Source of the DNA: Candidatus Caldarchaeales archaeon
GTDB taxonomy: Archaea > Thermoproteota > Nitrososphaeria_A > Caldarchaeales > Calditenuaceae
Assembly (NCBI GenBank): GCA_039630085.1
Contig: JBCNVM010000010.1
Span: 17,090-49,089 of the forward strand
Direction of reading: 5' to 3'
DNA: 32,000 nucleotides
In this document: piece after piece, positions 1-32,000 of the stretch
How the letters are laid out: the number at the start of each line of letters is the position of its first letter
Numbering within the stretch: position 1 is the stretch's first letter
Made by a program: the position numbers and the translations under genes
Notes under the pieces: generated by a model
The model's input: only the letters and a program-made list of their open reading frames with translations
The model's database searches: none
Told to the model about the DNA's origin: nothing

Positions 1-124
1 GCCCGGCGCTCCTCCTCAACGCCCTCCTCCATCCGCGCACGTCAAGCTCGGGCCCCGTATGTAAATCCGTCCCTCCCGGAGGCGGAGATACTCCCATAAC
101 CGGGGACGGAGCCATGTCGTTCGG

Positions 125-901
125 TTGGTCAGGGTCGCGATCGTCCAGACGCCGGTGCTCGAGAGCCCCGCCGAGACGATCGAATGGGCGTGCAGGGCGA
201 TGACCGAGTCCGATGCCCGGGCCGAGCTCTACCTCCTCCCCGAGGCTTGGATCCACAGGGCTCCAATCGCCGACGTCGCCGGCGCGGTCGAGGCCTCGGA
301 GCTGGCCGTCGCGAGGCTCGCTGAGGCAGCGAGGTCCCTGAACGGGTGGGTCGTCGCGGGAGGACTCTACGCGCTGGTCGAGGGGAGACCGGTCGCGAGG
401 GTCCCTGTCATCTCGCCGGGAGGAGAGGTGGTCGGTCATCAGGACAAGGTCCACCCCTACAAGGAGGAGAGGCTGGTGCTGAGGAGGGGGAGGGAGTTCA
501 GGACCTTCGAGGCCGCGGGCGTGAGGTTCGGGATACTGGTCTGCCACGACGTCGTCTACCCGGAGGCCGCGAGGACGCTGGTCCTGAAGGGAGCGGAGCT
601 CCTGCTGAACCCCTCGAGGATAAGGAGGGAGGGCGTCGAGCCCTGGCACATCTACCTTAGGGCCAGGGCCCTCGAGAACCGTTGTCAAGTCGTTGGGTGC
701 AACGTCGTCCTCGGGAGCTCCTTCGACGGCAGGTCCCTCGCGGTCGACCTGGTCGAGCTGAGGGGAGGCGTGGTGCTGACGCGGGAGGCGCAGGCTGGCG
801 AGCAGCCGGCGGTGTTGTCCGTCGAGCTGGACCCGAAGAGGCTCGAGCACCTCAGGGCCGAGAGGCTCGGGAACAGGCTGAGGGAGGCATACGAGCTCTG
901 A
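125..901 (+). CDS. Carbon-nitrogen hydrolase (nitrilase superfamily)
   Basis: 258 aa. The N-terminus MVRVAIVQ is typical of the family. Glu-Lys-Cys triad contexts are LLPEAW, HQDKVHPY and GILVCHDVVYPE. TTG start as given by the ORF track. Confidence 0.85.
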   Translation: MVRVAIVQTPVLESPAETIEWACRAMTESDARAELYLLPEAWIHRAPIADVAGAVEASELAVARLAEAARSLNGWVVAGGLYALVEGRPVARVPVISPGGEVVGHQDKVHPYKEERLVLRRGREFRTFEAAGVRFGILVCHDVVYPEAARTLVLKGAELLLNPSRIRREGVEPWHIYLRARALENRCQVVGCNVVLGSSFDGRSLAVDLVELRGGVVLTREAQAGEQPAVLSVELDPKRLEHLRAERLGNRLREAYEL

Positions 902-904
902 GGC

Positions 905-1360
905 TCAGTACTGCTCCGCGACGACCTCGACGTGGATCAGCGTCCTGTTGTGGGGCGAGGCCCTCCCGAACGCCCTCGGGAAGTACCCCTCTATCGTCCT
1001 CCCCCTGTGGACCGCCGCGTGGACGATCCTGAGCCTCGAAGTGTCCAGCCCCTTGAACTCCGCGTTCGCCTCTAGCGACTCGAGGAGCTTCAGGAGGAGC
1101 CTGGCGGGCTTGACAGGGTAGCCTCCGGGGCCCTTCGTCTCGGAGTGGTGGGCCCTCAGCTTCCTGTACCTCCTGTAGGGGATCATCCTCCTCTTCGCGA
1201 TCACGTCCTCGAGCAGCCTCTTCGCGTCCTCGAGGTCCATCCCCTTGATGGCCGCGCAGACCTCCCTCGTCCACTTCGGAGAGGCGTCGACCTCCCTGAG
1301 GCTCGCCTTCGCGGCCCTCGACTCGTCGAGCCCCTGGACCGAGTAACGCCACGTCGGCAT
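905..1360 (-). CDS. rpl22: 50S ribosomal protein uL22 (L22P)
   Basis: The last 151 aa of ORF 905..1642 (MPTWRYSVQGLDESRAAKASLREVDASPKW...HVEVVAEQY) match archaeal L22. ATG at 1360..1358. The upstream 94 aa of the track ORF are S/P/A-rich and unlike L22. Confidence 0.85.
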   Translation of the reverse strand: MPTWRYSVQGLDESRAAKASLREVDASPKWTREVCAAIKGMDLEDAKRLLEDVIAKRRMIPYRRYRKLRAHHSETKGPGGYPVKPARLLLKLLESLEANAEFKGLDTSRLRIVHAAVHRGRTIEGYFPRAFGRASPHNRTLIHVEVVAEQY

Positions 1361-1430
1361 GGGTCCCGGATGAAGTCCAGCGGGCACTTTTTGACGTTTT
1401 CCCGGCAGAGGCCGCCTCCCCGCGGAGGGG

Positions 1431-2159
1431 ATGAGGTTCATCAGGGCCTTCGGGCCCCTAGCGGCGTTGAGGCCTGCGGCGGAGCTCGAGAGGGAGCTGG
1501 CGGCGGCGAGGGCCGTCGAGCTGATCCTCTCGCTGGGCGGGGAGGTATATCTCGGGCTAGGGACCGGTTCGACGGTCGAGGTCTTCGGAAGGGTCCTGAG
1601 GGAGAAGGGGGCCGCGCGGTCCGTGAGGGCTGCGATACCCACGTCCCGGCAGTCGGAGGAGGTCGCGAGGAGGGCGGGGCTGAGGGTGACGGACCTCGCG
1701 GAGTGCCCGGAGCCAGACGTCTACGTCGACAGCTTCGACCTCGTCGACCCGAAGGGGAACTCGGTCAAGGGAGGAGGAGCCGCGGTCGCGAGGGAGAAGG
1801 TCCTGATGAGGGCCTCGAGGAGGGTCGTCCTGATCGGCGACTCGGGGAAGCTGGTCGAGAGGCTCAGGGGGCCCGTGCCGGTCGAGGCGCTCCCCTTCGC
1901 GGTCGACTACCTCCTCAGGCTCTTCGGGTCGATGGGCCTCTCGCCGAGGCTGAGGGAGGGGACGGGGAAGGCGGGGCCCGTGGTCACGGAGAACGGGAAC
2001 TTCGTCCTGGACCTGATGATCGGGGAGGTGAGGGACGTCGCGGCGACGGAGCTCGAGGTCAAGTCGCTCCCCGGAGTGGTTGAGGTCGGCCTCTGCCCGA
2101 ACAGGGGGTACGTCGTCCTCGTGGGCAAGGGGGACGAGCTGCTGGAGCTGGGCCGCTGA
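1431..2159 (+). CDS. rpiA: Ribose-5-phosphate isomerase A
   Basis: 242 aa with the YLGLGTGSTV phosphate-binding motif and the DSFDLVDPKGNSVKGGGAAVAREKV block characteristic of RpiA. The start may lie slightly downstream. Confidence 0.85.
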   Translation: MRFIRAFGPLAALRPAAELERELAAARAVELILSLGGEVYLGLGTGSTVEVFGRVLREKGAARSVRAAIPTSRQSEEVARRAGLRVTDLAECPEPDVYVDSFDLVDPKGNSVKGGGAAVAREKVLMRASRRVVLIGDSGKLVERLRGPVPVEALPFAVDYLLRLFGSMGLSPRLREGTGKAGPVVTENGNFVLDLMIGEVRDVAATELEVKSLPGVVEVGLCPNRGYVVLVGKGDELLELGR

Positions 2160-2202
2160 GAAACGGACTTAACGGCCCCGACCCCACGACGCCGGGGACG
2201 CC

Positions 2203-2742
2203 ATGGCCTCGAGGGCCCTCGGGCTGTTCTCCGAGAGGTTCGGGGAGCAGGGAGGGAGGGTGAGGACCGCGTCGGGAGAGGCGGCGGCGCTGGAGGCGCT
2301 GAGGGAGGAGCTGAGGTCGGCCGGCGCGAGGAGGGTCTGCGTCGCCGCGTCAGAGGACGGAAGGTGCCCGAGGCTCGTCGAGGCTCTGAGGGAGGAGTTC
2401 GAGGTGGTGGGGCCGCGGGCCCCGCCGAGGGAGATCGCGACCTGCGACGCCGGGATCACCTTCCCGGTGGCCGCGGTGGCCGAGACCGGCTCGATCGTGG
2501 AGGTCAACTTCGACGACTCCGACAGGCTAGTCTCCTCGCTGCCGCCCCTCCACCTGGCGCTCCTGAAGGGGAGCTCGGTCCTCGAGAGGCTGCTGGACGC
2601 GGCGGCGCTGATCAGAGAGGCGTCCCGCAGGAACTTCGCGGTCACGTTCATCTCCGGGCCCAGCAGGACCGGCGACATCGAGCTGAGGCTCGTGATGGGA
2701 GTGCACGGCCCCCACTCGACGGTAGTGGTGGTGGAGCTGTGA
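2203..2742 (+). CDS. lutC: LUD-domain protein (LutC/YkgG-like)
   Basis: 179 aa. The blocks CDAGITFPVAAVAETGSIV and FISGPSRTGDIELRLVMGVHGP are typical of the LutC/YkgG (DUF162) family. Its stop overlaps the next gene (GTGA). Confidence 0.8.
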   Translation: MASRALGLFSERFGEQGGRVRTASGEAAALEALREELRSAGARRVCVAASEDGRCPRLVEALREEFEVVGPRAPPREIATCDAGITFPVAAVAETGSIVEVNFDDSDRLVSSLPPLHLALLKGSSVLERLLDAAALIREASRRNFAVTFISGPSRTGDIELRLVMGVHGPHSTVVVVEL

Positions 2743-4832
2743 GGGGGTTCGGGGAGCTCGAGCGGAGGGTCAGAGAGCAGCTGAGGAGGGGCCCGGTCAG
2801 GGGGCTCTACGCCGCGATGATGAGGGGCCTCACGGGCAGAAGGAGGGCGATCGCGGAGATCAAGGGTTACGAGGGGTTCAGGGAGGAGGCGAGGAGTATC
2901 AAGGAGAGGAGCCTAATGGAGCTGGAGGAGCTGCTGGAGGAGTTCGTCAGGAACGCCGAGGCCCGCGGGGCCAGAGTCCACTTCGCCAGGGACGCCGAGG
3001 AGGCGAACGAGATAATCGCGAGGATAGCCGCGAACGCCGGCGCGGGGCTCGTCGTGAAGTCCAAGTCCCTCACCAGCGAGGAGATCGAGCTGAACCAGCA
3101 CCTCGAGTCGAGGGGCGTCCGGGTCGTCGAGACCGACCTCGGGGAGAGGATCATACAGCTCGCGGGGGAGAAGCCCAGCCACCTGGTCTTCCCGGCGATC
3201 CACAAGTCGGTCGAGGAGGTCGCCGAGCTCTTCTCGAGGGAGGCGGGACAGAGGCTCGACCCCGACGTGAGGCCGATCCTCGACTACGTGAGGAGGAGGC
3301 TGAGGTCGATGTTCCTCGAGGCCGACGTGGGGGTGAACGGCGCCAACGTCGCGATCGCCGAGCTGGGCGCGGTCGTGATGGAGACCAACGAGGGCAACGG
3401 CAGGCTCTCGGCCTCGCTCCCGAGGGTCCAGATAGTCCTCGTGGGGATCGAGAAGGTCGTCAGGACCGTCGAGGAGGCGCTGGTCCTCGCGAGGTCGCAC
3501 GCGGTCGCGGCCACTGGCCAGCGCATCACCACGTACGTCTCGGTGATGGGAGGGAGGCTCCCGATGGCGGGCGTAGGGGACAGGGAGCTCCACTTCGTGA
3601 TCCTCGACAACGGCAGGAGGAGGATGCTGAAGGACCCCTACTTCAGGGAGGCGCTCTACTGCATACGGTGCGGCGCCTGCATGAACGTCTGCTCGCCTTA
3701 CGGCGTCGTTGGAGGCCACGTCTTCGGGCACATCTACCCTGGCCCAATCGGGATAATCTGGACCGCGAACGTCCACGGCCTCGAGAGGGCGGAGTTCGCC
3801 GAGCTCTGCATAAGCTGCGGGCTCTGCGCGGAGGTCTGCCCCGTGATGATCGACATCCCGTTCGGCATCTCGAGGGTGAAGGAGCTGCTCGCGGAGTCCC
3901 GGGGGAGGCCGAGGGTCAACAGGGCCATGATGGCCTACGAGGCCTTCGCGCGCCTCGGGTCGAGGTTCGCGCCCCTGACGAACGCGCTGATGGCCTCGAG
4001 GACCGTGAGGAGGCTGCTGGAGTGGGCCGTGGGGCTGGACCCGACCGTGGAGCTCCCGAGGCTCTCGGGGAGGACGCTGAAGGACATGATGAGGGAGGTC
4101 CCCCGAGTCCCGGACCCGACCGGCGCTGTCGCCCTCTTCCCTGACTTCCACTACCAGTACGTCAGGCCCGACCTCGCGGTGAAGTTCGCGAAGGCCCTCG
4201 CCGGGGCGGGCGTCAGGGTCGATCTGCCCGACGTGAGGACATCGGGGTACCCGTTCGTGGCCTACGGAGACCTGAGGCGCGCGGCCGAAGTGGCCCGGAG
4301 GAACGTCTCCGCGCTCAAGCCCTACGTCGAGAAGGGTTACAGGGTCGTGTCCCTGGAGCCGACGGCCACCTACGCGCTCAGGCACGTCTACCCGAAGCTG
4401 CTGGCGGGGAACGGCGACGCCAGGGCGGTCGCCGACGCGACCTTCGAGGGCCTCGGGGTCCTGCTGGAGCTGGTCGAGGAAGGGAGGCTCAAGGTCGGCG
4501 GTCAAGGAGGGAGGTACGGACTCCACGTTCCCTGTCACCAGAGGCCGCTCTCGGGGGGCAAGTACGCCGCGAGGCTCCTGGAGCTCTCAGGGGCCGAGGT
4601 CGTCGAGGTCGGGGACGGTATGTGCTGCGGCATGGGCGGGACGTTCGGGATGAAGGCTGGACCCGTGGGCAGGGGCCTCTCGGACCTGATGGGCGCGAGG
4701 CTCGCGGAGCTCCTCAGGTCGAAGGGCGTGGAGGTCCTCCTGACCGAGAGCAGCGTCTGCGCGATCCAATACAGGAGGACGACGAACGCGAGGGTCCTGC
4801 ACCCGCTCGAGGTCCTGGAGTTCAGTGCCTGA
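2739..4832 (+). CDS. Fe-S oxidoreductase, LutB/YkgF-like domain fused to a LutA/GlpC-like CCG-domain module
   Basis: GTG at 2739 overlaps the lutC stop (GTGA), giving 697 aa. N-terminal LUD domain, two 4Fe-4S ferredoxin motifs (CIRCGACMNVCSPY, CISCGLCAEVCPV), then two Cys-rich CCG-type blocks (PCHQRPL, CCGMGGTFGMK). The upstream part of track ORF 2364..4832 is the out-of-frame overlap with lutC. Confidence 0.8.
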   Translation: MRGFGELERRVREQLRRGPVRGLYAAMMRGLTGRRRAIAEIKGYEGFREEARSIKERSLMELEELLEEFVRNAEARGARVHFARDAEEANEIIARIAANAGAGLVVKSKSLTSEEIELNQHLESRGVRVVETDLGERIIQLAGEKPSHLVFPAIHKSVEEVAELFSREAGQRLDPDVRPILDYVRRRLRSMFLEADVGVNGANVAIAELGAVVMETNEGNGRLSASLPRVQIVLVGIEKVVRTVEEALVLARSHAVAATGQRITTYVSVMGGRLPMAGVGDRELHFVILDNGRRRMLKDPYFREALYCIRCGACMNVCSPYGVVGGHVFGHIYPGPIGIIWTANVHGLERAEFAELCISCGLCAEVCPVMIDIPFGISRVKELLAESRGRPRVNRAMMAYEAFARLGSRFAPLTNALMASRTVRRLLEWAVGLDPTVELPRLSGRTLKDMMREVPRVPDPTGAVALFPDFHYQYVRPDLAVKFAKALAGAGVRVDLPDVRTSGYPFVAYGDLRRAAEVARRNVSALKPYVEKGYRVVSLEPTATYALRHVYPKLLAGNGDARAVADATFEGLGVLLELVEEGRLKVGGQGGRYGLHVPCHQRPLSGGKYAARLLELSGAEVVEVGDGMCCGMGGTFGMKAGPVGRGLSDLMGARLAELLRSKGVEVLLTESSVCAIQYRRTTNARVLHPLEVLEFSA

Positions 4833-4841
4833 AGCGGGGCC

Positions 4842-5420
4842 TCAGGACGTCCCCACGGACTTCTCGTAGACGTAGATGCCGTCGAGGAACTTCCTCAGGT
4901 CCTTCTCCCTTATCCTAGTGGCCTGCTCGATCATCCCCGCCATCAGCCCGACCTTCTCCTTGTCGATGCCGGTGACTATCACGTCCTCCCCCTTGACCGT
5001 GACCTTCACCCCCGGGACCAGCTTCACGGCCCTCGGGACCCTCTCGCCGATGAAGTTCTCGATCAGCACGGTGTCGCCCTGGACCTTCACCGACATCGGG
5101 AAGTGGGTCTTGACGACCTTGAGCTTGTAGGTGAAGCCCTTGGTCACGCCGGTCGCCGCGTTCCTGACCTTCGCCTTCACGGTCCCGAGCATCGCCCTCG
5201 CCCTCCTGCCCCTCCCGTAGACCCGGACCCTGACGTTGCCCCCGGAGCCGGTGAACTCGACCCCTCCCCCCGAGAAGTCGAGCCTCAGCTCTCCCAGGGG
5301 CCCCCTGACCCTCAGGACGCCCGGCGCCTCGACCGAGAGCTGCGCTCCTCCCTCCACCTTCAGGTCCTCCTCGACGTACTTCCTGACCGGCTCCCGAGCA
5401 GCGGCCTCTGAGGTCGACAT
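4842..5420 (-). CDS. rpl6: 50S ribosomal protein uL6 (L6P)
   Basis: 192 aa with archaeal L6 blocks (KTHFPMSVKVQGDTVLIENFIGERVPR, IEQATRIREKDLRKFLDGIYVYEKS). TATA-like CTTTATTAG lies about 29 nt upstream of the ATG. Confidence 0.9.
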   Translation of the reverse strand: MSTSEAAAREPVRKYVEEDLKVEGGAQLSVEAPGVLRVRGPLGELRLDFSGGGVEFTGSGGNVRVRVYGRGRRARAMLGTVKAKVRNAATGVTKGFTYKLKVVKTHFPMSVKVQGDTVLIENFIGERVPRAVKLVPGVKVTVKGEDVIVTGIDKEKVGLMAGMIEQATRIREKDLRKFLDGIYVYEKSVGTS

Positions 5421-5490
5421 TCCACGCCGACCACCCGGCGGCCTCTAATAAAGTTCTCCCGGTCCTCAGAGGAGACCCTCGAGCGCTCGA

Positions 5491-5524
5491 GAAGTTCTAG
5501 CGTCTGCTGCGGAAATAGAACTTC
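5491..5524 (-). terminator. 9-bp inverted repeat overlapping the stop codon of the PIN-ATPase gene, next to a 14-nt palindrome
   Basis: GAAGTTCTA (5491-5499) and TAGAACTTC (5516-5524) with a 16-nt loop. Immediately adjacent is CTCGAGCGCTCGAG (5478-5491). Both lie between the ATPase stop and the rpl6 TATA box. Confidence 0.3.
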
Positions 5525-7052
5525 ACTTCCTCGGGACGACCTCGAGCTCGAGCCCGAGCTGCTGGCAGATCCTGTGGAGCCTCCTCTGGAGCTTCCTGAC
5601 GTAGACCTTCATGTACTCCGGCGGGACCTCGAGCCTGACGACTCCCCCGGCGACCCTCAGCTCGTAGCCGTCGATGTGCTTCCCGATCAGCCTGTTCAGG
5701 ACCGTCTGGACCCGCCCCTCCTCGTACGACGCGGCTTGGGACCTCCCCACGGGCACGATGAAGGTCCGCTCGCCGAAGACGTACATCTCGTACTCCACCT
5801 CGCCGGTCAGGAGGTCCTTCACCTCGATCGTGGGCCTCGCGAGGTCCGCCCTCTTCATCCCCCTCGGGACCCTCACGGAGACCTCGAGGACGTGGACCTT
5901 CGCGACCTCGCCGGAGTGCATGAAGATCACCGTGTCGATGATGGAGGGGACCACGCCTATGTCGACCCTGTTCGCGACCCTCTGGATCGCGTCGATCGGC
6001 GACGTCGCGTGGACAACCCCGACCATCCCTATCCCCGCGAGCCTGAGGTCGACGAAGAGCTGGAAGTCCTCCTCGTTCCGCATCTCGTCGAAGACGGTGT
6101 AGTCGGGCCTGCTGAGGAGGAGGACGTCGTGGAGCTCGCTCCCGGTCGAGGAGGACTTCGAGTACTGCGTCACGTCGGCCGGGAGGACAAGGTCCCTCGG
6201 GCTCTCGACCGTCTTCACGACCTTCCCCAGCGACCTGTAGTACTCCGCGATCGCCTGCGCAAAGGTGGACTTGCCCATGCCCGGCGCGCCGGCTATCAGG
6301 ATCCCTTCGGCCCTTGTGGTGAGCCTCTCCGTCAGGACAGGCGGGAGGTTGTACTCGTGGATCGACTTGCGGACCACCGGCCTGACGACCGTGACCTCGA
6401 GGCCGTCGCTGAGGGGAGGCCTGGTGATCACGACCCTGTACTCGCCGTACTGGAGGATGGTGACGTTCCTGCCGTCGACCTCGACGAAGGAGGTCCTGGA
6501 CTCGTCCTCGTGGACCCTCTGGAGGAGGTGGAGGACGAAGAGCTCGAGCCTCTTCCTGGTCACCGGCTCGGGCGAGAGCTCGACGAACCTCCACCTGCCC
6601 GGCGTCCCAGCCTTGACCCTCGGAGGGACGCCCTCCTTCAGGTGCAGCGACATCACGTTTCCCCTGAAGACCTCCTCGAGGGACCATTCGCTGCCGACGT
6701 CGACTCTGACCGTCCTGACCCCGAGCGCCTCGCAGAGCCTGTACGTCAAAGGGTCTGCCGTGACGACCACCGCGCCGTTCCTCGTCGCCTCCTCCCTGAT
6801 CACGTCCCTGACCTCGCCCGGAGCGTCCTCGCTCCCGATCAGCTCGATCGGGACACCCCTCCGCTCGCAGGCCTCCCTGAGGACCCTGAGGGAGTCGATC
6901 GCGCCCTCGTCGCCGCTCCTGAACCTCTCGCCGAGGGACTTGACGATCCTCCTGTGGAGCAGGATCGAACCCCTCAGCCTCCCCTCCTCGACCAAGGACG
7001 ACGCCAGCCCAGTGACGAGGGCCACGTCGTCGACGATGTAGCGCTCCTGCAC
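5523..7052 (-). CDS. PIN domain / PilT-PhoH-type P-loop ATPase / KH-domain protein (COG1855-like)
   Basis: Walker A GAPGMGKSTFAQAIAEYY, a Walker B-like YTVFDEMRNEED, a PIN-like N-terminus (RYIVDDVALV) and a C-terminal KH-like segment. Start set at GTG 7052 (VQERYIVDD). The 56 aa further upstream in the track ORF look non-coding and overlap a + strand zinc-ribbon ORF. Confidence 0.75.
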   Translation of the reverse strand: MQERYIVDDVALVTGLASSLVEEGRLRGSILLHRRIVKSLGERFRSGDEGAIDSLRVLREACERRGVPIELIGSEDAPGEVRDVIREEATRNGAVVVTADPLTYRLCEALGVRTVRVDVGSEWSLEEVFRGNVMSLHLKEGVPPRVKAGTPGRWRFVELSPEPVTRKRLELFVLHLLQRVHEDESRTSFVEVDGRNVTILQYGEYRVVITRPPLSDGLEVTVVRPVVRKSIHEYNLPPVLTERLTTRAEGILIAGAPGMGKSTFAQAIAEYYRSLGKVVKTVESPRDLVLPADVTQYSKSSSTGSELHDVLLLSRPDYTVFDEMRNEEDFQLFVDLRLAGIGMVGVVHATSPIDAIQRVANRVDIGVVPSIIDTVIFMHSGEVAKVHVLEVSVRVPRGMKRADLARPTIEVKDLLTGEVEYEMYVFGERTFIVPVGRSQAASYEEGRVQTVLNRLIGKHIDGYELRVAGGVVRLEVPPEYMKVYVRKLQRRLHRICQQLGLELEVVPRK

Positions 7053-7161
7053 CTTCCTATCCTCTGCAGGCCCTCCTCGACTCCACCTATTCAACTCGAC
7101 GCGGCCGCTGGCCTCTAAAGCGCCGCGGACTTCTGAACCTCTTCCCGTTTTCTGCTTAAAT

Positions 7162-7308
7162 ATGGGCGATGGGGAGTCTGGGGTGGACCAGAAGATGGTC
7201 CCGTCGAGCGAGGTCGTCAACGAGTGCCCGAGGTGCCACGCGGACCTGCCTGAGGACGCCCACAGGTGCCCGAGGTGCGGCCTCTGCGTCAGCTGCTCAT
7301 CTCAGTAG
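7162..7308 (+). CDS. Small zinc-ribbon protein (two CPRC pairs), hypothetical
   Basis: Hand translation: MGDGESGVDQKMVPSSEVVNECPRCHADLPEDAHRCPRCGLCVSCSSQ* (48 aa). An internal in-frame ATG at 7195 would give 37 aa. Too short for the ORF track. Overlaps the sfsA 3' end by 12 nt (convergent). Confidence 0.4.
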   Translation: MGDGESGVDQKMVPSSEVVNECPRCHADLPEDAHRCPRCGLCVSCSSQ

Positions 7309-8001
7309 GACGGGGAGGTCAGGCTCCTCCAGCGAGACTGAACCGTCCACCCTCAGCACCGCCTTCAGGGCCCTCACCTCGACCCCGGCCTCGGTGGCCC
7401 TCGCCAGCTCCTCGGCGAGCTCGGGGTGGCGCTCGGCGAGAGGCCTGAACGACCTGCAGGACGGATGCGCGACGACGAACGCGACCACCGCCCTCCTGCC
7501 CACCTCCCTCAGCGACCTCAGCGCGACGACGTGACTCAGTCCCCGCTCGCTCGGAGCGTCGGGGTAGGAGCACCTCCGCATCGGGTCCAGGTAGACCGCC
7601 GACTTGAGCTCGAGGTATCCGACCCTTCCCCCGGGGCCCAGCATCTCGTAGTCTAGCCTGACGCCCATCGCCCTCACCTCGGCCCTGATCATCCTCCAGC
7701 CCCTCAGCCAGTTCACGAGCCCGAGCCTCCATGCCAGCTCGAAGGCCCTCGCCTGAGTCGGAGGGTCGGTCAGCGCGGCTCCCTCTCCGGTCATCACGCC
7801 GATCAGCGTCCCGTCGGTCGAGGAGGGGCCGCGGCCGGAAGGCCTCGTCACGTGGAGCAGCTCTGCGCCAGGCCTGAGGAGCTCCTCGAGCCTCCCGGTG
7901 TTCCTGTTGTGCAGACTGATCCGGACTCCACCTGACTCCGCGACCACGACGAACCTGTTCGGCCTCGAGACGAACCTCGACCTCGCGACCTCGAGCCGCA
8001 T
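7297..8001 (-). CDS. sfsA: Sugar fermentation stimulation protein homolog SfsA (nuclease-fold DNA-binding protein)
   Basis: From ATG 8001 the protein reads MRLEVARSRFVSRPNRFVVVAESGGVRISLHNRNTGRLEELLRPGAELL, the canonical SfsA N-terminus (RxNRF...H..N.GR). 234 aa. The upstream 90 aa of the track ORF are antisense to another gene. Confidence 0.8.
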   Translation of the reverse strand: MRLEVARSRFVSRPNRFVVVAESGGVRISLHNRNTGRLEELLRPGAELLHVTRPSGRGPSSTDGTLIGVMTGEGAALTDPPTQARAFELAWRLGLVNWLRGWRMIRAEVRAMGVRLDYEMLGPGGRVGYLELKSAVYLDPMRRCSYPDAPSERGLSHVVALRSLREVGRRAVVAFVVAHPSCRSFRPLAERHPELAEELARATEAGVEVRALKAVLRVDGSVSLEEPDLPVLLR

Positions 8002-8179
8002 CAGCGCCCTCAACCCGCCAACACCTCGCCAGACGTCGCCCTTTCGCCCTATGGTCGTCGCAAAAGGCATATTAGTTCCGAGGAACAGAGTGTCTCGACC
8101 CTTGACGACGGAGGTCCCTTGGACACTCTCGCGCGACCCGACCCCCGTCTGCAACCCGCTCTGCAGGTTCTTCAGGTGC

Positions 8180-8443
8180 ATGAAGTTCGTCGCTCCGGGG
8201 AAGCCCGCCCTCGACTTCAGGAGGAACCCGCCTTGGTGCCACTGGGTCGACGGGCCCTGCATCGGGTTCAAGTGCGTCTACGCCTCCTGCGCGCAGCTCA
8301 AGCTCCTTCCGGAGGGGAAGTGCGCGCTCTTCGTGAAGCCGAAGGAGGAGGCCAGGCCCTCCGAGGCCCCCGAGGAGATACCGGAGATCAGGCTGAACGT
8401 CCGGGGAAGGGCCGGCAAGAGGATGAAGGACCTCGGGTTCTGA
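8180..8443 (+). CDS. Small Cys-rich hypothetical protein
   Basis: 87 aa from ATG 8180: MKFVAPGKPALDFRRNPPWCHWVDGPCIGFKCVYASCAQLKLLPEGKCALF, followed by an acidic/basic tail. It ends 8 nt before cofE, so co-transcription is likely. No family recognised. Confidence 0.5.
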   Translation: MKFVAPGKPALDFRRNPPWCHWVDGPCIGFKCVYASCAQLKLLPEGKCALFVKPKEEARPSEAPEEIPEIRLNVRGRAGKRMKDLGF

Positions 8444-8451
8444 CCGGACAG

Positions 8452-9216
8452 ATGCGCCGCGACCTCCCGCGGGTCGAGGTCATAGGCCTTAGGCTACCTA
8501 TGGTCAAGGAGGGCGACGACCTGGCGGAGCTGATCGTCTCGGCCGCGGAGGAGCTCGGAGTCGGGCTCAGGACCGGGGACGTCGTGGTCGTCTCGCAGAT
8601 CGTGGTCTCGAAGGCTGAGGGCCGGGTGATGCCGCTCGCCTCGGTCGAGCCGAGCGAGAGGGCCCTGAGGATCGCGAGGGTCACGGGGAAGGACCCGAGG
8701 CACGTCGAGGTGATCCTCAGGGAGTCGGCGGAGGTGCTGAGGATAAGGGACGACGGGCTGATAATCACCGAGACGAGACACGGGCTCGTCTGCGCCAACA
8801 GCGGCGTCGACCTCTCCAACGTCGGCGAGGGAAACGTCGCGCTCCTCCCGGTCGACCCCGACTCCTCCGCGAGGAGGATCAGGGAGAGGATAAGGGAGCT
8901 GAGGGGGGCGGAAGTCGCGGTGGTCGTCTCCGACAGCCACGGCAGGCCCTTCAGGAGGGGCGCGATCAACGTCGCGATCGGCTGCAGCGGCGTCGAGCCG
9001 ATACTGGACCTGAGGGGCAAGCCTGACCTCTATGGGAGGGTCCTCCAGAGCAAGCAGATCTGCGTCGCCGACGAGCTCGCGTCGGCAGCGGAGCTGGTGA
9101 TGGGCAACGCCGACGAAGGCATACCGGTCGCGGTGATCAGGGGCTACGCCTACAGGAGGTCGGAGCGGGGCGCCTCGGCGATCGTGAGGCCGAAGGAGGA
9201 GGACCTCTTCAGGTGA
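8452..9216 (+). CDS. cofE: Coenzyme F420-0:L-glutamate ligase (CofE)
   Basis: 254 aa from ATG 8452. CofE blocks: GDVVVVSQIVVSKAEGRV, GKDPRHVEVILRES, GLVCANSGVDLSNV, LLPVDPDSSARRI, VVVSDSHGRPFRRGAINVAIG, ADELASAAELVMGNADEGIPVAVIRG. Confidence 0.85.
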   Translation: MRRDLPRVEVIGLRLPMVKEGDDLAELIVSAAEELGVGLRTGDVVVVSQIVVSKAEGRVMPLASVEPSERALRIARVTGKDPRHVEVILRESAEVLRIRDDGLIITETRHGLVCANSGVDLSNVGEGNVALLPVDPDSSARRIRERIRELRGAEVAVVVSDSHGRPFRRGAINVAIGCSGVEPILDLRGKPDLYGRVLQSKQICVADELASAAELVMGNADEGIPVAVIRGYAYRRSERGASAIVRPKEEDLFR

Positions 9217-9297
9217 CCCGGGCCGGACGGAGGGCCTCGCGCCTCGGCTCTGTCGCCTGGGCGCAGAGCTAAATACAGTAGCGGAAAGGGCAGGACG

Positions 9298-9540
9298 ATG
9301 CCGCACGTCAGGATCGTCTACTGCGTCCCCTGCGGCCACCTTCCGAGGGCTACCCAGCTGGCGACGGAGCTGCTGAACAGGTACGGCACCAGATACCTGA
9401 AGAACTTCTCGGTGACCCTGGACACCGGAGACGGAGGGACCTTCGACGTCTACGTCGACGGCAACTTGGTCTACTCGAGGAAGGCTGCCGGAGGCAGGTT
9501 CCCGACGGTCGAGGACATAGCCAAGGCGATCGAGGGCTGA
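9298..9540 (+). CDS. Rdx-family (SelW/SelT/SelH-like) thioredoxin-fold protein, Cys form
   Basis: 80 aa. The N-terminal IVYCVPCGHLPRATQLATELL carries the Rdx CxxC/U redox motif followed by the RA..L..EL helix. Confidence 0.8.
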   Translation: MPHVRIVYCVPCGHLPRATQLATELLNRYGTRYLKNFSVTLDTGDGGTFDVYVDGNLVYSRKAAGGRFPTVEDIAKAIEG

Positions 9541-9547
9541 AGGCCCC

Positions 9548-10003
9548 GTGAGAGGCAGGAGGGTCGCTGTCGGCGCCGACGACCTCTATCCGGCCGCGAA
9601 GGCCGTCGTCGATTACCTGAGGTCGAAGGGGTACGAGGTGATCGAGCTGGGGTCGCTCAGGACGGGGAAGGTGGAGCCCTGGCCCGAGGTCGGCACTCAG
9701 GTCGGCGAGATGGTCGTCAGGGGCGAGGTGGGGTGGGGAGTCGTGGTCTGCTACACCGGGACCGGCGTCTCGATCGCGGCCAACAAGGTGAGGGGCGTCA
9801 GGGCCGCCCTCTGCTTCGACGCGGAGACCGCCAAGGGGGCGAGGCTCTGGAACGACGCTAACGTCCTCGCGCTCAGCGGGAGGCTCACGTCGCCGCAGGT
9901 GGCGAAGGAGATCGTCGATGCCTGGCTCTCGGTGGGGTCGATCGACGAGTCGGAGAGGGACAACATCGAGAGGCTGAAGGCCTACGACGAGGCCCGGCCC
10001 TGA
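9548..10003 (+). CDS. rpiB: RpiB/LacA/LacB-family sugar-phosphate isomerase (ribose-5-phosphate isomerase B-like)
   Basis: 151 aa, GTG start 7 nt after the Rdx stop. Blocks: GVVVCYTGTGVSIAANKVRGVRAALCFDAETAKGARLWNDANVLALSGRL. Confidence 0.85.
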   Translation: MRGRRVAVGADDLYPAAKAVVDYLRSKGYEVIELGSLRTGKVEPWPEVGTQVGEMVVRGEVGWGVVVCYTGTGVSIAANKVRGVRAALCFDAETAKGARLWNDANVLALSGRLTSPQVAKEIVDAWLSVGSIDESERDNIERLKAYDEARP

Positions 10004-10470
10004 GGGGCCAGTCGTCTGAGGAAGCCCTCGACCTCCCTCGCGTGCTCAGCGGGGCTGATCTTCGTGAAGACGCCCACCACGGTGCCGTCGGGGGCGATGA
10101 CGAACGTGTGGCGCCTCGACTTCCTGAAGATCGGGTTGAGGGACCCGTAGGCCCTCGAGACCTCGCCGTCGACGTCGCTGAGCAGGGTGAAGTTCAGGTT
10201 GTACTTCCTCGCGAACTTCGCGTTCCTCTCCGGCGGATCGGTGCTGACGCCGACGACGATCGCCCCGAGCCCCGAGAGGTCCGGGAGGGCGTCCCTGAAG
10301 CTGCAGGCCTCCTTGGTGCAGCCCGGGGTGTCGGCCATCGGGTAGAAGTAGAGGACGACGTACTTCCCAGACTTCAGCGCCTCGGAGAGCCTGAAGGTCC
10401 TGCCTTCGGAGGTGGGGAGCTCGAAGTCCGGCGCCCTCTTCCCCATGAGGTCCTCTGGGCCCGAGGACAT
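9982..10470 (-). CDS. bcp: Peroxiredoxin Bcp (thiol peroxidase)
   Basis: 162 aa with the active-site block YVVLYFYPMADTPGCTKEACSFRD. The 3' end overlaps rpiB convergently by 22 nt. Confidence 0.9.
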   Translation of the reverse strand: MSSGPEDLMGKRAPDFELPTSEGRTFRLSEALKSGKYVVLYFYPMADTPGCTKEACSFRDALPDLSGLGAIVVGVSTDPPERNAKFARKYNLNFTLLSDVDGEVSRAYGSLNPIFRKSRRHTFVIAPDGTVVGVFTKISPAEHAREVEGFLRRLAPQGRASS

Positions 10471-10495
10471 GTCCTCCGCCCCGGACCGAGTCGGG

Positions 10496-10825
10496 TCAGT
10501 GGCCGCAGCCGCAGGAGCAGCTGTGCCCTCCCGAAGGCCTCGCTCCCTTGACGACGAACCCCTCGCCGTAAGGAGTGGCCGCGTAGTCGAGCTCGACCCC
10601 CTTGAGCCTCTCCGCGGAGAAGCTGTCGACGATGAACGTGACGCCGTCGACGTTGATGACGAGGTCGTCGCCGTTGACTTGGTCGTCGAGGGCCAGCCCG
10701 TACGCGGGACCGCAGCACCCCTCGCTGACGAAGATTCTGACGCCGAACGACTCGCCCGCCTCCTTCAGTATCTCCTTCATCTTCTGGACCGCGAGCGGCG
10801 AAACCCTGATGTCCAGCCCGTCCAC
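10496..10825 (-). CDS. iscA: HesB/IscA-family iron-sulfur cluster insertion protein
   Basis: Core GVRIFVSEGCCGPAYGLALDD...VDSFSAERLKGVELDY...GFVV with a C-terminal Cys cluster SCSCGCGH. Start set at GTG 10825 (VDGLDIRVSPLAVQKMKEIL), giving 109 aa. TTG 10867 is an alternative. ATG 10972 would overlap the upstream gene. Confidence 0.75.
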   Translation of the reverse strand: MDGLDIRVSPLAVQKMKEILKEAGESFGVRIFVSEGCCGPAYGLALDDQVNGDDLVINVDGVTFIVDSFSAERLKGVELDYAATPYGEGFVVKGARPSGGHSCSCGCGH

Positions 10826-10905
10826 GCGCTGTCCGGCCGACTCCGTCCCAAAAAGCTTGCCCCACAACTCAGCGCGAATGCGGTCCGGGTAGAGATCAGT
10901 GCCTC

Positions 10906-11142
10906 TCAGGTCGAGCTCATAACGAGCATCGTCAGCGTCGACCTGACCTTCTCGAGCCTCCTGATGTTCCACGAGACGATCTCCTTCAGCTTCTCCATGT
11001 TCTCCGCCTCGACCTTCGCGACGATGTCGTAGACGCCGTAGACCGCGTAGGCCTCCTTCACCGCCGGTATGCTCTGGAGCTTCCTCAGGACCTCCTCCTC
11101 GGACCCGATCTCGGTGTTGATCAGGACGAACGCGATCGGCAT
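10906..11142 (-). CDS. Stand-alone Lrp/AsnC ligand-binding (RAM) domain protein
   Basis: 78 aa. IAFVLINTEIGSEEEVLRKLQSIPAVKEAYAVYGVYDIVAKVEAENMEKLKEIV is a typical RAM fold without an HTH. Confidence 0.8.
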   Translation of the reverse strand: MPIAFVLINTEIGSEEEVLRKLQSIPAVKEAYAVYGVYDIVAKVEAENMEKLKEIVSWNIRRLEKVRSTLTMLVMSST

Positions 11143-11261
11143 CTCGAGCGTTTTTTAATAATCCTCACTTAATAAGGTTATTCCCTTTCGTTCTGCCGAC
11201 CATGAGCCGCAACCGAACGCCGGCTCTCAGCTCCGCATCAAACGTCTGAGTAACTTCAGCA

Positions 11262-11272
11262 TTTTCATATAA
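11262..11272 (+). promoter_or_regulatory. TATA-like box upstream of the rhodanese gene
   Basis: TTTTCATATAA sits in an AT-rich 158-nt divergent intergenic region, centred about 34 nt upstream of ATG 11301. Confidence 0.4.
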
Positions 11273-11276
11273 CCCC

Positions 11277-11292
11277 CTTATTGTGCAATAAG
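11277..11292. promoter_or_regulatory. Perfect 7+7 palindrome (candidate operator) between the TATA box and the rhodanese start
   Basis: CTTATTG-TG-CAATAAG read directly from the sequence. It ends 9 nt before ATG 11301. Confidence 0.4.
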
Positions 11293-11300
11293 CTCGAGAT

Positions 11301-12140
11301 ATGAGCGTGCAGATCCCGCCACTGGTATCGACCGAATGGGTCGCGAGGAACATCAGGAACCCCGACGTGAGGATTGTCGAGGTCGACTACGACCCCCAGA
11401 CCGCCTACTACCAGGGACACGTGCCCGGAGCGATCCTCTGGGACTGGAAGAGGGACATCAACGACCAGCTCGAGAGGAACATCGTCTCGAAGGAGGGCTT
11501 CGAGGCCCTGATGTCGAGGAGCGGCGTCTCGAACGAGACCCACGTCGTCCTCTACGGCGACTTCAACAACTGGTTCGCGGCCTTCGCGTTCTGGGTGATG
11601 AGGCTTTACAACCACGAGAGGGTCAGCCTGATGGACGGAGGGAGGAAGAAGTGGATCGCGGAGGAGAAGGAGCTGACGAAGGAGGTCCCGACGTACCCGC
11701 CGGCGCAGTACAGGGTCACCAGGGTCAACTACGAGTTCAGGGTCTTCATGAACGACGTCAGGACTAGGCTCGGGAGCCCGCAGGTCGCGCTGGTCGACGT
11801 GAGGTCTCCCGACGAGTTCACGGGGAAGATACTGGCGCCTCCGGAGTACCCGACCGAGCACGCCCAGCGCGGAGGCCACATACCCGGTGCGGTCAACATA
11901 CCATGGGGCAAGGCCCTCAACGAGGACGGGACCTTCAAGAGCCCGGAGGAGCTGAGGAGGCTCTACGAGTCCGCGGGCGTCACCCCGGACAAGGAGGTGA
12001 TCACCTACTGCAGGATCGGCGAGAGGTCCTCGGTCACGTGGTTCGTGCTGAAGCACCTCCTTAACTACCCGAAGGTCCGGAACTACGACGGCAGCTGGAG
12101 CGAGTGGGGCAACGCGGTCGGGACGCCGATAGAGCGCTGA
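11301..12140 (+). CDS. Thiosulfate/3-mercaptopyruvate sulfurtransferase (tandem rhodanese domains)
   Basis: 279 aa. N-terminal inactive rhodanese domain (LVSTEWVARNI...GHVPGA) and a C-terminal catalytic loop YCRIGERSS (CRxGxR type). Confidence 0.9.
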   Translation: MSVQIPPLVSTEWVARNIRNPDVRIVEVDYDPQTAYYQGHVPGAILWDWKRDINDQLERNIVSKEGFEALMSRSGVSNETHVVLYGDFNNWFAAFAFWVMRLYNHERVSLMDGGRKKWIAEEKELTKEVPTYPPAQYRVTRVNYEFRVFMNDVRTRLGSPQVALVDVRSPDEFTGKILAPPEYPTEHAQRGGHIPGAVNIPWGKALNEDGTFKSPEELRRLYESAGVTPDKEVITYCRIGERSSVTWFVLKHLLNYPKVRNYDGSWSEWGNAVGTPIER

Positions 12141-12201
12141 CCTCGAGCTCCCGCGAACTCCTTCAACCTATATTTCTGGGGGAGAGCCTCCGACGGCCGG
12201 A

Positions 12202-13092
12202 ATGGACGGAGTGGGACACATCGGGAAGGGAGTCTACATCATCGACAACGGAGGGCTCTACTACGACCGGACCAACGCGACGTTCCTCGTCAGGACCAAC
12301 GGAAAGGCGATCGTCGTCGACACGGGCTACGCCTCTAGGTACGAGAGGGTCCTGAGGGCCCTGAGGGCGATCGGGGTCACGAGGGAGGAGCTGAGCGTCG
12401 TCGCGCTGACCCACGTGCACCTCGACCACTGCGGCGCCGCGCCGAAGTTCGTCAGGGACTTCCCCAACGCGACGGTGCTAGTCCACCCGAAGGGCTCGAG
12501 GCACCTGGCGGACCCCTCGAAGCTCCTCGAGGCGACGAAGTCCATCTTCAGGCCCAGGGACTTCGAGGCGATGGGAGGCATGGACCCGGTGGACCCGTCG
12601 AGGGTGGCCGAGGTCTCCGACGAGGAGGACGTAGAGGTCGGGGGCGTGACGCTGAGGGCGGTCTACACTCCGGGACACGCGCCCCACCACGTCGCGTACC
12701 TGCTCATGCCCCACAACTACGTCTTCGCGGGCGACGCCCTGGCCACCAGGGGCCCGATCTTCAGCTTCCCGCTCCCCGACACGGTCCCGCCGAAGTTCGA
12801 CGTCGAGCAGGGACTCAGGAGCATCGACCGGATCTTCGACCTCGGAGCAAGACTGGTCATGATCACCCACTACGGCACTTACCTCGCGACGGAGGAGATG
12901 AGGGAGGAGGAGCTAAGGCTCTACAGGAGCTGGTTCGAGAGGATAAGGGCCCTGAAGGACGAGAGGCTTGACCACGGCGCCATCGCGGAGATCATCATCA
13001 GGGAGTACGAGTCGGCCCTCAAGGCCCCGCTCCACGCGGTCGCGAAGGACTGGATCCGGAGGTACGTCCTGGGAGCCTATCTCAGCGTGTGA
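12202..13092 (+). CDS. MBL-fold metallo-hydrolase
   Basis: 296 aa with LTHVHLDHCG (HxHxDH), YTPGHAPHH, FAGDAL and ITHYG metal-ligand blocks. TATA-like CCTATATTTC lies about 31 nt upstream. Confidence 0.85.
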   Translation: MDGVGHIGKGVYIIDNGGLYYDRTNATFLVRTNGKAIVVDTGYASRYERVLRALRAIGVTREELSVVALTHVHLDHCGAAPKFVRDFPNATVLVHPKGSRHLADPSKLLEATKSIFRPRDFEAMGGMDPVDPSRVAEVSDEEDVEVGGVTLRAVYTPGHAPHHVAYLLMPHNYVFAGDALATRGPIFSFPLPDTVPPKFDVEQGLRSIDRIFDLGARLVMITHYGTYLATEEMREEELRLYRSWFERIRALKDERLDHGAIAEIIIREYESALKAPLHAVAKDWIRRYVLGAYLSV

Positions 13093-13127
13093 CACTCAAA
13101 TAGCCGGCCTGCCCGGACCCCTCCAGG

Positions 13128-13547
13128 TTGAGCGTCAAGCTGGTCGACCCGTGGAGGCTGATCTCGGAGCTCTCGAGGCACCTGAAGGAGAGGAAGCTGG
13201 TGACGCCGCCGCCGTGGGCGAAGTTCGCGAAGACCGGCGTCGCGAAGGAAAGGCCTCCCTCGGACCCCGACTGGTGGTACGTCAGGTGCGCCTCGCTCCT
13301 CCGGAAGCTCTACCTGAAGGGCCCGGTGGGCGTCTCGAGGCTGAGGAGGGAGTACAGCGACAGGCACAGGATGGGCCACAGGAAGCCCCACTCGGCGCTG
13401 GGGAGCGGCAGCGTCATCAGGGAGGCCCTCCAGCAGCTCGAGGCCGCAAACCTCGTGACGAAGCAGGGGAAGAAGGGCAGGGTGCTGACCGAGAAGGGCA
13501 GGGAGCTGGTCGAGGAGTTCTGCGACAGGATCCTGAAGGCCTCATGA
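13128..13547 (+). CDS. rps19e: 30S ribosomal protein eS19 (S19e)
   Basis: 139 aa. WAKFAKTGVAKERPPSDPDWWYVRCASLLRKLYLKGPVGVSRLRREY and GSGSVIREALQQLEAANLV are canonical S19e blocks. TTG start per the track. Confidence 0.9.
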   Translation: MSVKLVDPWRLISELSRHLKERKLVTPPPWAKFAKTGVAKERPPSDPDWWYVRCASLLRKLYLKGPVGVSRLRREYSDRHRMGHRKPHSALGSGSVIREALQQLEAANLVTKQGKKGRVLTEKGRELVEEFCDRILKAS

Positions 13548-13777
13548 GCGTTAGGGAGAGGTTCTCGCGGATCAAGTCCGAGACCTCGGAGATCTCGGAG
13601 CGGGTTAGGGAGCTCAGGGACCTCTACGAGGCCGGCGAGCTCGACAGGGACGCGTACCTCGAGGCGAGGTTCGAGGCCGAGGTCGCCCACACCTATAGGA
13701 CGATGGAGCTCCTGAGGGAGGCCTTCGCTCCCGAGCGGCCTCCCCGCGGGAAGAGGGAAAAGCGGTCGGACGGGTAG
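13544..13777 (+). CDS. Small helical hypothetical protein, translationally coupled to rps19e
   Basis: Its ATG overlaps the S19e stop (ATGA). 77 aa: MSVRERFSRIKSETSEISERVRELRDLYEAGELDRDAYLEARFEAEVAHTYRTMELLREAF... Charged, coiled-coil-like composition. No family recognised. Confidence 0.45.
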   Translation: MSVRERFSRIKSETSEISERVRELRDLYEAGELDRDAYLEARFEAEVAHTYRTMELLREAFAPERPPRGKREKRSDG

Positions 13778-13988
13778 AGGCTACGCCTGGGCTTCCCGCA
13801 CAGCTCTTACCTGCTCGGAGAGAGCGACGGGAACAGACCTCGACGGCCGACGGCCTCACGCATCACCCCAGCAGAGGCCCGAGGAGGACGGACGCGACCA
13901 TCCCGATCCGTCTCTCCTCGACTCCGGAGCCGCCCTCCACGTCCATCCGCACGCGAACAGCCAGCGTCGACCAAGAGTTTCCTTCGGG

Positions 13989-15233
13989 TCACTCGCCGTA
14001 CATCTCGACCCTGCCGACCACGTCCATCAGGACGTTCATCAGGTCCAGGCCCCTGATCCTCCCCATCGAGCCCCTCCCGCAGCTGACCTCGTCGAACCTG
14101 ACGACTTCGTCCCTCCTCACGCCCTCTCCGGCTATCGCGACCGGGACAGGGTCGCCGTGGTGCCTCCCGTCGAGGGAGCTGGTCGTGTGGTCGCCGGTCA
14201 CGCAGACAACGGCCTCGGAGAGGACCGCGTCGAGGTGCCTCCGGAGCTCCCCGTCGATCCGCTCGATGAAGTCCCTCTTGACCGCGGGCTTTAGGTCGTG
14301 AGAGGCAGTGTCGGTGCCCTTGATGTGGAGGAAGACCAGGTCGTGGTTCCTCAGCGAGTCCACCGCGGCCTCGAACTTCGCCCTGAGGTCGGTGTTGAGG
14401 GTCCCGGTCGCGGTCGGGACGATCCTGACTTCCATCCCCGCGGCCCTGCAGACGCCCCTGTAGAGCGCGCCGCCCGCTATCACGACCGACCTGATCCCGT
14501 ACCTCTCCTTCAGCGAAGGCAGCCTCGGCATCACGCCGCCTCCCCTCGGGAGGACCGCGTTGGCGGGGTTCAGGCCCCTCTGCCTCCTCGAGGCGTTGAC
14601 CGGGTGCCCCTCGAGGACCTCCTTCGCCCTGCGCAGGAACCTCGACAGCTCCTCGGCCGTGACCCTCGCAGCCTCGGTGCCGTCGGTGGGCCTCGGCATC
14701 TGGACCCTCACGCCCTCCCTGTGCGGGTCGACGTCCGTCACCGAGGGCGACGCCTTCTCTCCCCTGATCACGAGGACGCCCCTGTGCTCGACGGTCGGGA
14801 AGTACTCGAACCTGAGGGCCGAGTCGAAGCCCTCCGCGAGCTCCGCGACCGCCCTTCCCAGCTCCCTCGCCTCCTCCGTCGAGATCCTGCCGGCCCTCCT
14901 GTCGATGAGGTTCCAGTCGTCGTCGACCGTCGCCATGTTAACCCTGAACGCGACGTCCCCGGGCCTCAGGTCCACGCCCGCGCCCAGCGCCTCGAGGGGG
15001 CCTCTGCCCGTGTAGTAGACCCTCGGGTCGTACCCCAGGATCGAGAGGTGTCCCGTGTCGCTACCCACAGGCACCCCTGGGGAGTAGGGGTCGAGGAGCC
15101 CGGTCATCCCCTCGGAGGCTATCAGGTCCAGCGCGACCTTCTTCGCGGCCTGCAGCGGCGTCATCAGCCCCAGCTCCTTGGAGGGCCTGTCGCCGAGGCC
15201 GTCGAGCATCAGAATGAGGACCTTGTCGGGCAC
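13989..15233 (-). CDS. apgM: 2,3-bisphosphoglycerate-independent phosphoglycerate mutase, archaeal type (ApgM)
   Basis: The C-terminal 414 aa of track ORF 13989..16379 read VPDKVLILMLDGLGDRPSKELGLMTPLQAA...VTGDHTTSSLDGRHHGDPVPV, typical of ApgM. GTG 15233 was chosen; TTG 15248 is an alternative. The rest of the track ORF is antisense to the polymerase gene. Confidence 0.85.
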   Translation of the reverse strand: MPDKVLILMLDGLGDRPSKELGLMTPLQAAKKVALDLIASEGMTGLLDPYSPGVPVGSDTGHLSILGYDPRVYYTGRGPLEALGAGVDLRPGDVAFRVNMATVDDDWNLIDRRAGRISTEEARELGRAVAELAEGFDSALRFEYFPTVEHRGVLVIRGEKASPSVTDVDPHREGVRVQMPRPTDGTEAARVTAEELSRFLRRAKEVLEGHPVNASRRQRGLNPANAVLPRGGGVMPRLPSLKERYGIRSVVIAGGALYRGVCRAAGMEVRIVPTATGTLNTDLRAKFEAAVDSLRNHDLVFLHIKGTDTASHDLKPAVKRDFIERIDGELRRHLDAVLSEAVVCVTGDHTTSSLDGRHHGDPVPVAIAGEGVRRDEVVRFDEVSCGRGSMGRIRGLDLMNVLMDVVGRVEMYGE

Positions 15234-15290
15234 GGCACCCGTTATCAAGCCCCGAGTGATTAGGATTCCCGGACCGGAGGCGGGGAGGCG

Positions 15291-16373
15291 ATGAAAGTGA
15301 TAGCCTGCGTCGACATCGACTACTTCTTCGCGCAGGCGGAGGAGCTGAGGAGGCCCGGCATCTCGGAGAGGCCGGTCGTCGTCTGCGTCTTCTCTGGGAG
15401 GGACGAGCTGAGCGGCGCGGTCGCGTCTGCGAACTACGTGGCCAGGTCCTTCGGCGTGAGGGCCGGAATGCCGATCAGGGAGGCGGTCCAGAGGCTCAGG
15501 GGGGCGGACGCGGTGGTCCTCCCGGTCGACAAGGGGTACTACCTCGAGCTCTCGAGGAGGGCCTTCGAGGCCCTGGAGGGGTTCTCGGGTGCGATGGAGG
15601 TCGTGAGCGTCGACGAGGCCTTCCTCGACGTGACCGAGGCCGCCGGCGGCTTCGAGGGCGCGGAGAGGGTGGGAGCGGAGATGAAGAGGGCGGTGAGGGA
15701 GGCGACGGGGCTCAGGTGTTCGGTGGGAATCGGGCCGAACAAGCTGGTCGCGAAGGTCGCCTGCGACAGGTCCAAGCCCGACGGGTTTATGGTCGTCAGG
15801 CCCGGCGACGTCGAGTCCTTCCTCAGGGACCTCCCGGTGACGGAGCTCCCGTTCGTGGGAAGGAAGGTCGGCGCCAGGCTGAGGGAGATGGGGATAGAGA
15901 CGGTGGGGGGACTCGCGAGGGCCGACCCGCAGGTCCTGATGGAGAAATTCGGGAGGGCGCTCGGGACCTACCTCTACCTCGCGAGCAGGGGACAGTACGA
16001 CGAACCCGTCGCGCCGAGGTCCGGGCGGAAGCAGCTGAGCAGGATCGTGACGCTGAAGAGGGACAGCTCTGACGTTGGGGAGATCGTCGGGCAGCTCTCC
16101 GGCCCGGTCGACGACCTCATCTCGAGGCTGAACGCGGAGGGCCTCGCGCACAGGGGCGTCGGCGCGATCGGGATATCGACCGACCTGAAGACCTACACGA
16201 GGTCCCTCACCCTCCAGAGGCCGAACAGGGAGAAGGAGCCGGTCGTGAGGGCCCTGAGGTCGCTCTTCGCGGAGATGCTCGGCGAGGTCGCCGGGCTGAA
16301 GCTGAGGAGGGCCGGGGTGAGGCTCTACGAGCTGGTGAGGATGAGGGGGCAGAGGACGCTGACCGACTTCTAG
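15291..16373 (+). CDS. dpo4: Y-family DNA polymerase IV (Dpo4/Dbh/DinB)
   Basis: 360 aa. Blocks: MKVIACVDIDYFFAQAEE, ANYVARSFGVRAGMP, SVDEAFLDVT, SVGIGPNKLVAKVACD. Confidence 0.9.
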   Translation: MKVIACVDIDYFFAQAEELRRPGISERPVVVCVFSGRDELSGAVASANYVARSFGVRAGMPIREAVQRLRGADAVVLPVDKGYYLELSRRAFEALEGFSGAMEVVSVDEAFLDVTEAAGGFEGAERVGAEMKRAVREATGLRCSVGIGPNKLVAKVACDRSKPDGFMVVRPGDVESFLRDLPVTELPFVGRKVGARLREMGIETVGGLARADPQVLMEKFGRALGTYLYLASRGQYDEPVAPRSGRKQLSRIVTLKRDSSDVGEIVGQLSGPVDDLISRLNAEGLAHRGVGAIGISTDLKTYTRSLTLQRPNREKEPVVRALRSLFAEMLGEVAGLKLRRAGVRLYELVRMRGQRTLTDF

Positions 16374-16402
16374 CCGCAACCCATAATCCCTCCGGAGACG
16401 CG

Positions 16403-16873
16403 TTGATCGGTGTGGGGTCCGGTTACCTCCACGTCTCGAGGAGGAGGGTGAGGTTCGCGGAGACCGACTGCACCACGAGGGTCTTCTTCCCGAGGTACGT
16501 CGAGTGGATCGACGACGCGGTTCAGGACTTCATGAGGGAGAGGGAGCTCGAGTTCGACGAGCGGGGCAACATGCTGGTCGGCGGCCGGGGCGTCGACTGG
16601 ACCATCGTGACCGGGGAGTACCACTGCAGGATGCTGAGGCCGCTCAAGATGAACGACGTCCTCGAGGTCGGGATAAGGCTCGAGAGGATCGGGAGGAGGT
16701 CGGTCACCTTCAGGGGAGAGGTCCTTAGGGACGGGGAGCTGGTCGCGGTCGGCTCGATAACGTACGTCTGCGTCGACCCGAGGGAGATGAAGTCCAGGGA
16801 CCTGCCGAAGGAGCTCGTTGTGGCCCTCGGCGGAGGGGGTCAGAGTGAGCTGGGAACGTCATCGAACGTCTGA
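16403..16873 (+). CDS. Hotdog-fold acyl-CoA thioesterase (4HBT/YbgC-like)
   Basis: 156 aa. VRFAETDCTTRVFFPRYVEWIDDAVQDFMRE matches the YbgC-type N-terminal catalytic region. An in-frame GTG at 16412 is an alternative start. Confidence 0.7.
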   Translation: MIGVGSGYLHVSRRRVRFAETDCTTRVFFPRYVEWIDDAVQDFMRERELEFDERGNMLVGGRGVDWTIVTGEYHCRMLRPLKMNDVLEVGIRLERIGRRSVTFRGEVLRDGELVAVGSITYVCVDPREMKSRDLPKELVVALGGGGQSELGTSSNV

Positions 16874-16973
16874 TACTGCAGCTCTCCTCATCCCCGCCGG
16901 GAGGGGGCCGGCCCCGCTATTAGGGGTTCCGCGGGCGCACGGTTAATTTCCTCTCCGGAGGGCGGACGCGGGG

Positions 16974-18596
16974 ATGCGGGGAGAGTCGGCGCAGAGGAGG
17001 GCTATAGGGAGGGGCACGTGGATGGACATGGTCGCCCACAGGCTGGTCCAGAGGGAGCGGGAGCTCGGGAGGAGCCTGGAGCTGATCAGGACCGAGAGCG
17101 GGTTCGGGGCCAGCGGCATCCCCCACATCGGAAGCATGGCCGACGCGGTCAGGGCGTACGCGGTGACCCTGGCCCTAAGGGACATGGGGTACAGGTCGGA
17201 GCTGATCGTCTTCTGCGACGACATGGACGGCCTCAGGAAGGTCCCCGCGAACCTCCCCTCCTGGCTCAACGAGCACCTGCTCAGGCCGGTCTCCGCCGTG
17301 CCGGACCCGTTCGGGAGCTTCGGGTCCTTCGCGGAGAGGATGGGCGCGATGCTCCGGGAGGCCCTCGACGAGGCCGGGCTCGAGTACAGGTTCATGTCGG
17401 GCAGGGAGGCGTACAGGACCGGGCTGCTGAGGGAGCAGGTCAGGAAGGTCCTCTCGGAATGGCGGAGGGTCGGAGAGGTCATCAGGGAGATGACCGGTCA
17501 GGAGAAGTTCACCAGGGTACTGCCGTACTTCCCGGTCTGCAGGGGCTGCGGCAGGATCTACACCGCCGAGGCCTACGAGTTCGACGCGGGGCGCGGCGCG
17601 GTGAGGTACAAGTGCGTCGGGGTGCAGCTGAAGTCCGGGTGGTTCGCCGGCTGCGGGCACGAGGGCGAGGCCCGGATCGACACCGACGACGGCAAGCTGG
17701 CCTGGAAGGCCGAGTTCGCGGCCAGGTGGGCGGCCCTCGACGTCAGGTTCGAGGCCTACGGGAAGGACATCGCGGACTCCGTGAAGGTGAACGACTGGGT
17801 CTCGGAGAACGTCCTCGGCCACCCGCATCCCTACCACGTGAGGTACGAGATGTTCCTCGACGCGGTCGGCAGGAAGATCTCCAAGTCGACCGGGAACGTC
17901 TTCACGCCGCAGATGTGGTACAGGTACGCCTCGCCCCCGAGCCTCACGCTCTACCTTCTCAAGAGGTCCGTGGGAACTAGGAGGATCTCGCCTTCTACTA
18001 TCATCAGGATGATGGACGAGCTCGACAAGCTGGAGGAGCTCTACTTCAGGACCAAGGGAGCGACGGACTTCAGGACGGTCAGGCTGAGGGGCCTCTACGA
18101 GCACGCCCACTTGCTAAGGCCGAGGAGCAGGCCCTCGGTCAGGGTGCCGTACAGGCTGCTGGTGGACCTCGTTTCGGTCGCTCCACCCGAGAGGAGGGAG
18201 GAGTTCGTGCTGGAGAGGCTGAGGAGGTACGGCTACGATGTCGGATCCGAGGAGGTCCGGAGGAGGATCTTGTACGCGGTGAACTACGTCGACGACTTCG
18301 GGGTCGCCGCGAGGCCCTCCAAGGTCGAGGTGCCGGAAGAGGTCATGGCCGTGATCAGGGAGGTCGCGGAGGCGGTGAGGAGGGGAGCCGGGCCGGAGGA
18401 GATACAGGGCGAGGTCTTCAACAGGTCGAGGGCTAGGGGTGTCGACCCCGCGGAGACCTTCAGGCACTTCTACAGGGTCCTGCTGAACAGGGACAGCGGC
18501 CCCCGGCTCGGCCCATACCTCTACGACCTCGGGCCGGAGAAGCTGGACGAGATCCTCTCGCGGTACGTCCGCGCCGCGGGCCAAGGAGACGGCTGA
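16974..18596 (+). CDS. lysS: Lysine--tRNA ligase, class I
   Basis: 540 aa with the HIGH-type motif SGIPHIGSMADAVRA, the KMSKS-type KISKSTGN and a Zn-type Cys cluster CRGCGRIY...CVG...CGHEG. The start may be an internal ATG (MDMVAH) at about 17022. Confidence 0.9.
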   Translation: MRGESAQRRAIGRGTWMDMVAHRLVQRERELGRSLELIRTESGFGASGIPHIGSMADAVRAYAVTLALRDMGYRSELIVFCDDMDGLRKVPANLPSWLNEHLLRPVSAVPDPFGSFGSFAERMGAMLREALDEAGLEYRFMSGREAYRTGLLREQVRKVLSEWRRVGEVIREMTGQEKFTRVLPYFPVCRGCGRIYTAEAYEFDAGRGAVRYKCVGVQLKSGWFAGCGHEGEARIDTDDGKLAWKAEFAARWAALDVRFEAYGKDIADSVKVNDWVSENVLGHPHPYHVRYEMFLDAVGRKISKSTGNVFTPQMWYRYASPPSLTLYLLKRSVGTRRISPSTIIRMMDELDKLEELYFRTKGATDFRTVRLRGLYEHAHLLRPRSRPSVRVPYRLLVDLVSVAPPERREEFVLERLRRYGYDVGSEEVRRRILYAVNYVDDFGVAARPSKVEVPEEVMAVIREVAEAVRRGAGPEEIQGEVFNRSRARGVDPAETFRHFYRVLLNRDSGPRLGPYLYDLGPEKLDEILSRYVRAAGQGDG

Positions 18597-18669
18597 CTCA
18601 CCGTTCGGGAATCCGGCCGGGAGCCGCGGGACAAGGGAAATAACTCGGCCCTGCCTTGATCCGGGTGGC

Positions 18670-19209
18670 ATGGGTTCGACCGCTGTCCCCGCGGCCGTCG
18701 GATCCCTCCTCGGGGCCGCGTACTTCGTCGCGTTCTCGGCGTTCTCCGGGGCCGCGGCCCTCTGGACCGTCCCTAGGATAGGGATCTCGGGGATCGTGGT
18801 GACCCCTGCCTTCATCGAGTCGCAGGCCTACACCGGCCCGGCGATCCAGCTGATCGGCGACGGTTTCGTCGTGACGCTGAAGCTCTACGCGGTGCTCCTC
18901 GGGGCCCTCCTCTCCTTCCTCCTAGCGCTCAACGCGTTCTACCTCCTCAAGCTCCACCAGCAGGGCAGGCTCAGGACCTGCCTCGTCGTAGGCGGGGGGT
19001 CGGCGATCGGCGCGTTCATCGGGACCCTCGCCTCGACCTTCTACCTCTGCTGCGGCTGGGCCCCGTCCCTGATCCTGGCCCTGATGGGGATAGGCGTCGC
19101 GAGCACGCTGGGCATGATCCCGGGCTACATAGGTGCCGCGCTCTTGGCCTTCAACGCCTACGTGCTGAGAATGAGGGCGAAGGCGCCGGTCGCGGCCCTC
19201 AGGAGGTAG
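18670..19209 (+). CDS. Polytopic membrane protein, hypothetical (contains a CCG motif in a TM segment)
   Basis: 179 aa with 4-5 hydrophobic segments and an intramembrane YLCCGWAPS motif. No family recognised. Confidence 0.55.
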   Translation: MGSTAVPAAVGSLLGAAYFVAFSAFSGAAALWTVPRIGISGIVVTPAFIESQAYTGPAIQLIGDGFVVTLKLYAVLLGALLSFLLALNAFYLLKLHQQGRLRTCLVVGGGSAIGAFIGTLASTFYLCCGWAPSLILALMGIGVASTLGMIPGYIGAALLAFNAYVLRMRAKAPVAALRR

Positions 19210-19861
19210 CGGTGACGTTCAGCCTCCGGAGGATCTCCCTGACCAGATCCATCGGCACCGACTCGACCGTCACGGATCCCCTCATCCACGGGTGCGGGAC
19301 GCAATGGTAGGTGTAGACGCCCTCCTTTGCGAAGGAGTAGACGTACCTCTCGCCCTTCCCGAAGAGCCCGGAGTCGAAGAGGCCTCCGTCGTGGGTGACC
19401 GTGTGCGCGACGTCGAGCTCCTCGTCGTTGGTCCAGACCACGGTGTGGTTGACGAAGAGGACGACCCTGATGTCCTTGGGCACGTAGTTCTCCGGCTGCC
19501 TCGGGTCCCAAGATCCGGGGATTATCGAGACGAGGACCTTGATCGGCGACTCGCCGATGGTCGGACCCGCGACGTAGAAAAGCTTGAAGGGTCCATAGCC
19601 GACTACCGCGGCCGTCGAGAGGCCCGCGCTGACCGCGAAGACCGCAAGTCCAATGACCATCGCCTGCTTCACCGTAACGCTCGGAGGCCCTCCCCTCAGG
19701 AGGCCACCGGGGAGCATCAGCACGCCCATCAGGAGGAGGAGCGCCGAGACCGCGTTCATCCCGTGCTCGAAGGTCTTGGAGACGCCGGAGTACGTGAGGA
19801 AGATCCCCGCGGCCCCCGTGACGATCAGCAGCAGCGAGATCCACGTGATCGTCTTGTCCAC
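19199..19861 (-). CDS. Membrane-anchored type-1 blue copper protein (cupredoxin, plastocyanin/sulfocyanin-like)
   Basis: 220 aa. Three N-terminal TM helices, then a cupredoxin domain with ligand pattern AHTVTH...YHCVPHPWMRG (His, Cys, His, Met). GTG start with TTAAATAAT about 25 nt upstream. Confidence 0.8.
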   Translation of the reverse strand: MDKTITWISLLLIVTGAAGIFLTYSGVSKTFEHGMNAVSALLLLMGVLMLPGGLLRGGPPSVTVKQAMVIGLAVFAVSAGLSTAAVVGYGPFKLFYVAGPTIGESPIKVLVSIIPGSWDPRQPENYVPKDIRVVLFVNHTVVWTNDEELDVAHTVTHDGGLFDSGLFGKGERYVYSFAKEGVYTYHCVPHPWMRGSVTVESVPMDLVREILRRLNVTATS

Positions 19862-19935
19862 GTCGAAGGGTGCGCCGAGGCATTATTTAACGGATGACCG
19901 GGCGCTCAGTTCTAGGCGCGGTCTGAGCCGCAGCG

Positions 19936-20382
19936 CTAACGCCTGTCGGGAGTCGGGGACTGCACGGACCTCAGCACGATGCAGGTGTTGGTGCTCCTGA
20001 TCCCCTTGATCCTCCTGATGCTGTCGATGCACCTGTTCAGCGACGCCATGTCCCTCGCGAGGATGATCGCGACCGCGTCGAAGTTCCCGGTCACCTCGTG
20101 GACCTCCAGCACGCCATCGAGCTTCGAGAGGGTCTCCGCGACCGCGGGCGTCGGAGTTCCGGGGTCGACGTTGATCATCGTGATCGCCTTGACCATCGAC
20201 TTGTCGTCGACGATCGCCGTGAACCTCAGGAGGCCCAGCTCCCTCAGCCTCTTCACCCTCTTCCTGACCGCGCCCTCCGACAGCCCGACGAGCTCCCCCA
20301 GCCTCTTGTACGGCATCCTCGCGTCCCTGACGAGGTACTCGACCAGCCTCCTGTCCTTCTCGTCCATCGTCCTGACGGACAT
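19936..20382 (-). CDS. Lrp/AsnC-family transcriptional regulator (HTH + RAM)
   Basis: DEKDRRLVEYLVRDARMPYKRLGELVGLSEGAVRKRVKRLRELGLL (HTH) followed by a RAM domain. Start taken at ATG 20382 from the TATA spacing. 20400 and 20367 are alternatives. Confidence 0.85.
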   Translation of the reverse strand: MSVRTMDEKDRRLVEYLVRDARMPYKRLGELVGLSEGAVRKRVKRLRELGLLRFTAIVDDKSMVKAITMINVDPGTPTPAVAETLSKLDGVLEVHEVTGNFDAVAIILARDMASLNRCIDSIRRIKGIRSTNTCIVLRSVQSPTPDRR

Positions 20383-20409
20383 CGTAATTGCGGTGCACAT
20401 TCTGCACGG

Positions 20410-20428
20410 GGGATAAATATATTTTCAC
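20410..20428 (-). promoter_or_regulatory. AT-rich TATA region for the Lrp gene
   Basis: GGGATAAATATATTTTCAC is the only AT-rich block in the 20401-20566 divergent spacer. Confidence 0.4.
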
Positions 20429-20533
20429 AACAAACCAGAGTTGGGCTGCGCATAGCGGAACCGCTACGTCGAGAACTGGAGCCGGCCCGCCGGGAGTAAA
20501 CGGTCGGGCGGCGGAGCGAGGCGGCTGCACAGG

Positions 20534-20541
20534 ATTAAATA
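20534..20541 (+). promoter_or_regulatory. TATA-like box for the moeB-like gene (apparently leaderless)
   Basis: ATTAAATA is centred about 29 nt upstream of GTG 20567. Confidence 0.45.
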
Positions 20542-20566
20542 CGGAGGGCCTTCGGGGAGCGGCGAG

Positions 20567-21754
20567 GTGGTCGAGCTAGCGTCGATAGAGCCCGTCGTGA
20601 AGGGATGGGAGGAGGTCGCGCTGAGCTTCCCGGAGATCAGGAGGTACGGGAGGCACCTGATCATGCCGGAAGTCGGGATGAAGGGGCAGAGGAAACTGAA
20701 GGCCGCGAGGGTCCTTGTGGTGGGAGCCGGAGGGCTCGGGTCTCCGGTTGCGCTTTACCTCGCGGCCGCGGGCGTCGGGAGGGTCGGGATCGTGGACTTC
20801 GACGCGGTCGACGAGACCAACCTCCAGCGCCAGGTCCTCTTCACCACCGAGGAGGTCGGGAGGCCGAAGGTCGAGGCCGCCAGGGAGAGGCTGGAGAGGC
20901 TCAACCCGTACGTCGAGGTGGTCTCGTATAACTCGACGATCGACTCCTCGAACGCCCTCGAGATCATCAGGGACTACGACGTCGTGGTCGACGCCACCGA
21001 CAACTTCCCGACGAGGTACCTCCTGAACGACGCCTGCGTCTTCCTCGGGAAGCCGCTGGTCTACGGGAGCATCTTCAGGTTCGACGGCCAGGTCTCGGTC
21101 TTCTACGCGGGTAAGGGACCGTGCTACAGGTGCCTCTACCCGGAGCCCCCTCCGCCGGGCCTCGTCCCCTCCTGCGCCGAAGGCGGAGTCCTCGGGGTGC
21201 TTCCGGGGATCATAGGCTCCCTCCAGGCCAACGAGGCCATCAAGCTGATCCTCGGGGTCGGGAGGCCGCTGATAGGGAAGCTCCTGCTGGTAGACGCGCT
21301 CTCGATGACCTTCAGGGAGCTCTCCTTCCAGAGGGACAGGAACTGCCCGGTCTGCGGCGACAACCCGACCATAAGGGAGCTGATCGACTACGAGGCCTTC
21401 TGCGGCGTCAGGGTCACGGGCGAGGAGCTGGTCTCGGGCTTCAGCGTCACGCCGGAACAGCTGAAGGAGATGCTCGAGAGGGGCGAGAGGGTCGAGCTGA
21501 TCGACGTCAGGGAACCCGTGGAGTGGGAGATCTGCCACATCCCGGGCGCGAGGCTGATACCTCTGGGCCAGCTCACCTCGAGGCTCCACGAGATCGACCA
21601 GACCAAAAGGATCGTGGTCTACTGCCACACGGGCCAGAGGAGCGCGCTCGCGGTCAAGCTGCTCAGGGACATCGGGATAGCCCGGGCTTGCAACCTCGCC
21701 GGAGGGATAGACGCCTACGCCGAGAGGATAGACCCCGGCATGCCCAGATACTGA
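20567..21754 (+). CDS. moeB: MoeB/ThiF/UbaA-type E1-like adenylyltransferase with C-terminal rhodanese domain
   Basis: 395 aa. RYGRHLIMPEVGMKGQRKLKAARVLVVGAGGLGSPVALYLAAAGVG (nucleotide-binding fold), two CxxC pairs (CYRC, CPVC), and a C-terminal rhodanese domain with catalytic loop VVYCHTGQRSA. Confidence 0.9.
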   Translation: MVELASIEPVVKGWEEVALSFPEIRRYGRHLIMPEVGMKGQRKLKAARVLVVGAGGLGSPVALYLAAAGVGRVGIVDFDAVDETNLQRQVLFTTEEVGRPKVEAARERLERLNPYVEVVSYNSTIDSSNALEIIRDYDVVVDATDNFPTRYLLNDACVFLGKPLVYGSIFRFDGQVSVFYAGKGPCYRCLYPEPPPPGLVPSCAEGGVLGVLPGIIGSLQANEAIKLILGVGRPLIGKLLLVDALSMTFRELSFQRDRNCPVCGDNPTIRELIDYEAFCGVRVTGEELVSGFSVTPEQLKEMLERGERVELIDVREPVEWEICHIPGARLIPLGQLTSRLHEIDQTKRIVVYCHTGQRSALAVKLLRDIGIARACNLAGGIDAYAERIDPGMPRY

Positions 21755-21851
21755 GCGGATACGATATTCCCGGAGTCTGACCGGCGTATTCCGTGCGCTA
21801 CCTCTTGTACCCGCTACGTCCGCATTTCTAGTAACTCAATCGGGAAAAGAG

Positions 21852-21861
21852 ATAACTATAG
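21852..21861 (+). promoter_or_regulatory. TATA-like box for the surface-protein gene
   Basis: ATAACTATAG is centred about 26 nt upstream of ATG 21882. Confidence 0.45.
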
Positions 21862-21881
21862 GGGCTCCAAACCTCAACGAC

Positions 21882-23573
21882 ATGAAGGGAAGCCTAGTCC
21901 TCCTGCTGGGGACGATGCTGGCGTTGACGGCGCTCGGTGTAGCGCACGCTGAGGTCGTTACGTTCAGGCAGAGCTTCGGCGGATCTGATCCGGAGCTTTT
22001 AGGCGGCATAGCGGTCGACGGGACCTACCTGTACGCTGTGGGGTCGACGCAGAGCTTCGGCCCCAATGCATGGAACTTCTTCCTCTCCGTCTTCAAGCTC
22101 TCAGACAACACATATCATTGCAGTTCAGCGGTCGACATCCAAGGCAGTCCGAGGGACCTCGCGAAGAAGGTCGTCGTCCACGCAGGCCAGGTCTATGTCG
22201 TCGGACAGACGTTCCATGGCATTAACCAACCGAACATCTTCATAGCGAAGATGGACTCTAACTGCAATCTAGCCGGACTGAAGGTCTACGACTTGGGCAC
22301 AGGGGACAGTGTTGAAGGACTGGCGATAAGCGGAGAAGGTAGCTTCATCTACATAGCCGGCGCAACACAGAATGCTGCGCTGCTCATGGCCGTAAGGACG
22401 TCTGACCTCTCCGCGACATGGATCAGGGAGTTCAAGGTTGTCGGGGGAGGAGACTTCGCACAGTCCGTAGCCTTTGATGGAGGAAAGCTGTACGTGACCG
22501 GTCATACTTCTAACGGCGACCTCTTTGTGTCACGCTTCGACATCAACGGCAACCACGAGGCAACTAGGACGTTCGCGACGCCGGACTTCGAAGGGGGGAG
22601 GGACATCGTGATATCAGGAAACAAGATCTACGTCTCAGGGACATATGCGCCCCCCGCTGGAACGAGGATGCTAATCATGAGGCTTGATCCGGGGACCCTC
22701 AACGTCGAGTGGGCTAAAGTGATCGATATGTCGCCGGGCGCGGTAGACACACGATCCGTCTCCGTTGCGGGAGGTCTCGTGTACTCTTTTGGAACAACGA
22801 CACTCTTCGGCACAGATGACGCCCTGATGGTCGCGCTCAAGGCCACCAGCACCGGCGACCTCGCCTTCATGTTTGTTGTCGCGAGGGATGCGTCTATTCA
22901 GAGGGCAATCGATTCGGCACCTTTGGGATCCTGTGTCGTCTTCGGCGGCGACACCAATGGCTGGCCGATTTATTACGCCGTACCGGACTTCACCGTCGGA
23001 TCGATAAGCTTCAGCATTTCGTCCCCGACCCTGTCGATCGCGGCTCCGTCGCCGGGCGACATCGCAGCAACTCCGGCGCTGATGCCGTTCACGCCGACCC
23101 TCAACAACCCGGGGACCGTGGATGCCTTCTACTCGAGGTTCTGTCCGGACGCGCTGACCGTCTCAACCACCGTCACCGTCACTTCTACTTCATCCACGAC
23201 GACGACCCTCTCCACTACCACAACCTCGGTGGTGAAGACGACGACCACCGCCTACGACATCAGGTTGACCACCATCACTCAGACAGAGAGGACGACGCTT
23301 ACCGGGACCACCAGCGTCACGACCACCCTCACGGCCCTTACCACCACGACAAGAACGGAGTCGACGACCCTGACGCTTCAGACCACTCAAACTCTTCAGA
23401 CCACGCAGACTTTCCAGACCACTCAGACGTTTCAGACCACCCAGACCTTCACCACTACTCAGGTCTTCGCGGAGCCGATCACGACATACATCATACCCGC
23501 GCTCCTCGCGGTGATAGCTGCCCTCCTCGGCGCGGCGATCGTGGTGGGCAGGAGGAGACGGTACCCGTTCTGA
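21882..23573 (+). CDS. Secreted/surface protein: signal peptide, SBBP-type beta-propeller repeats, Thr-rich stalk, C-terminal TM anchor
   Basis: 563 aa. N-terminal signal-like MKGSLVLLLGTMLALTALGVAHA. At least six repeats of the type D/G-x-YV-x-G-x-T (LYAVGSTQSFG, VYVVGQTFHG, IYIAGATQN, LYVTGHTSNG, IYVSGTYAP, VYSFGTTTLFG). About 100 aa of T/S-rich sequence. A C-terminal hydrophobic helix plus GRRRRYPF. G+C is noticeably lower than in neighbouring genes. Confidence 0.8.
   Translation: MKGSLVLLLGTMLALTALGVAHAEVVTFRQSFGGSDPELLGGIAVDGTYLYAVGSTQSFGPNAWNFFLSVFKLSDNTYHCSSAVDIQGSPRDLAKKVVVHAGQVYVVGQTFHGINQPNIFIAKMDSNCNLAGLKVYDLGTGDSVEGLAISGEGSFIYIAGATQNAALLMAVRTSDLSATWIREFKVVGGGDFAQSVAFDGGKLYVTGHTSNGDLFVSRFDINGNHEATRTFATPDFEGGRDIVISGNKIYVSGTYAPPAGTRMLIMRLDPGTLNVEWAKVIDMSPGAVDTRSVSVAGGLVYSFGTTTLFGTDDALMVALKATSTGDLAFMFVVARDASIQRAIDSAPLGSCVVFGGDTNGWPIYYAVPDFTVGSISFSISSPTLSIAAPSPGDIAATPALMPFTPTLNNPGTVDAFYSRFCPDALTVSTTVTVTSTSSTTTTLSTTTTSVVKTTTTAYDIRLTTITQTERTTLTGTTSVTTTLTALTTTTRTESTTLTLQTTQTLQTTQTFQTTQTFQTTQTFTTTQVFAEPITTYIIPALLAVIAALLGAAIVVGRRRRYPF
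23376..23465 (+). repeat. Five tandem 18-nt units encoding (L/F)QTTQT inside the surface-protein gene
   Basis: Units: cttcagaccactcaaact / cttcagaccacgcagact / ttccagaccactcagacg / tttcagaccacccagacc / ttcaccactactcaggtc. Differences among the first four units are mostly at third codon positions. Confidence 0.85.
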
Positions 23574-23598
23574 GGCCTACCGCCTAGCCAAGATCTTT

Positions 23599-24282
23599 TC
23601 ACTCTATCAGCGGCAGCACCTCTCCGACCACGTAGTCGAGGAAGTCGGACTCGGAGATCCTGCTGAAGGCGGTCACGACGCAGTTCCTGGTGAGCCCGTA
23701 GATCCTCCCGCCCTCTTTCGTGGCGTAGACGATGTACCAGATCTTCCCGTGCCTGAGGGCCTCGTCGTACATCGAGGTGTCCATCAGCGATGGCCCCGCG
23801 AGGGCCAGCTTGTCGACCCCGGGGTAGTCCACCTGGTCGAACCAGATCAGCCTCGTCGACTCGGGGTTCCGGTTGTGGAGCTCCACCAGCCTCTCGTGGG
23901 GGATCCTCGCCTCGACGATCGACCTGAAGTCGAGGAAGAGGGCGTGACTCAGGGTGGTCGCGACGTAGTTGGCGAAGTGCTTCTCCTGCATCACCACGAG
24001 CAGCAGCTTATCCCCCCTGTCCCTGAACTCTATGTACGCGTCGACCGTCTTCACCACCGGGACCGCCTTCCCCCTCTGCCGGACCCTGATCAGTTTGTCC
24101 CTGCTGAAGACCCCCGAGACCCTGTCCCTCTCGCCCCTGACGTCGTGGACATCCGTCACCAGCTCGACCTCGGTGTCGTCCTCCTTCGCGACCTCGACGC
24201 TCCTGAAGTCCTTCAGCTTCTGGGCTATCGCGCCGAGGCTCGACTTGGCCCTGACGTCAAAAATCTTCGCGGTCAGCACCAT
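23599..24282 (-). CDS. Hypothetical protein (227 aa), no family recognised
   Basis: Clean 227-aa ORF with native codon usage and mixed alpha/beta-like composition. It is the last gene of a same-strand cluster with the carbamoyltransferase (47-nt gap). Confidence 0.65.
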   Translation of the reverse strand: MVLTAKIFDVRAKSSLGAIAQKLKDFRSVEVAKEDDTEVELVTDVHDVRGERDRVSGVFSRDKLIRVRQRGKAVPVVKTVDAYIEFRDRGDKLLLVVMQEKHFANYVATTLSHALFLDFRSIVEARIPHERLVELHNRNPESTRLIWFDQVDYPGVDKLALAGPSLMDTSMYDEALRHGKIWYIVYATKEGGRIYGLTRNCVVTAFSRISESDFLDYVVGEVLPLIE

Positions 24283-24329
24283 TTCACGGGAAGTCCTTCG
24301 GGCCCGGAGATAACGGAATCGCCGGACCC

Positions 24330-25349
24330 TCAGGGCCCGGTGCCGGCGGTCAGGGCGAGGATGGCGGCCCTCACGTAGAGAAGGTTCTCGGCCTGGTCGT
24401 AGATGACGCTCCTGGGGCCGTCCATGACCTCGTCGTCGGCCTCCTGGCCCCTGAAGACCGGGAGGACGTGGGTCACGATGCCGTGCCTGTCCATCAGGTC
24501 GGCGAGCTCCCTCGTCAGCCTCCAGTCTTGGTGCCTCCTGTGGAGCTCCAGCTCCCTCTCCCTCCCGAACCTGTTCAGGCCCTCGAGGACGCAGGCGTGG
24601 CTCGCCCAGCTCCTCGGGAAGACGACGTGGGCCCCCCTCAGCGCCTCCCTGGGGTCGTGGGAGACCTCTAGGGAGCCGTCGGAGTCCCTGGCGTTCTGCT
24701 CCGCGACCCTCACCAGCCTCTCATCGAGGTCGAAGCCGGGCGGGTAGCAGAGGACCACGTCCATCCCGTAGCGGGTCGCGAGGAGCATCTCGTCCTGGAC
24801 GCTCCCCCAGCTCCTTATCCGATCGCTGTAGGCCCACATGATGACGTACCTCTTACCCTCCGGCCTCCAGTTGAACCTCTCCGAGATCGTGTAGAGGTCG
24901 GCGATCGCCTGAGAGGGGTGGAACATGTCGTCGGCCATGTTGACGACCGGAATCCTCGCGTGCTCCGCGTACTCCCTCACCACCGCGTTCCCCCTTCCGT
25001 AGACGTAGTCGACCGCGGACTCCAGTATCCTCACTCCCAGGGCGTGCCCGAACCTCTCGTACATCCTCGCCATGTCCTTGACAGACTCGCCCTCCGCGCC
25101 CCTCGTGGTCGCGAAGTCGATGAACTGCGCGTGCCCTCCCAGCATCGTAGCCGCGGCCTCGAAGCTCGCCCTCGTCCTGGTGGAGGTGTTGTAGAAGATC
25201 ATGAAGAAGGTCCTGTTCTTGAAGAGCTCGGGGACGCTGCCGGCGTACCTCATCACCTTGAGCTGCCTCGCGAGGTCCATGACGGCGCCGATCTCCTCCA
25301 GGGACCAGTCCTGGCTCGAGATCAGGTCCTTGCCCTTGACCTCGATCAT
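24330..25349 (-). CDS. ATCase/OTCase-family carbamoyltransferase, YgeW-like (knotted type)
   Basis: 339 aa with the carbamoyl-phosphate motifs FYNTSTRTRASFE and HPSQAIADL. The second half resembles E. coli YgeW as I remember it (IMWAYSDR...RYGMDVVLCYPPGFDL, FPRSWAS, HQDWRLTRE). It has HVLPV where classical OTCs have HCLP, and no DxxxSMG motif. Confidence 0.8.
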   Translation of the reverse strand: MIEVKGKDLISSQDWSLEEIGAVMDLARQLKVMRYAGSVPELFKNRTFFMIFYNTSTRTRASFEAAATMLGGHAQFIDFATTRGAEGESVKDMARMYERFGHALGVRILESAVDYVYGRGNAVVREYAEHARIPVVNMADDMFHPSQAIADLYTISERFNWRPEGKRYVIMWAYSDRIRSWGSVQDEMLLATRYGMDVVLCYPPGFDLDERLVRVAEQNARDSDGSLEVSHDPREALRGAHVVFPRSWASHACVLEGLNRFGRERELELHRRHQDWRLTRELADLMDRHGIVTHVLPVFRGQEADDEVMDGPRSVIYDQAENLLYVRAAILALTAGTGP

Positions 25350-25391
25350 CAGTGCTCCTTGTCCCGTCCCGCCAATAAACCGTAGCCGGGC

Positions 25392-26837
25392 TCAGTCGGT
25401 CACCAGGACCTTCATCTCCTCCGCGATCCCCAAGAGCGTCCTCCTGACCCTCTCGACGAGGTTGTTGGGCCCCGACGCCGCCCTCCCCACGATCACGAGG
25501 TCCATGTCTCCGTAGACCTCGTCGACCGACTCGACGTCCTGCCATCCCGAGACCTCGGCGACGACCCTCGAGACGTCGGACTGGGGCCTCAGCTTGACCA
25601 TGATGTAGACCTTCTCGATCCCGAAGTAGGCCCTGAGGAGGTCCTCCGGGATCCTGAGCCCGAGCACCGCCTCTAACCCCTCCCTGAGTTCCTGGAACCT
25701 GACCCTCCCTCCGTTGGCGACGTAGTGGGCCGCGACGAACTCCGCCGCCCTCCTGGCGGCCTCCTCGTCGAGCGAGGCGTTCAGCTTGGACGCGATGTCG
25801 AGGAAGACCTTGTGGCTGATGTACGGCGTCGGGGCGAGGGCGACCCCGTCGAAGTCGAACCTCAGCTTCCCAACGGGGACGTAACCGTCAGGCCTCCTGA
25901 TGACCATCGACTGGTGGACTCCGGCCCTGACCGTCCTCGACTCGGGGGCGAGCGGGTGCCTCCAGTATTGCCTGATCCCCGTGACCCTCGAGAACTCCGC
26001 GTAGGCCCAGGCCAGCCTCTCCCTCCTCACGCCGAGGTCGACGCCGTGGACGTCGTGGAGCGTCGCGACCACCTCGTAGAGGTCCGCGATCCCGTTCCTG
26101 TCGCCGATGCCGAAGAGCGTGACGTGGGCCTCCTCCGCCCCCTCCAGCACAGCGGTCACCGTGTTGGCCGAGGCCATTCCGTAGTCGTTGTGGAAGTGGC
26201 AGGCGATCGGAAGGGCCGACCTCTCCCTGCAGTACCTGACGAAGGAGGCCGCGAGGAGTGGAGTCATGAGGCCGCTGGTGTCGGGGAGGCTGACCATCGT
26301 GGCTCCCGCGCTCCGGAGGTCCTTCGTGAAGTCCAGCAGCCTGTCCAGCTCCCTGAACTGTCCCTCGACGAAGAGCCTCGAGACGTCCTCTAGCGTCGCC
26401 CTCACGTAGCCGTACCCCTGGGACCTGCAGAGCTCCGCCGCCTCGAGGAGCCTCGCCATCACCTCCTCCTCCGACATCCCCTTCAGCTTGTGCTCCCTGT
26501 GGACCCTCGAGACCGCGACGTAGAACGCGACGCCGTCGACGTCGTACTTCGTGAAGGCCTCGATGTCCGCCCTGTAGGCCCTTCCGTGCATCACCACCTC
26601 GACTCCCCTGTCCCTCAGGAGCTCGACGACCGGCCTTACGTCGGCCTCCGTCGTCTTCGGCGGGTAGTCGACGGTCACCTCGACCCTCCTCAGCCCCAGC
26701 TCCGCGAGGATCTCCGCGACCTTCAGCTTCCTCTCCGGGGTCAGGAACTTGAAGAGCTCGCCCTCCCTCAGCGTCGAGTCGAGCAGCGTCGGCAAGCCCC
26801 GCACCTTTGGCGGCTCGTGTATTAGCCGACAAATCAA
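25392..26837 (-). CDS. Homocitrate/2-isopropylmalate synthase-family (DRE-TIM metallolyase) protein with C-terminal RAM-like domain
   Basis: 481 aa. LLDSTLREGE and HFHNDYGMASANTV metal-binding motifs. The C-terminal ~75 aa (VYIMVKLRPQSDVSRVVAEVSGWQDVESVDEVYGDMDLVIVGRA) resemble an Lrp/AsnC RAM domain. TTG start per the track; GTG 26804 (VRGLPTLL) is an alternative. Confidence 0.85.
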   Translation of the reverse strand: MICRLIHEPPKVRGLPTLLDSTLREGELFKFLTPERKLKVAEILAELGLRRVEVTVDYPPKTTEADVRPVVELLRDRGVEVVMHGRAYRADIEAFTKYDVDGVAFYVAVSRVHREHKLKGMSEEEVMARLLEAAELCRSQGYGYVRATLEDVSRLFVEGQFRELDRLLDFTKDLRSAGATMVSLPDTSGLMTPLLAASFVRYCRERSALPIACHFHNDYGMASANTVTAVLEGAEEAHVTLFGIGDRNGIADLYEVVATLHDVHGVDLGVRRERLAWAYAEFSRVTGIRQYWRHPLAPESRTVRAGVHQSMVIRRPDGYVPVGKLRFDFDGVALAPTPYISHKVFLDIASKLNASLDEEAARRAAEFVAAHYVANGGRVRFQELREGLEAVLGLRIPEDLLRAYFGIEKVYIMVKLRPQSDVSRVVAEVSGWQDVESVDEVYGDMDLVIVGRAASGPNNLVERVRRTLLGIAEEMKVLVTD

Positions 26838-26967
26838 TCTATGTTAAGACACACGTCGAACGTGCAGAGTCCGCATGGGAGCCGACGGGGCGCGATCACC
26901 CAAATATACCGGCCGGGGATGGTAGTGCGCGAAGGGCCCGTAACCGAGGTCATGGGCCAAGGGAAAT

Positions 26968-26979
26968 CAAATAAAAATA
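26968..26979 (+). promoter_or_regulatory. TATA box for the tRNA gene
   Basis: AAATAAAAATAC is centred about 29 nt upstream of tRNA position 1 (27003). Confidence 0.5.
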
Positions 26980-27002
26980 CCGGGAAGGCATGGATGGATG
27001 TA

Positions 27003-27091
27003 GGGCCTGAAGCTCTGCCAGGAAGAGCGCCCGGCCACATGGGGTGAGGCTCTTAACCGGGAGGTCCCGGGTTCAAATCCCGGCAGGCCCG
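27003..27091 (+). tRNA. tRNA-Lys: tRNA-Lys(CUU) with a 15-nt intron in the anticodon arm (non-canonical position)
   Basis: Hand-folded. Acceptor GGGCCTG/CAGGCCC, D arm GCTC-TGCCAGGAA-GAGC, anticodon stem CCCGG/CCGGG, variable AGGTC, T arm CCGGG-TTCAAAT-CCCGG, discriminator G, no encoded CCA. There are 22 nt between the anticodon stem halves. Removing CCACATGGGGTGAGG (27035-27049, or the equivalent 27036-27050) leaves the loop CTCTTAA, i.e. U33-CUU-A37. Confidence 0.8.
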
Positions 27092-27117
27092 CATTCCTGA
27101 CAATTCAAGATCAGGGA

Positions 27118-29121
27118 CTAGTAAACAATAATTATGGACAATCGGGAGTCGGAAAAATTCGAGGGGGGAGAGTCCGTCCTCTGAGTTCGTCTCGATTCCT
27201 CCGTTCTCATCACCTTATCCCTAAGCTTCGCAAGCTTGCGCGGTATCACGAAGCCGACTTTGGCCGCAAACGCCCGTAGCGAGGAGTATCGAATTCGAAT
27301 GCGGTAAAGGTCCTTCTTCGATATCGCTGGGTGGTCCGAGATCATCTTGACGTCGCCACCACGTCTGTGTAGATGTGGTCCAGTAGTTTCGATCTTTAAC
27401 GCACTTAGCTGCTCCTGCACGAATGTAAGGATCCGGACATCAGTGTTGTAGGCCTCTACTCCCACGCTAGAGGCGCACCCCTCCGCGTCGAAGAACCCGC
27501 GGAGGAATGCTGCCCGGCAGGCGTCGTTGAATTCAACGAATGGTCTGATTTTCTCGATCTGCCTTCTAGCTACCAGCTCGTAGAGAACTCTACTGCGCAC
27601 CTGTGCCCTATACATAACAGTTCCATTCCTCATGACCTTCTCAACTGCGGGCGCCGGTCGGCGCAAAACCATTTCTACACAGCGAGAGAATTCTTCAACA
27701 AATTCGCGATCCTTAGCGACAAGCACCAGAACGTACAGACCGTCCGCAGTCCTATACGTGTAGCCGTCGCCCATCATCACCCCGATGATATACGCGAGCT
27801 CCGGGGACGGCTCAAGTAGAACGATAGAGTCTTCTCTCCTCTCGCTTTCATTCTCCGTGTTTCTTTCAGGTTTCCTTCCAGGTTTTCTTAGACCTCTCGG
27901 CAAAGTTTCGCCCCGAAGCCATCTGTCGATAGTCGACGGGTGGAATCTCAGACCGTCCTTTGCGAGCTCCTTGGTGATCCGTCGATATCCGAGCCCCATC
28001 CGGTTGAGTTCACGCACTCGTTTCAGGATCTCATTCTGCCGCTCTGGTGTTTCTCCCAGCATATGTTTTAACCATTTTATTAAGCTGTTTTCATGGACAT
28101 GAATGCCCTCCCTTCGGAGTTCTGCGCGGATTCTATAGTACGGCAGCCCTTGCCGTCGTAGCTCAGCTGCACGATTCAGAACCCTTTCTCTGAGCTCTAT
28201 GCTGTCCTTGATGTGTTTCCACGTGTATATAGGAGGTTTAAAGACCATATCGCCGAGTATGTCGTAATCCCTGAACCAGCTCTCAAGTGTCCTTTCTGCT
28301 ATGTAGATCTTTTCCTCTTCTAACTTCCTCACGATCTCGCTCAGACTGAGTCCCTGTTGTCTGTACTCCAGTGCTTTTCTTAGGATAATGTCTTTGTATG
28401 TGCGCCACATCCAGACGTACCTGTAAATGATCTCTTTAGCCTCTCTAGGTTTCACGTGTTCCGCGTTAGTGTGCTCAGGTGTCGCACTCTCGGACGGTGT
28501 CGTCGCGACGATTTCTGCCATCTCAGCCTGATCAGGAGCAGAACTCTCGGGAGGTTCCTCGGCGATCTCGACGATTTCAGCATGTTCAGACGCTGTGATA
28601 TCGGGTGGCTTAGTGACGATTTTCGTAGTTTCGCCAGCAGCAGGAGTGACCACGATACTGCTTGTCGATCGGGCCCTTGGCACCGTGACAGGGGCGGGCA
28701 GATCTCTAGGCTTGTGGTGTCCCTTGATCCAGCCCCACAGTGTTCCCCGAGGCAGTTTTATGTTAAACTTTCTCCAAATTTCGGCGATAATTTGCCGATA
28801 CGTCGCCCCATCGTCACGTAGTCGTAGGACTTCATAATAGATCTGGCACCAGAGATCCGGAGATGAGCGTGGGAATCTCGCGCCAAAGTGCTTCCGTACC
28901 CAGTTATATATACTCGGATACGGCAGATCAATCCCCTCCTTCAAAAGTGTCCGACGAATTTCAGCAGGCCTGTGTCCAGCCGCTGCAAGAGTCAGGACTC
29001 GTTGTTTAAGGGTCGCAGGATATGGTATTCTTCTCCCCCCTTTCGTGGAATTTCGTCGGCTCTCGTCTACCGAAAAAGGAGACGAGACCGCTGAGTCTGG
29101 ACCCACCAAGCCGTCCGACAT
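27118..29121 (-). CDS. Multi-HTH (five tandem modules) / LAGLIDADG double-motif endonuclease fusion protein
   Basis: 667 aa. Five ~45-aa repeats of the pattern L..L...G.s..eI...L...GI.v...ti..W(l/v)(r/k), at about aa 36-79, 92-136, 243-285, 306-354 and 361-404. An acidic/Pro-rich repeat linker spans aa ~150-225. The C-terminal domain has LAYIIGVMMGDGY and AAFLRGFFDAEGC (LAGLIDADG motifs 1 and 2). GGAGGTGA lies 7 nt upstream of ATG 29121. Confidence 0.85.
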   Translation of the reverse strand: MSDGLVGPDSAVSSPFSVDESRRNSTKGGRRIPYPATLKQRVLTLAAAGHRPAEIRRTLLKEGIDLPYPSIYNWVRKHFGARFPRSSPDLWCQIYYEVLRLRDDGATYRQIIAEIWRKFNIKLPRGTLWGWIKGHHKPRDLPAPVTVPRARSTSSIVVTPAAGETTKIVTKPPDITASEHAEIVEIAEEPPESSAPDQAEMAEIVATTPSESATPEHTNAEHVKPREAKEIIYRYVWMWRTYKDIILRKALEYRQQGLSLSEIVRKLEEEKIYIAERTLESWFRDYDILGDMVFKPPIYTWKHIKDSIELRERVLNRAAELRRQGLPYYRIRAELRREGIHVHENSLIKWLKHMLGETPERQNEILKRVRELNRMGLGYRRITKELAKDGLRFHPSTIDRWLRGETLPRGLRKPGRKPERNTENESERREDSIVLLEPSPELAYIIGVMMGDGYTYRTADGLYVLVLVAKDREFVEEFSRCVEMVLRRPAPAVEKVMRNGTVMYRAQVRSRVLYELVARRQIEKIRPFVEFNDACRAAFLRGFFDAEGCASSVGVEAYNTDVRILTFVQEQLSALKIETTGPHLHRRGGDVKMISDHPAISKKDLYRIRIRYSSLRAFAAKVGFVIPRKLAKLRDKVMRTEESRRTQRTDSPPSNFSDSRLSIIIVY

Positions 29122-29220
29122 CTCCTTCTCACCTCCCGGGGGGCCCGAACCTCCCTTCCCCGAGCAGGAGGAAACCCTCCCGCTAGGAGAAGAGCAGGAG
29201 GGTCCCCCTCTCGGGGGTTA

Positions 29221-29232
29221 CATAAAAAGAGG
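29221..29232 (-). promoter_or_regulatory. TATA-like box upstream of the HTH-LAGLIDADG gene
   Basis: The minus strand reads CCTCTTTTTATG, about 100 nt upstream of ATG 29121. It is followed by a CCCCC-GAGA-GGGGG hairpin and the SD GGAGGTGA. Confidence 0.35.
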
Positions 29233-29277
29233 AGGTTGGGTTTGGGGAGGTGACAGAAATCGTCGTTGGCGTTGAGG

Positions 29278-29451
29278 TCAGATGTTATCGAAGTGCCGGC
29301 GAAGACGCTTCTCGATCTCCTTGGCCCGCACCCAGACGGTCATCCCGACGGCGTCGGTCTCCTCGACCACCCTGAAGCAGGTGACCGGAAGACCGTAGAG
29401 AGCGCCTATCAGGTAGGCCGTCTGGGGCGGGCACTTCTCCCTAGGGTTCAT
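29278..29451 (-). CDS. Small hypothetical protein (57 aa)
   Basis: Hand translation: MNPREKCPPQTAYLIGALYGLPVTCFRVVEETDAVGMTVWVRAKEIEKRLRRHFDNI*. Its ATG lies 10 nt after the stop of the upstream membrane-protein gene and is preceded by GAGGAG. It competes with the + strand track ORF 29266..29469, which looks less protein-like. Confidence 0.45.
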   Translation of the reverse strand: MNPREKCPPQTAYLIGALYGLPVTCFRVVEETDAVGMTVWVRAKEIEKRLRRHFDNI

Positions 29452-29461
29452 GCTCCTCGGT

Positions 29462-29722
29462 TTAGATGAAGCTGATGATCAGCGGCAGCACTAGGTTGGC
29501 GAAGACCAGCGCTATTAGGCCCCCCGCCACCAGCCTCCAGCCAAGGAACTCCTGGCGGAAGCCGACGGCGATAAGGAGCCCCAGCGCGATCATCGCGACG
29601 CTCAGCACGTTGACGATCGGCACAGAAGCCTCTAAGATCGACAGTGTGATCTCCCTAACCATCTGCGAAATCTGCTGACCGACCTCTCGCGCAGTTATCA
29701 GAGCGATCAAATACGCGAACAT
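29462..29722 (-). CDS. Small membrane protein (86 aa, 2-3 TM), hypothetical
   Basis: From ATG 29722: MFAYLIALITAREVGQQISQMVREITLSILEASVPIVNVLSVAMIALGLLIAVGFRQEFLGWRLVAGGLIALVFANLVLPLIISFI. GGAGGTGA lies 7 nt upstream. The Arg/Gly-rich 32 aa upstream in the track ORF are unlikely to be coding. Confidence 0.6.
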   Translation of the reverse strand: MFAYLIALITAREVGQQISQMVREITLSILEASVPIVNVLSVAMIALGLLIAVGFRQEFLGWRLVAGGLIALVFANLVLPLIISFI

Positions 29723-29831
29723 GGCCCTCTCACCTCCACCCCTCGCGTCAACCCGTCCGAGCCGCCTCAGCGGGACTCCCGCCGTGGCTGGGCGGGGTTG
29801 CCCTCGGCGGCCCTTCATCCGGGTTTAAGCT

Positions 29832-29857
29832 CCGGGGCATGGGAAATGGTGCCCCGG
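29832..29857 (-). terminator. GC-rich hairpin downstream of the PriL-CTD-like gene, preceded by a T5 run on the minus strand
   Basis: CCGGGGCA-10 nt-TGCCCCGG, a perfect 8-bp stem. On the minus strand TTTTT (29874-29878) lies about 36 nt after the stop at 29915. The function (terminator or processing site) is unproven. Confidence 0.3.
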
Positions 29858-29914
29858 CCCCTGTTTAATGGGGAAAAATTTTGAGGGGTGGAGGTTCGGG
29901 GCCGTCAGGAAACG

Positions 29915-30370
29915 TCAGGATTTCCGCGATTCCTTCTCCTTCCTCGATGCGTACTGCATCGGGTTCTTTATGTTGACAGGACACAGCCTGCCGTTCTCGA
30001 CGCAGAGTCCGTGCGTTCTCATCGTCTGACACGAAGGCACGGTGTACTTCGTCCTCGATCCTCTGAGCCCTGCAATATGTTCTACCTGATACCTCGCGAC
30101 CCTCTCGTCGAAGTCCGGCCTCTGCGCGTAGAGTCCGATCACCTCGTCAACCGTGTGACCGGCGTTCAGCAGGTATGCCGCGACCCATCTGGTGTCCTCA
30201 GGAGCGCGTTCGTCTATCACGCGCTCGTATTTCCACCTGTAGAGCGTCTCGAGCTCTGGACGTTCTCGGCGGATGGCGTCCTCCAAAATCGGATAGGACC
30301 TCTTGACGACATCGACGACGTAGGCCAGGACTTCCGCGTCGGTCTCAGGTTCAAACTCAGGGGATCCCAC
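29915..30370 (-). CDS. Stand-alone DNA primase large subunit (PriL/p58) C-terminal Fe-S-domain-like protein
   Basis: 151 aa. AAYLLNAGHTVDEVIGLYAQRPDFDERVARYQVEHIAGLRGSRTKYTVPSCQTMRTHGLCVENGRLCPVNIKNPMQY closely resembles the conserved PriL-CTD block, for example human PRIM2 [21 protein letters not shown]...GCPFRH as I recall it. There is no PriL N-terminal domain. GTG start with GGTGA 6 nt upstream. Confidence 0.65.
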   Translation of the reverse strand: MGSPEFEPETDAEVLAYVVDVVKRSYPILEDAIRRERPELETLYRWKYERVIDERAPEDTRWVAAYLLNAGHTVDEVIGLYAQRPDFDERVARYQVEHIAGLRGSRTKYTVPSCQTMRTHGLCVENGRLCPVNIKNPMQYASRKEKESRKS

Positions 30371-30404
30371 ACCACATCACCACACCATAGTGAGTTATGG
30401 CCTA

Positions 30405-30414
30405 CTATAAAAAG
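30405..30414 (-). promoter_or_regulatory. TATA box (CTTTTTATAG on the minus strand) for the PriL-CTD-like operon
   Basis: Forward sequence is CTATAAAAAG. It lies about 40 nt upstream of GTG 30370 in a 98-nt AT-rich divergent spacer. Confidence 0.45.
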
Positions 30415-30438
30415 CTACGGCCACTTGTAGCTCAAATG

Positions 30439-30447
30439 TAATTATAT
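30439..30447 (+). promoter_or_regulatory. TATA box for the RHH gene pair
   Basis: TAATTATAT is centred about 26 nt upstream of ATG 30469, a leaderless-type spacing. Confidence 0.45.
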
Positions 30448-30468
30448 CACACATTCGGGGGTATTGTG

Positions 30469-30636
30469 ATGAGCGAGCAGAGGTTAAGAAAGACCACGAT
30501 CGAGATCTCCGTCAAGACCAAGGAGCGCCTCCTGCGGCTCAAAATTCATCCACGGGAGACATACGATGATGTCATAAATCGCTTGATTGAAGCCTTCGAA
30601 CGGAGTCGCAAATCTCCGCCGGCGAAATCAGCATGA
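30469..30636 (+). CDS. Ribbon-helix-helix / VapB-like antitoxin-type small protein (55 aa)
   Basis: Hand translation: MSEQRLRKTTIEISVKTKERLLRLKIHPRETYDDVINRLIEAFERSRKSPPAKSA*. The pattern (TI.IS..T.ERL..LK...ESY.DVI..LIE) is typical of small archaeal antitoxin-like proteins. Too short for the ORF track. Confidence 0.6.
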   Translation: MSEQRLRKTTIEISVKTKERLLRLKIHPRETYDDVINRLIEAFERSRKSPPAKSA

Positions 30637-30878
30637 AGGCGGAGGTATCACGTCTCCGCCGGCCTCCCGGGCGCGGTGTGCCGATCGCGAGCATAGGGAC
30701 CAAGACCATGCTGAGGAACGATCTTCGGAGCTGGGAAGAATATGAGAAGAGGGAAATGTCGGCTCATTTGCCACTCTCCGGGGCGCTTCGCGACTTCTTG
30801 GAAAACGCTGTCAGGTACGCAACAGGCTGGAGAAGATCGCTAGGAGGCATATCAGTCGGTGCGCTCTTAACAGCTTAA
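30633..30878 (+). CDS. Hypothetical protein (81 aa), possibly RHH-like
   Basis: Its ATG overlaps the upstream stop (ATGA). The segment TKTMLRNDLRSWEEYEKREMSAHLPLSGALRDFLENAV could form strand-helix-helix. It is not PIN-like. Confidence 0.4.
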   Translation: MKAEVSRLRRPPGRGVPIASIGTKTMLRNDLRSWEEYEKREMSAHLPLSGALRDFLENAVRYATGWRRSLGGISVGALLTA

Positions 30879-30901
30879 GAATGCAGAGGTTCATTCCGTT
30901 A

Positions 30902-31153
30902 CTATGTGGCCTGAGACCAGACGCGATCGAACTCCGGCCTATACTGTGAGGCTAGGCGCTCGCCGATGAGCACGATGTTCTCGTCGTTCCTGTCCTCCGC
31001 GGAGACCGAGAAATTATAGCTACCCGTTATAACCAGCCGGCCGTCTATGACAACGAACTTGTGGTGCATGAGGTCGGAGTCGCCGTCGAGAGCCTCGGCA
31101 TGAACGCGAATATCGGCCCCGGATGAAAAGCGTGTCGTCCCTCTGTATCGTCG
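30902..31153 (-). pseudogene. PLD/Nuc-family HKD nuclease, C-terminal remnant
   Basis: Hand translation directly after the CopG-like stop, same frame: RRYRGTTRFSSGADIRVHAEALDGDSDLMHHKFVVIDGRLVITGSYNFSVSAEDRNDENIVLIGERLASQYRPEFDRVWSQAT*. It contains the HxK(x4)D...GS.N motif and an NDEN block. The only ATG (31069) would give 55 aa starting at the catalytic His. The N-terminal half of the fold is missing. Confidence 0.6.
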
Positions 31154-31408
31154 TCACGGAATTGCCACTGCACGGATTTGAACTGAACGAAGCGGGGATC
31201 TCAGGTTACGTCGTCGGGGCATTCCATTCACGTTCTCGGGGGATATCCGTTCATTAAGCCCGAACATCGCCTCCGCCTTGATGAAGTCCCTGACAGCCAT
31301 CCTGATAGCCTCGGATCTGTTCATATAGCGTCCGGCCTCGACCAGAGAGTCGATCGCCTCGAGATATGCATCAGGCATGTGAACGGCAACCACCCGCACC
31401 GTTATCAC
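31154..31408 (-). CDS. CopG/NikR-type ribbon-helix-helix protein with a non-RHH tail
   Basis: 84 aa, GTG start. VRVVAVHMPDAYLEAIDSLVEAGRYMNRSEAIRMAVRDFI is a canonical RHH. The last ~38 aa are Arg-rich and run into the HKD remnant across a TGA. Confidence 0.75.
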   Translation of the reverse strand: MITVRVVAVHMPDAYLEAIDSLVEAGRYMNRSEAIRMAVRDFIKAEAMFGLNERISPENVNGMPRRRNLRSPLRSVQIRAVAIP

Positions 31409-31550
31409 CTCGGAGGGTTCTGGAAGGGTGAATTAGATAAACATCCTGAGGGTCGGCTTGAATATGATGGGCGGGTTTGCATTTGATCTAGACATCTAAT
31501 CCCTTTCGTGAGGGATTGTATTTAAGCTCAGTTAAACCCCCTCAATACGT

Positions 31551-31667
31551 CTAAAAAAGAAGTATCTTCTCACTGAAGGGCGGGGAAGAGGCGAGGCTGA
31601 TGAAGACTAAAGCCGCGAGCGCGACCGAGGACGCAGTGCCCAGCGACTGCCTCCAGTTCAAGGCCAT
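31551..31667 (-). CDS. 38-aa single-TM ORF overlapping the nuoJ-like stop (possible truncated second half of NuoJ)
   Basis: TGATG overlap. MALNWRQSLGTASSVALAALVFISLASSPPFSEKILLF* ends in an AT-rich tail exactly at the island edge. Confidence 0.3.
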   Translation of the reverse strand: MALNWRQSLGTASSVALAALVFISLASSPPFSEKILLF

Positions 31668-31927
31668 CACACCGTCTCGTCCTTCCTCCTGGTGAACATG
31701 AGCACGACCATCAGCAGGGCCACAGCTCCCCCGGAGTAGGCGAGTATCTGGAAGAGCCCGACGAGGTGGGCGCCCATGACTACGAAGAGCAGTCCCAGTG
31801 AGGCCGTGAAGACGAGAAACCAGAGCGCGGTCCTGACGAGGCTTCTGGTCTCGATGGACATGATCGCCGAGAGCGTCGCGAGCAGCAGAAGGGCGGCCTC
31901 GAGCAGTCCCGCGTCCATCGGGGACAC
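31667..31927 (-). CDS. nuoJ: NADH-quinone oxidoreductase subunit J-like protein (N-terminal three TM helices only)
   Basis: 86 aa. RTALWFLVFTASLGLLFVVMGAHLVGLFQILAYSGGAVALLMVVLMF matches the conserved NuoJ/ND6 TM2-TM3 block (..A.FlA..QilVYaGAi.vL..F). Confidence 0.65.
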   Translation of the reverse strand: MSPMDAGLLEAALLLLATLSAIMSIETRSLVRTALWFLVFTASLGLLFVVMGAHLVGLFQILAYSGGAVALLMVVLMFTRRKDETV

Positions 31928-32000
31928 TCACCCCCAGCCACAATTTTAGGTCTCCCGGCGAGCCTCGTTAGCCAAACCAATAAGGCCCCGGGAAGCCCTG

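Follow-up and report, generated by a model that had tools for sequence, protein, structure and literature searches.

What brings several kilobases of compositionally foreign DNA to an archaeal tRNA gene when no recombinase accompanies it? This question is raised by a 32,000-nucleotide stretch of a Candidatus Caldarchaeales metagenome-assembled genome (MAG), which we call the window. An initial annotation, made from the letters of the window, described a mosaic island beginning one base after a tRNA-Lys gene and returning to core DNA at about position 31550. Our analysis favors, with a probability of roughly 0.6 and on the strength of sequence comparisons, an endonuclease-driven, tRNA-targeting unit that lies within a patchwork scar and displaced the resident tRNA-Lys(CUU), the remainder of the island being scrap at a breakpoint. 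On many archaeal metagenome contigs the endonuclease family is found beside tRNA genes, and this suggests that an agent disrupting archaeal tRNA genes has been overlooked.

Computed statistics agree that the island is real. Its GC content (positions 26946-31550) is 0.548 versus 0.656 in the core DNA at 1-26940, and its tetranucleotide distance climbs to z = 7.5. The three GC segments described initially were recovered (0.519 at 27092-29121, 0.617 at 29122-29900, and 0.546 at 29900-31550), as was the change in codon style. Core genes have a GC3 of 0.94-0.95, encoding nearly all Arg with AGG and all Lys with AAG, whereas GC3 is 0.56 in a 667-aa gene (AAA/AAG = 17/20, Arg chiefly CGN or AGA) and 0.61-0.84 in the remaining island ORFs. 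As for the Shine-Dalgarno motifs, GGAGGTGA does precede the starts at 29121 and 29722; the island holds three of its six copies in the window, only a mild enrichment. Separately, a patch at 21.5-23.75 kb has a GC content of 0.588 and z of 3.9, yet is collinear with a relative at ~90% nucleotide identity; low GC alone is therefore not diagnostic in this window.

Alignment with two related loci, L001 (90% nucleotide identity, collinear to position 26942) and L002, locates the left border. At the very position where the window retains a stub with its conserved promoter box (Table 1), both relatives have a complete tRNA-Lys(CUU), different from that of the window. By this alignment, the incoming DNA includes the tRNA at 27003-27091, and only nine nucleotides survive of the host tRNA-Lys(CUU). 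Foreign DNA thus starts at ~26943, upstream of the tRNA and not just behind it. An acquired block is indeed present at tRNA-Lys, but it was not inserted behind an intact host tRNA. None of the island genes occurs in the fetched 10-kb flanks of L001 and L002. The window did not yield the missing 3' part of the old tRNA, and aligning the tRNA against both strands of 27092-32000 revealed no repeat, as had been reported from inspection by eye.

Table 1. Features of the island and its borders, in window coordinates
Feature	Position	Strand	Basis or remark
Remnant of resident tRNA-Lys(CUU) gene	26902..26942	+	Alignment with L001, L002
Its conserved promoter box, AAATATA	26902-26908
Its first 9 nt, GGGCCCGTA	26934-26942		Homology with relatives ends here
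Leader of incoming unit	26943..27002	+	Without counterpart in L001, L002; read directly
Replacement tRNA-Lys(CUU)	27003..27091	+	Rfam tRNA match, 47.6 bits
667-aa homing-endonuclease gene	27118..29121	-	Intact ORF, GC 0.52; Pfam LAGLIDADG_3, 6e-13
57-aa ORF in GC-richer segment	29278..29451	-	No family match
86-aa small membrane protein	29462..29722	-	Start 29722, GGAGGTGA upstream
151-aa ORF with PriL end	29915..30370	-	NCBIfam, Pfam
Overlapping small-gene pair	30466..30878	+
56-aa RHH/DUF7557 (VapB-like) protein	30466-30636	+	Pfam DUF7557, 5e-11
81-aa orphan	30633-30878	+	No match in any library searched
3' fragment of PLD-family (Nuc/DrmC-like) nuclease gene	30902..31150	-	Pfam PLDc_2 positions 81-132 of 132
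84-aa CopG-type ribbon-helix-helix protein	31154..31408	-	Pfam RHH_1, 2.5e-8; NCBIfam
Truncated nuoJ2	31551..31667	-	blastn and tblastn against window
nuoJ1, opening second core block	31667..31927	-	Pfam Oxidored_q3

The replacement tRNA comes with its own leader. This contains an A/T-rich, TATA-like box at 26964-26979 (24-39 nt 5' of the tRNA) that may serve as a promoter, and a comparable leader with such a box occurs at another family locus (L068). The gene shows an A8/U14 swap and is interrupted at 27035-27049 by a non-canonical intron of 15 nt. With the intron removed, the anticodon loop reads CTCTTAA, in keeping with the original assignment to Lys, and the spliced molecule folds into a perfect cloverleaf (-39 kcal/mol). 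ARAGORN calls this gene "Val" because the non-canonical intron misleads it. Identity to the tRNA-Lys(CUU) of the relatives is ~81-90%, and the intron position differs.

Converging on this tRNA across a 26-nt gap is the 667-aa gene. In its product (identical to NCBI MEN3048311.1), an HMM of the family recognizes five N-terminal helix-turn-helix (HTH) modules, and residues ~440-640 form a C-terminal, double-motif LAGLIDADG domain. The best sequence match in the PDB (1e-5) is I-DmoI, an archaeal monomeric LAGLIDADG enzyme encoded in an rRNA intron, with the acids of motif 1 (GDG) and motif 2 (AEG) aligned. The same two-lobed fold is predicted: for the AF2 model (pLDDT 89), I-DmoI is again the top PDB entry, in Foldseek, with an E-value of 6e-10 and a target-normalised TM of 0.71. 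Neither catalytic acid varies among 36 family members. By sequence and modeled fold, the protein is an I-DmoI-like LAGLIDADG endonuclease.

To place this gene in context, we consider its family, which comprises 1,189 representatives at E <= 1e-3. Accession numbers place four paralogues in this MAG. The number of N-terminal HTH modules ranges from one to five. A convergent tRNA 3' end lies within 320 nt of the family gene at 34 of 80 metagenome loci, where ~0.4 would be expected (P ~1e-56), and at two further loci (L082, L091) the tRNA model scores at the Rfam threshold or close to it. No tRNA adjoins the gene at about half of the family loci, among them those of one tight clade. Family DNA copies that are 75-92% identical over ~1.0-1.3 kb abut tRNA-Met, Glu(CTC), Glu(TTC), Gly, Val, and Pro, and the conserved end of the unit reaches to ~0-4 nt from the tRNA 3' end. 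In one clade this end carries a conserved hairpin, which is not significant in the window. Searches for the island genes in other sequence collections, as suggested initially, uncovered metagenome homologues of the endonuclease, membrane-protein, and PriL-like genes, but plasmid, phage, and viral collections contained no member of the endonuclease family.

The close association with tRNA genes could, in principle, serve a function, and the protein might then be a domesticated regulator, that is, a WhiA-like DNA-binding factor residing by tRNA genes in ordinary strain-variable DNA. WhiA combines an HTH with a LAGLIDADG scaffold and is among the fold matches, and five HTH modules are unusual for a nuclease. 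However, the HTH of WhiA is C-terminal, not N-terminal, and WhiA has lost the catalytic acids that this family retains throughout. WhiA is also a single-copy conserved bacterial gene, whereas the family genes are multi-copy, patchily distributed, mostly lower in GC than their own contigs, and sometimes frameshifted (for example, in L082). Near-identical copies are found at different tRNAs, flanked by old tRNA fragments, and L001 and L002 possess the tRNA without the endonuclease gene. We therefore regard a regulatory role as very improbable.

The tRNA fragments at other loci suggest how such a unit may arrive. At L068, the 5' part of an old tRNA-Val stops at nucleotide 41. At L074 and L080, an endonuclease gene and a complete new tRNA separate the two parts of an old tRNA-Ala, broken at 43/44. 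At L035, a unit lies between a tRNA-Met and a second tRNA-Met 3' part, which begins at nucleotide 44 and is found in direct orientation at a distance of 1.77 kb. The layout of a stub with a complete tRNA also occurs on independent metagenome contigs, and insertions are seen in both orientations (L074 versus L068). Given these findings, the island's left-hand 2.2-2.9 kb would be a tRNA-linked homing-endonuclease unit, consisting of the short promoter leader, the intron-bearing tRNA-Lys(CUU), the convergent HTH-LAGLIDADG gene, and probably the membrane-protein gene upstream of it. Its family is a large chromosomal one, distributed in TACK archaea, with members sited immediately 3' of tRNA genes. 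The putative endonuclease would bind and cut tRNA-gene DNA, probably close to where the anticodon stem meets the variable loop; a target near nucleotides 41-44 is deduced from three breakpoints at other loci, while the stub in the window ends at nucleotide 9. The break might be repaired by copying a unit-bearing donor with the tRNA itself as homology, and the ends may be joined directly if a second homology is lacking. Such events could leave tRNA stubs, a replacement tRNA perhaps with a new intron, and occasional rearrangements.

A tRNA location, foreign composition, gene fragments, and small RHH genes are also what a decayed conventional integrative element would display. According to this explanation, an SSV- or pNOB8-type virus or plasmid entered tRNA-Lys by means of a tyrosine recombinase, its integrase and attR were later deleted, and the endonuclease was a passenger. 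Such elements are also known to leave partial tRNA duplicates at their borders, and the direct repeat at L035 is of this kind. Moreover, beside family endonuclease genes elsewhere there is one further copy of the PriL-like fragment and one of the membrane-protein gene, so there may be a larger shared element: a homologue 53% identical to the 86-aa protein is encoded immediately 5' of such a gene in L041 (tblastx; phmmer E 7e-23), and a 62%-identical PriL fragment lies ~0.5 kb 5' of one in L082. Sugahara et al. 2012 (PMC3293823) interpreted a similar locus in this way. In Caldiarchaeum subterraneum, which also belongs to Caldarchaeales (Aigarchaeota), they described a tRNA-Thr(GGU) insertion with a 5' tRNA fragment beside a complete copy that has a different intron pattern, deviating composition, and tRNA fragments scattered by later recombination. 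An 813-bp ORF with seven genome paralogues adjoins the tRNA; it was called a "putative DNA recombinase" by SVM prediction, pNOB8-like integration was invoked, and LAGLIDADG is never mentioned (PMC3293823). By its description, this ORF lies on the strand of the tRNA, between fragment and tRNA, whereas the window gene is convergent.

Several observations nonetheless make a decayed integrative element unlikely. No integrase or transposase domain scored above threshold in the listed ORFs, where only weak HTH-type matches in the 667-aa protein appeared, and six-frame comparisons revealed no integrase fragment. Repeat searches found no att-like repeat in the window, in agreement with the initial annotation. 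Its authoring model had guessed at endonuclease-driven mobility, which fits the intact, tRNA-adjoining LAGLIDADG gene and the tRNA linkage of the family. Rather than being rebuilt from its own 5' part and a 3' part supplied by an element, the host tRNA was wholly replaced by a copy with its own leader. The units at L035, L074, and L080 span just 1.3-1.8 kb, with the endonuclease as the sole recognizable gene. Near-identical endonuclease genes at six different tRNAs would not be expected of one att-specific integrase, and the viral and plasmid collections lack the family. Insertion in both orientations is a further difference from SSV- and pNOB8-type elements.

For an endonuclease-driven unit in a patchwork scar, the DNA to its right requires a separate account. 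The LAGLIDADG-like motif of the 57-aa ORF is not significant (family HMM E = 5.7), and the 86-aa membrane protein matches no Pfam family above threshold. Residues 63-149 of the 151-aa ORF correspond to the C-terminal end of PriL (positions 264-346 of 348 in NCBIfam, E 1.4e-31, far under the full-length cut-off), fused to an unrelated N-terminus; this ORF is most likely a gene fragment, judging by these matches. The PLD fragment retains its HKD motif but has lost its N-terminal half, has partial PADLOC DrmC matches, and shares its reading frame with the upstream RHH gene, one stop codon lying between them. At the right border, nuoJ2 keeps 29-30 native codons, with homology to ~31573, followed by a foreign 7-codon tail and a stop. 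The remaining ~58 codons and nuoK are not in the window, although nuoJ1 (83 aa), nuoJ2 (88 aa), and nuoK (103-104 aa) are present in relatives (L110-L115), and the window's nuoJ1 is 94% and 87% identical to NuoJ of related MAGs. The return to core DNA is thus a break inside a gene. As the left locus ends in a 9-nt tRNA stub and the right in a cut nuoJ2, the island bridges two truncated core loci. The earlier view of a decayed mosaic holds, but not as a single 4.6-kb element. The segment at ~29.9-31.57 kb may be accumulated scrap (priL and PLD-nuclease 3' fragments and small RHH genes), and the whole 4.6 kb would mark a breakpoint fusing the tRNA-Lys locus to nuoJ2.

Both junctions are known from a single MAG contig, and a chimera joining DNA of another genome or locus to two unrelated core regions would also produce borders within genes (the tRNA stub and nuoJ2 codon 30). 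The two core blocks belong to separate contigs in relative JANXEE01, the window is left with a broken complex I operon that looks essential, and the search for an independent assembly with the island ORFs found none. Family loci are frequently at contig ends and are therefore assembly-prone repeated DNA. Still, we consider an artefact to have a rather small chance, about one notch below that of an integrative element. No shared repeat that could mislead an assembler was seen at either join, and the flanks are of one lineage, with similar divergence from JANXEE01. Three further paralogues have same-MAG accession numbers and one of them has the N-terminal sequence in common, which suggests that the family is resident in this genome. 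The recurrence of a stub with a complete tRNA on independent contigs also argues against a chimera.

Free-standing homing endonuclease genes are familiar from T-even phages, where they lie beside conserved genes, as SegB does in the T4 tRNA gene cluster. These GIY-YIG enzymes spread between co-infecting phages by double-strand-break repair, co-converting neighboring markers, including tRNA genes. The present family differs in its HTH-LAGLIDADG architecture, its location in archaeal chromosomes, its association with a dozen or more different tRNAs, and its stubs and replacement copies. Unlike I-DmoI, the window gene is free-standing and chromosomal rather than within an intron or intein, and the family carries N-terminal HTH modules and is linked to many tRNA specificities, not to one rRNA site. 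At one family locus, a 16S rRNA 3' end occupies the usual place of the tRNA.

The tRNA gene at the left edge of the low-GC island is not the ancestral one: the resident tRNA-Lys gene has been replaced, and the island carries an intact nuclease-type gene from a multi-copy family that is linked to tRNA genes, hops between them and leaves tRNA stubs behind. Rfam recognizes the complete RNA gene at this border as a tRNA (47.6 bits, versus approximately 62 bits for the tRNAs of relatives), and ARAGORN labels it Val(CAC). Removal of a 15-nt insert yields the canonical loop CTCTTAA and a spliced form that folds into a perfect cloverleaf (-39 kcal/mol). The initial annotation was therefore correct in reading it as tRNA-Lys, with anticodon CUU.

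A scan with the adjacent HMGL-like gene assigns the window to Calditenuaceae (Caldarchaeales, "Aigarchaeota"). Among genome loci, the closest (L001) matches window positions 15385-26942 collinearly at 90% nucleotide identity, and that of a second relative (L002) is collinear at 78-84%. In both, a different tRNA-Lys(CUU) gene lies directly after the HMGL gene, with other stem sequences and an intron of approximately 30 nt in the variable region. In the window, this resident gene has kept its promoter and its first 9 nt, at which point homology ends (see table). The stub is followed by a leader with an A/T box and then by a complete, divergent tRNA, which, introns aside, shares 81-90% identity with the old one and has its intron elsewhere. 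We conclude from this layout that the tRNA belongs to the incoming DNA and that the resident gene was destroyed, so that the island does not begin after an intact host tRNA, as had been proposed. U8 and A14 are nearly universal in tRNAs; the incoming gene instead carries A8 and T14, which looks like a swapped tertiary pair. Nothing of the 10 kb that follow the tRNA in L001 and L002 was found in the window at the DNA or protein level, and both relatives represent tRNA-Lys alleles without an endonuclease gene. The same two loci carry a tRNA-Lys(UUU) gene (666-759 in L001, 579-663 in L002), approximately 9 kb from tRNA-Lys(CUU) and on the opposite strand. The T arm of tRNA-Lys(UUU) is closer to that of the incoming tRNA than is the T arm of the resident CUU gene.

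Features of the island and of the truncated loci at its two borders
Feature	Position (nt)	Remarks
Promoter of resident tRNA-Lys	26902-26908	AAATATA
Stub of resident tRNA-Lys	26934-26942	first 9 nt, GGGCCCGTA
A/T box	26964-26979	within 60-nt leader of incoming tRNA
Incoming tRNA-Lys	27003-27091	
Intron of incoming tRNA-Lys	27035-27049	
Endonuclease gene (667 aa)	27118-29121 (-)	product MEN3048311.1
22-nt imperfect direct repeat	27151-27172 / 29872-29893	73% identical; brackets GC-richer segment
19-nt repeat	29118-29136 / 29719-29737	spans start codon and GGAGGTGA site of endonuclease and membrane-protein genes
21-nt inverted repeat	29134-29154 / 29890-29910	81% identical; brackets GC-richer segment
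57-aa ORF		between endonuclease and membrane-protein genes; no significant matches
86-aa membrane protein		outward of 57-aa ORF
151-aa ORF		C-terminal ~90 residues correspond to the end of PriL (NCBIfam positions 264-346 of 348); fused to unrelated sequence
56-aa RHH gene		DUF7557/VapB-like; overlaps 81-aa orphan
CopG-like RHH gene and 3' half of PLD-family nuclease gene	30902-31408	PLD part in frame behind RHH gene; one stop codon between them (31151-31153)
Truncated nuoJ2	31551-31667	first 29-30 codons; homology stops at ~31573, then 7 foreign codons and a stop
nuoJ1	31667-31927	present in window

Computed composition bears out the description of a mosaic, low-GC island. GC content falls from 0.656 (1-26940) to 0.548 (26946-31550), with successive segments at 0.519 (27092-29121), 0.617 (29122-29900) and 0.546 (29900-31550), and the strand-symmetric tetranucleotide distance from the core profile reaches a maximum of z = 7.5. 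The reported change in codon style is also real: core genes have a GC3 of 0.94-0.95, encode Lys with AAG in 100% of cases and use AGG for nearly all Arg. The gene for the 667-aa protein has a GC3 of 0.56, AAA/AAG counts of 17/20 and Arg codons that are chiefly CGN or AGA, and the remaining island ORFs have GC3 values of 0.61-0.84. The proposed Shine-Dalgarno motif GGAGGTGA is indeed present upstream of the starts at 29121 and 29722, and three of its six copies in the window lie within the island. A low-GC patch at 21500-23750 (0.588) is collinear with L001 at approximately 90% nucleotide identity and is native, so low GC alone is no proof of foreign origin in this genome. Another low-GC patch is located at 10750-11750 (0.584). 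The three repeats listed in the table could be unit borders or the product of chance.

As judged from its sequence and a modeled structure, the 667-aa protein is a predicted LAGLIDADG endonuclease of the I-DmoI type. Residues ~440-640 match I-DmoI with GDG and AEG aligned, and the motifs LAYIIGVMMGDG and AFLRGFFDAEG align with the I-DmoI motifs, which places two LAGLIDADG motifs in one chain. The AF2 model, built with 36 homologues (pLDDT 89.2), has the pseudo-dimeric alpha-beta-beta-alpha-beta-beta-alpha fold, and the top 32 Foldseek matches in the PDB are I-DmoI chains (best E 6e-10; target-normalized TM 0.64-0.75). The N-terminal 430 residues comprise five copies of an HTH module, compared with one or two in family members.

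An exhaustive HMMER search found 1,189 representatives of this HTH-LAGLIDADG family (E <= 1e-3), typically 270-450 aa long, in Caldarchaeales, Nitrososphaerota, Geothermarchaeota and Bathyarchaeia. The only names given to them by the sources are "LAGLIDADG family homing endonuclease" and "intein-encoded DNA endonuclease-like protein". Four members have accession numbers from this MAG (MEN3048071, MEN3048311, MEN3048394 and MEN3048615), and one of the paralogues shares the N-terminus of the window protein. The distribution is that of a selfish gene: it is patchy and multi-copy, close relatives lack a family gene at the retrieved tRNA-Lys loci, and copies decay (one metagenome locus, L082, carries a frameshifted copy). 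This distribution and the invariance of both catalytic acids, D and E, in 26 and in 36 family members disfavor the alternative that the protein is a domesticated LAGLIDADG regulator similar to WhiA. No family member is present in the plasmid, phage and IMG/VR collections. Nucleotide and protein searches and IMG/VR scans for a plasmid, phage or virus origin of the island gave nothing except one weak viral match. Exact-protein look-ups for independent assemblies or contexts of the island ORFs and paralogues returned no record; the only find was a 1.4-kb Logan contig, for the core OTCase.

Linkage to tRNA genes was surveyed in 80 metagenome loci with a family alignment, in which tRNAs were called by ARAGORN. 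Because this program misses or wrongly labels many TACK tRNAs with non-canonical introns, anticodon names in the survey are approximate; among the mislabels, Lys of the window became Val, Lys of L002 became Pro, and one soil tRNA type was named Gly as well as Cys. In 34 of the 80 loci, an opposite-strand tRNA lies within 320 nt of the endonuclease gene end, which is the geometry of the window. The strictest count, restricted to loci with at least 150 nt after the stop codon, is 26/67. The number expected from tRNA density is approximately 0.4 (binomial P ~1e-56 for 34/67). Rfam added a decayed tRNA in L082, a tRNA and an SRP RNA in L091, and a 16S rRNA 3' end in L029. The adjoining tRNAs represent a dozen or more isoacceptors. 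In one tight clade, genes that are 75-92% identical in DNA over ~1.0-1.3 kb abut tRNA-Met, Glu(CTC), Glu(TTC), Gly(TCC), Val and Pro, several of these within one metagenome. Such similar copies at six different tRNAs indicate that the adjacency is not frozen synteny. Approximately half of the family loci, one tight clade included, have no adjacent tRNA.

In the clade with copies at six tRNAs, the conserved unit end consists of a C-rich tract and an A/T hairpin, reaching to ~0-4 nt from the tRNA 3' end. The hairpin was rejected as a conserved unit-end feature, since it is clear in L062 (z -5.4), whereas neither the window (z -1.25) nor L035 shows it at a significant level. Stable-RNA genes other than tRNA genes may be part of the association too. 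In L029 (1673-4269), approximately 120 nt separate the end of a family gene from the 3' end of a 16S rRNA gene that converges on it; this rRNA gene itself exceeds the Rfam model by ~775 nt. In L091 (745-2216), a family gene is followed by a convergent tRNA and then by an SRP RNA gene.

Several metagenome loci preserve insertion footprints. The layout of the window recurs in L068, where the 5' part of an old tRNA-Val, up to nt 41, is followed by a 41-nt leader with a TATA-like box, a complete tRNA-Val whose acceptor stem differs from that of the old part, and the endonuclease gene. L074 and L080 each contain an old tRNA-Ala(CGC) broken at 43/44, and between its halves lie the endonuclease gene and, on the other strand, a complete tRNA-Ala(CGC) with an 18-nt intron in the anticodon loop. 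L035 has a complete tRNA-Met, the endonuclease gene and, 1.77 kb away in direct orientation, the 3' part of a second tRNA-Met from nt 44; the T stem of this part differs by paired changes, and it therefore came from another lineage. Three independent breaks at nt 41-44 suggest that this is where the enzyme cuts. The window is a misfit in that its stub ends at nt 9 rather than at nt 41-44, and the displaced 3' part of the old tRNA is absent from it.

Among the insertions are units of 1.3-1.8 kb in which the endonuclease gene is the only recognizable gene, inserted in either orientation, which argues against a tyrosine recombinase. These minimal units also disfavor the reading of the island as a decayed integrase-type element at tRNA-Lys, as does the lack of an integrase and of att repeats, which the initial annotation had noted by eye and which searches upheld. 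No island ORF has a match to Phage_integrase or related families in Pfam, PHROGs or NCBIfam, and PADLOC likewise reported none. Neither the new nor the old tRNA is repeated on either strand of 27092-32000. Searches of 26900-32000 for direct and inverted repeats, with blastn-short for both tRNAs and with a T-loop-plus-acceptor pattern, returned only chance 8-16-mers; inverted matches at 31080-31096 and 31168-31183 are not collinear. The right border of the island is a truncated nuoJ2. An insertion sequence or transposon was rejected as well: there were only sub-threshold matches to the HTH regions of IS481, IS3, IS66 and IS6 transposases (23-31 bits, versus cut-offs of 125-224), and the island has no transposase catalytic domain and only short imperfect repeats.

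At that right border, the core sequence does not simply resume at ~31550, as had been thought: nuoJ2 is cut at ~31573, and nuoK is missing from the window. In relatives, nuoJ1 (83 aa), nuoJ2 (88 aa) and nuoK (103-104 aa) form a conserved operon with thiS behind it, and in the relative JANXEE01 the tRNA-Lys and nuo loci are on different contigs. With a stub at the left and a cut nuoJ2 at the right, the intervening 4.6 kb bridges two truncated core loci and is more likely a rearrangement scar than a mis-join in the MAG. A chimeric contig becomes less probable given that no repeat occurs at the joins, that both flanks stem from one lineage and that paralogues are resident in the genome. If the contig is correct, the complex I J/K module is broken at this locus unless a second copy exists.

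Several of the other island genes are fragments, so the outer part of the island is scrap that holds no working module. The RHH/PLD arrangement could be a former fusion or a deletion join. For a type II toxin-antitoxin pair a recognizable toxin gene is lacking: the 56-aa RHH protein resembles a VapB-like antitoxin, but the 81-aa ORF that overlaps it matches neither PIN nor any other toxin family. The 57-aa ORF was considered and rejected as a relic of a second endonuclease gene, its motif likeness being not significant (E 5.7). A 53%-identical homologue of the 86-aa membrane protein is encoded directly upstream of the endonuclease gene in L041, and a 62%-identical homologue of the PriL fragment is located ~0.5 kb upstream of the endonuclease gene in L082. 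Because each thus recurs once beside a family gene, the DNA up to ~30370 may have traveled with the endonuclease gene. The membrane protein is not a regular operon partner of the endonuclease: an iterated HMM search confirmed the single L041 homologue, and weaker tblastx matches failed. L041 (1499-4722) also contains a 380-aa ORF that stops where the PriL iron-sulfur domain should start; next come the membrane-protein homologue and the endonuclease gene. No C-terminal part of PriL was seen in this 14.7-kb locus, which may represent a priL gene that a unit like the one in the window has interrupted, or a plasmid-like element.

The unit belongs to two known kinds, namely free-standing homing endonuclease genes and tRNA-targeting elements, and SegB of phage T4 is a functional analogue. 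Full-text literature searches turned up no account of an association between LAGLIDADG genes and archaeal tRNA genes. The nearest published parallel is an insertion at tRNA-Thr in Caldiarchaeum subterraneum, which comprises a 5' fragment, a new intron and an 813-bp ORF "b" with seven paralogues that was called a "putative recombinase"; the tRNA fragments were scattered later (Sugahara et al. 2012, PMC3293823). As in that case, the window has a resident 5' stub beside a complete tRNA with a different intron pattern, in DNA of deviant composition. Compared by description only, ORF "b" fits the family in length (~270 aa) and copy number. Its reported strand relation to the tRNA differs from that in the window.

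The cause of interrupted, fragmented and split archaeal tRNA genes has been debated since split tRNAs were found. Integrase-bearing viruses and plasmids are the usual culprits, and introns are viewed as protection against them. The window and approximately 36 related metagenome loci point to another agent: small endonuclease genes of the chromosome, which land beside tRNA genes of many specificities, leave stubs and bring tRNA copies with unusual introns. We give a probability of roughly 0.4 to the broad proposal that HTH-LAGLIDADG units are a widespread, unrecognized class of archaeal mobile element that targets tRNA genes generally and other stable-RNA genes occasionally, cuts near nt 41-44 and, by bringing or rebuilding a tRNA copy, is a major cause of the oddities of TACK tRNA genes (non-canonical introns, fragments, split genes and linked rearrangements).

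In the proposed mechanism, the enzyme would bind tRNA-gene DNA, with the HTH modules possibly reading conserved tRNA-gene boxes and the LAGLIDADG core cutting near nt 41-44. One broken end would then invade a unit-bearing donor through tRNA homology and copy the tRNA 3' part together with the unit. The other end would be joined without homology, with a displaced tRNA part as the outcome in L035, a stub in L068 and in the window, and an inverted insert in L074. The introns that incoming copies carry in the window, in L074 and in the Caldiarchaeum case may disrupt the recognition site and would so protect these copies from re-cleavage. Mis-repair of such breaks would explain the nuoJ2 fusion and the scrap DNA.

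The origin of disrupted archaeal tRNA genes can thereby be tested using a single protein and a panel of tRNA-gene substrates, and the Caldiarchaeum case, ascribed to a "recombinase", may be re-explained. For annotation, a tRNA beside such a gene may be an import and not the ancestral copy. The units also mark likely points of rearrangement or mis-assembly in MAGs, which is a practical warning for contiguity. Many contigs among the metagenome loci (L030-L108) start or stop inside or beside the endonuclease gene, consistent with multi-copy DNA breaking assemblies.

Follow-up and report, generated by a model that had tools for sequence, protein, structure and literature searches.

We report that the 667-aa ORF at positions 27118..29121, (-) strand, of the window (the whole 32,000-nucleotide stretch of Candidatus Caldarchaeales DNA that was analysed) is apparently a free-standing, intact-looking LAGLIDADG homing endonuclease gene, judging by its sequence features. 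The protein consists of a leader, two helix-turn-helix (HTH) modules, a disordered acidic/Pro-rich linker, three further HTH modules and an I-DmoI-like, single-chain double-LAGLIDADG domain. Textbooks place LAGLIDADG homing endonucleases in introns and inteins, and these enzymes read DNA through their own beta-sheet saddle. They make a site-specific double-strand cut within a ~20-bp site and leave 4-nt 3' overhangs. The explanation that we favour, and regard as likely, is that the gene is a recent, five-module copy from a large archaeal family of free-standing homing endonuclease genes, whose typical place is just 3' of a tRNA gene, with the two genes convergent.

The ORF is 100% identical to an NCBI entry (P0001, 'LAGLIDADG family homing endonuclease [Candidatus Caldarchaeales archaeon]'). 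By sequence reading, a Shine-Dalgarno-like GGAGGTGA (29129..29136, (-)) ends 7 nt 5' of the listed ATG. The ATG start is further supported because the N-terminal leader, MSDGLVGPDSAVSS, aligns with the leader MSDGLVDPDLAVSS of the homologue P0005. The window protein retains 36 of the 37 positions that are invariant or near-invariant in the family. Its GC3 is 0.56, uniformly low over all its domains, compared to 0.87-0.95 in host genes. This is best read as the signature of a foreign gene, laterally and recently acquired, and the first-pass annotation of a free-standing gene of foreign composition stands.

The LAGLIDADG domain (aa 436-650; 27172..27816, (-)) is defined by Pfam, AlphaFold, Foldseek and alignments. 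It matches Pfam LAGLIDADG_3 (E 6e-13), and aa 442-592 match the I-DmoI sequence (E 1e-5). An AlphaFold model of aa 300-650, built with 56 sequences, has a pLDDT of 89.5 (~96 across the LAGLIDADG domain), and all of its top Foldseek matches are I-DmoI (E 1e-9, TM 0.70-0.74). Alignment places the two catalytic acids in motif 1, LAYIIGVMMGDG (GDG, D452; codon 27766-27768, (-)), and motif 2, AFLRGFFDAEG (AEG, E547; codon 27481-27483, (-)), opposite I-DmoI D21 and E117. In family alignments of 36 and 56 sequences every member has the motif 1 Asp, and the acid of motif 2 is near-invariant, with Asp for Glu in a few members (e.g. P0079 and P0142). The equivalent of I-DmoI K43 is kept (K470). Those of Q42, K120 and K130 are A469, A550 and T560 in the window protein, and are also absent from the family consensus. 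Peripheral positions of this type vary among active LAGLIDADG enzymes; as read from the alignment, these changes could make cleavage slow, or limit it to nicking.

N-terminal to this domain lie five HTH modules, all on the (-) strand, with borders set by a family-based HMM. Modules 1 (aa 31-85; 28867..29031) and 2 (aa 87-140; 28702..28863) rest on module HMM matches and predicted three-helix units, and module 2 is similar to the distal one of P0002, the closest homologue, with which it shares an LWGW motif. The linker (aa 141-237; 28411..28701) is rich in acidic residues, Pro, Ser and Thr, is predicted to be disordered (pLDDT <35) and contains a 63-nt (21-aa) tandem duplication (DNA repeat D5, 28503-28518 / 28566-28581). 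Module 3 (aa 238-285; 28267..28410) follows from self-alignment and the module HMM, and module 4 (aa 307-353; 28063..28203) from self-alignment and a family HMM, with a pLDDT of 86-92 in the alignment-based model. Module 5 (aa 358-410; 27892..28050; pLDDT 88-97), next to the LAGLIDADG domain and placed by family alignments, is the one carried by single-module family members. Its W401 is invariant in alignments A1 and A2 and its G379 in A3, and P408 is near-invariant across A1/A2 and invariant in A1.

In local alignments against shuffles, nine of the ten module pairs score z = 4.2-15.6, and only modules 2 and 3 fall lower (1.7). Modules 4 and 5 are probably a recent tandem duplicate, since they are the closest relatives of all (z = 15.6). 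All five modules retain a G...I...W skeleton and are predicted by AlphaFold as three-helix units; the single-sequence model of all 667 aa (pLDDT 40.6) is usable for secondary structure only. Moreover, an HMM built from the five window modules detects the N-terminal module in more than 90 homologues (E down to 1e-14). The architecture first proposed from the letters alone (two HTH modules, an acidic/Pro-rich repeat linker, three more modules and a two-motif LAGLIDADG domain with both catalytic acids retained) is thus borne out in each of its parts.

The HTHs had also been called reminiscent of resolvases, and the matches found agree. That is, they appear to be of the transposase/resolvase kind by sub-threshold matches to Pfam HTH_32, HTH_33, HTH_23, HTH_7 and HTH_SB, and to Mutator transposase (PDB 6xg8, E 0.004), gamma-delta resolvase and the Sleeping Beauty PAI. 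The module profile gave only sub-threshold matches to PDB and Pfam as to HTH type; designed helical repeats, its top PDB matches, were rejected as compositional only. A Pfam 'Recombinase' match is limited to module 5 (aa 362-420). NCBIfam transposase matches (IS481, IS3, IS66 and IS6) reach 23-31 bits, where the cut-offs are 125-224, and are confined to HTH regions, so that none of these four families of DDE transposase is indicated.

The combination is widespread. A word-indexed search with the full protein returned only itself, probably owing to low-complexity words, and we used phmmer and a profile query instead. Exhaustive phmmer put the number of representative proteins at 1,189 for E<=1e-3 and at 311 for E<=1e-10, and tblastn confirmed 253 genomic relatives. 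The HTH + LAGLIDADG relatives come mostly from Nitrososphaerota, and also from Thermococcus, Archaeoglobaceae and Geothermarchaeota. Databases label family members 'intein-encoded endonuclease-like' or 'hypothetical'. In their commonest layout the LAGLIDADG domain is preceded by one or two modules. Across 306 family sequences, a single module was counted in 212, two in 23 and three in one; the window protein, with five, is unique in this set by module detection. The architecture had initially been taken as unrecognised; this does not hold for the fusion of HTHs with a double LAGLIDADG domain, and holds for the five modules. Family genes are multi-copy (>=9 per genome), patchy in distribution and often found at contig ends; metagenome-assembled contigs are broken at tRNA genes because the family genes are multi-copy. 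A search of IMG/VR viral sequences gave one weak partial match, and one of PLSDB plasmids no match. In the full-text literature that we searched, HTH-LAGLIDADG genes next to tRNA genes of archaea are nowhere described, and this is apparently a large, undescribed archaeal family of selfish genes at tRNA 3' ends.

Convergence with a tRNA gene is the hallmark of the family. The first-pass annotation had treated it as a side detail of the window gene, and had asked whether the architecture recurs and whether homologues adjoin tRNA genes. Among the 70 loci with enough downstream sequence, 48 have a convergent tRNA directly past the stop codon, compared to 0.5 expected (binomial P ~1e-85). The median gap is 87 nt, measured from the alignment end, and the adjoining tRNAs carry at least 14 anticodon identities. 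For example, in cultured Thermococcus radiotolerans the endonuclease stop codon is at 6828 and tRNA-Met at 6860-6934, and the gene of P0002 is also adjoined by a convergent tRNA. The other 22 loci, including a multi-copy cluster in one Nitrososphaerales genome, have no convergent tRNA.

In relatives, the mobile unit is the endonuclease gene alone. Paralogues of the same genome are 80-92% identical across only 0.85-1.05 kb, and cease to resemble each other from the first base of their differing tRNAs on (Pro/Ser/other in SKYB24; Thr/Ser/Pro in PSS.bin.6). Between the tRNA 3' end and the boundary of the element are 0-18 nt. A decayed gene copy adjoins a tRNA-Gly (L030). Neither the window nor 37 related loci contain tRNA-derived direct repeats flanking the gene, and terminal inverted repeats and target-site duplications are likewise absent from the window and related loci. 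Two tandem 'tRNA-Val' copies in one locus (L012), considered as a target duplication, were discarded as a scaffolding artefact because the second copy comes after a run of N; this tRNA is also unlike that of the window. As a separate observation, paralogues at 80% identity adjoin tRNAs with different acceptor stems, which is hard to square with a strictly sequence-specific LAGLIDADG site.

Thermococcus provides a presence/absence polymorphism. On contigs with an identical S15 protein and flanks that are 98.5-99.8% identical, one strain (L114) carries the endonuclease gene, and two others (L115 and L116) an unrelated ORF. One breakpoint lies 18 nt past tRNA-Met. The alleles differ by replacement (929 nt vs 622 nt), without a clean insertion, and in the occupied allele the alignment score for a right half-site by the gene's 5' end is within the shuffle range. 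General recombination could be the source of this polymorphism. The empty allele (L116, 2230-2330) is a candidate natural cleavage substrate. In addition, the tRNA-Met clade extends over Thermococcus, Archaeoglobaceae and Geothermarchaeota, a distribution that suggests lateral transfer with the target retained.

The window gene has the same setting. A convergent tRNA gene (27003..27091, (+); Rfam tRNA 47.6 bits) with a 15-nt non-canonical intron (~27035-27049, (+)) is separated from it by a 26-nt junction (27092..27117), between the discriminator at 27091 and the stop codon at 27118. The earlier assignment to tRNA-Lys is correct: the call is Lys(CUU) with intron-aware ARAGORN and also once the intron is removed, and the Val(CAC) call of default ARAGORN was rejected. 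We found no empty allele of this locus among genomic loci or in a metagenome scan, and the mobility of the window copy is for this reason inferred from its relatives. An orthologue of the junction is absent from 80 genomic loci. In the metagenomes, relatives of the neighbouring HMGL-like protein were found at 29 loci, with identities of <=70%; none is syntenic, and none has the tRNA-Lys or OTCase gene.

Beyond the gene, further low-GC3 sequence (29278..31408) provides context and is probably outside the element. Here lie a small membrane ORF, an ORF like a stand-alone PriL C-terminal domain (29915-30370), one like DUF7557/VapB (30466-30636), a C-terminal fragment of PLD/HKD type (30902-31069) and a CopG-type RHH ORF (31154-31408). 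The gene had been described as the first of a low-GC island. The low GC3 of the island is real, and the position of the gene in it is probably coincidental, because in relatives the gene alone is mobile. One may nonetheless read the endonuclease gene as cargo, or a maintenance/integration module, of a ~4.4 kb island (27.1-31.5 kb) that was put in at tRNA-Lys by a since-lost recombinase, in which case the mobile unit would be something other than the endonuclease gene. tRNA genes are classic integration sites, all ORFs at 27.1-31.4 kb have atypical GC3 (0.56-0.77), and the PriL-like, CopG, VapB-like and PLD ORFs are plasmid-/virus-like. We consider this unlikely. The island ORFs include no recombinase/integrase catalytic domain and no split-integrase fragment, and the window contains no att-type repeat of the tRNA 3' end. 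Moreover, copies in relatives share only the endonuclease gene, directly abutting the tRNA. A separate origin is also suggested because the GC3 of the endonuclease gene (0.56) is lower than that of the island ORFs at 29.4-31.4 kb (0.61-0.77). The other ORFs of the island have the look of unrelated debris.

Quite unlikely, too, is an IS-like element, in which the HTH-LAGLIDADG protein would act as a site-specific 'transposase' that moves a ~1 kb unit among tRNA genes rather than by allelic homing. The SKYB24 and PSS.bin.6 paralogues at different tRNAs, the fairly discrete ends of 5' and 3' similarity and the likeness of the modules to transposase N-terminal HTHs all fit such an element, but the terminal inverted repeats and target-site duplications are not found. 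LAGLIDADG enzymes hydrolyse DNA, and strand transfer by them is not known. Ectopic homing, with shared tRNA 3' sequence as a homology arm, would give the same pattern. IS-like movement is better regarded as variant behaviour within the homing explanation.

Another reading, already raised in the first-pass annotation as a domesticated regulator or replication-initiation factor, is that of a WhiA-like DNA-binding protein (a regulator, tRNA-gene factor or replication factor) whose LAGLIDADG domain no longer cuts. WhiA/DUF199, a bacterial transcription factor, is the precedent here, and the only well-studied natural single-chain fusion of LAGLIDADG and HTH (PMC3384342). Several peripheral catalytic residues of the window protein differ from those of I-DmoI, five HTH modules are more typical of regulators, and some clades hold the gene at one tRNA (e.g. 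tRNA-Cys in Nitrososphaerales). However, WhiA is a conserved single-copy host gene with a single C-terminal HTH and lost catalytic acids, whereas the HTHs of the window protein are N-terminal and repeated, the metal-binding Asp/Glu pair is conserved family-wide and the gene behaves as mobile DNA. The copy number, patchy distribution, frequent position at contig ends, decayed copies, polymorphism between near-identical strains and foreign composition also speak against domestication, as does the lack of a LAGLIDADG_WhiA match among the window protein's Pfam results. Taken together, these points make domestication very unlikely. It is hardly credible, finally, that this is a decaying, inactive copy whose extra modules and repeat linker are neutral duplications after fixation: homing endonuclease genes usually do decay after fixation, the 21-aa linker duplication is recent and modules 4 and 5 resemble a recent duplicate, but the 667-codon frame is unbroken behind a strong ribosome-binding site, the conserved family positions are kept but for one and the G...I...W skeleton persists in every module.

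Under the explanation that we favour, a homing endonuclease gene of the tRNA 3' flank, the I-DmoI-like core would bind ~20 bp across the junction of the tRNA 3' end and downstream sequence in gene-less alleles, and cut there. Recombinational repair off the occupied allele would then copy the ~1-2 kb gene into the break. The carrier allele would be immune, since the inserted gene interrupts the recognition site. The N-terminal HTH modules may serve as extra DNA-binding anchors, most plausibly on the adjacent, highly conserved tRNA gene. Such anchoring would raise affinity, so that drift of the flank is tolerated, and permit occasional jumps to other tRNA genes; the five-module array of the window copy would lengthen or multiply the DNA contacts, and the longer, megaTAL-like footprint put forward in the first-pass annotation is plausible. 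The analysis establishes the fold, the catalytic residues, the repeated modules, the tRNA adjacency across the family, the unit that moves in relatives, one presence/absence polymorphism and the foreign composition; from these we infer that the enzyme cuts and at which site, that the HTHs bind DNA and to what, and the homing pathway. The entropy of the family alignment (1.8 bits in the recognition-helix region of the proximal HTH; 2.4-2.6 bits in the beta-hairpins of the N-terminal LAGLIDADG subdomain) indicates a better-conserved HTH, which fits a common HTH target and variable cleavage sites.

The closest known system is I-DmoI, from a 23S rRNA intron of Desulfurococcus mobilis. It is the best match of the window protein in sequence and structure, and the two share the Asp/Glu metal-ligand pair and the equivalent of K43. 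However, I-DmoI is intron-encoded, ~190 aa long and without an accessory domain; the window gene stands free by a tRNA gene and encodes five HTH modules in an N-terminal extension of 435 aa. The yeast HO endonuclease relies on an added C-terminal zinc-finger array for DNA binding. HO is likewise a free-standing LAGLIDADG enzyme (PMC3384342) with an array of added DNA-binding modules, but it is intein-derived, eukaryotic and domesticated for mating-type switching, and uses zinc fingers instead of HTHs. Engineered megaTALs join an N-terminal TALE array through a linker to a single-chain LAGLIDADG cleavage head (PMC3936731). The window protein shares this layout of repeated N-terminal modules tethered to a single-chain head, but it is natural, and in place of TALE repeats, which read one base each, it has predicted tri-helical HTH modules whose DNA-addressing role is putative. 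I-TevI-type enzymes combine a nuclease domain, a linker and separate DNA-binding modules, including an HTH. The T4 gene segB lies within a tRNA gene cluster, and SegB is reported to be needed for the preferred inheritance of that region in mixed infection (PMC2330249). Seg, Mob and I-TevI enzymes have GIY-YIG or HNH catalytic domains and are phage-borne, whereas the window enzyme is LAGLIDADG, chromosomal and archaeal, and its family is nearly absent from viral/plasmid collections.

Much more tentatively, the family may represent an unrecognised class of archaeal selfish elements, solo LAGLIDADG genes homing to the exact 3' boundary of tRNA genes. A conserved N-terminal HTH would dock on the T-arm/acceptor region, which all tRNA genes share, and the LAGLIDADG domain would cut the variable flank next to it. 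If true, docking and cutting by separate domains would explain hops between tRNA genes of one genome and between phyla, and the window protein with its five HTHs would be a megaTAL-like nuclease that is natural and thermostable, and whose footprint is greatly extended or multi-site.

More broadly, the homing explanation would add a large chromosomal lineage of free-standing archaeal LAGLIDADG enzymes, with a tRNA 3' flank niche and accessory HTH modules, and evidence of target switching among related sites within one genome. It would make testable how homing endonucleases gain new targets without dying out. In terms of applications, the family would offer thermostable single-chain meganucleases with putative natural addressing modules, of which the five-module protein is the extreme case. 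Ultimately, mobile DNA would be seen to exploit tRNA genes by a third route, beside integrases and retroelements.

The endonuclease gene occupies 27118-29121 on the reverse strand, where an uninterrupted frame of 667 codons is preceded directly by a ribosome-binding site (GGAGGTGA) 5' of its ATG. For an identical protein encoded on a 49-kb MAG contig, NCBI gives the name 'LAGLIDADG family homing endonuclease [Candidatus Caldarchaeales archaeon]', and the N-terminal leader recurs in a homologue (P0005). The first-pass annotation had described five HTH modules fused to a LAGLIDADG domain beside a tRNA gene, a description that is confirmed by module statistics, profile searches and predicted fold. 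Compared pairwise, the five modules of about 50 aa (M1-M5 from the N-terminus) give z-scores against shuffled sequences of 4.2-15.6 in nine of ten pairs. M4 and M5 form the closest pair and M2 and M3 the weakest, with a z-score of only 1.7. An HMM built from the five modules picks up the N-terminal module in more than 90 homologues, and AlphaFold predicts a three-helix unit for every module of the window protein. On these sequence comparisons, the modules are genuine internal repeats. Matches to transposase, resolvase and homeodomain-like families all fell below threshold. An acidic, proline-rich linker (residues ~141-237), predicted to be disordered, contains a 21-aa tandem duplication.

The C-terminal ~215 aa form a single-chain LAGLIDADG domain like that of I-DmoI, the homing endonuclease of the Desulfurococcus mobilis 23S rRNA intron. 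Pfam LAGLIDADG_3 matches the protein at E 6e-13 and the I-DmoI sequence does so at E 1e-5. An alignment-based AlphaFold model that includes the nuclease domain reaches a pLDDT of 89.5, and every Foldseek match to the AlphaFold model is I-DmoI (TM 0.70-0.74). The catalytic acidic positions, earlier proposed to be kept, are indeed in place: in the sequence alignment, D452 and E547 fall opposite D21 and E117, the metal ligands of I-DmoI. The same alignment puts A, A and T at the positions of I-DmoI Q42, K120 and K130, so that kinetics or strand preference may differ. By its predicted fold and catalytic residues, the window protein is a LAGLIDADG homing endonuclease, with cleavage activity as a prediction.

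An exhaustive phmmer search of 1.84 billion representative proteins returned 1,189 family matches at E<=1e-3, 311 of them at E<=1e-10. The usual member has 240-450 aa, with one N-terminal module (consensus LP.ELR..LY.EV..LR..GLSY..I...I....G..LSKSTIS.W.RG.H.P) followed by a double-LAGLIDADG domain. Among 306 family sequences, 69 (mostly fragments) have no module, 212 have one, 23 have two, one has three and one, the window protein, has five. The Asp of motif 1 is invariant across the family and the acid of motif 2 nearly so (Glu, sometimes Asp); the window protein keeps 36 of 37 invariant or near-invariant positions. A few members carry C-terminal modules or nuclease units doubled in tandem. 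For example, P0011 (533 aa) has two complete LAGLIDADG units in tandem with an HTH between them, and in P0055, P0028 and P0144 HTH modules follow the nuclease domain (P0055 having one N-terminal and two C-terminal). Database labels for these proteins are generic, and no curated Pfam or NCBIfam model spanning the HTH and double-LAGLIDADG architecture was found. The first-pass reading of the architecture, which it did not recognise as a described family, is supported in part: the basic layout is widespread and common to the family, while the number of modules is unusual. The layout is a family trait and the five-module array an outlier, its unique extreme.

The neighbouring gene at 27003-27091 on the forward strand, convergent with the endonuclease gene, is a tRNA-Lys, as the first-pass annotation had stated. 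Intron-aware ARAGORN and Rfam identify it as Lys(CUU), interrupted at a non-canonical position (after about nt 32/33) by an intron of 15 nt. With default settings, ARAGORN calls it Val(CAC) with C at position 33, a miscall that we reject in favour of the intron-containing Lys(CUU). From the discriminator base to the stop codon of the endonuclease gene there are 26 nt.

Certain homologues have C-terminal peptides that look like translated antisense tRNA (e.g. '...GAGGIRTHD' in P0008), and we therefore inspected the genomic loci of relatives. Loci were fetched for 80 of 253 confirmed relatives, mostly from Caldarchaeales/Aigarchaeota, Nitrososphaerales and Nitrosopumilales; Archaeoglobaceae, Thermococcus and Geothermarchaeota contribute one each. 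Multiple copies are present in many genomes (at least nine in one MAG), often at contig ends. The tRNA count, again with intron-aware ARAGORN and Rfam, was restricted to the 70 loci whose sequence extends 250 nt or more downstream. In 48 of these 70, the endonuclease gene is followed directly by a convergent tRNA gene, against a chance expectation of 0.5 loci, calculated from how densely other tRNAs occur in these loci (binomial P ~1e-85). The gap from alignment end to tRNA has a median of 87 nt (interquartile range 75-107), and at least 14 anticodon identities are represented. The arrangement is also found beside the closest homologue of the window protein and in Thermococcus radiotolerans, a cultured species with a complete genome. 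Many of the adjacent tRNAs at other loci contain introns, and several receive implausible anticodon calls.

The convergent tRNA is missing in 22 of the 70 loci. Six copies in the Nitrososphaerales MAG KUA_Bin06 (L026, L027, L031, L042, L055 and L062) are a recent expansion, 80-90% identical and mostly with no adjacent tRNA detected; several also share an additional repeat, longer than 100 nt, on their upstream side. This cluster is possibly a sublineage whose target differs or whose unit is larger. Another member (L011, 4850-7158), separated by 3.7 kb from a 23S rRNA gene downstream of it, has no adjacent tRNA, and its 92% identical paralogue in L028 is likewise without one.

Paralogues within a genome delimit the mobile unit. 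Their DNA identity of 80-92% is confined to 0.85-1.05 kb, the extent of the gene itself. Similarity stops on the 3' side at the first base of the tRNA, even at tRNAs of different identity (Pro, Ser, Thr and others); on the 5' side it reaches some 25-130 nt beyond the conserved coding region. No tRNA-derived direct repeats surround the family gene in the window or in related loci. Decaying copies are expected in the life cycle of a homing endonuclease gene. In L030, one intact and one decayed copy sit at neighbouring tRNAs; the decayed 3' fragment (1881-2279), 85% identical to the 3' end of the L024 gene, is convergent with tRNA-Gly(UCC). At seven further loci (L051, L064, L070, L072, L073, L076 and L078) the frame is broken early relative to the tblastn match, leaving ORFs of 33-310 aa, which suggests frameshifted or decaying copies.

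Near-identical Thermococcales strains provide occupied and unoccupied alleles. The contigs L114, L115 and L116 share an identical ribosomal protein S15 and flanks that are 98.5-99.8% identical. Between tRNA-Met and the S15 gene, L114 carries the endonuclease gene, whereas in L115 and L116 this place is taken by an unrelated 176-aa ORF that encodes a lamin-tail (LTD) domain. On the left, the breakpoint is 18 nt past tRNA-Met, and the differing segments are 1979-2907 in L114 and 2286-2907 in L116; the alleles differ by allelic replacement, not simple insertion. In a neighbour-joining tree, a tRNA-Met clade crosses phyla, pointing to lateral transfer with the target kept, and single-genome clusters at different tRNAs indicate target switching. 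Viral and plasmid collections contain essentially no members of the family.

The window gene is set against its tRNA-Lys in the same manner. Its host is a high-GC archaeon (~66% GC) of the Caldarchaeales, placed in the phylum Nitrososphaerota. GC3 is 0.56 in the endonuclease gene, uniform along its length, and 0.87-0.95 in host genes, which indicates that the entire ORF arrived recently by lateral transfer and did not arise by local fusion. No empty allele of the tRNA-Lys locus was found by protein look-up, in a metagenome scan or among the 80 loci. A WhiA-like identity is ruled out by the retained catalytic acids, the N-terminal position of the HTHs and the mobile behaviour of the gene. An integrase element is ruled out by the lack of an integrase and att repeats, and a DDE insertion sequence was likewise rejected.

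The ORFs at 29.4-31.4 kb that follow in the low-GC3 island are also atypical in GC3, among them a small membrane ORF. A stand-alone 151-aa ORF (29915-30370, reverse strand; GC3 0.72) resembles the archaeal/eukaryotic primase large subunit PriL in that protein's C-terminal (Fe-S) part alone (PF04104, E 3.5e-15) and may be a mobile-element primase accessory. The 55-aa ORF at 30902-31069 (reverse strand) aligns with positions 81-132 of 132 in Pfam PLDc_2 (E 1e-13); it is the C-terminal third of a PLD-like (HKD-motif) protein, a truncated gene remnant. Two small ORFs are of DNA-binding or antitoxin-like type, one DUF7557/VapB-like (30466-30636, forward strand; E 5e-11) and one of CopG-type RHH (31154-31408, reverse strand; E 2.5e-8), and no cognate toxin was seen. 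Since the island has no integrase or att repeats and the endonuclease gene moves alone in relatives, we read the island, with modest confidence, as separate accessory debris at a tRNA hotspot. A second low-GC patch (21500-23600, GC 0.57-0.59) holds a 563-aa ORF (21882-23573, forward strand; GC3 0.74), adjoined by a 227-aa ORF (23599-24282, reverse strand), both lacking a Pfam match. In L002, a homologue of the latter (52% identical) is located ~2 kb away from a different member of the endonuclease family.

How the gene spreads can be proposed. The enzyme would cut alleles with an empty tRNA flank, and recombinational repair would copy the endonuclease gene into the cut allele. The HTH modules might perhaps dock on adjacent DNA, most plausibly the highly conserved tRNA gene itself. 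Across clades, sequence varies less in the proximal HTH's recognition-helix region (entropy 1.8 bits) than in the beta-hairpins of the nuclease domain's N-terminal subdomain (2.4-2.6 bits), a pattern that fits a shared HTH target with variable cleavage sites. Functionally, the protein resembles free-standing modular endonucleases such as phage T4 SegB, which is encoded within a cluster of tRNA genes (PMC2330249), the LAGLIDADG enzyme HO endonuclease, also free-standing, and the megaTAL design, which is engineered (PMC3936731). A full-text literature search found no description of the HTH-LAGLIDADG family or its tRNA association. The tRNA-flank niche, family-wide and apparently unreported, outweighs the five-module array in importance, and the mobility features are those that characterise selfish homing endonuclease genes, here in an unusual, well-defined niche.

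Follow-up and report, generated by a model that had tools for sequence, protein, structure and literature searches.

A PriL-like 151-aa ORF in a foreign segment of a Caldarchaeales genome, most likely a recently cut-off gene fragment

Introduction

The window considered here (the whole stretch of 32,000 nucleotides analysed, from contig JBCNVM010000010.1 in the MAG of a hot-spring archaeon, Candidatus Caldarchaeales) contains a 151-aa ORF that a preliminary description had likened to the C-terminal domain (CTD) of the primase large subunit PriL, and for which a role in modulating host priming from within a mobile element had been proposed. The question raised by this locus is whether such an isolated PriL-like protein is a new replication factor or a piece of a housekeeping gene. 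The second alternative, a gene fragment cut off recently, is the most likely one for the 151-aa ORF.

The 151-aa ORF and its similarity to PriL

The 151-aa ORF (MEN3048314.1 = ABDH63_05990, annotated as 'hypothetical protein' and identical to the database protein P0001) and the 86-aa and 57-aa genes beside it occupy the positions previously described, according to the ORF list. The roles given below to the TATA-like and SD-like motifs, which were read from the sequence, are putative and follow the general archaeal promoter and SD consensus.

29915..30370, minus strand: 151-aa ORF with a GTG start (ORF list)
29918..30184, minus strand: PriL-homologous C-terminal block, residues 63-151 (profile of 135 PriLs)
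30185..30370, minus strand: orphan N-terminal 62 residues, matching no part of PriL significantly
30376-30381, minus strand: putative SD-like GGTGAT, ending 5 nt upstream of the GTG
30406-30413, minus strand: putative TATA-like element TTTTTATA, ending 35 nt upstream of the GTG
29874..29878, minus strand: T5 tract, presumed to act as a terminator (candidate archaeal terminator), 36 nt past the stop of the 151-aa ORF

The PriL match, first proposed from an alignment by eye, is far beyond chance. It was recovered using Pfam PF04104 DNA_primase_lrg (E=3.5e-15, 56.5 bits for a cut-off of 22.4; ORF residues 61-140 on profile positions 131-219 of 266), NCBIfam PriL NF002589 (E=1.4e-31; residues 63-149 on model positions 264-346 of 348) and our own profile built from 135 PriLs (159 bits, aligning to residues 63-150 only). 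The NCBIfam score, 110 bits, is below the cut-off of 339 set for a full-length PriL equivalog. Of the CTD, the ORF holds the distal part alone: the earlier assignment to the conserved CTD block stands for residues 63-151, and fails for residues 1-62, which are not detectably PriL. The PriS-docking N-terminal domain (PF26466 DNA_primase_lrg_N) was correctly described as missing, being found neither in the ORF nor in any frame of the window, whereas genuine PriL relatives have both PF26466 and PF04104.

The block of residues 63-151 includes RYQVEHIAGLRGSRTKY together with C114, C123 and C130, three of the four cysteines of the Fe-S cluster and the only Cys of the ORF, as had been counted. The four Cys that ligate the [4Fe-4S] cluster in PriL are therefore not all present, since the ORF lacks the near-invariant Cys of the PPC motif; the conserved His that follows this Cys is missing as well. 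Of the 129 homologues that extend for 65 residues or more upstream of YQVEH, 12 fail a strict P[PEA]C pattern. Most of the 12 were seen on inspection to retain the Cys as APC or SPC, and the first Cys is truly absent only in the 151-aa ORF and two doubtful sequences. An apparent second short PriL without this Cys (P0120) was discarded on account of its origin in a read-level catalogue and its probably chimeric nature, and a 2565-aa match (P0035) proved to be a false positive due to a repeat protein.

The block is identical to residues 255-342 of the host PriL at 62 of 89 positions, and shares 70-73% identity with the C-terminal ~85-89 residues of PriLs from Caldarchaeales, or Aigarchaeota (P0218, P0213, P0210), the closest PriL known being 73% identical. 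Similarity to the host PriL passes abruptly from 70% to none at residue 62/63 (around nt 30184). An NJ tree places the block as sister to the host PriL clade, with a branch length of 0.12 (0.13-0.20 for genuine PriLs), hence without lengthening. None of the 16 positions of the block that are conserved in at least 90% of 256 PriLs deviates, and its dN/dS of 0.12-0.19 is comparable to that of PriL-versus-PriL comparisons (0.17-0.19). Taken together, the normal branch length, the absence of deviations and the PriL-like dN/dS suggest that the block was part of a working PriL until recently. They also dismiss an old, neutrally decaying pseudogene, as real PriLs have the same branch length and dN/dS.

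A first AF2 model of the ORF (pLDDT 69.8) gave no meaningful fold matches. In a later AF2 model the block has a pLDDT of 77-94, and the local Foldseek matches of this model are eukaryotic primase Fe-S domains (prob 0.8-0.9, E>0.1).

The ORF has a coding-like composition (GC1/2/3 of 0.59/0.43/0.72). No relative of the whole ORF was found among 1.84 billion representatives or 5.8 billion clusters, and its 90% identity cluster has one member, making it a singleton. The survey of plasmids and viruses suggested earlier likewise returned no relatives in viral contigs, a phage collection or a plasmid collection. Nothing was found in genome-contig searches or in exact-protein contig look-ups (with the 151-aa ORF, the host PriL and the flanking genes).

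The orphan N-terminus

The first 62 residues are acidic (net charge -6), Cys-free and predicted to form helices at residues 11-25 and 27-53 (AF2 model). Their GC1/2/3 of 0.68/0.38/0.70 follows a coding-like pattern, and GC3 is equal across the 62/63 junction (0.70 and 0.74). No homologues of this segment were returned, a weak negative given that the same search also missed the ORF itself. A diverged first part of the CTD was rejected by non-significant profile tests (scores reached by 600/1000, 18/1000 and 135/1000 shuffles), and the placement of the region by MAFFT differs among three alignments (A1, A2, A3). A marginal match to the extreme N-terminus of PriL ('YPFl..'; 6/500 and 25/2000 shuffles using a broad profile) was not significant with clade profiles; this resemblance, which would imply an origin by internal deletion, is kept as a marginal lead. 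A 14/15-residue match, ETLYRWKYERVI.ER, to bacterial membrane proteins encoded beside ThsB-TIR genes (L001-L003) was rejected, as its 35-37 bits are at chance level for a database of that size.

An intact priL elsewhere in the genome

The full-length priL that the preliminary description had recommended looking for is present on another contig of the same MAG: P0218 (ABDH63_05690) is an intact protein of 351 aa with both DNA_primase_lrg_N and DNA_primase_lrg domains. The 151-aa ORF is thus a supernumerary copy, which dismisses the idea that it is the 3' half of a split housekeeping gene. A split or frameshifted priL is also dismissed by a six-frame scan of the whole window using the PriL profile, which revealed no other PriL piece. 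A recent duplicate of the host priL was excluded on three grounds, namely a block identity of 72%, a GC3 of 0.72-0.76 (versus 0.94 in flanking host genes) and the branching of the block outside the host clade. In relatives, priL lies in a housekeeping eIF2alpha-HD-priL neighbourhood, none of which is found near the 151-aa ORF.

A foreign segment next to a tRNA gene

The foreign nature of the surrounding island, previously assumed, is supported by composition, by singleton genes and by comparison with a relative. GC and GC3 fall after position 27000, GC3 being 0.56-0.84 within the segment and 0.94 for the flanking host genes; the genes of the island are singletons, as opposed to host genes, for which 4-5 relatives reach at least 90% identity; and at the same site of a related MAG (L005) the tRNA gene is directly followed by a 2-oxoacid-dehydrogenase E2 gene, without the segment. 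With its deviant composition, adjacency to a tRNA gene and absence at the site in relatives, the segment has the marks of an integrated element or genomic island. Two features mark its left edge.

27003..27092, plus strand: tRNA gene bordering the foreign segment on the left (ARAGORN Val-CAC; Rfam tRNA, 47.6 bits)
26934..26953, plus strand: relic of the 5' end of the relatives' tRNA (alignment with MAGs L005 and L008)

By comparison with relatives, the tRNA gene at 27003..27092 is rearranged, and may be that of a Lys-CUU tRNA carrying a 15-nt insertion. At the relic, identity to the relatives continues through GGGCCCGTA and then breaks, and no other copy of the 3' half of their tRNA is present in the window. 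Neither an integrase nor a recombinase was detected in the visible part of the segment, and no att-type repeat of either version of the tRNA was found; the right end may lie past the window, the contig extending for a further ~17 kb. When looked up, island proteins occurred in NCBI records only, and flanking host proteins also in Logan assemblies.

The segment contains the following other genes.

27118..29121, minus strand: 667-aa protein with HTH repeats and a LAGLIDADG homing-endonuclease domain (MEN3048311.1)
29278..29451, minus strand: 57-aa hypothetical ORF (MEN3048312.1 = ABDH63_05980), a singleton
29462..29722, minus strand: 86-aa membrane protein with its ATG at 29722 (118 aa in the same frame from 29818)
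30466..30636, plus strand: 56-aa DUF7557 / VapB-like protein, divergent (DUF7557 E=5.4e-11, VAPB_antitox E=1.7e-4)
30902..31153, minus strand: 3' fragment of a PLD/Nuc-type nuclease gene with an HKD motif (PLDc_2 profile positions 81-132 of 132 only)
31154..31408, minus strand: 84-aa ribbon-helix-helix (RHH; CopG / CdrS-like) protein (profile matches)

The 667-aa protein matches Pfam LAGLIDADG_3 (E=6.4e-13), a PHROG endonuclease and PADLOC HEase; its cluster size is 1, without relatives in genome contigs or viral contigs. The PLD fragment is DrmC/NucT-like, has an open frame of just 84 codons and directly borders the RHH stop codon.

The 86-aa protein has two strong TM segments (36-54 and 68-86), in agreement with the 2-3 previously announced, and a GC3 of 0.79. 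It has no family match (PHROGs, NCBIfam, PADLOC and viral contigs were all empty), Pfam giving a weak DUF7322 match alone (E=0.041). The 57-aa ORF (GC3 of 0.84) has a weak DUF7209 match alone in Pfam (E=0.2) and no relatives in viral contigs; that it is a LAGLIDADG fragment was not supported by BLASTP against the 667-aa protein. The gap of 10 nt between the two genes is as described. Strong SD motifs had been attributed to both; the signals are in fact mixed, with GGAGGTGA 7 nt before the ATG of the 86-aa gene and a GAGGAG only 1 nt from the ATG of the 57-aa gene. The case for an operon uniting them with the 151-aa ORF is weak: a 192-nt spacer containing the T5 tract lies in between, so that a single operon is not shown.

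No PriS or PrimPol gene was found among the eight island ORFs and 20 larger host ORFs scanned in the window, consistent with the earlier observation; as the right end of the island is outside the window, this absence applies to the visible part only.

Comparison with known systems

The ORF differs from Caldarchaeales PriL by the lack of DNA_primase_lrg_N, of the linker and of the first CTD helix (bearing the PPC motif and the His), by its unrelated 62-residue N-terminus and by the absence of the eIF2alpha-HD-priL context.

PriX is the third primase subunit of Saccharolobus solfataricus (PDB 4WYH, 5OF3; PMC5700102), an Fe-S_N-like six-helix bundle without cluster and with an RKR NTP site, encoded by a conserved and essential cellular gene (PMC5700102, PMC5862659). 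Like PriX, the 151-aa ORF encodes a small separate protein, akin to the PriL Fe-S domain and present beside a full PriL, and the N-terminal tail by which PriX is tethered is a conceivable model for the orphan N-terminus. Unlike PriX, it retains the three distal Cys, is without the first helix of the domain and, located in foreign DNA, is a singleton. PriX chains were not matched: the sequence search of PDB gave the PriL chain 5of3_B only (E=0.57), and the top Foldseek matches were eukaryotic PriL CTDs, without PriX.

PriL-CTD-related modules are known from mobile elements (PriCT-1, PriCT-2 and the PriL-like domain of PolpTN2), where an AEP catalytic domain is part of the same protein or encoded alongside, and where the resemblance to PriL is remote (PMC5862659, PMC3973330). 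The 151-aa ORF, in contrast, is ~70% identical to cellular PriL and stands alone with no AEP nearby. No PriCT was detected in it at E<=1 using Pfam, a weak RepB_primase_C match alone being obtained (E=0.005, below its cut-off), and no AEP was found among the scanned ORFs of the window.

Gene-end fragments are also carried or left behind by integrating elements, as exemplified by the duplicated 3' end of icd in E. coli associated with e14 and phage 21. The likeness consists in a well-conserved piece from the 3' end of a housekeeping gene, situated in or at an island and accompanied by an intact gene; the difference is that here no att junction is identifiable, the intact gene is on another contig and no integrase is seen.

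Origin of the 151-aa ORF

The explanation that we favour, and to which we give an even chance, is that the 151-aa ORF is a chimeric remnant of a priL truncated recently. The 3'-terminal ~270 nt of a Caldarchaeales-type priL would have become fused, in frame, with an unrelated coding sequence of 186 nt, via deletion or illegitimate recombination, possibly as an internal deletion of a full-length gene. The donor would be a lineage just outside the host PriL clade, either a related archaeon or a priL-capturing mobile element. The fragment lies in a strain-specific, compositionally foreign and partly decayed segment inserted at a tRNA gene, whose other genes encode a free-standing LAGLIDADG endonuclease, small RHH/VapB-like proteins and a PLD nuclease in truncated form, and the cell would prime with its intact 351-aa PriL encoded elsewhere. 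Having neither the PriS-docking domain nor the first-Cys helix nor the conserved His, the product would be unable to act as a primase large subunit, and we infer that it has no dedicated function.

This reading is based on the restriction of PriL similarity to residues 63-151 with its abrupt stop, the failure of the N-terminus in profile tests, the loss of a first Cys kept by nearly all homologues, the unaltered branch length, conserved sites and dN/dS of the block, the singleton status, the intact host PriL, the foreign setting, the fragmentary PLD neighbour and the sub-cut-off NCBIfam score. Against it, the ORF is intact, with TATA-like and GGTGAT SD-like motifs at plausible distances; its N-terminus has coding-like GC and is predicted to be helical, neither of which is required of random in-frame read-through; and purifying selection on a functional small protein predicts the same retention of conserved residues. 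Moreover, as no donor PriL above 73% identity is known, 'recent' depends on an unsampled lineage, and the ~17 kb of contig past the window could hold partner genes.

That the ORF encodes a functional stand-alone protein, derived from PriL and belonging to a mobile element, that acts as a PriX-like accessory or as a dominant-negative decoy of host priming, is possible though unlikely. The retained block (YQVEH region and three-Cys cluster site) would bind the template, the primer 5' end or an NTP, and the new acidic N-terminal helices would dock onto host PriS/PriL or another partner. The intact ORF with its TATA-like and SD-like signals, the 16 of 16 conserved positions kept with a low dN/dS, and the coding-like, predicted helical N-terminus all fit such a protein, and three-Cys [4Fe-4S] sites with a non-Cys fourth ligand occur in other proteins. 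PriX provides a precedent for an extra PriL-CTD-related subunit anchored by an N-terminal tail (PMC5700102). For the hijacker, accessory or decoy proposed in the preliminary description, no positive evidence was obtained, and the incomplete CTD, the abrupt loss of similarity to the host PriL at residue 62/63, the singleton status, the unchanged constraint on the block and the fragmentary PLD neighbour lean against it. The ORF belongs to no family and was found neither in viral contigs nor in the collections of phages and plasmids. Both the first-Cys helix and the conserved His are missing, and R306 of human PriL, a residue critical for initiation, falls in this part of the CTD (PMC5700102). 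No shift in rate or constraint, as expected of a long-standing new function, is seen in the block, no replication gene is visible nearby, and PriX and PriCT resemble the Fe-S_N half (PMC5862659), whose first helix the ORF has lost. The more specific version, a minimal three-Cys PriL Fe-S derivative with an acidic docking segment, which would be encoded by the element, maintained by selection and bound to the host primase or the primer-template so as to modulate host priming or act as its decoy through an interface undescribed so far, is distinctly unlikely.

A copy of a gene end of the attachment-site type is very improbable. An element integrating in the 3' part of priL would carry a replacement 3' end, or would later have carried along the displaced original one, the upstream 62 codons being element sequence in frame by chance. 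Such an origin agrees with the sharp homology boundary, with the location of the island at an integration hotspot and with a block evolving like working PriL, as periodic service as a real priL 3' end would entail. However, no integrase is visible, the fragment lies inside the segment instead of at an edge, another contig carries an intact host priL and relatives have theirs in a housekeeping context, 270 nt is long for such an overlap, and the ORF has promoter-like and SD-like signals of its own.

Least probable of all is an assembly or binning artefact in which a chimeric join inside the priL of a co-occurring strain mimics a truncation, as could be suspected from the MAG origin of the contig, the abrupt break at ~nt 30184 and the occurrence of island proteins in NCBI records only (flanking host proteins being also in Logan assemblies), but is countered by the same GC3 on either side of the junction, by the coherent frame, start codon and upstream signals, and by the complete absence here of the relatives' eIF2alpha-HD-priL neighbourhood.

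Significance

If functional, the 151-aa ORF would represent the first case of a stand-alone, cluster-proximal piece of PriL employed outside the replicative primase. It would then also offer a natural experiment as to the portions of the Fe-S domain that are self-sufficient, with bearing on the debated role of the cluster. If it is a young remnant, which we consider likelier, its value is modest: it would record the movement of pieces of a core replication gene through a tRNA-linked variable region in Caldarchaeales, and would serve as a warning that annotating short ORFs of MAG islands with the "DNA_primase_lrg" domain can imply impossible functions.

The PriL match of the 151-aa ORF

The product of the 151-aa ORF (NCBI MEN3048314.1, 'hypothetical protein ABDH63_05990', Candidatus Caldarchaeales MAG, 49,089-bp contig) matched the Pfam DNA_primase_lrg profile significantly (E=3.5e-15; residues 61-140 on profile positions 131-219 of 266), as well as the NCBIfam PriL model NF002589 (E=1.4e-31). 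With residues 63-149 alone aligned, to model positions 264-346 of 348, the latter score (110 bits) stays below the equivalog cut-off of 339. A profile of 135 near-full-length PriLs aligned with residues 63-150 only (159 bits), and BLASTP against the host's own PriL gave 62/89 identities (ORF 63-151 on PriL 255-342) and nothing upstream of this block. Three cysteines were counted, in agreement with the preliminary description (C114, C123 and C130; none before residue 114); the PPC-type cysteine and its following His are present in essentially all of the 129 homologues with enough upstream sequence. The proposed likeness to the PriL C-terminal domain (CTD) is therefore kept for its distal part: since homology stops at residue 63, the N-terminus is unmatched and the first Cys is missing, the protein is, judging by its sequence, the distal ~89 residues of the CTD with three of four cluster ligands, and not a whole CTD.

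The better AF2 model (mean pLDDT 79.7; 77-94 across residues 61-150) gave local Foldseek matches to the eukaryotic primase Fe-S domains 8v6g_C, 8g9l_B, 3lgb and 5f0q (prob 0.8-0.9); as their E-values stay above 0.1, the predicted structure supports the PriL assignment weakly.

The N-terminal 62 residues are acidic (net charge -6), predicted to be helical and, on alignment evidence, an orphan sequence fused to the PriL block. Compared with the 100 PriL residues expected before the block, they scored at shuffle level. Likeness to the extreme PriL N-terminus ('YPFl..') was marginal, the score being reached by 6/500 and 25/2000 shuffles, and MAFFT positioned the region differently in three alignments. 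A homologue search with these residues returned no candidate with shared words, an unreliable negative given that it also missed the full ORF present in the database. Residues 40-55 are identical at 14/15 positions to the motif METLYRWKYE(W/R)VI(K/D)ER of bacterial two-TM proteins (147-165 aa) adjoining ThsB-type TIR genes in three metagenome loci (L001, 9848-10291; L002, 237-734; L003, 1086-1541). These are the sole metagenome matches, and the shared 15-residue motif was judged to be due to chance, given the database size; the pairing of TM protein and ThsB may itself be a Thoeris-like module.

The 90% cluster of the ORF protein has one member. Among 1.84 billion representatives, 858 matches were obtained, the best 150 of which cover almost only residues ~55-150 and none of which has the whole ORF architecture. 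IMG/VR, INPHARED phages, PLSDB plasmids and GTDB genomes yielded no relatives.

Genomic setting

Features of the segment (window positions)
27003-27092, tRNA gene at the island edge, preceding the low-GC3 segment
27118-29121, minus strand, 667-aa singleton with about five HTH-like repeats and a LAGLIDADG endonuclease domain, directly adjoining the tRNA gene
29278-29451, minus strand, 57-aa ORF, 10 nt after the 86-aa gene
29462-29722, minus strand, 86-aa ORF (118 aa with the ATG at 29818 as start)
29915-30370, minus strand, 151-aa ORF, GTG start in the ORF list
30466-30878, plus strand, divergent DUF7557/VapB-like 56-aa gene and 81-aa ORF, 4-nt overlap (ATGA)
30902-31408, minus strand, RHH (CopG / CdrS / aCcr1-like) gene, then 5'-truncated PLD/Nuc (DrmC/NucT-like) fragment
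31551-31927, minus strand, NuoJ-like 86-aa ORF of host-like GC3 (0.87), then 38-codon hydrophobic ORF

Housekeeping genes of the host (LysRS, ThiF-type, OTCase and HMGL-like among them) extend up to 26837, with a GC3 of 0.94-0.95 in three of the host genes (HMGL-like, OTCase and a 227-aa ORF at 23599-24282). Right of the tRNA gene GC3 is 0.56-0.84, up to about 31550. In L005, a related MAG (GCA_033581555.1), a tRNA comes after the HMGL gene, with a 2-oxoacid-dehydrogenase E2 gene immediately behind it. Host genes near the island are represented in other MAGs by 4-5 relatives (>=90% identity); of the island's proteins, three (667, 57 and 151 aa) are present in the collection, all as singletons. 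The GC3 drop, the singletons and the L005 arrangement support a foreign origin of the island described earlier, which is a strain-variable insertion site. Its visible part contains no integrase and, as had been stated for the island, no PriS or PrimPol was seen among the window ORFs scanned (the eight of the island and 20 of the larger host ORFs); its right end is not identifiable in the window, and the ~17 kb of contig beyond may contain it.

The match between the window and its relatives extends 9 nt into their tRNA (26934-26942) before the sequences diverge, and no other copy of the 3' half of that tRNA occurs anywhere in the window. The relatives' gene is tRNA-Lys(CUU)-like with a ~29-nt intron. 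Its relic in the window comprises the first ~9-20 nt; 50 nt further on lies a different complete tRNA, in which the acceptor, anticodon and T stems show compensatory changes and 15 nt are inserted. It was called Val(CAC) by ARAGORN; the loop CTCTTAA, common to the relatives, suggests Lys(CUU). The tRNA at the island edge appears replaced (window 26934-27092 vs L005 8300-8420 and L008 50-138). In 2/3 related assemblies (L006 and L008) contigs end within ~250 nt of the tRNA gene, in keeping with heterogeneity between strains at this site.

The 667-aa protein has no Hint/intein domain; its gene may serve the mobility or targeting of the insertion. The 81-aa ORF, with no family match and a weak coding signal, possibly forms a decayed toxin-antitoxin pair with the DUF7557/VapB-like gene. 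The PLD/Nuc 3' fragment (profile positions 81-132 of 132) has only 84 open codons and abuts the RHH stop; together they look like a decayed nuclease module. The 38-codon ORF overlaps the stop codon of the NuoJ-like ORF, and its end coincides with the start of the low-GC3 segment; the insertion may have cut a host membrane-complex operon here, or the region may be rearranged relative to L005.

The three minus-strand ORFs of 151, 86 and 57 aa lie where they had been placed. Upstream of the GTG are TTTTTATA (30406-30413) and GGTGAT (30376-30381). The proposed operon is weakly supported where the PriL-like gene is concerned: 192 nt of spacer separate it from the 86-aa gene, and they contain a T5 tract (29874-29878) 36 nt past its stop. 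The two small genes, 10 nt apart, may be co-transcribed. Of the strong SD motifs ascribed to both, the 86-aa gene has GGAGGTGA 7 nt ahead of its ATG, and the 57-aa gene has GAGGAG only 1 nt from its own. The 86-aa protein, described as having 2-3 TM segments, has two strong ones. Neither small protein has family matches (Pfam, NCBIfam, PHROGs, PADLOC) or relatives in viral contigs.

Origin of the PriL block

A full-length PriL (P0218, 'hypothetical protein ABDH63_05690 [Candidatus Caldarchaeales archaeon]', 351 aa) was found by profile search, with DNA_primase_lrg_N and DNA_primase_lrg domains and intact WPPCM and GHFGNF. Its gene lies on a 57.6-kb contig and was assigned to the same MAG because the locus-tag prefix is common to both. 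In relatives the context is housekeeping, eIF2alpha-(Nop10)-HD-priL. With P0218 intact and no other PriL piece in any frame of the whole window, a split housekeeping priL is ruled out. In one PriL homologue, P0094 (725 aa), the first Fe-S cysteine is the exact site of an intein-like insert ('...VVHNC...').

An alignment of 83 residues gave the ORF 73% identity with P0213 (another Caldarchaeales PriL), 72% with the host PriL and 66-71% with further PriLs of Caldarchaeales; host PriL and P0213 are 84% identical. An NJ tree placed the ORF as sister to a clade with the host PriL; measured from that node, its branch (0.12) does not exceed those of genuine PriLs (0.13-0.20). The 72% identity and the branching outside the host clade reject a recent copy of host priL. 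None of 16 positions conserved at >=90% among 256 PriLs deviates in the ORF, and Nei-Gojobori dN/dS is 0.12-0.19 for the block vs P0213 and P0210 (also a Caldarchaeales PriL) and 0.19 between these two, at a dS of ~1-1.8, near saturation. The PriL-like branch, dN/dS and conserved positions reject an old, neutrally decaying pseudogene: either the block would until recently have belonged to a functional PriL in a donor not yet sampled, or PriL-like selection would be acting on it. The N-terminal part has a GC3 of 0.70 and the block one of 0.74 (flanking host genes, 0.94); composition does not date the event, since PriL genes of the group span 0.58 to 0.90.

Interpretation

The product cannot serve as a primase large subunit. 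We give about an even chance to the ORF being a young chimeric remnant of priL, because the homology boundary is abrupt with the first-Cys helix and NTD lost, because it is a singleton in which the evolutionary regime of the block is unaltered, and because the neighbourhood bears fragments and the host PriL is intact. The main rival, the earlier idea of a functional stand-alone module modulating host priming, is rather unlikely; its only support is an intact ORF with plausible signals and conserved residues kept. PriX, an extra PriL-CTD-related primase subunit tethered through its N-terminal tail (PMC5700102), offers a precedent, but both PriX and the PriCT domains are similar to the Fe-S_N half (PMC5862659), of which the ORF has lost the first helix. 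An att-type gene-end copy is very improbable, and an assembly chimera marginally more so.

No family of stand-alone three-Cys PriL C-terminal modules was found described in the literature surveyed; on sequence grounds the architecture seems new, represented by one sequence in which selection particular to this form has left no sign. According to PMC5862659, PriL occurs almost exclusively in cells. According to the favoured reading, a young, chimeric priL remnant would either have entered a decaying foreign segment or have arisen inside it.
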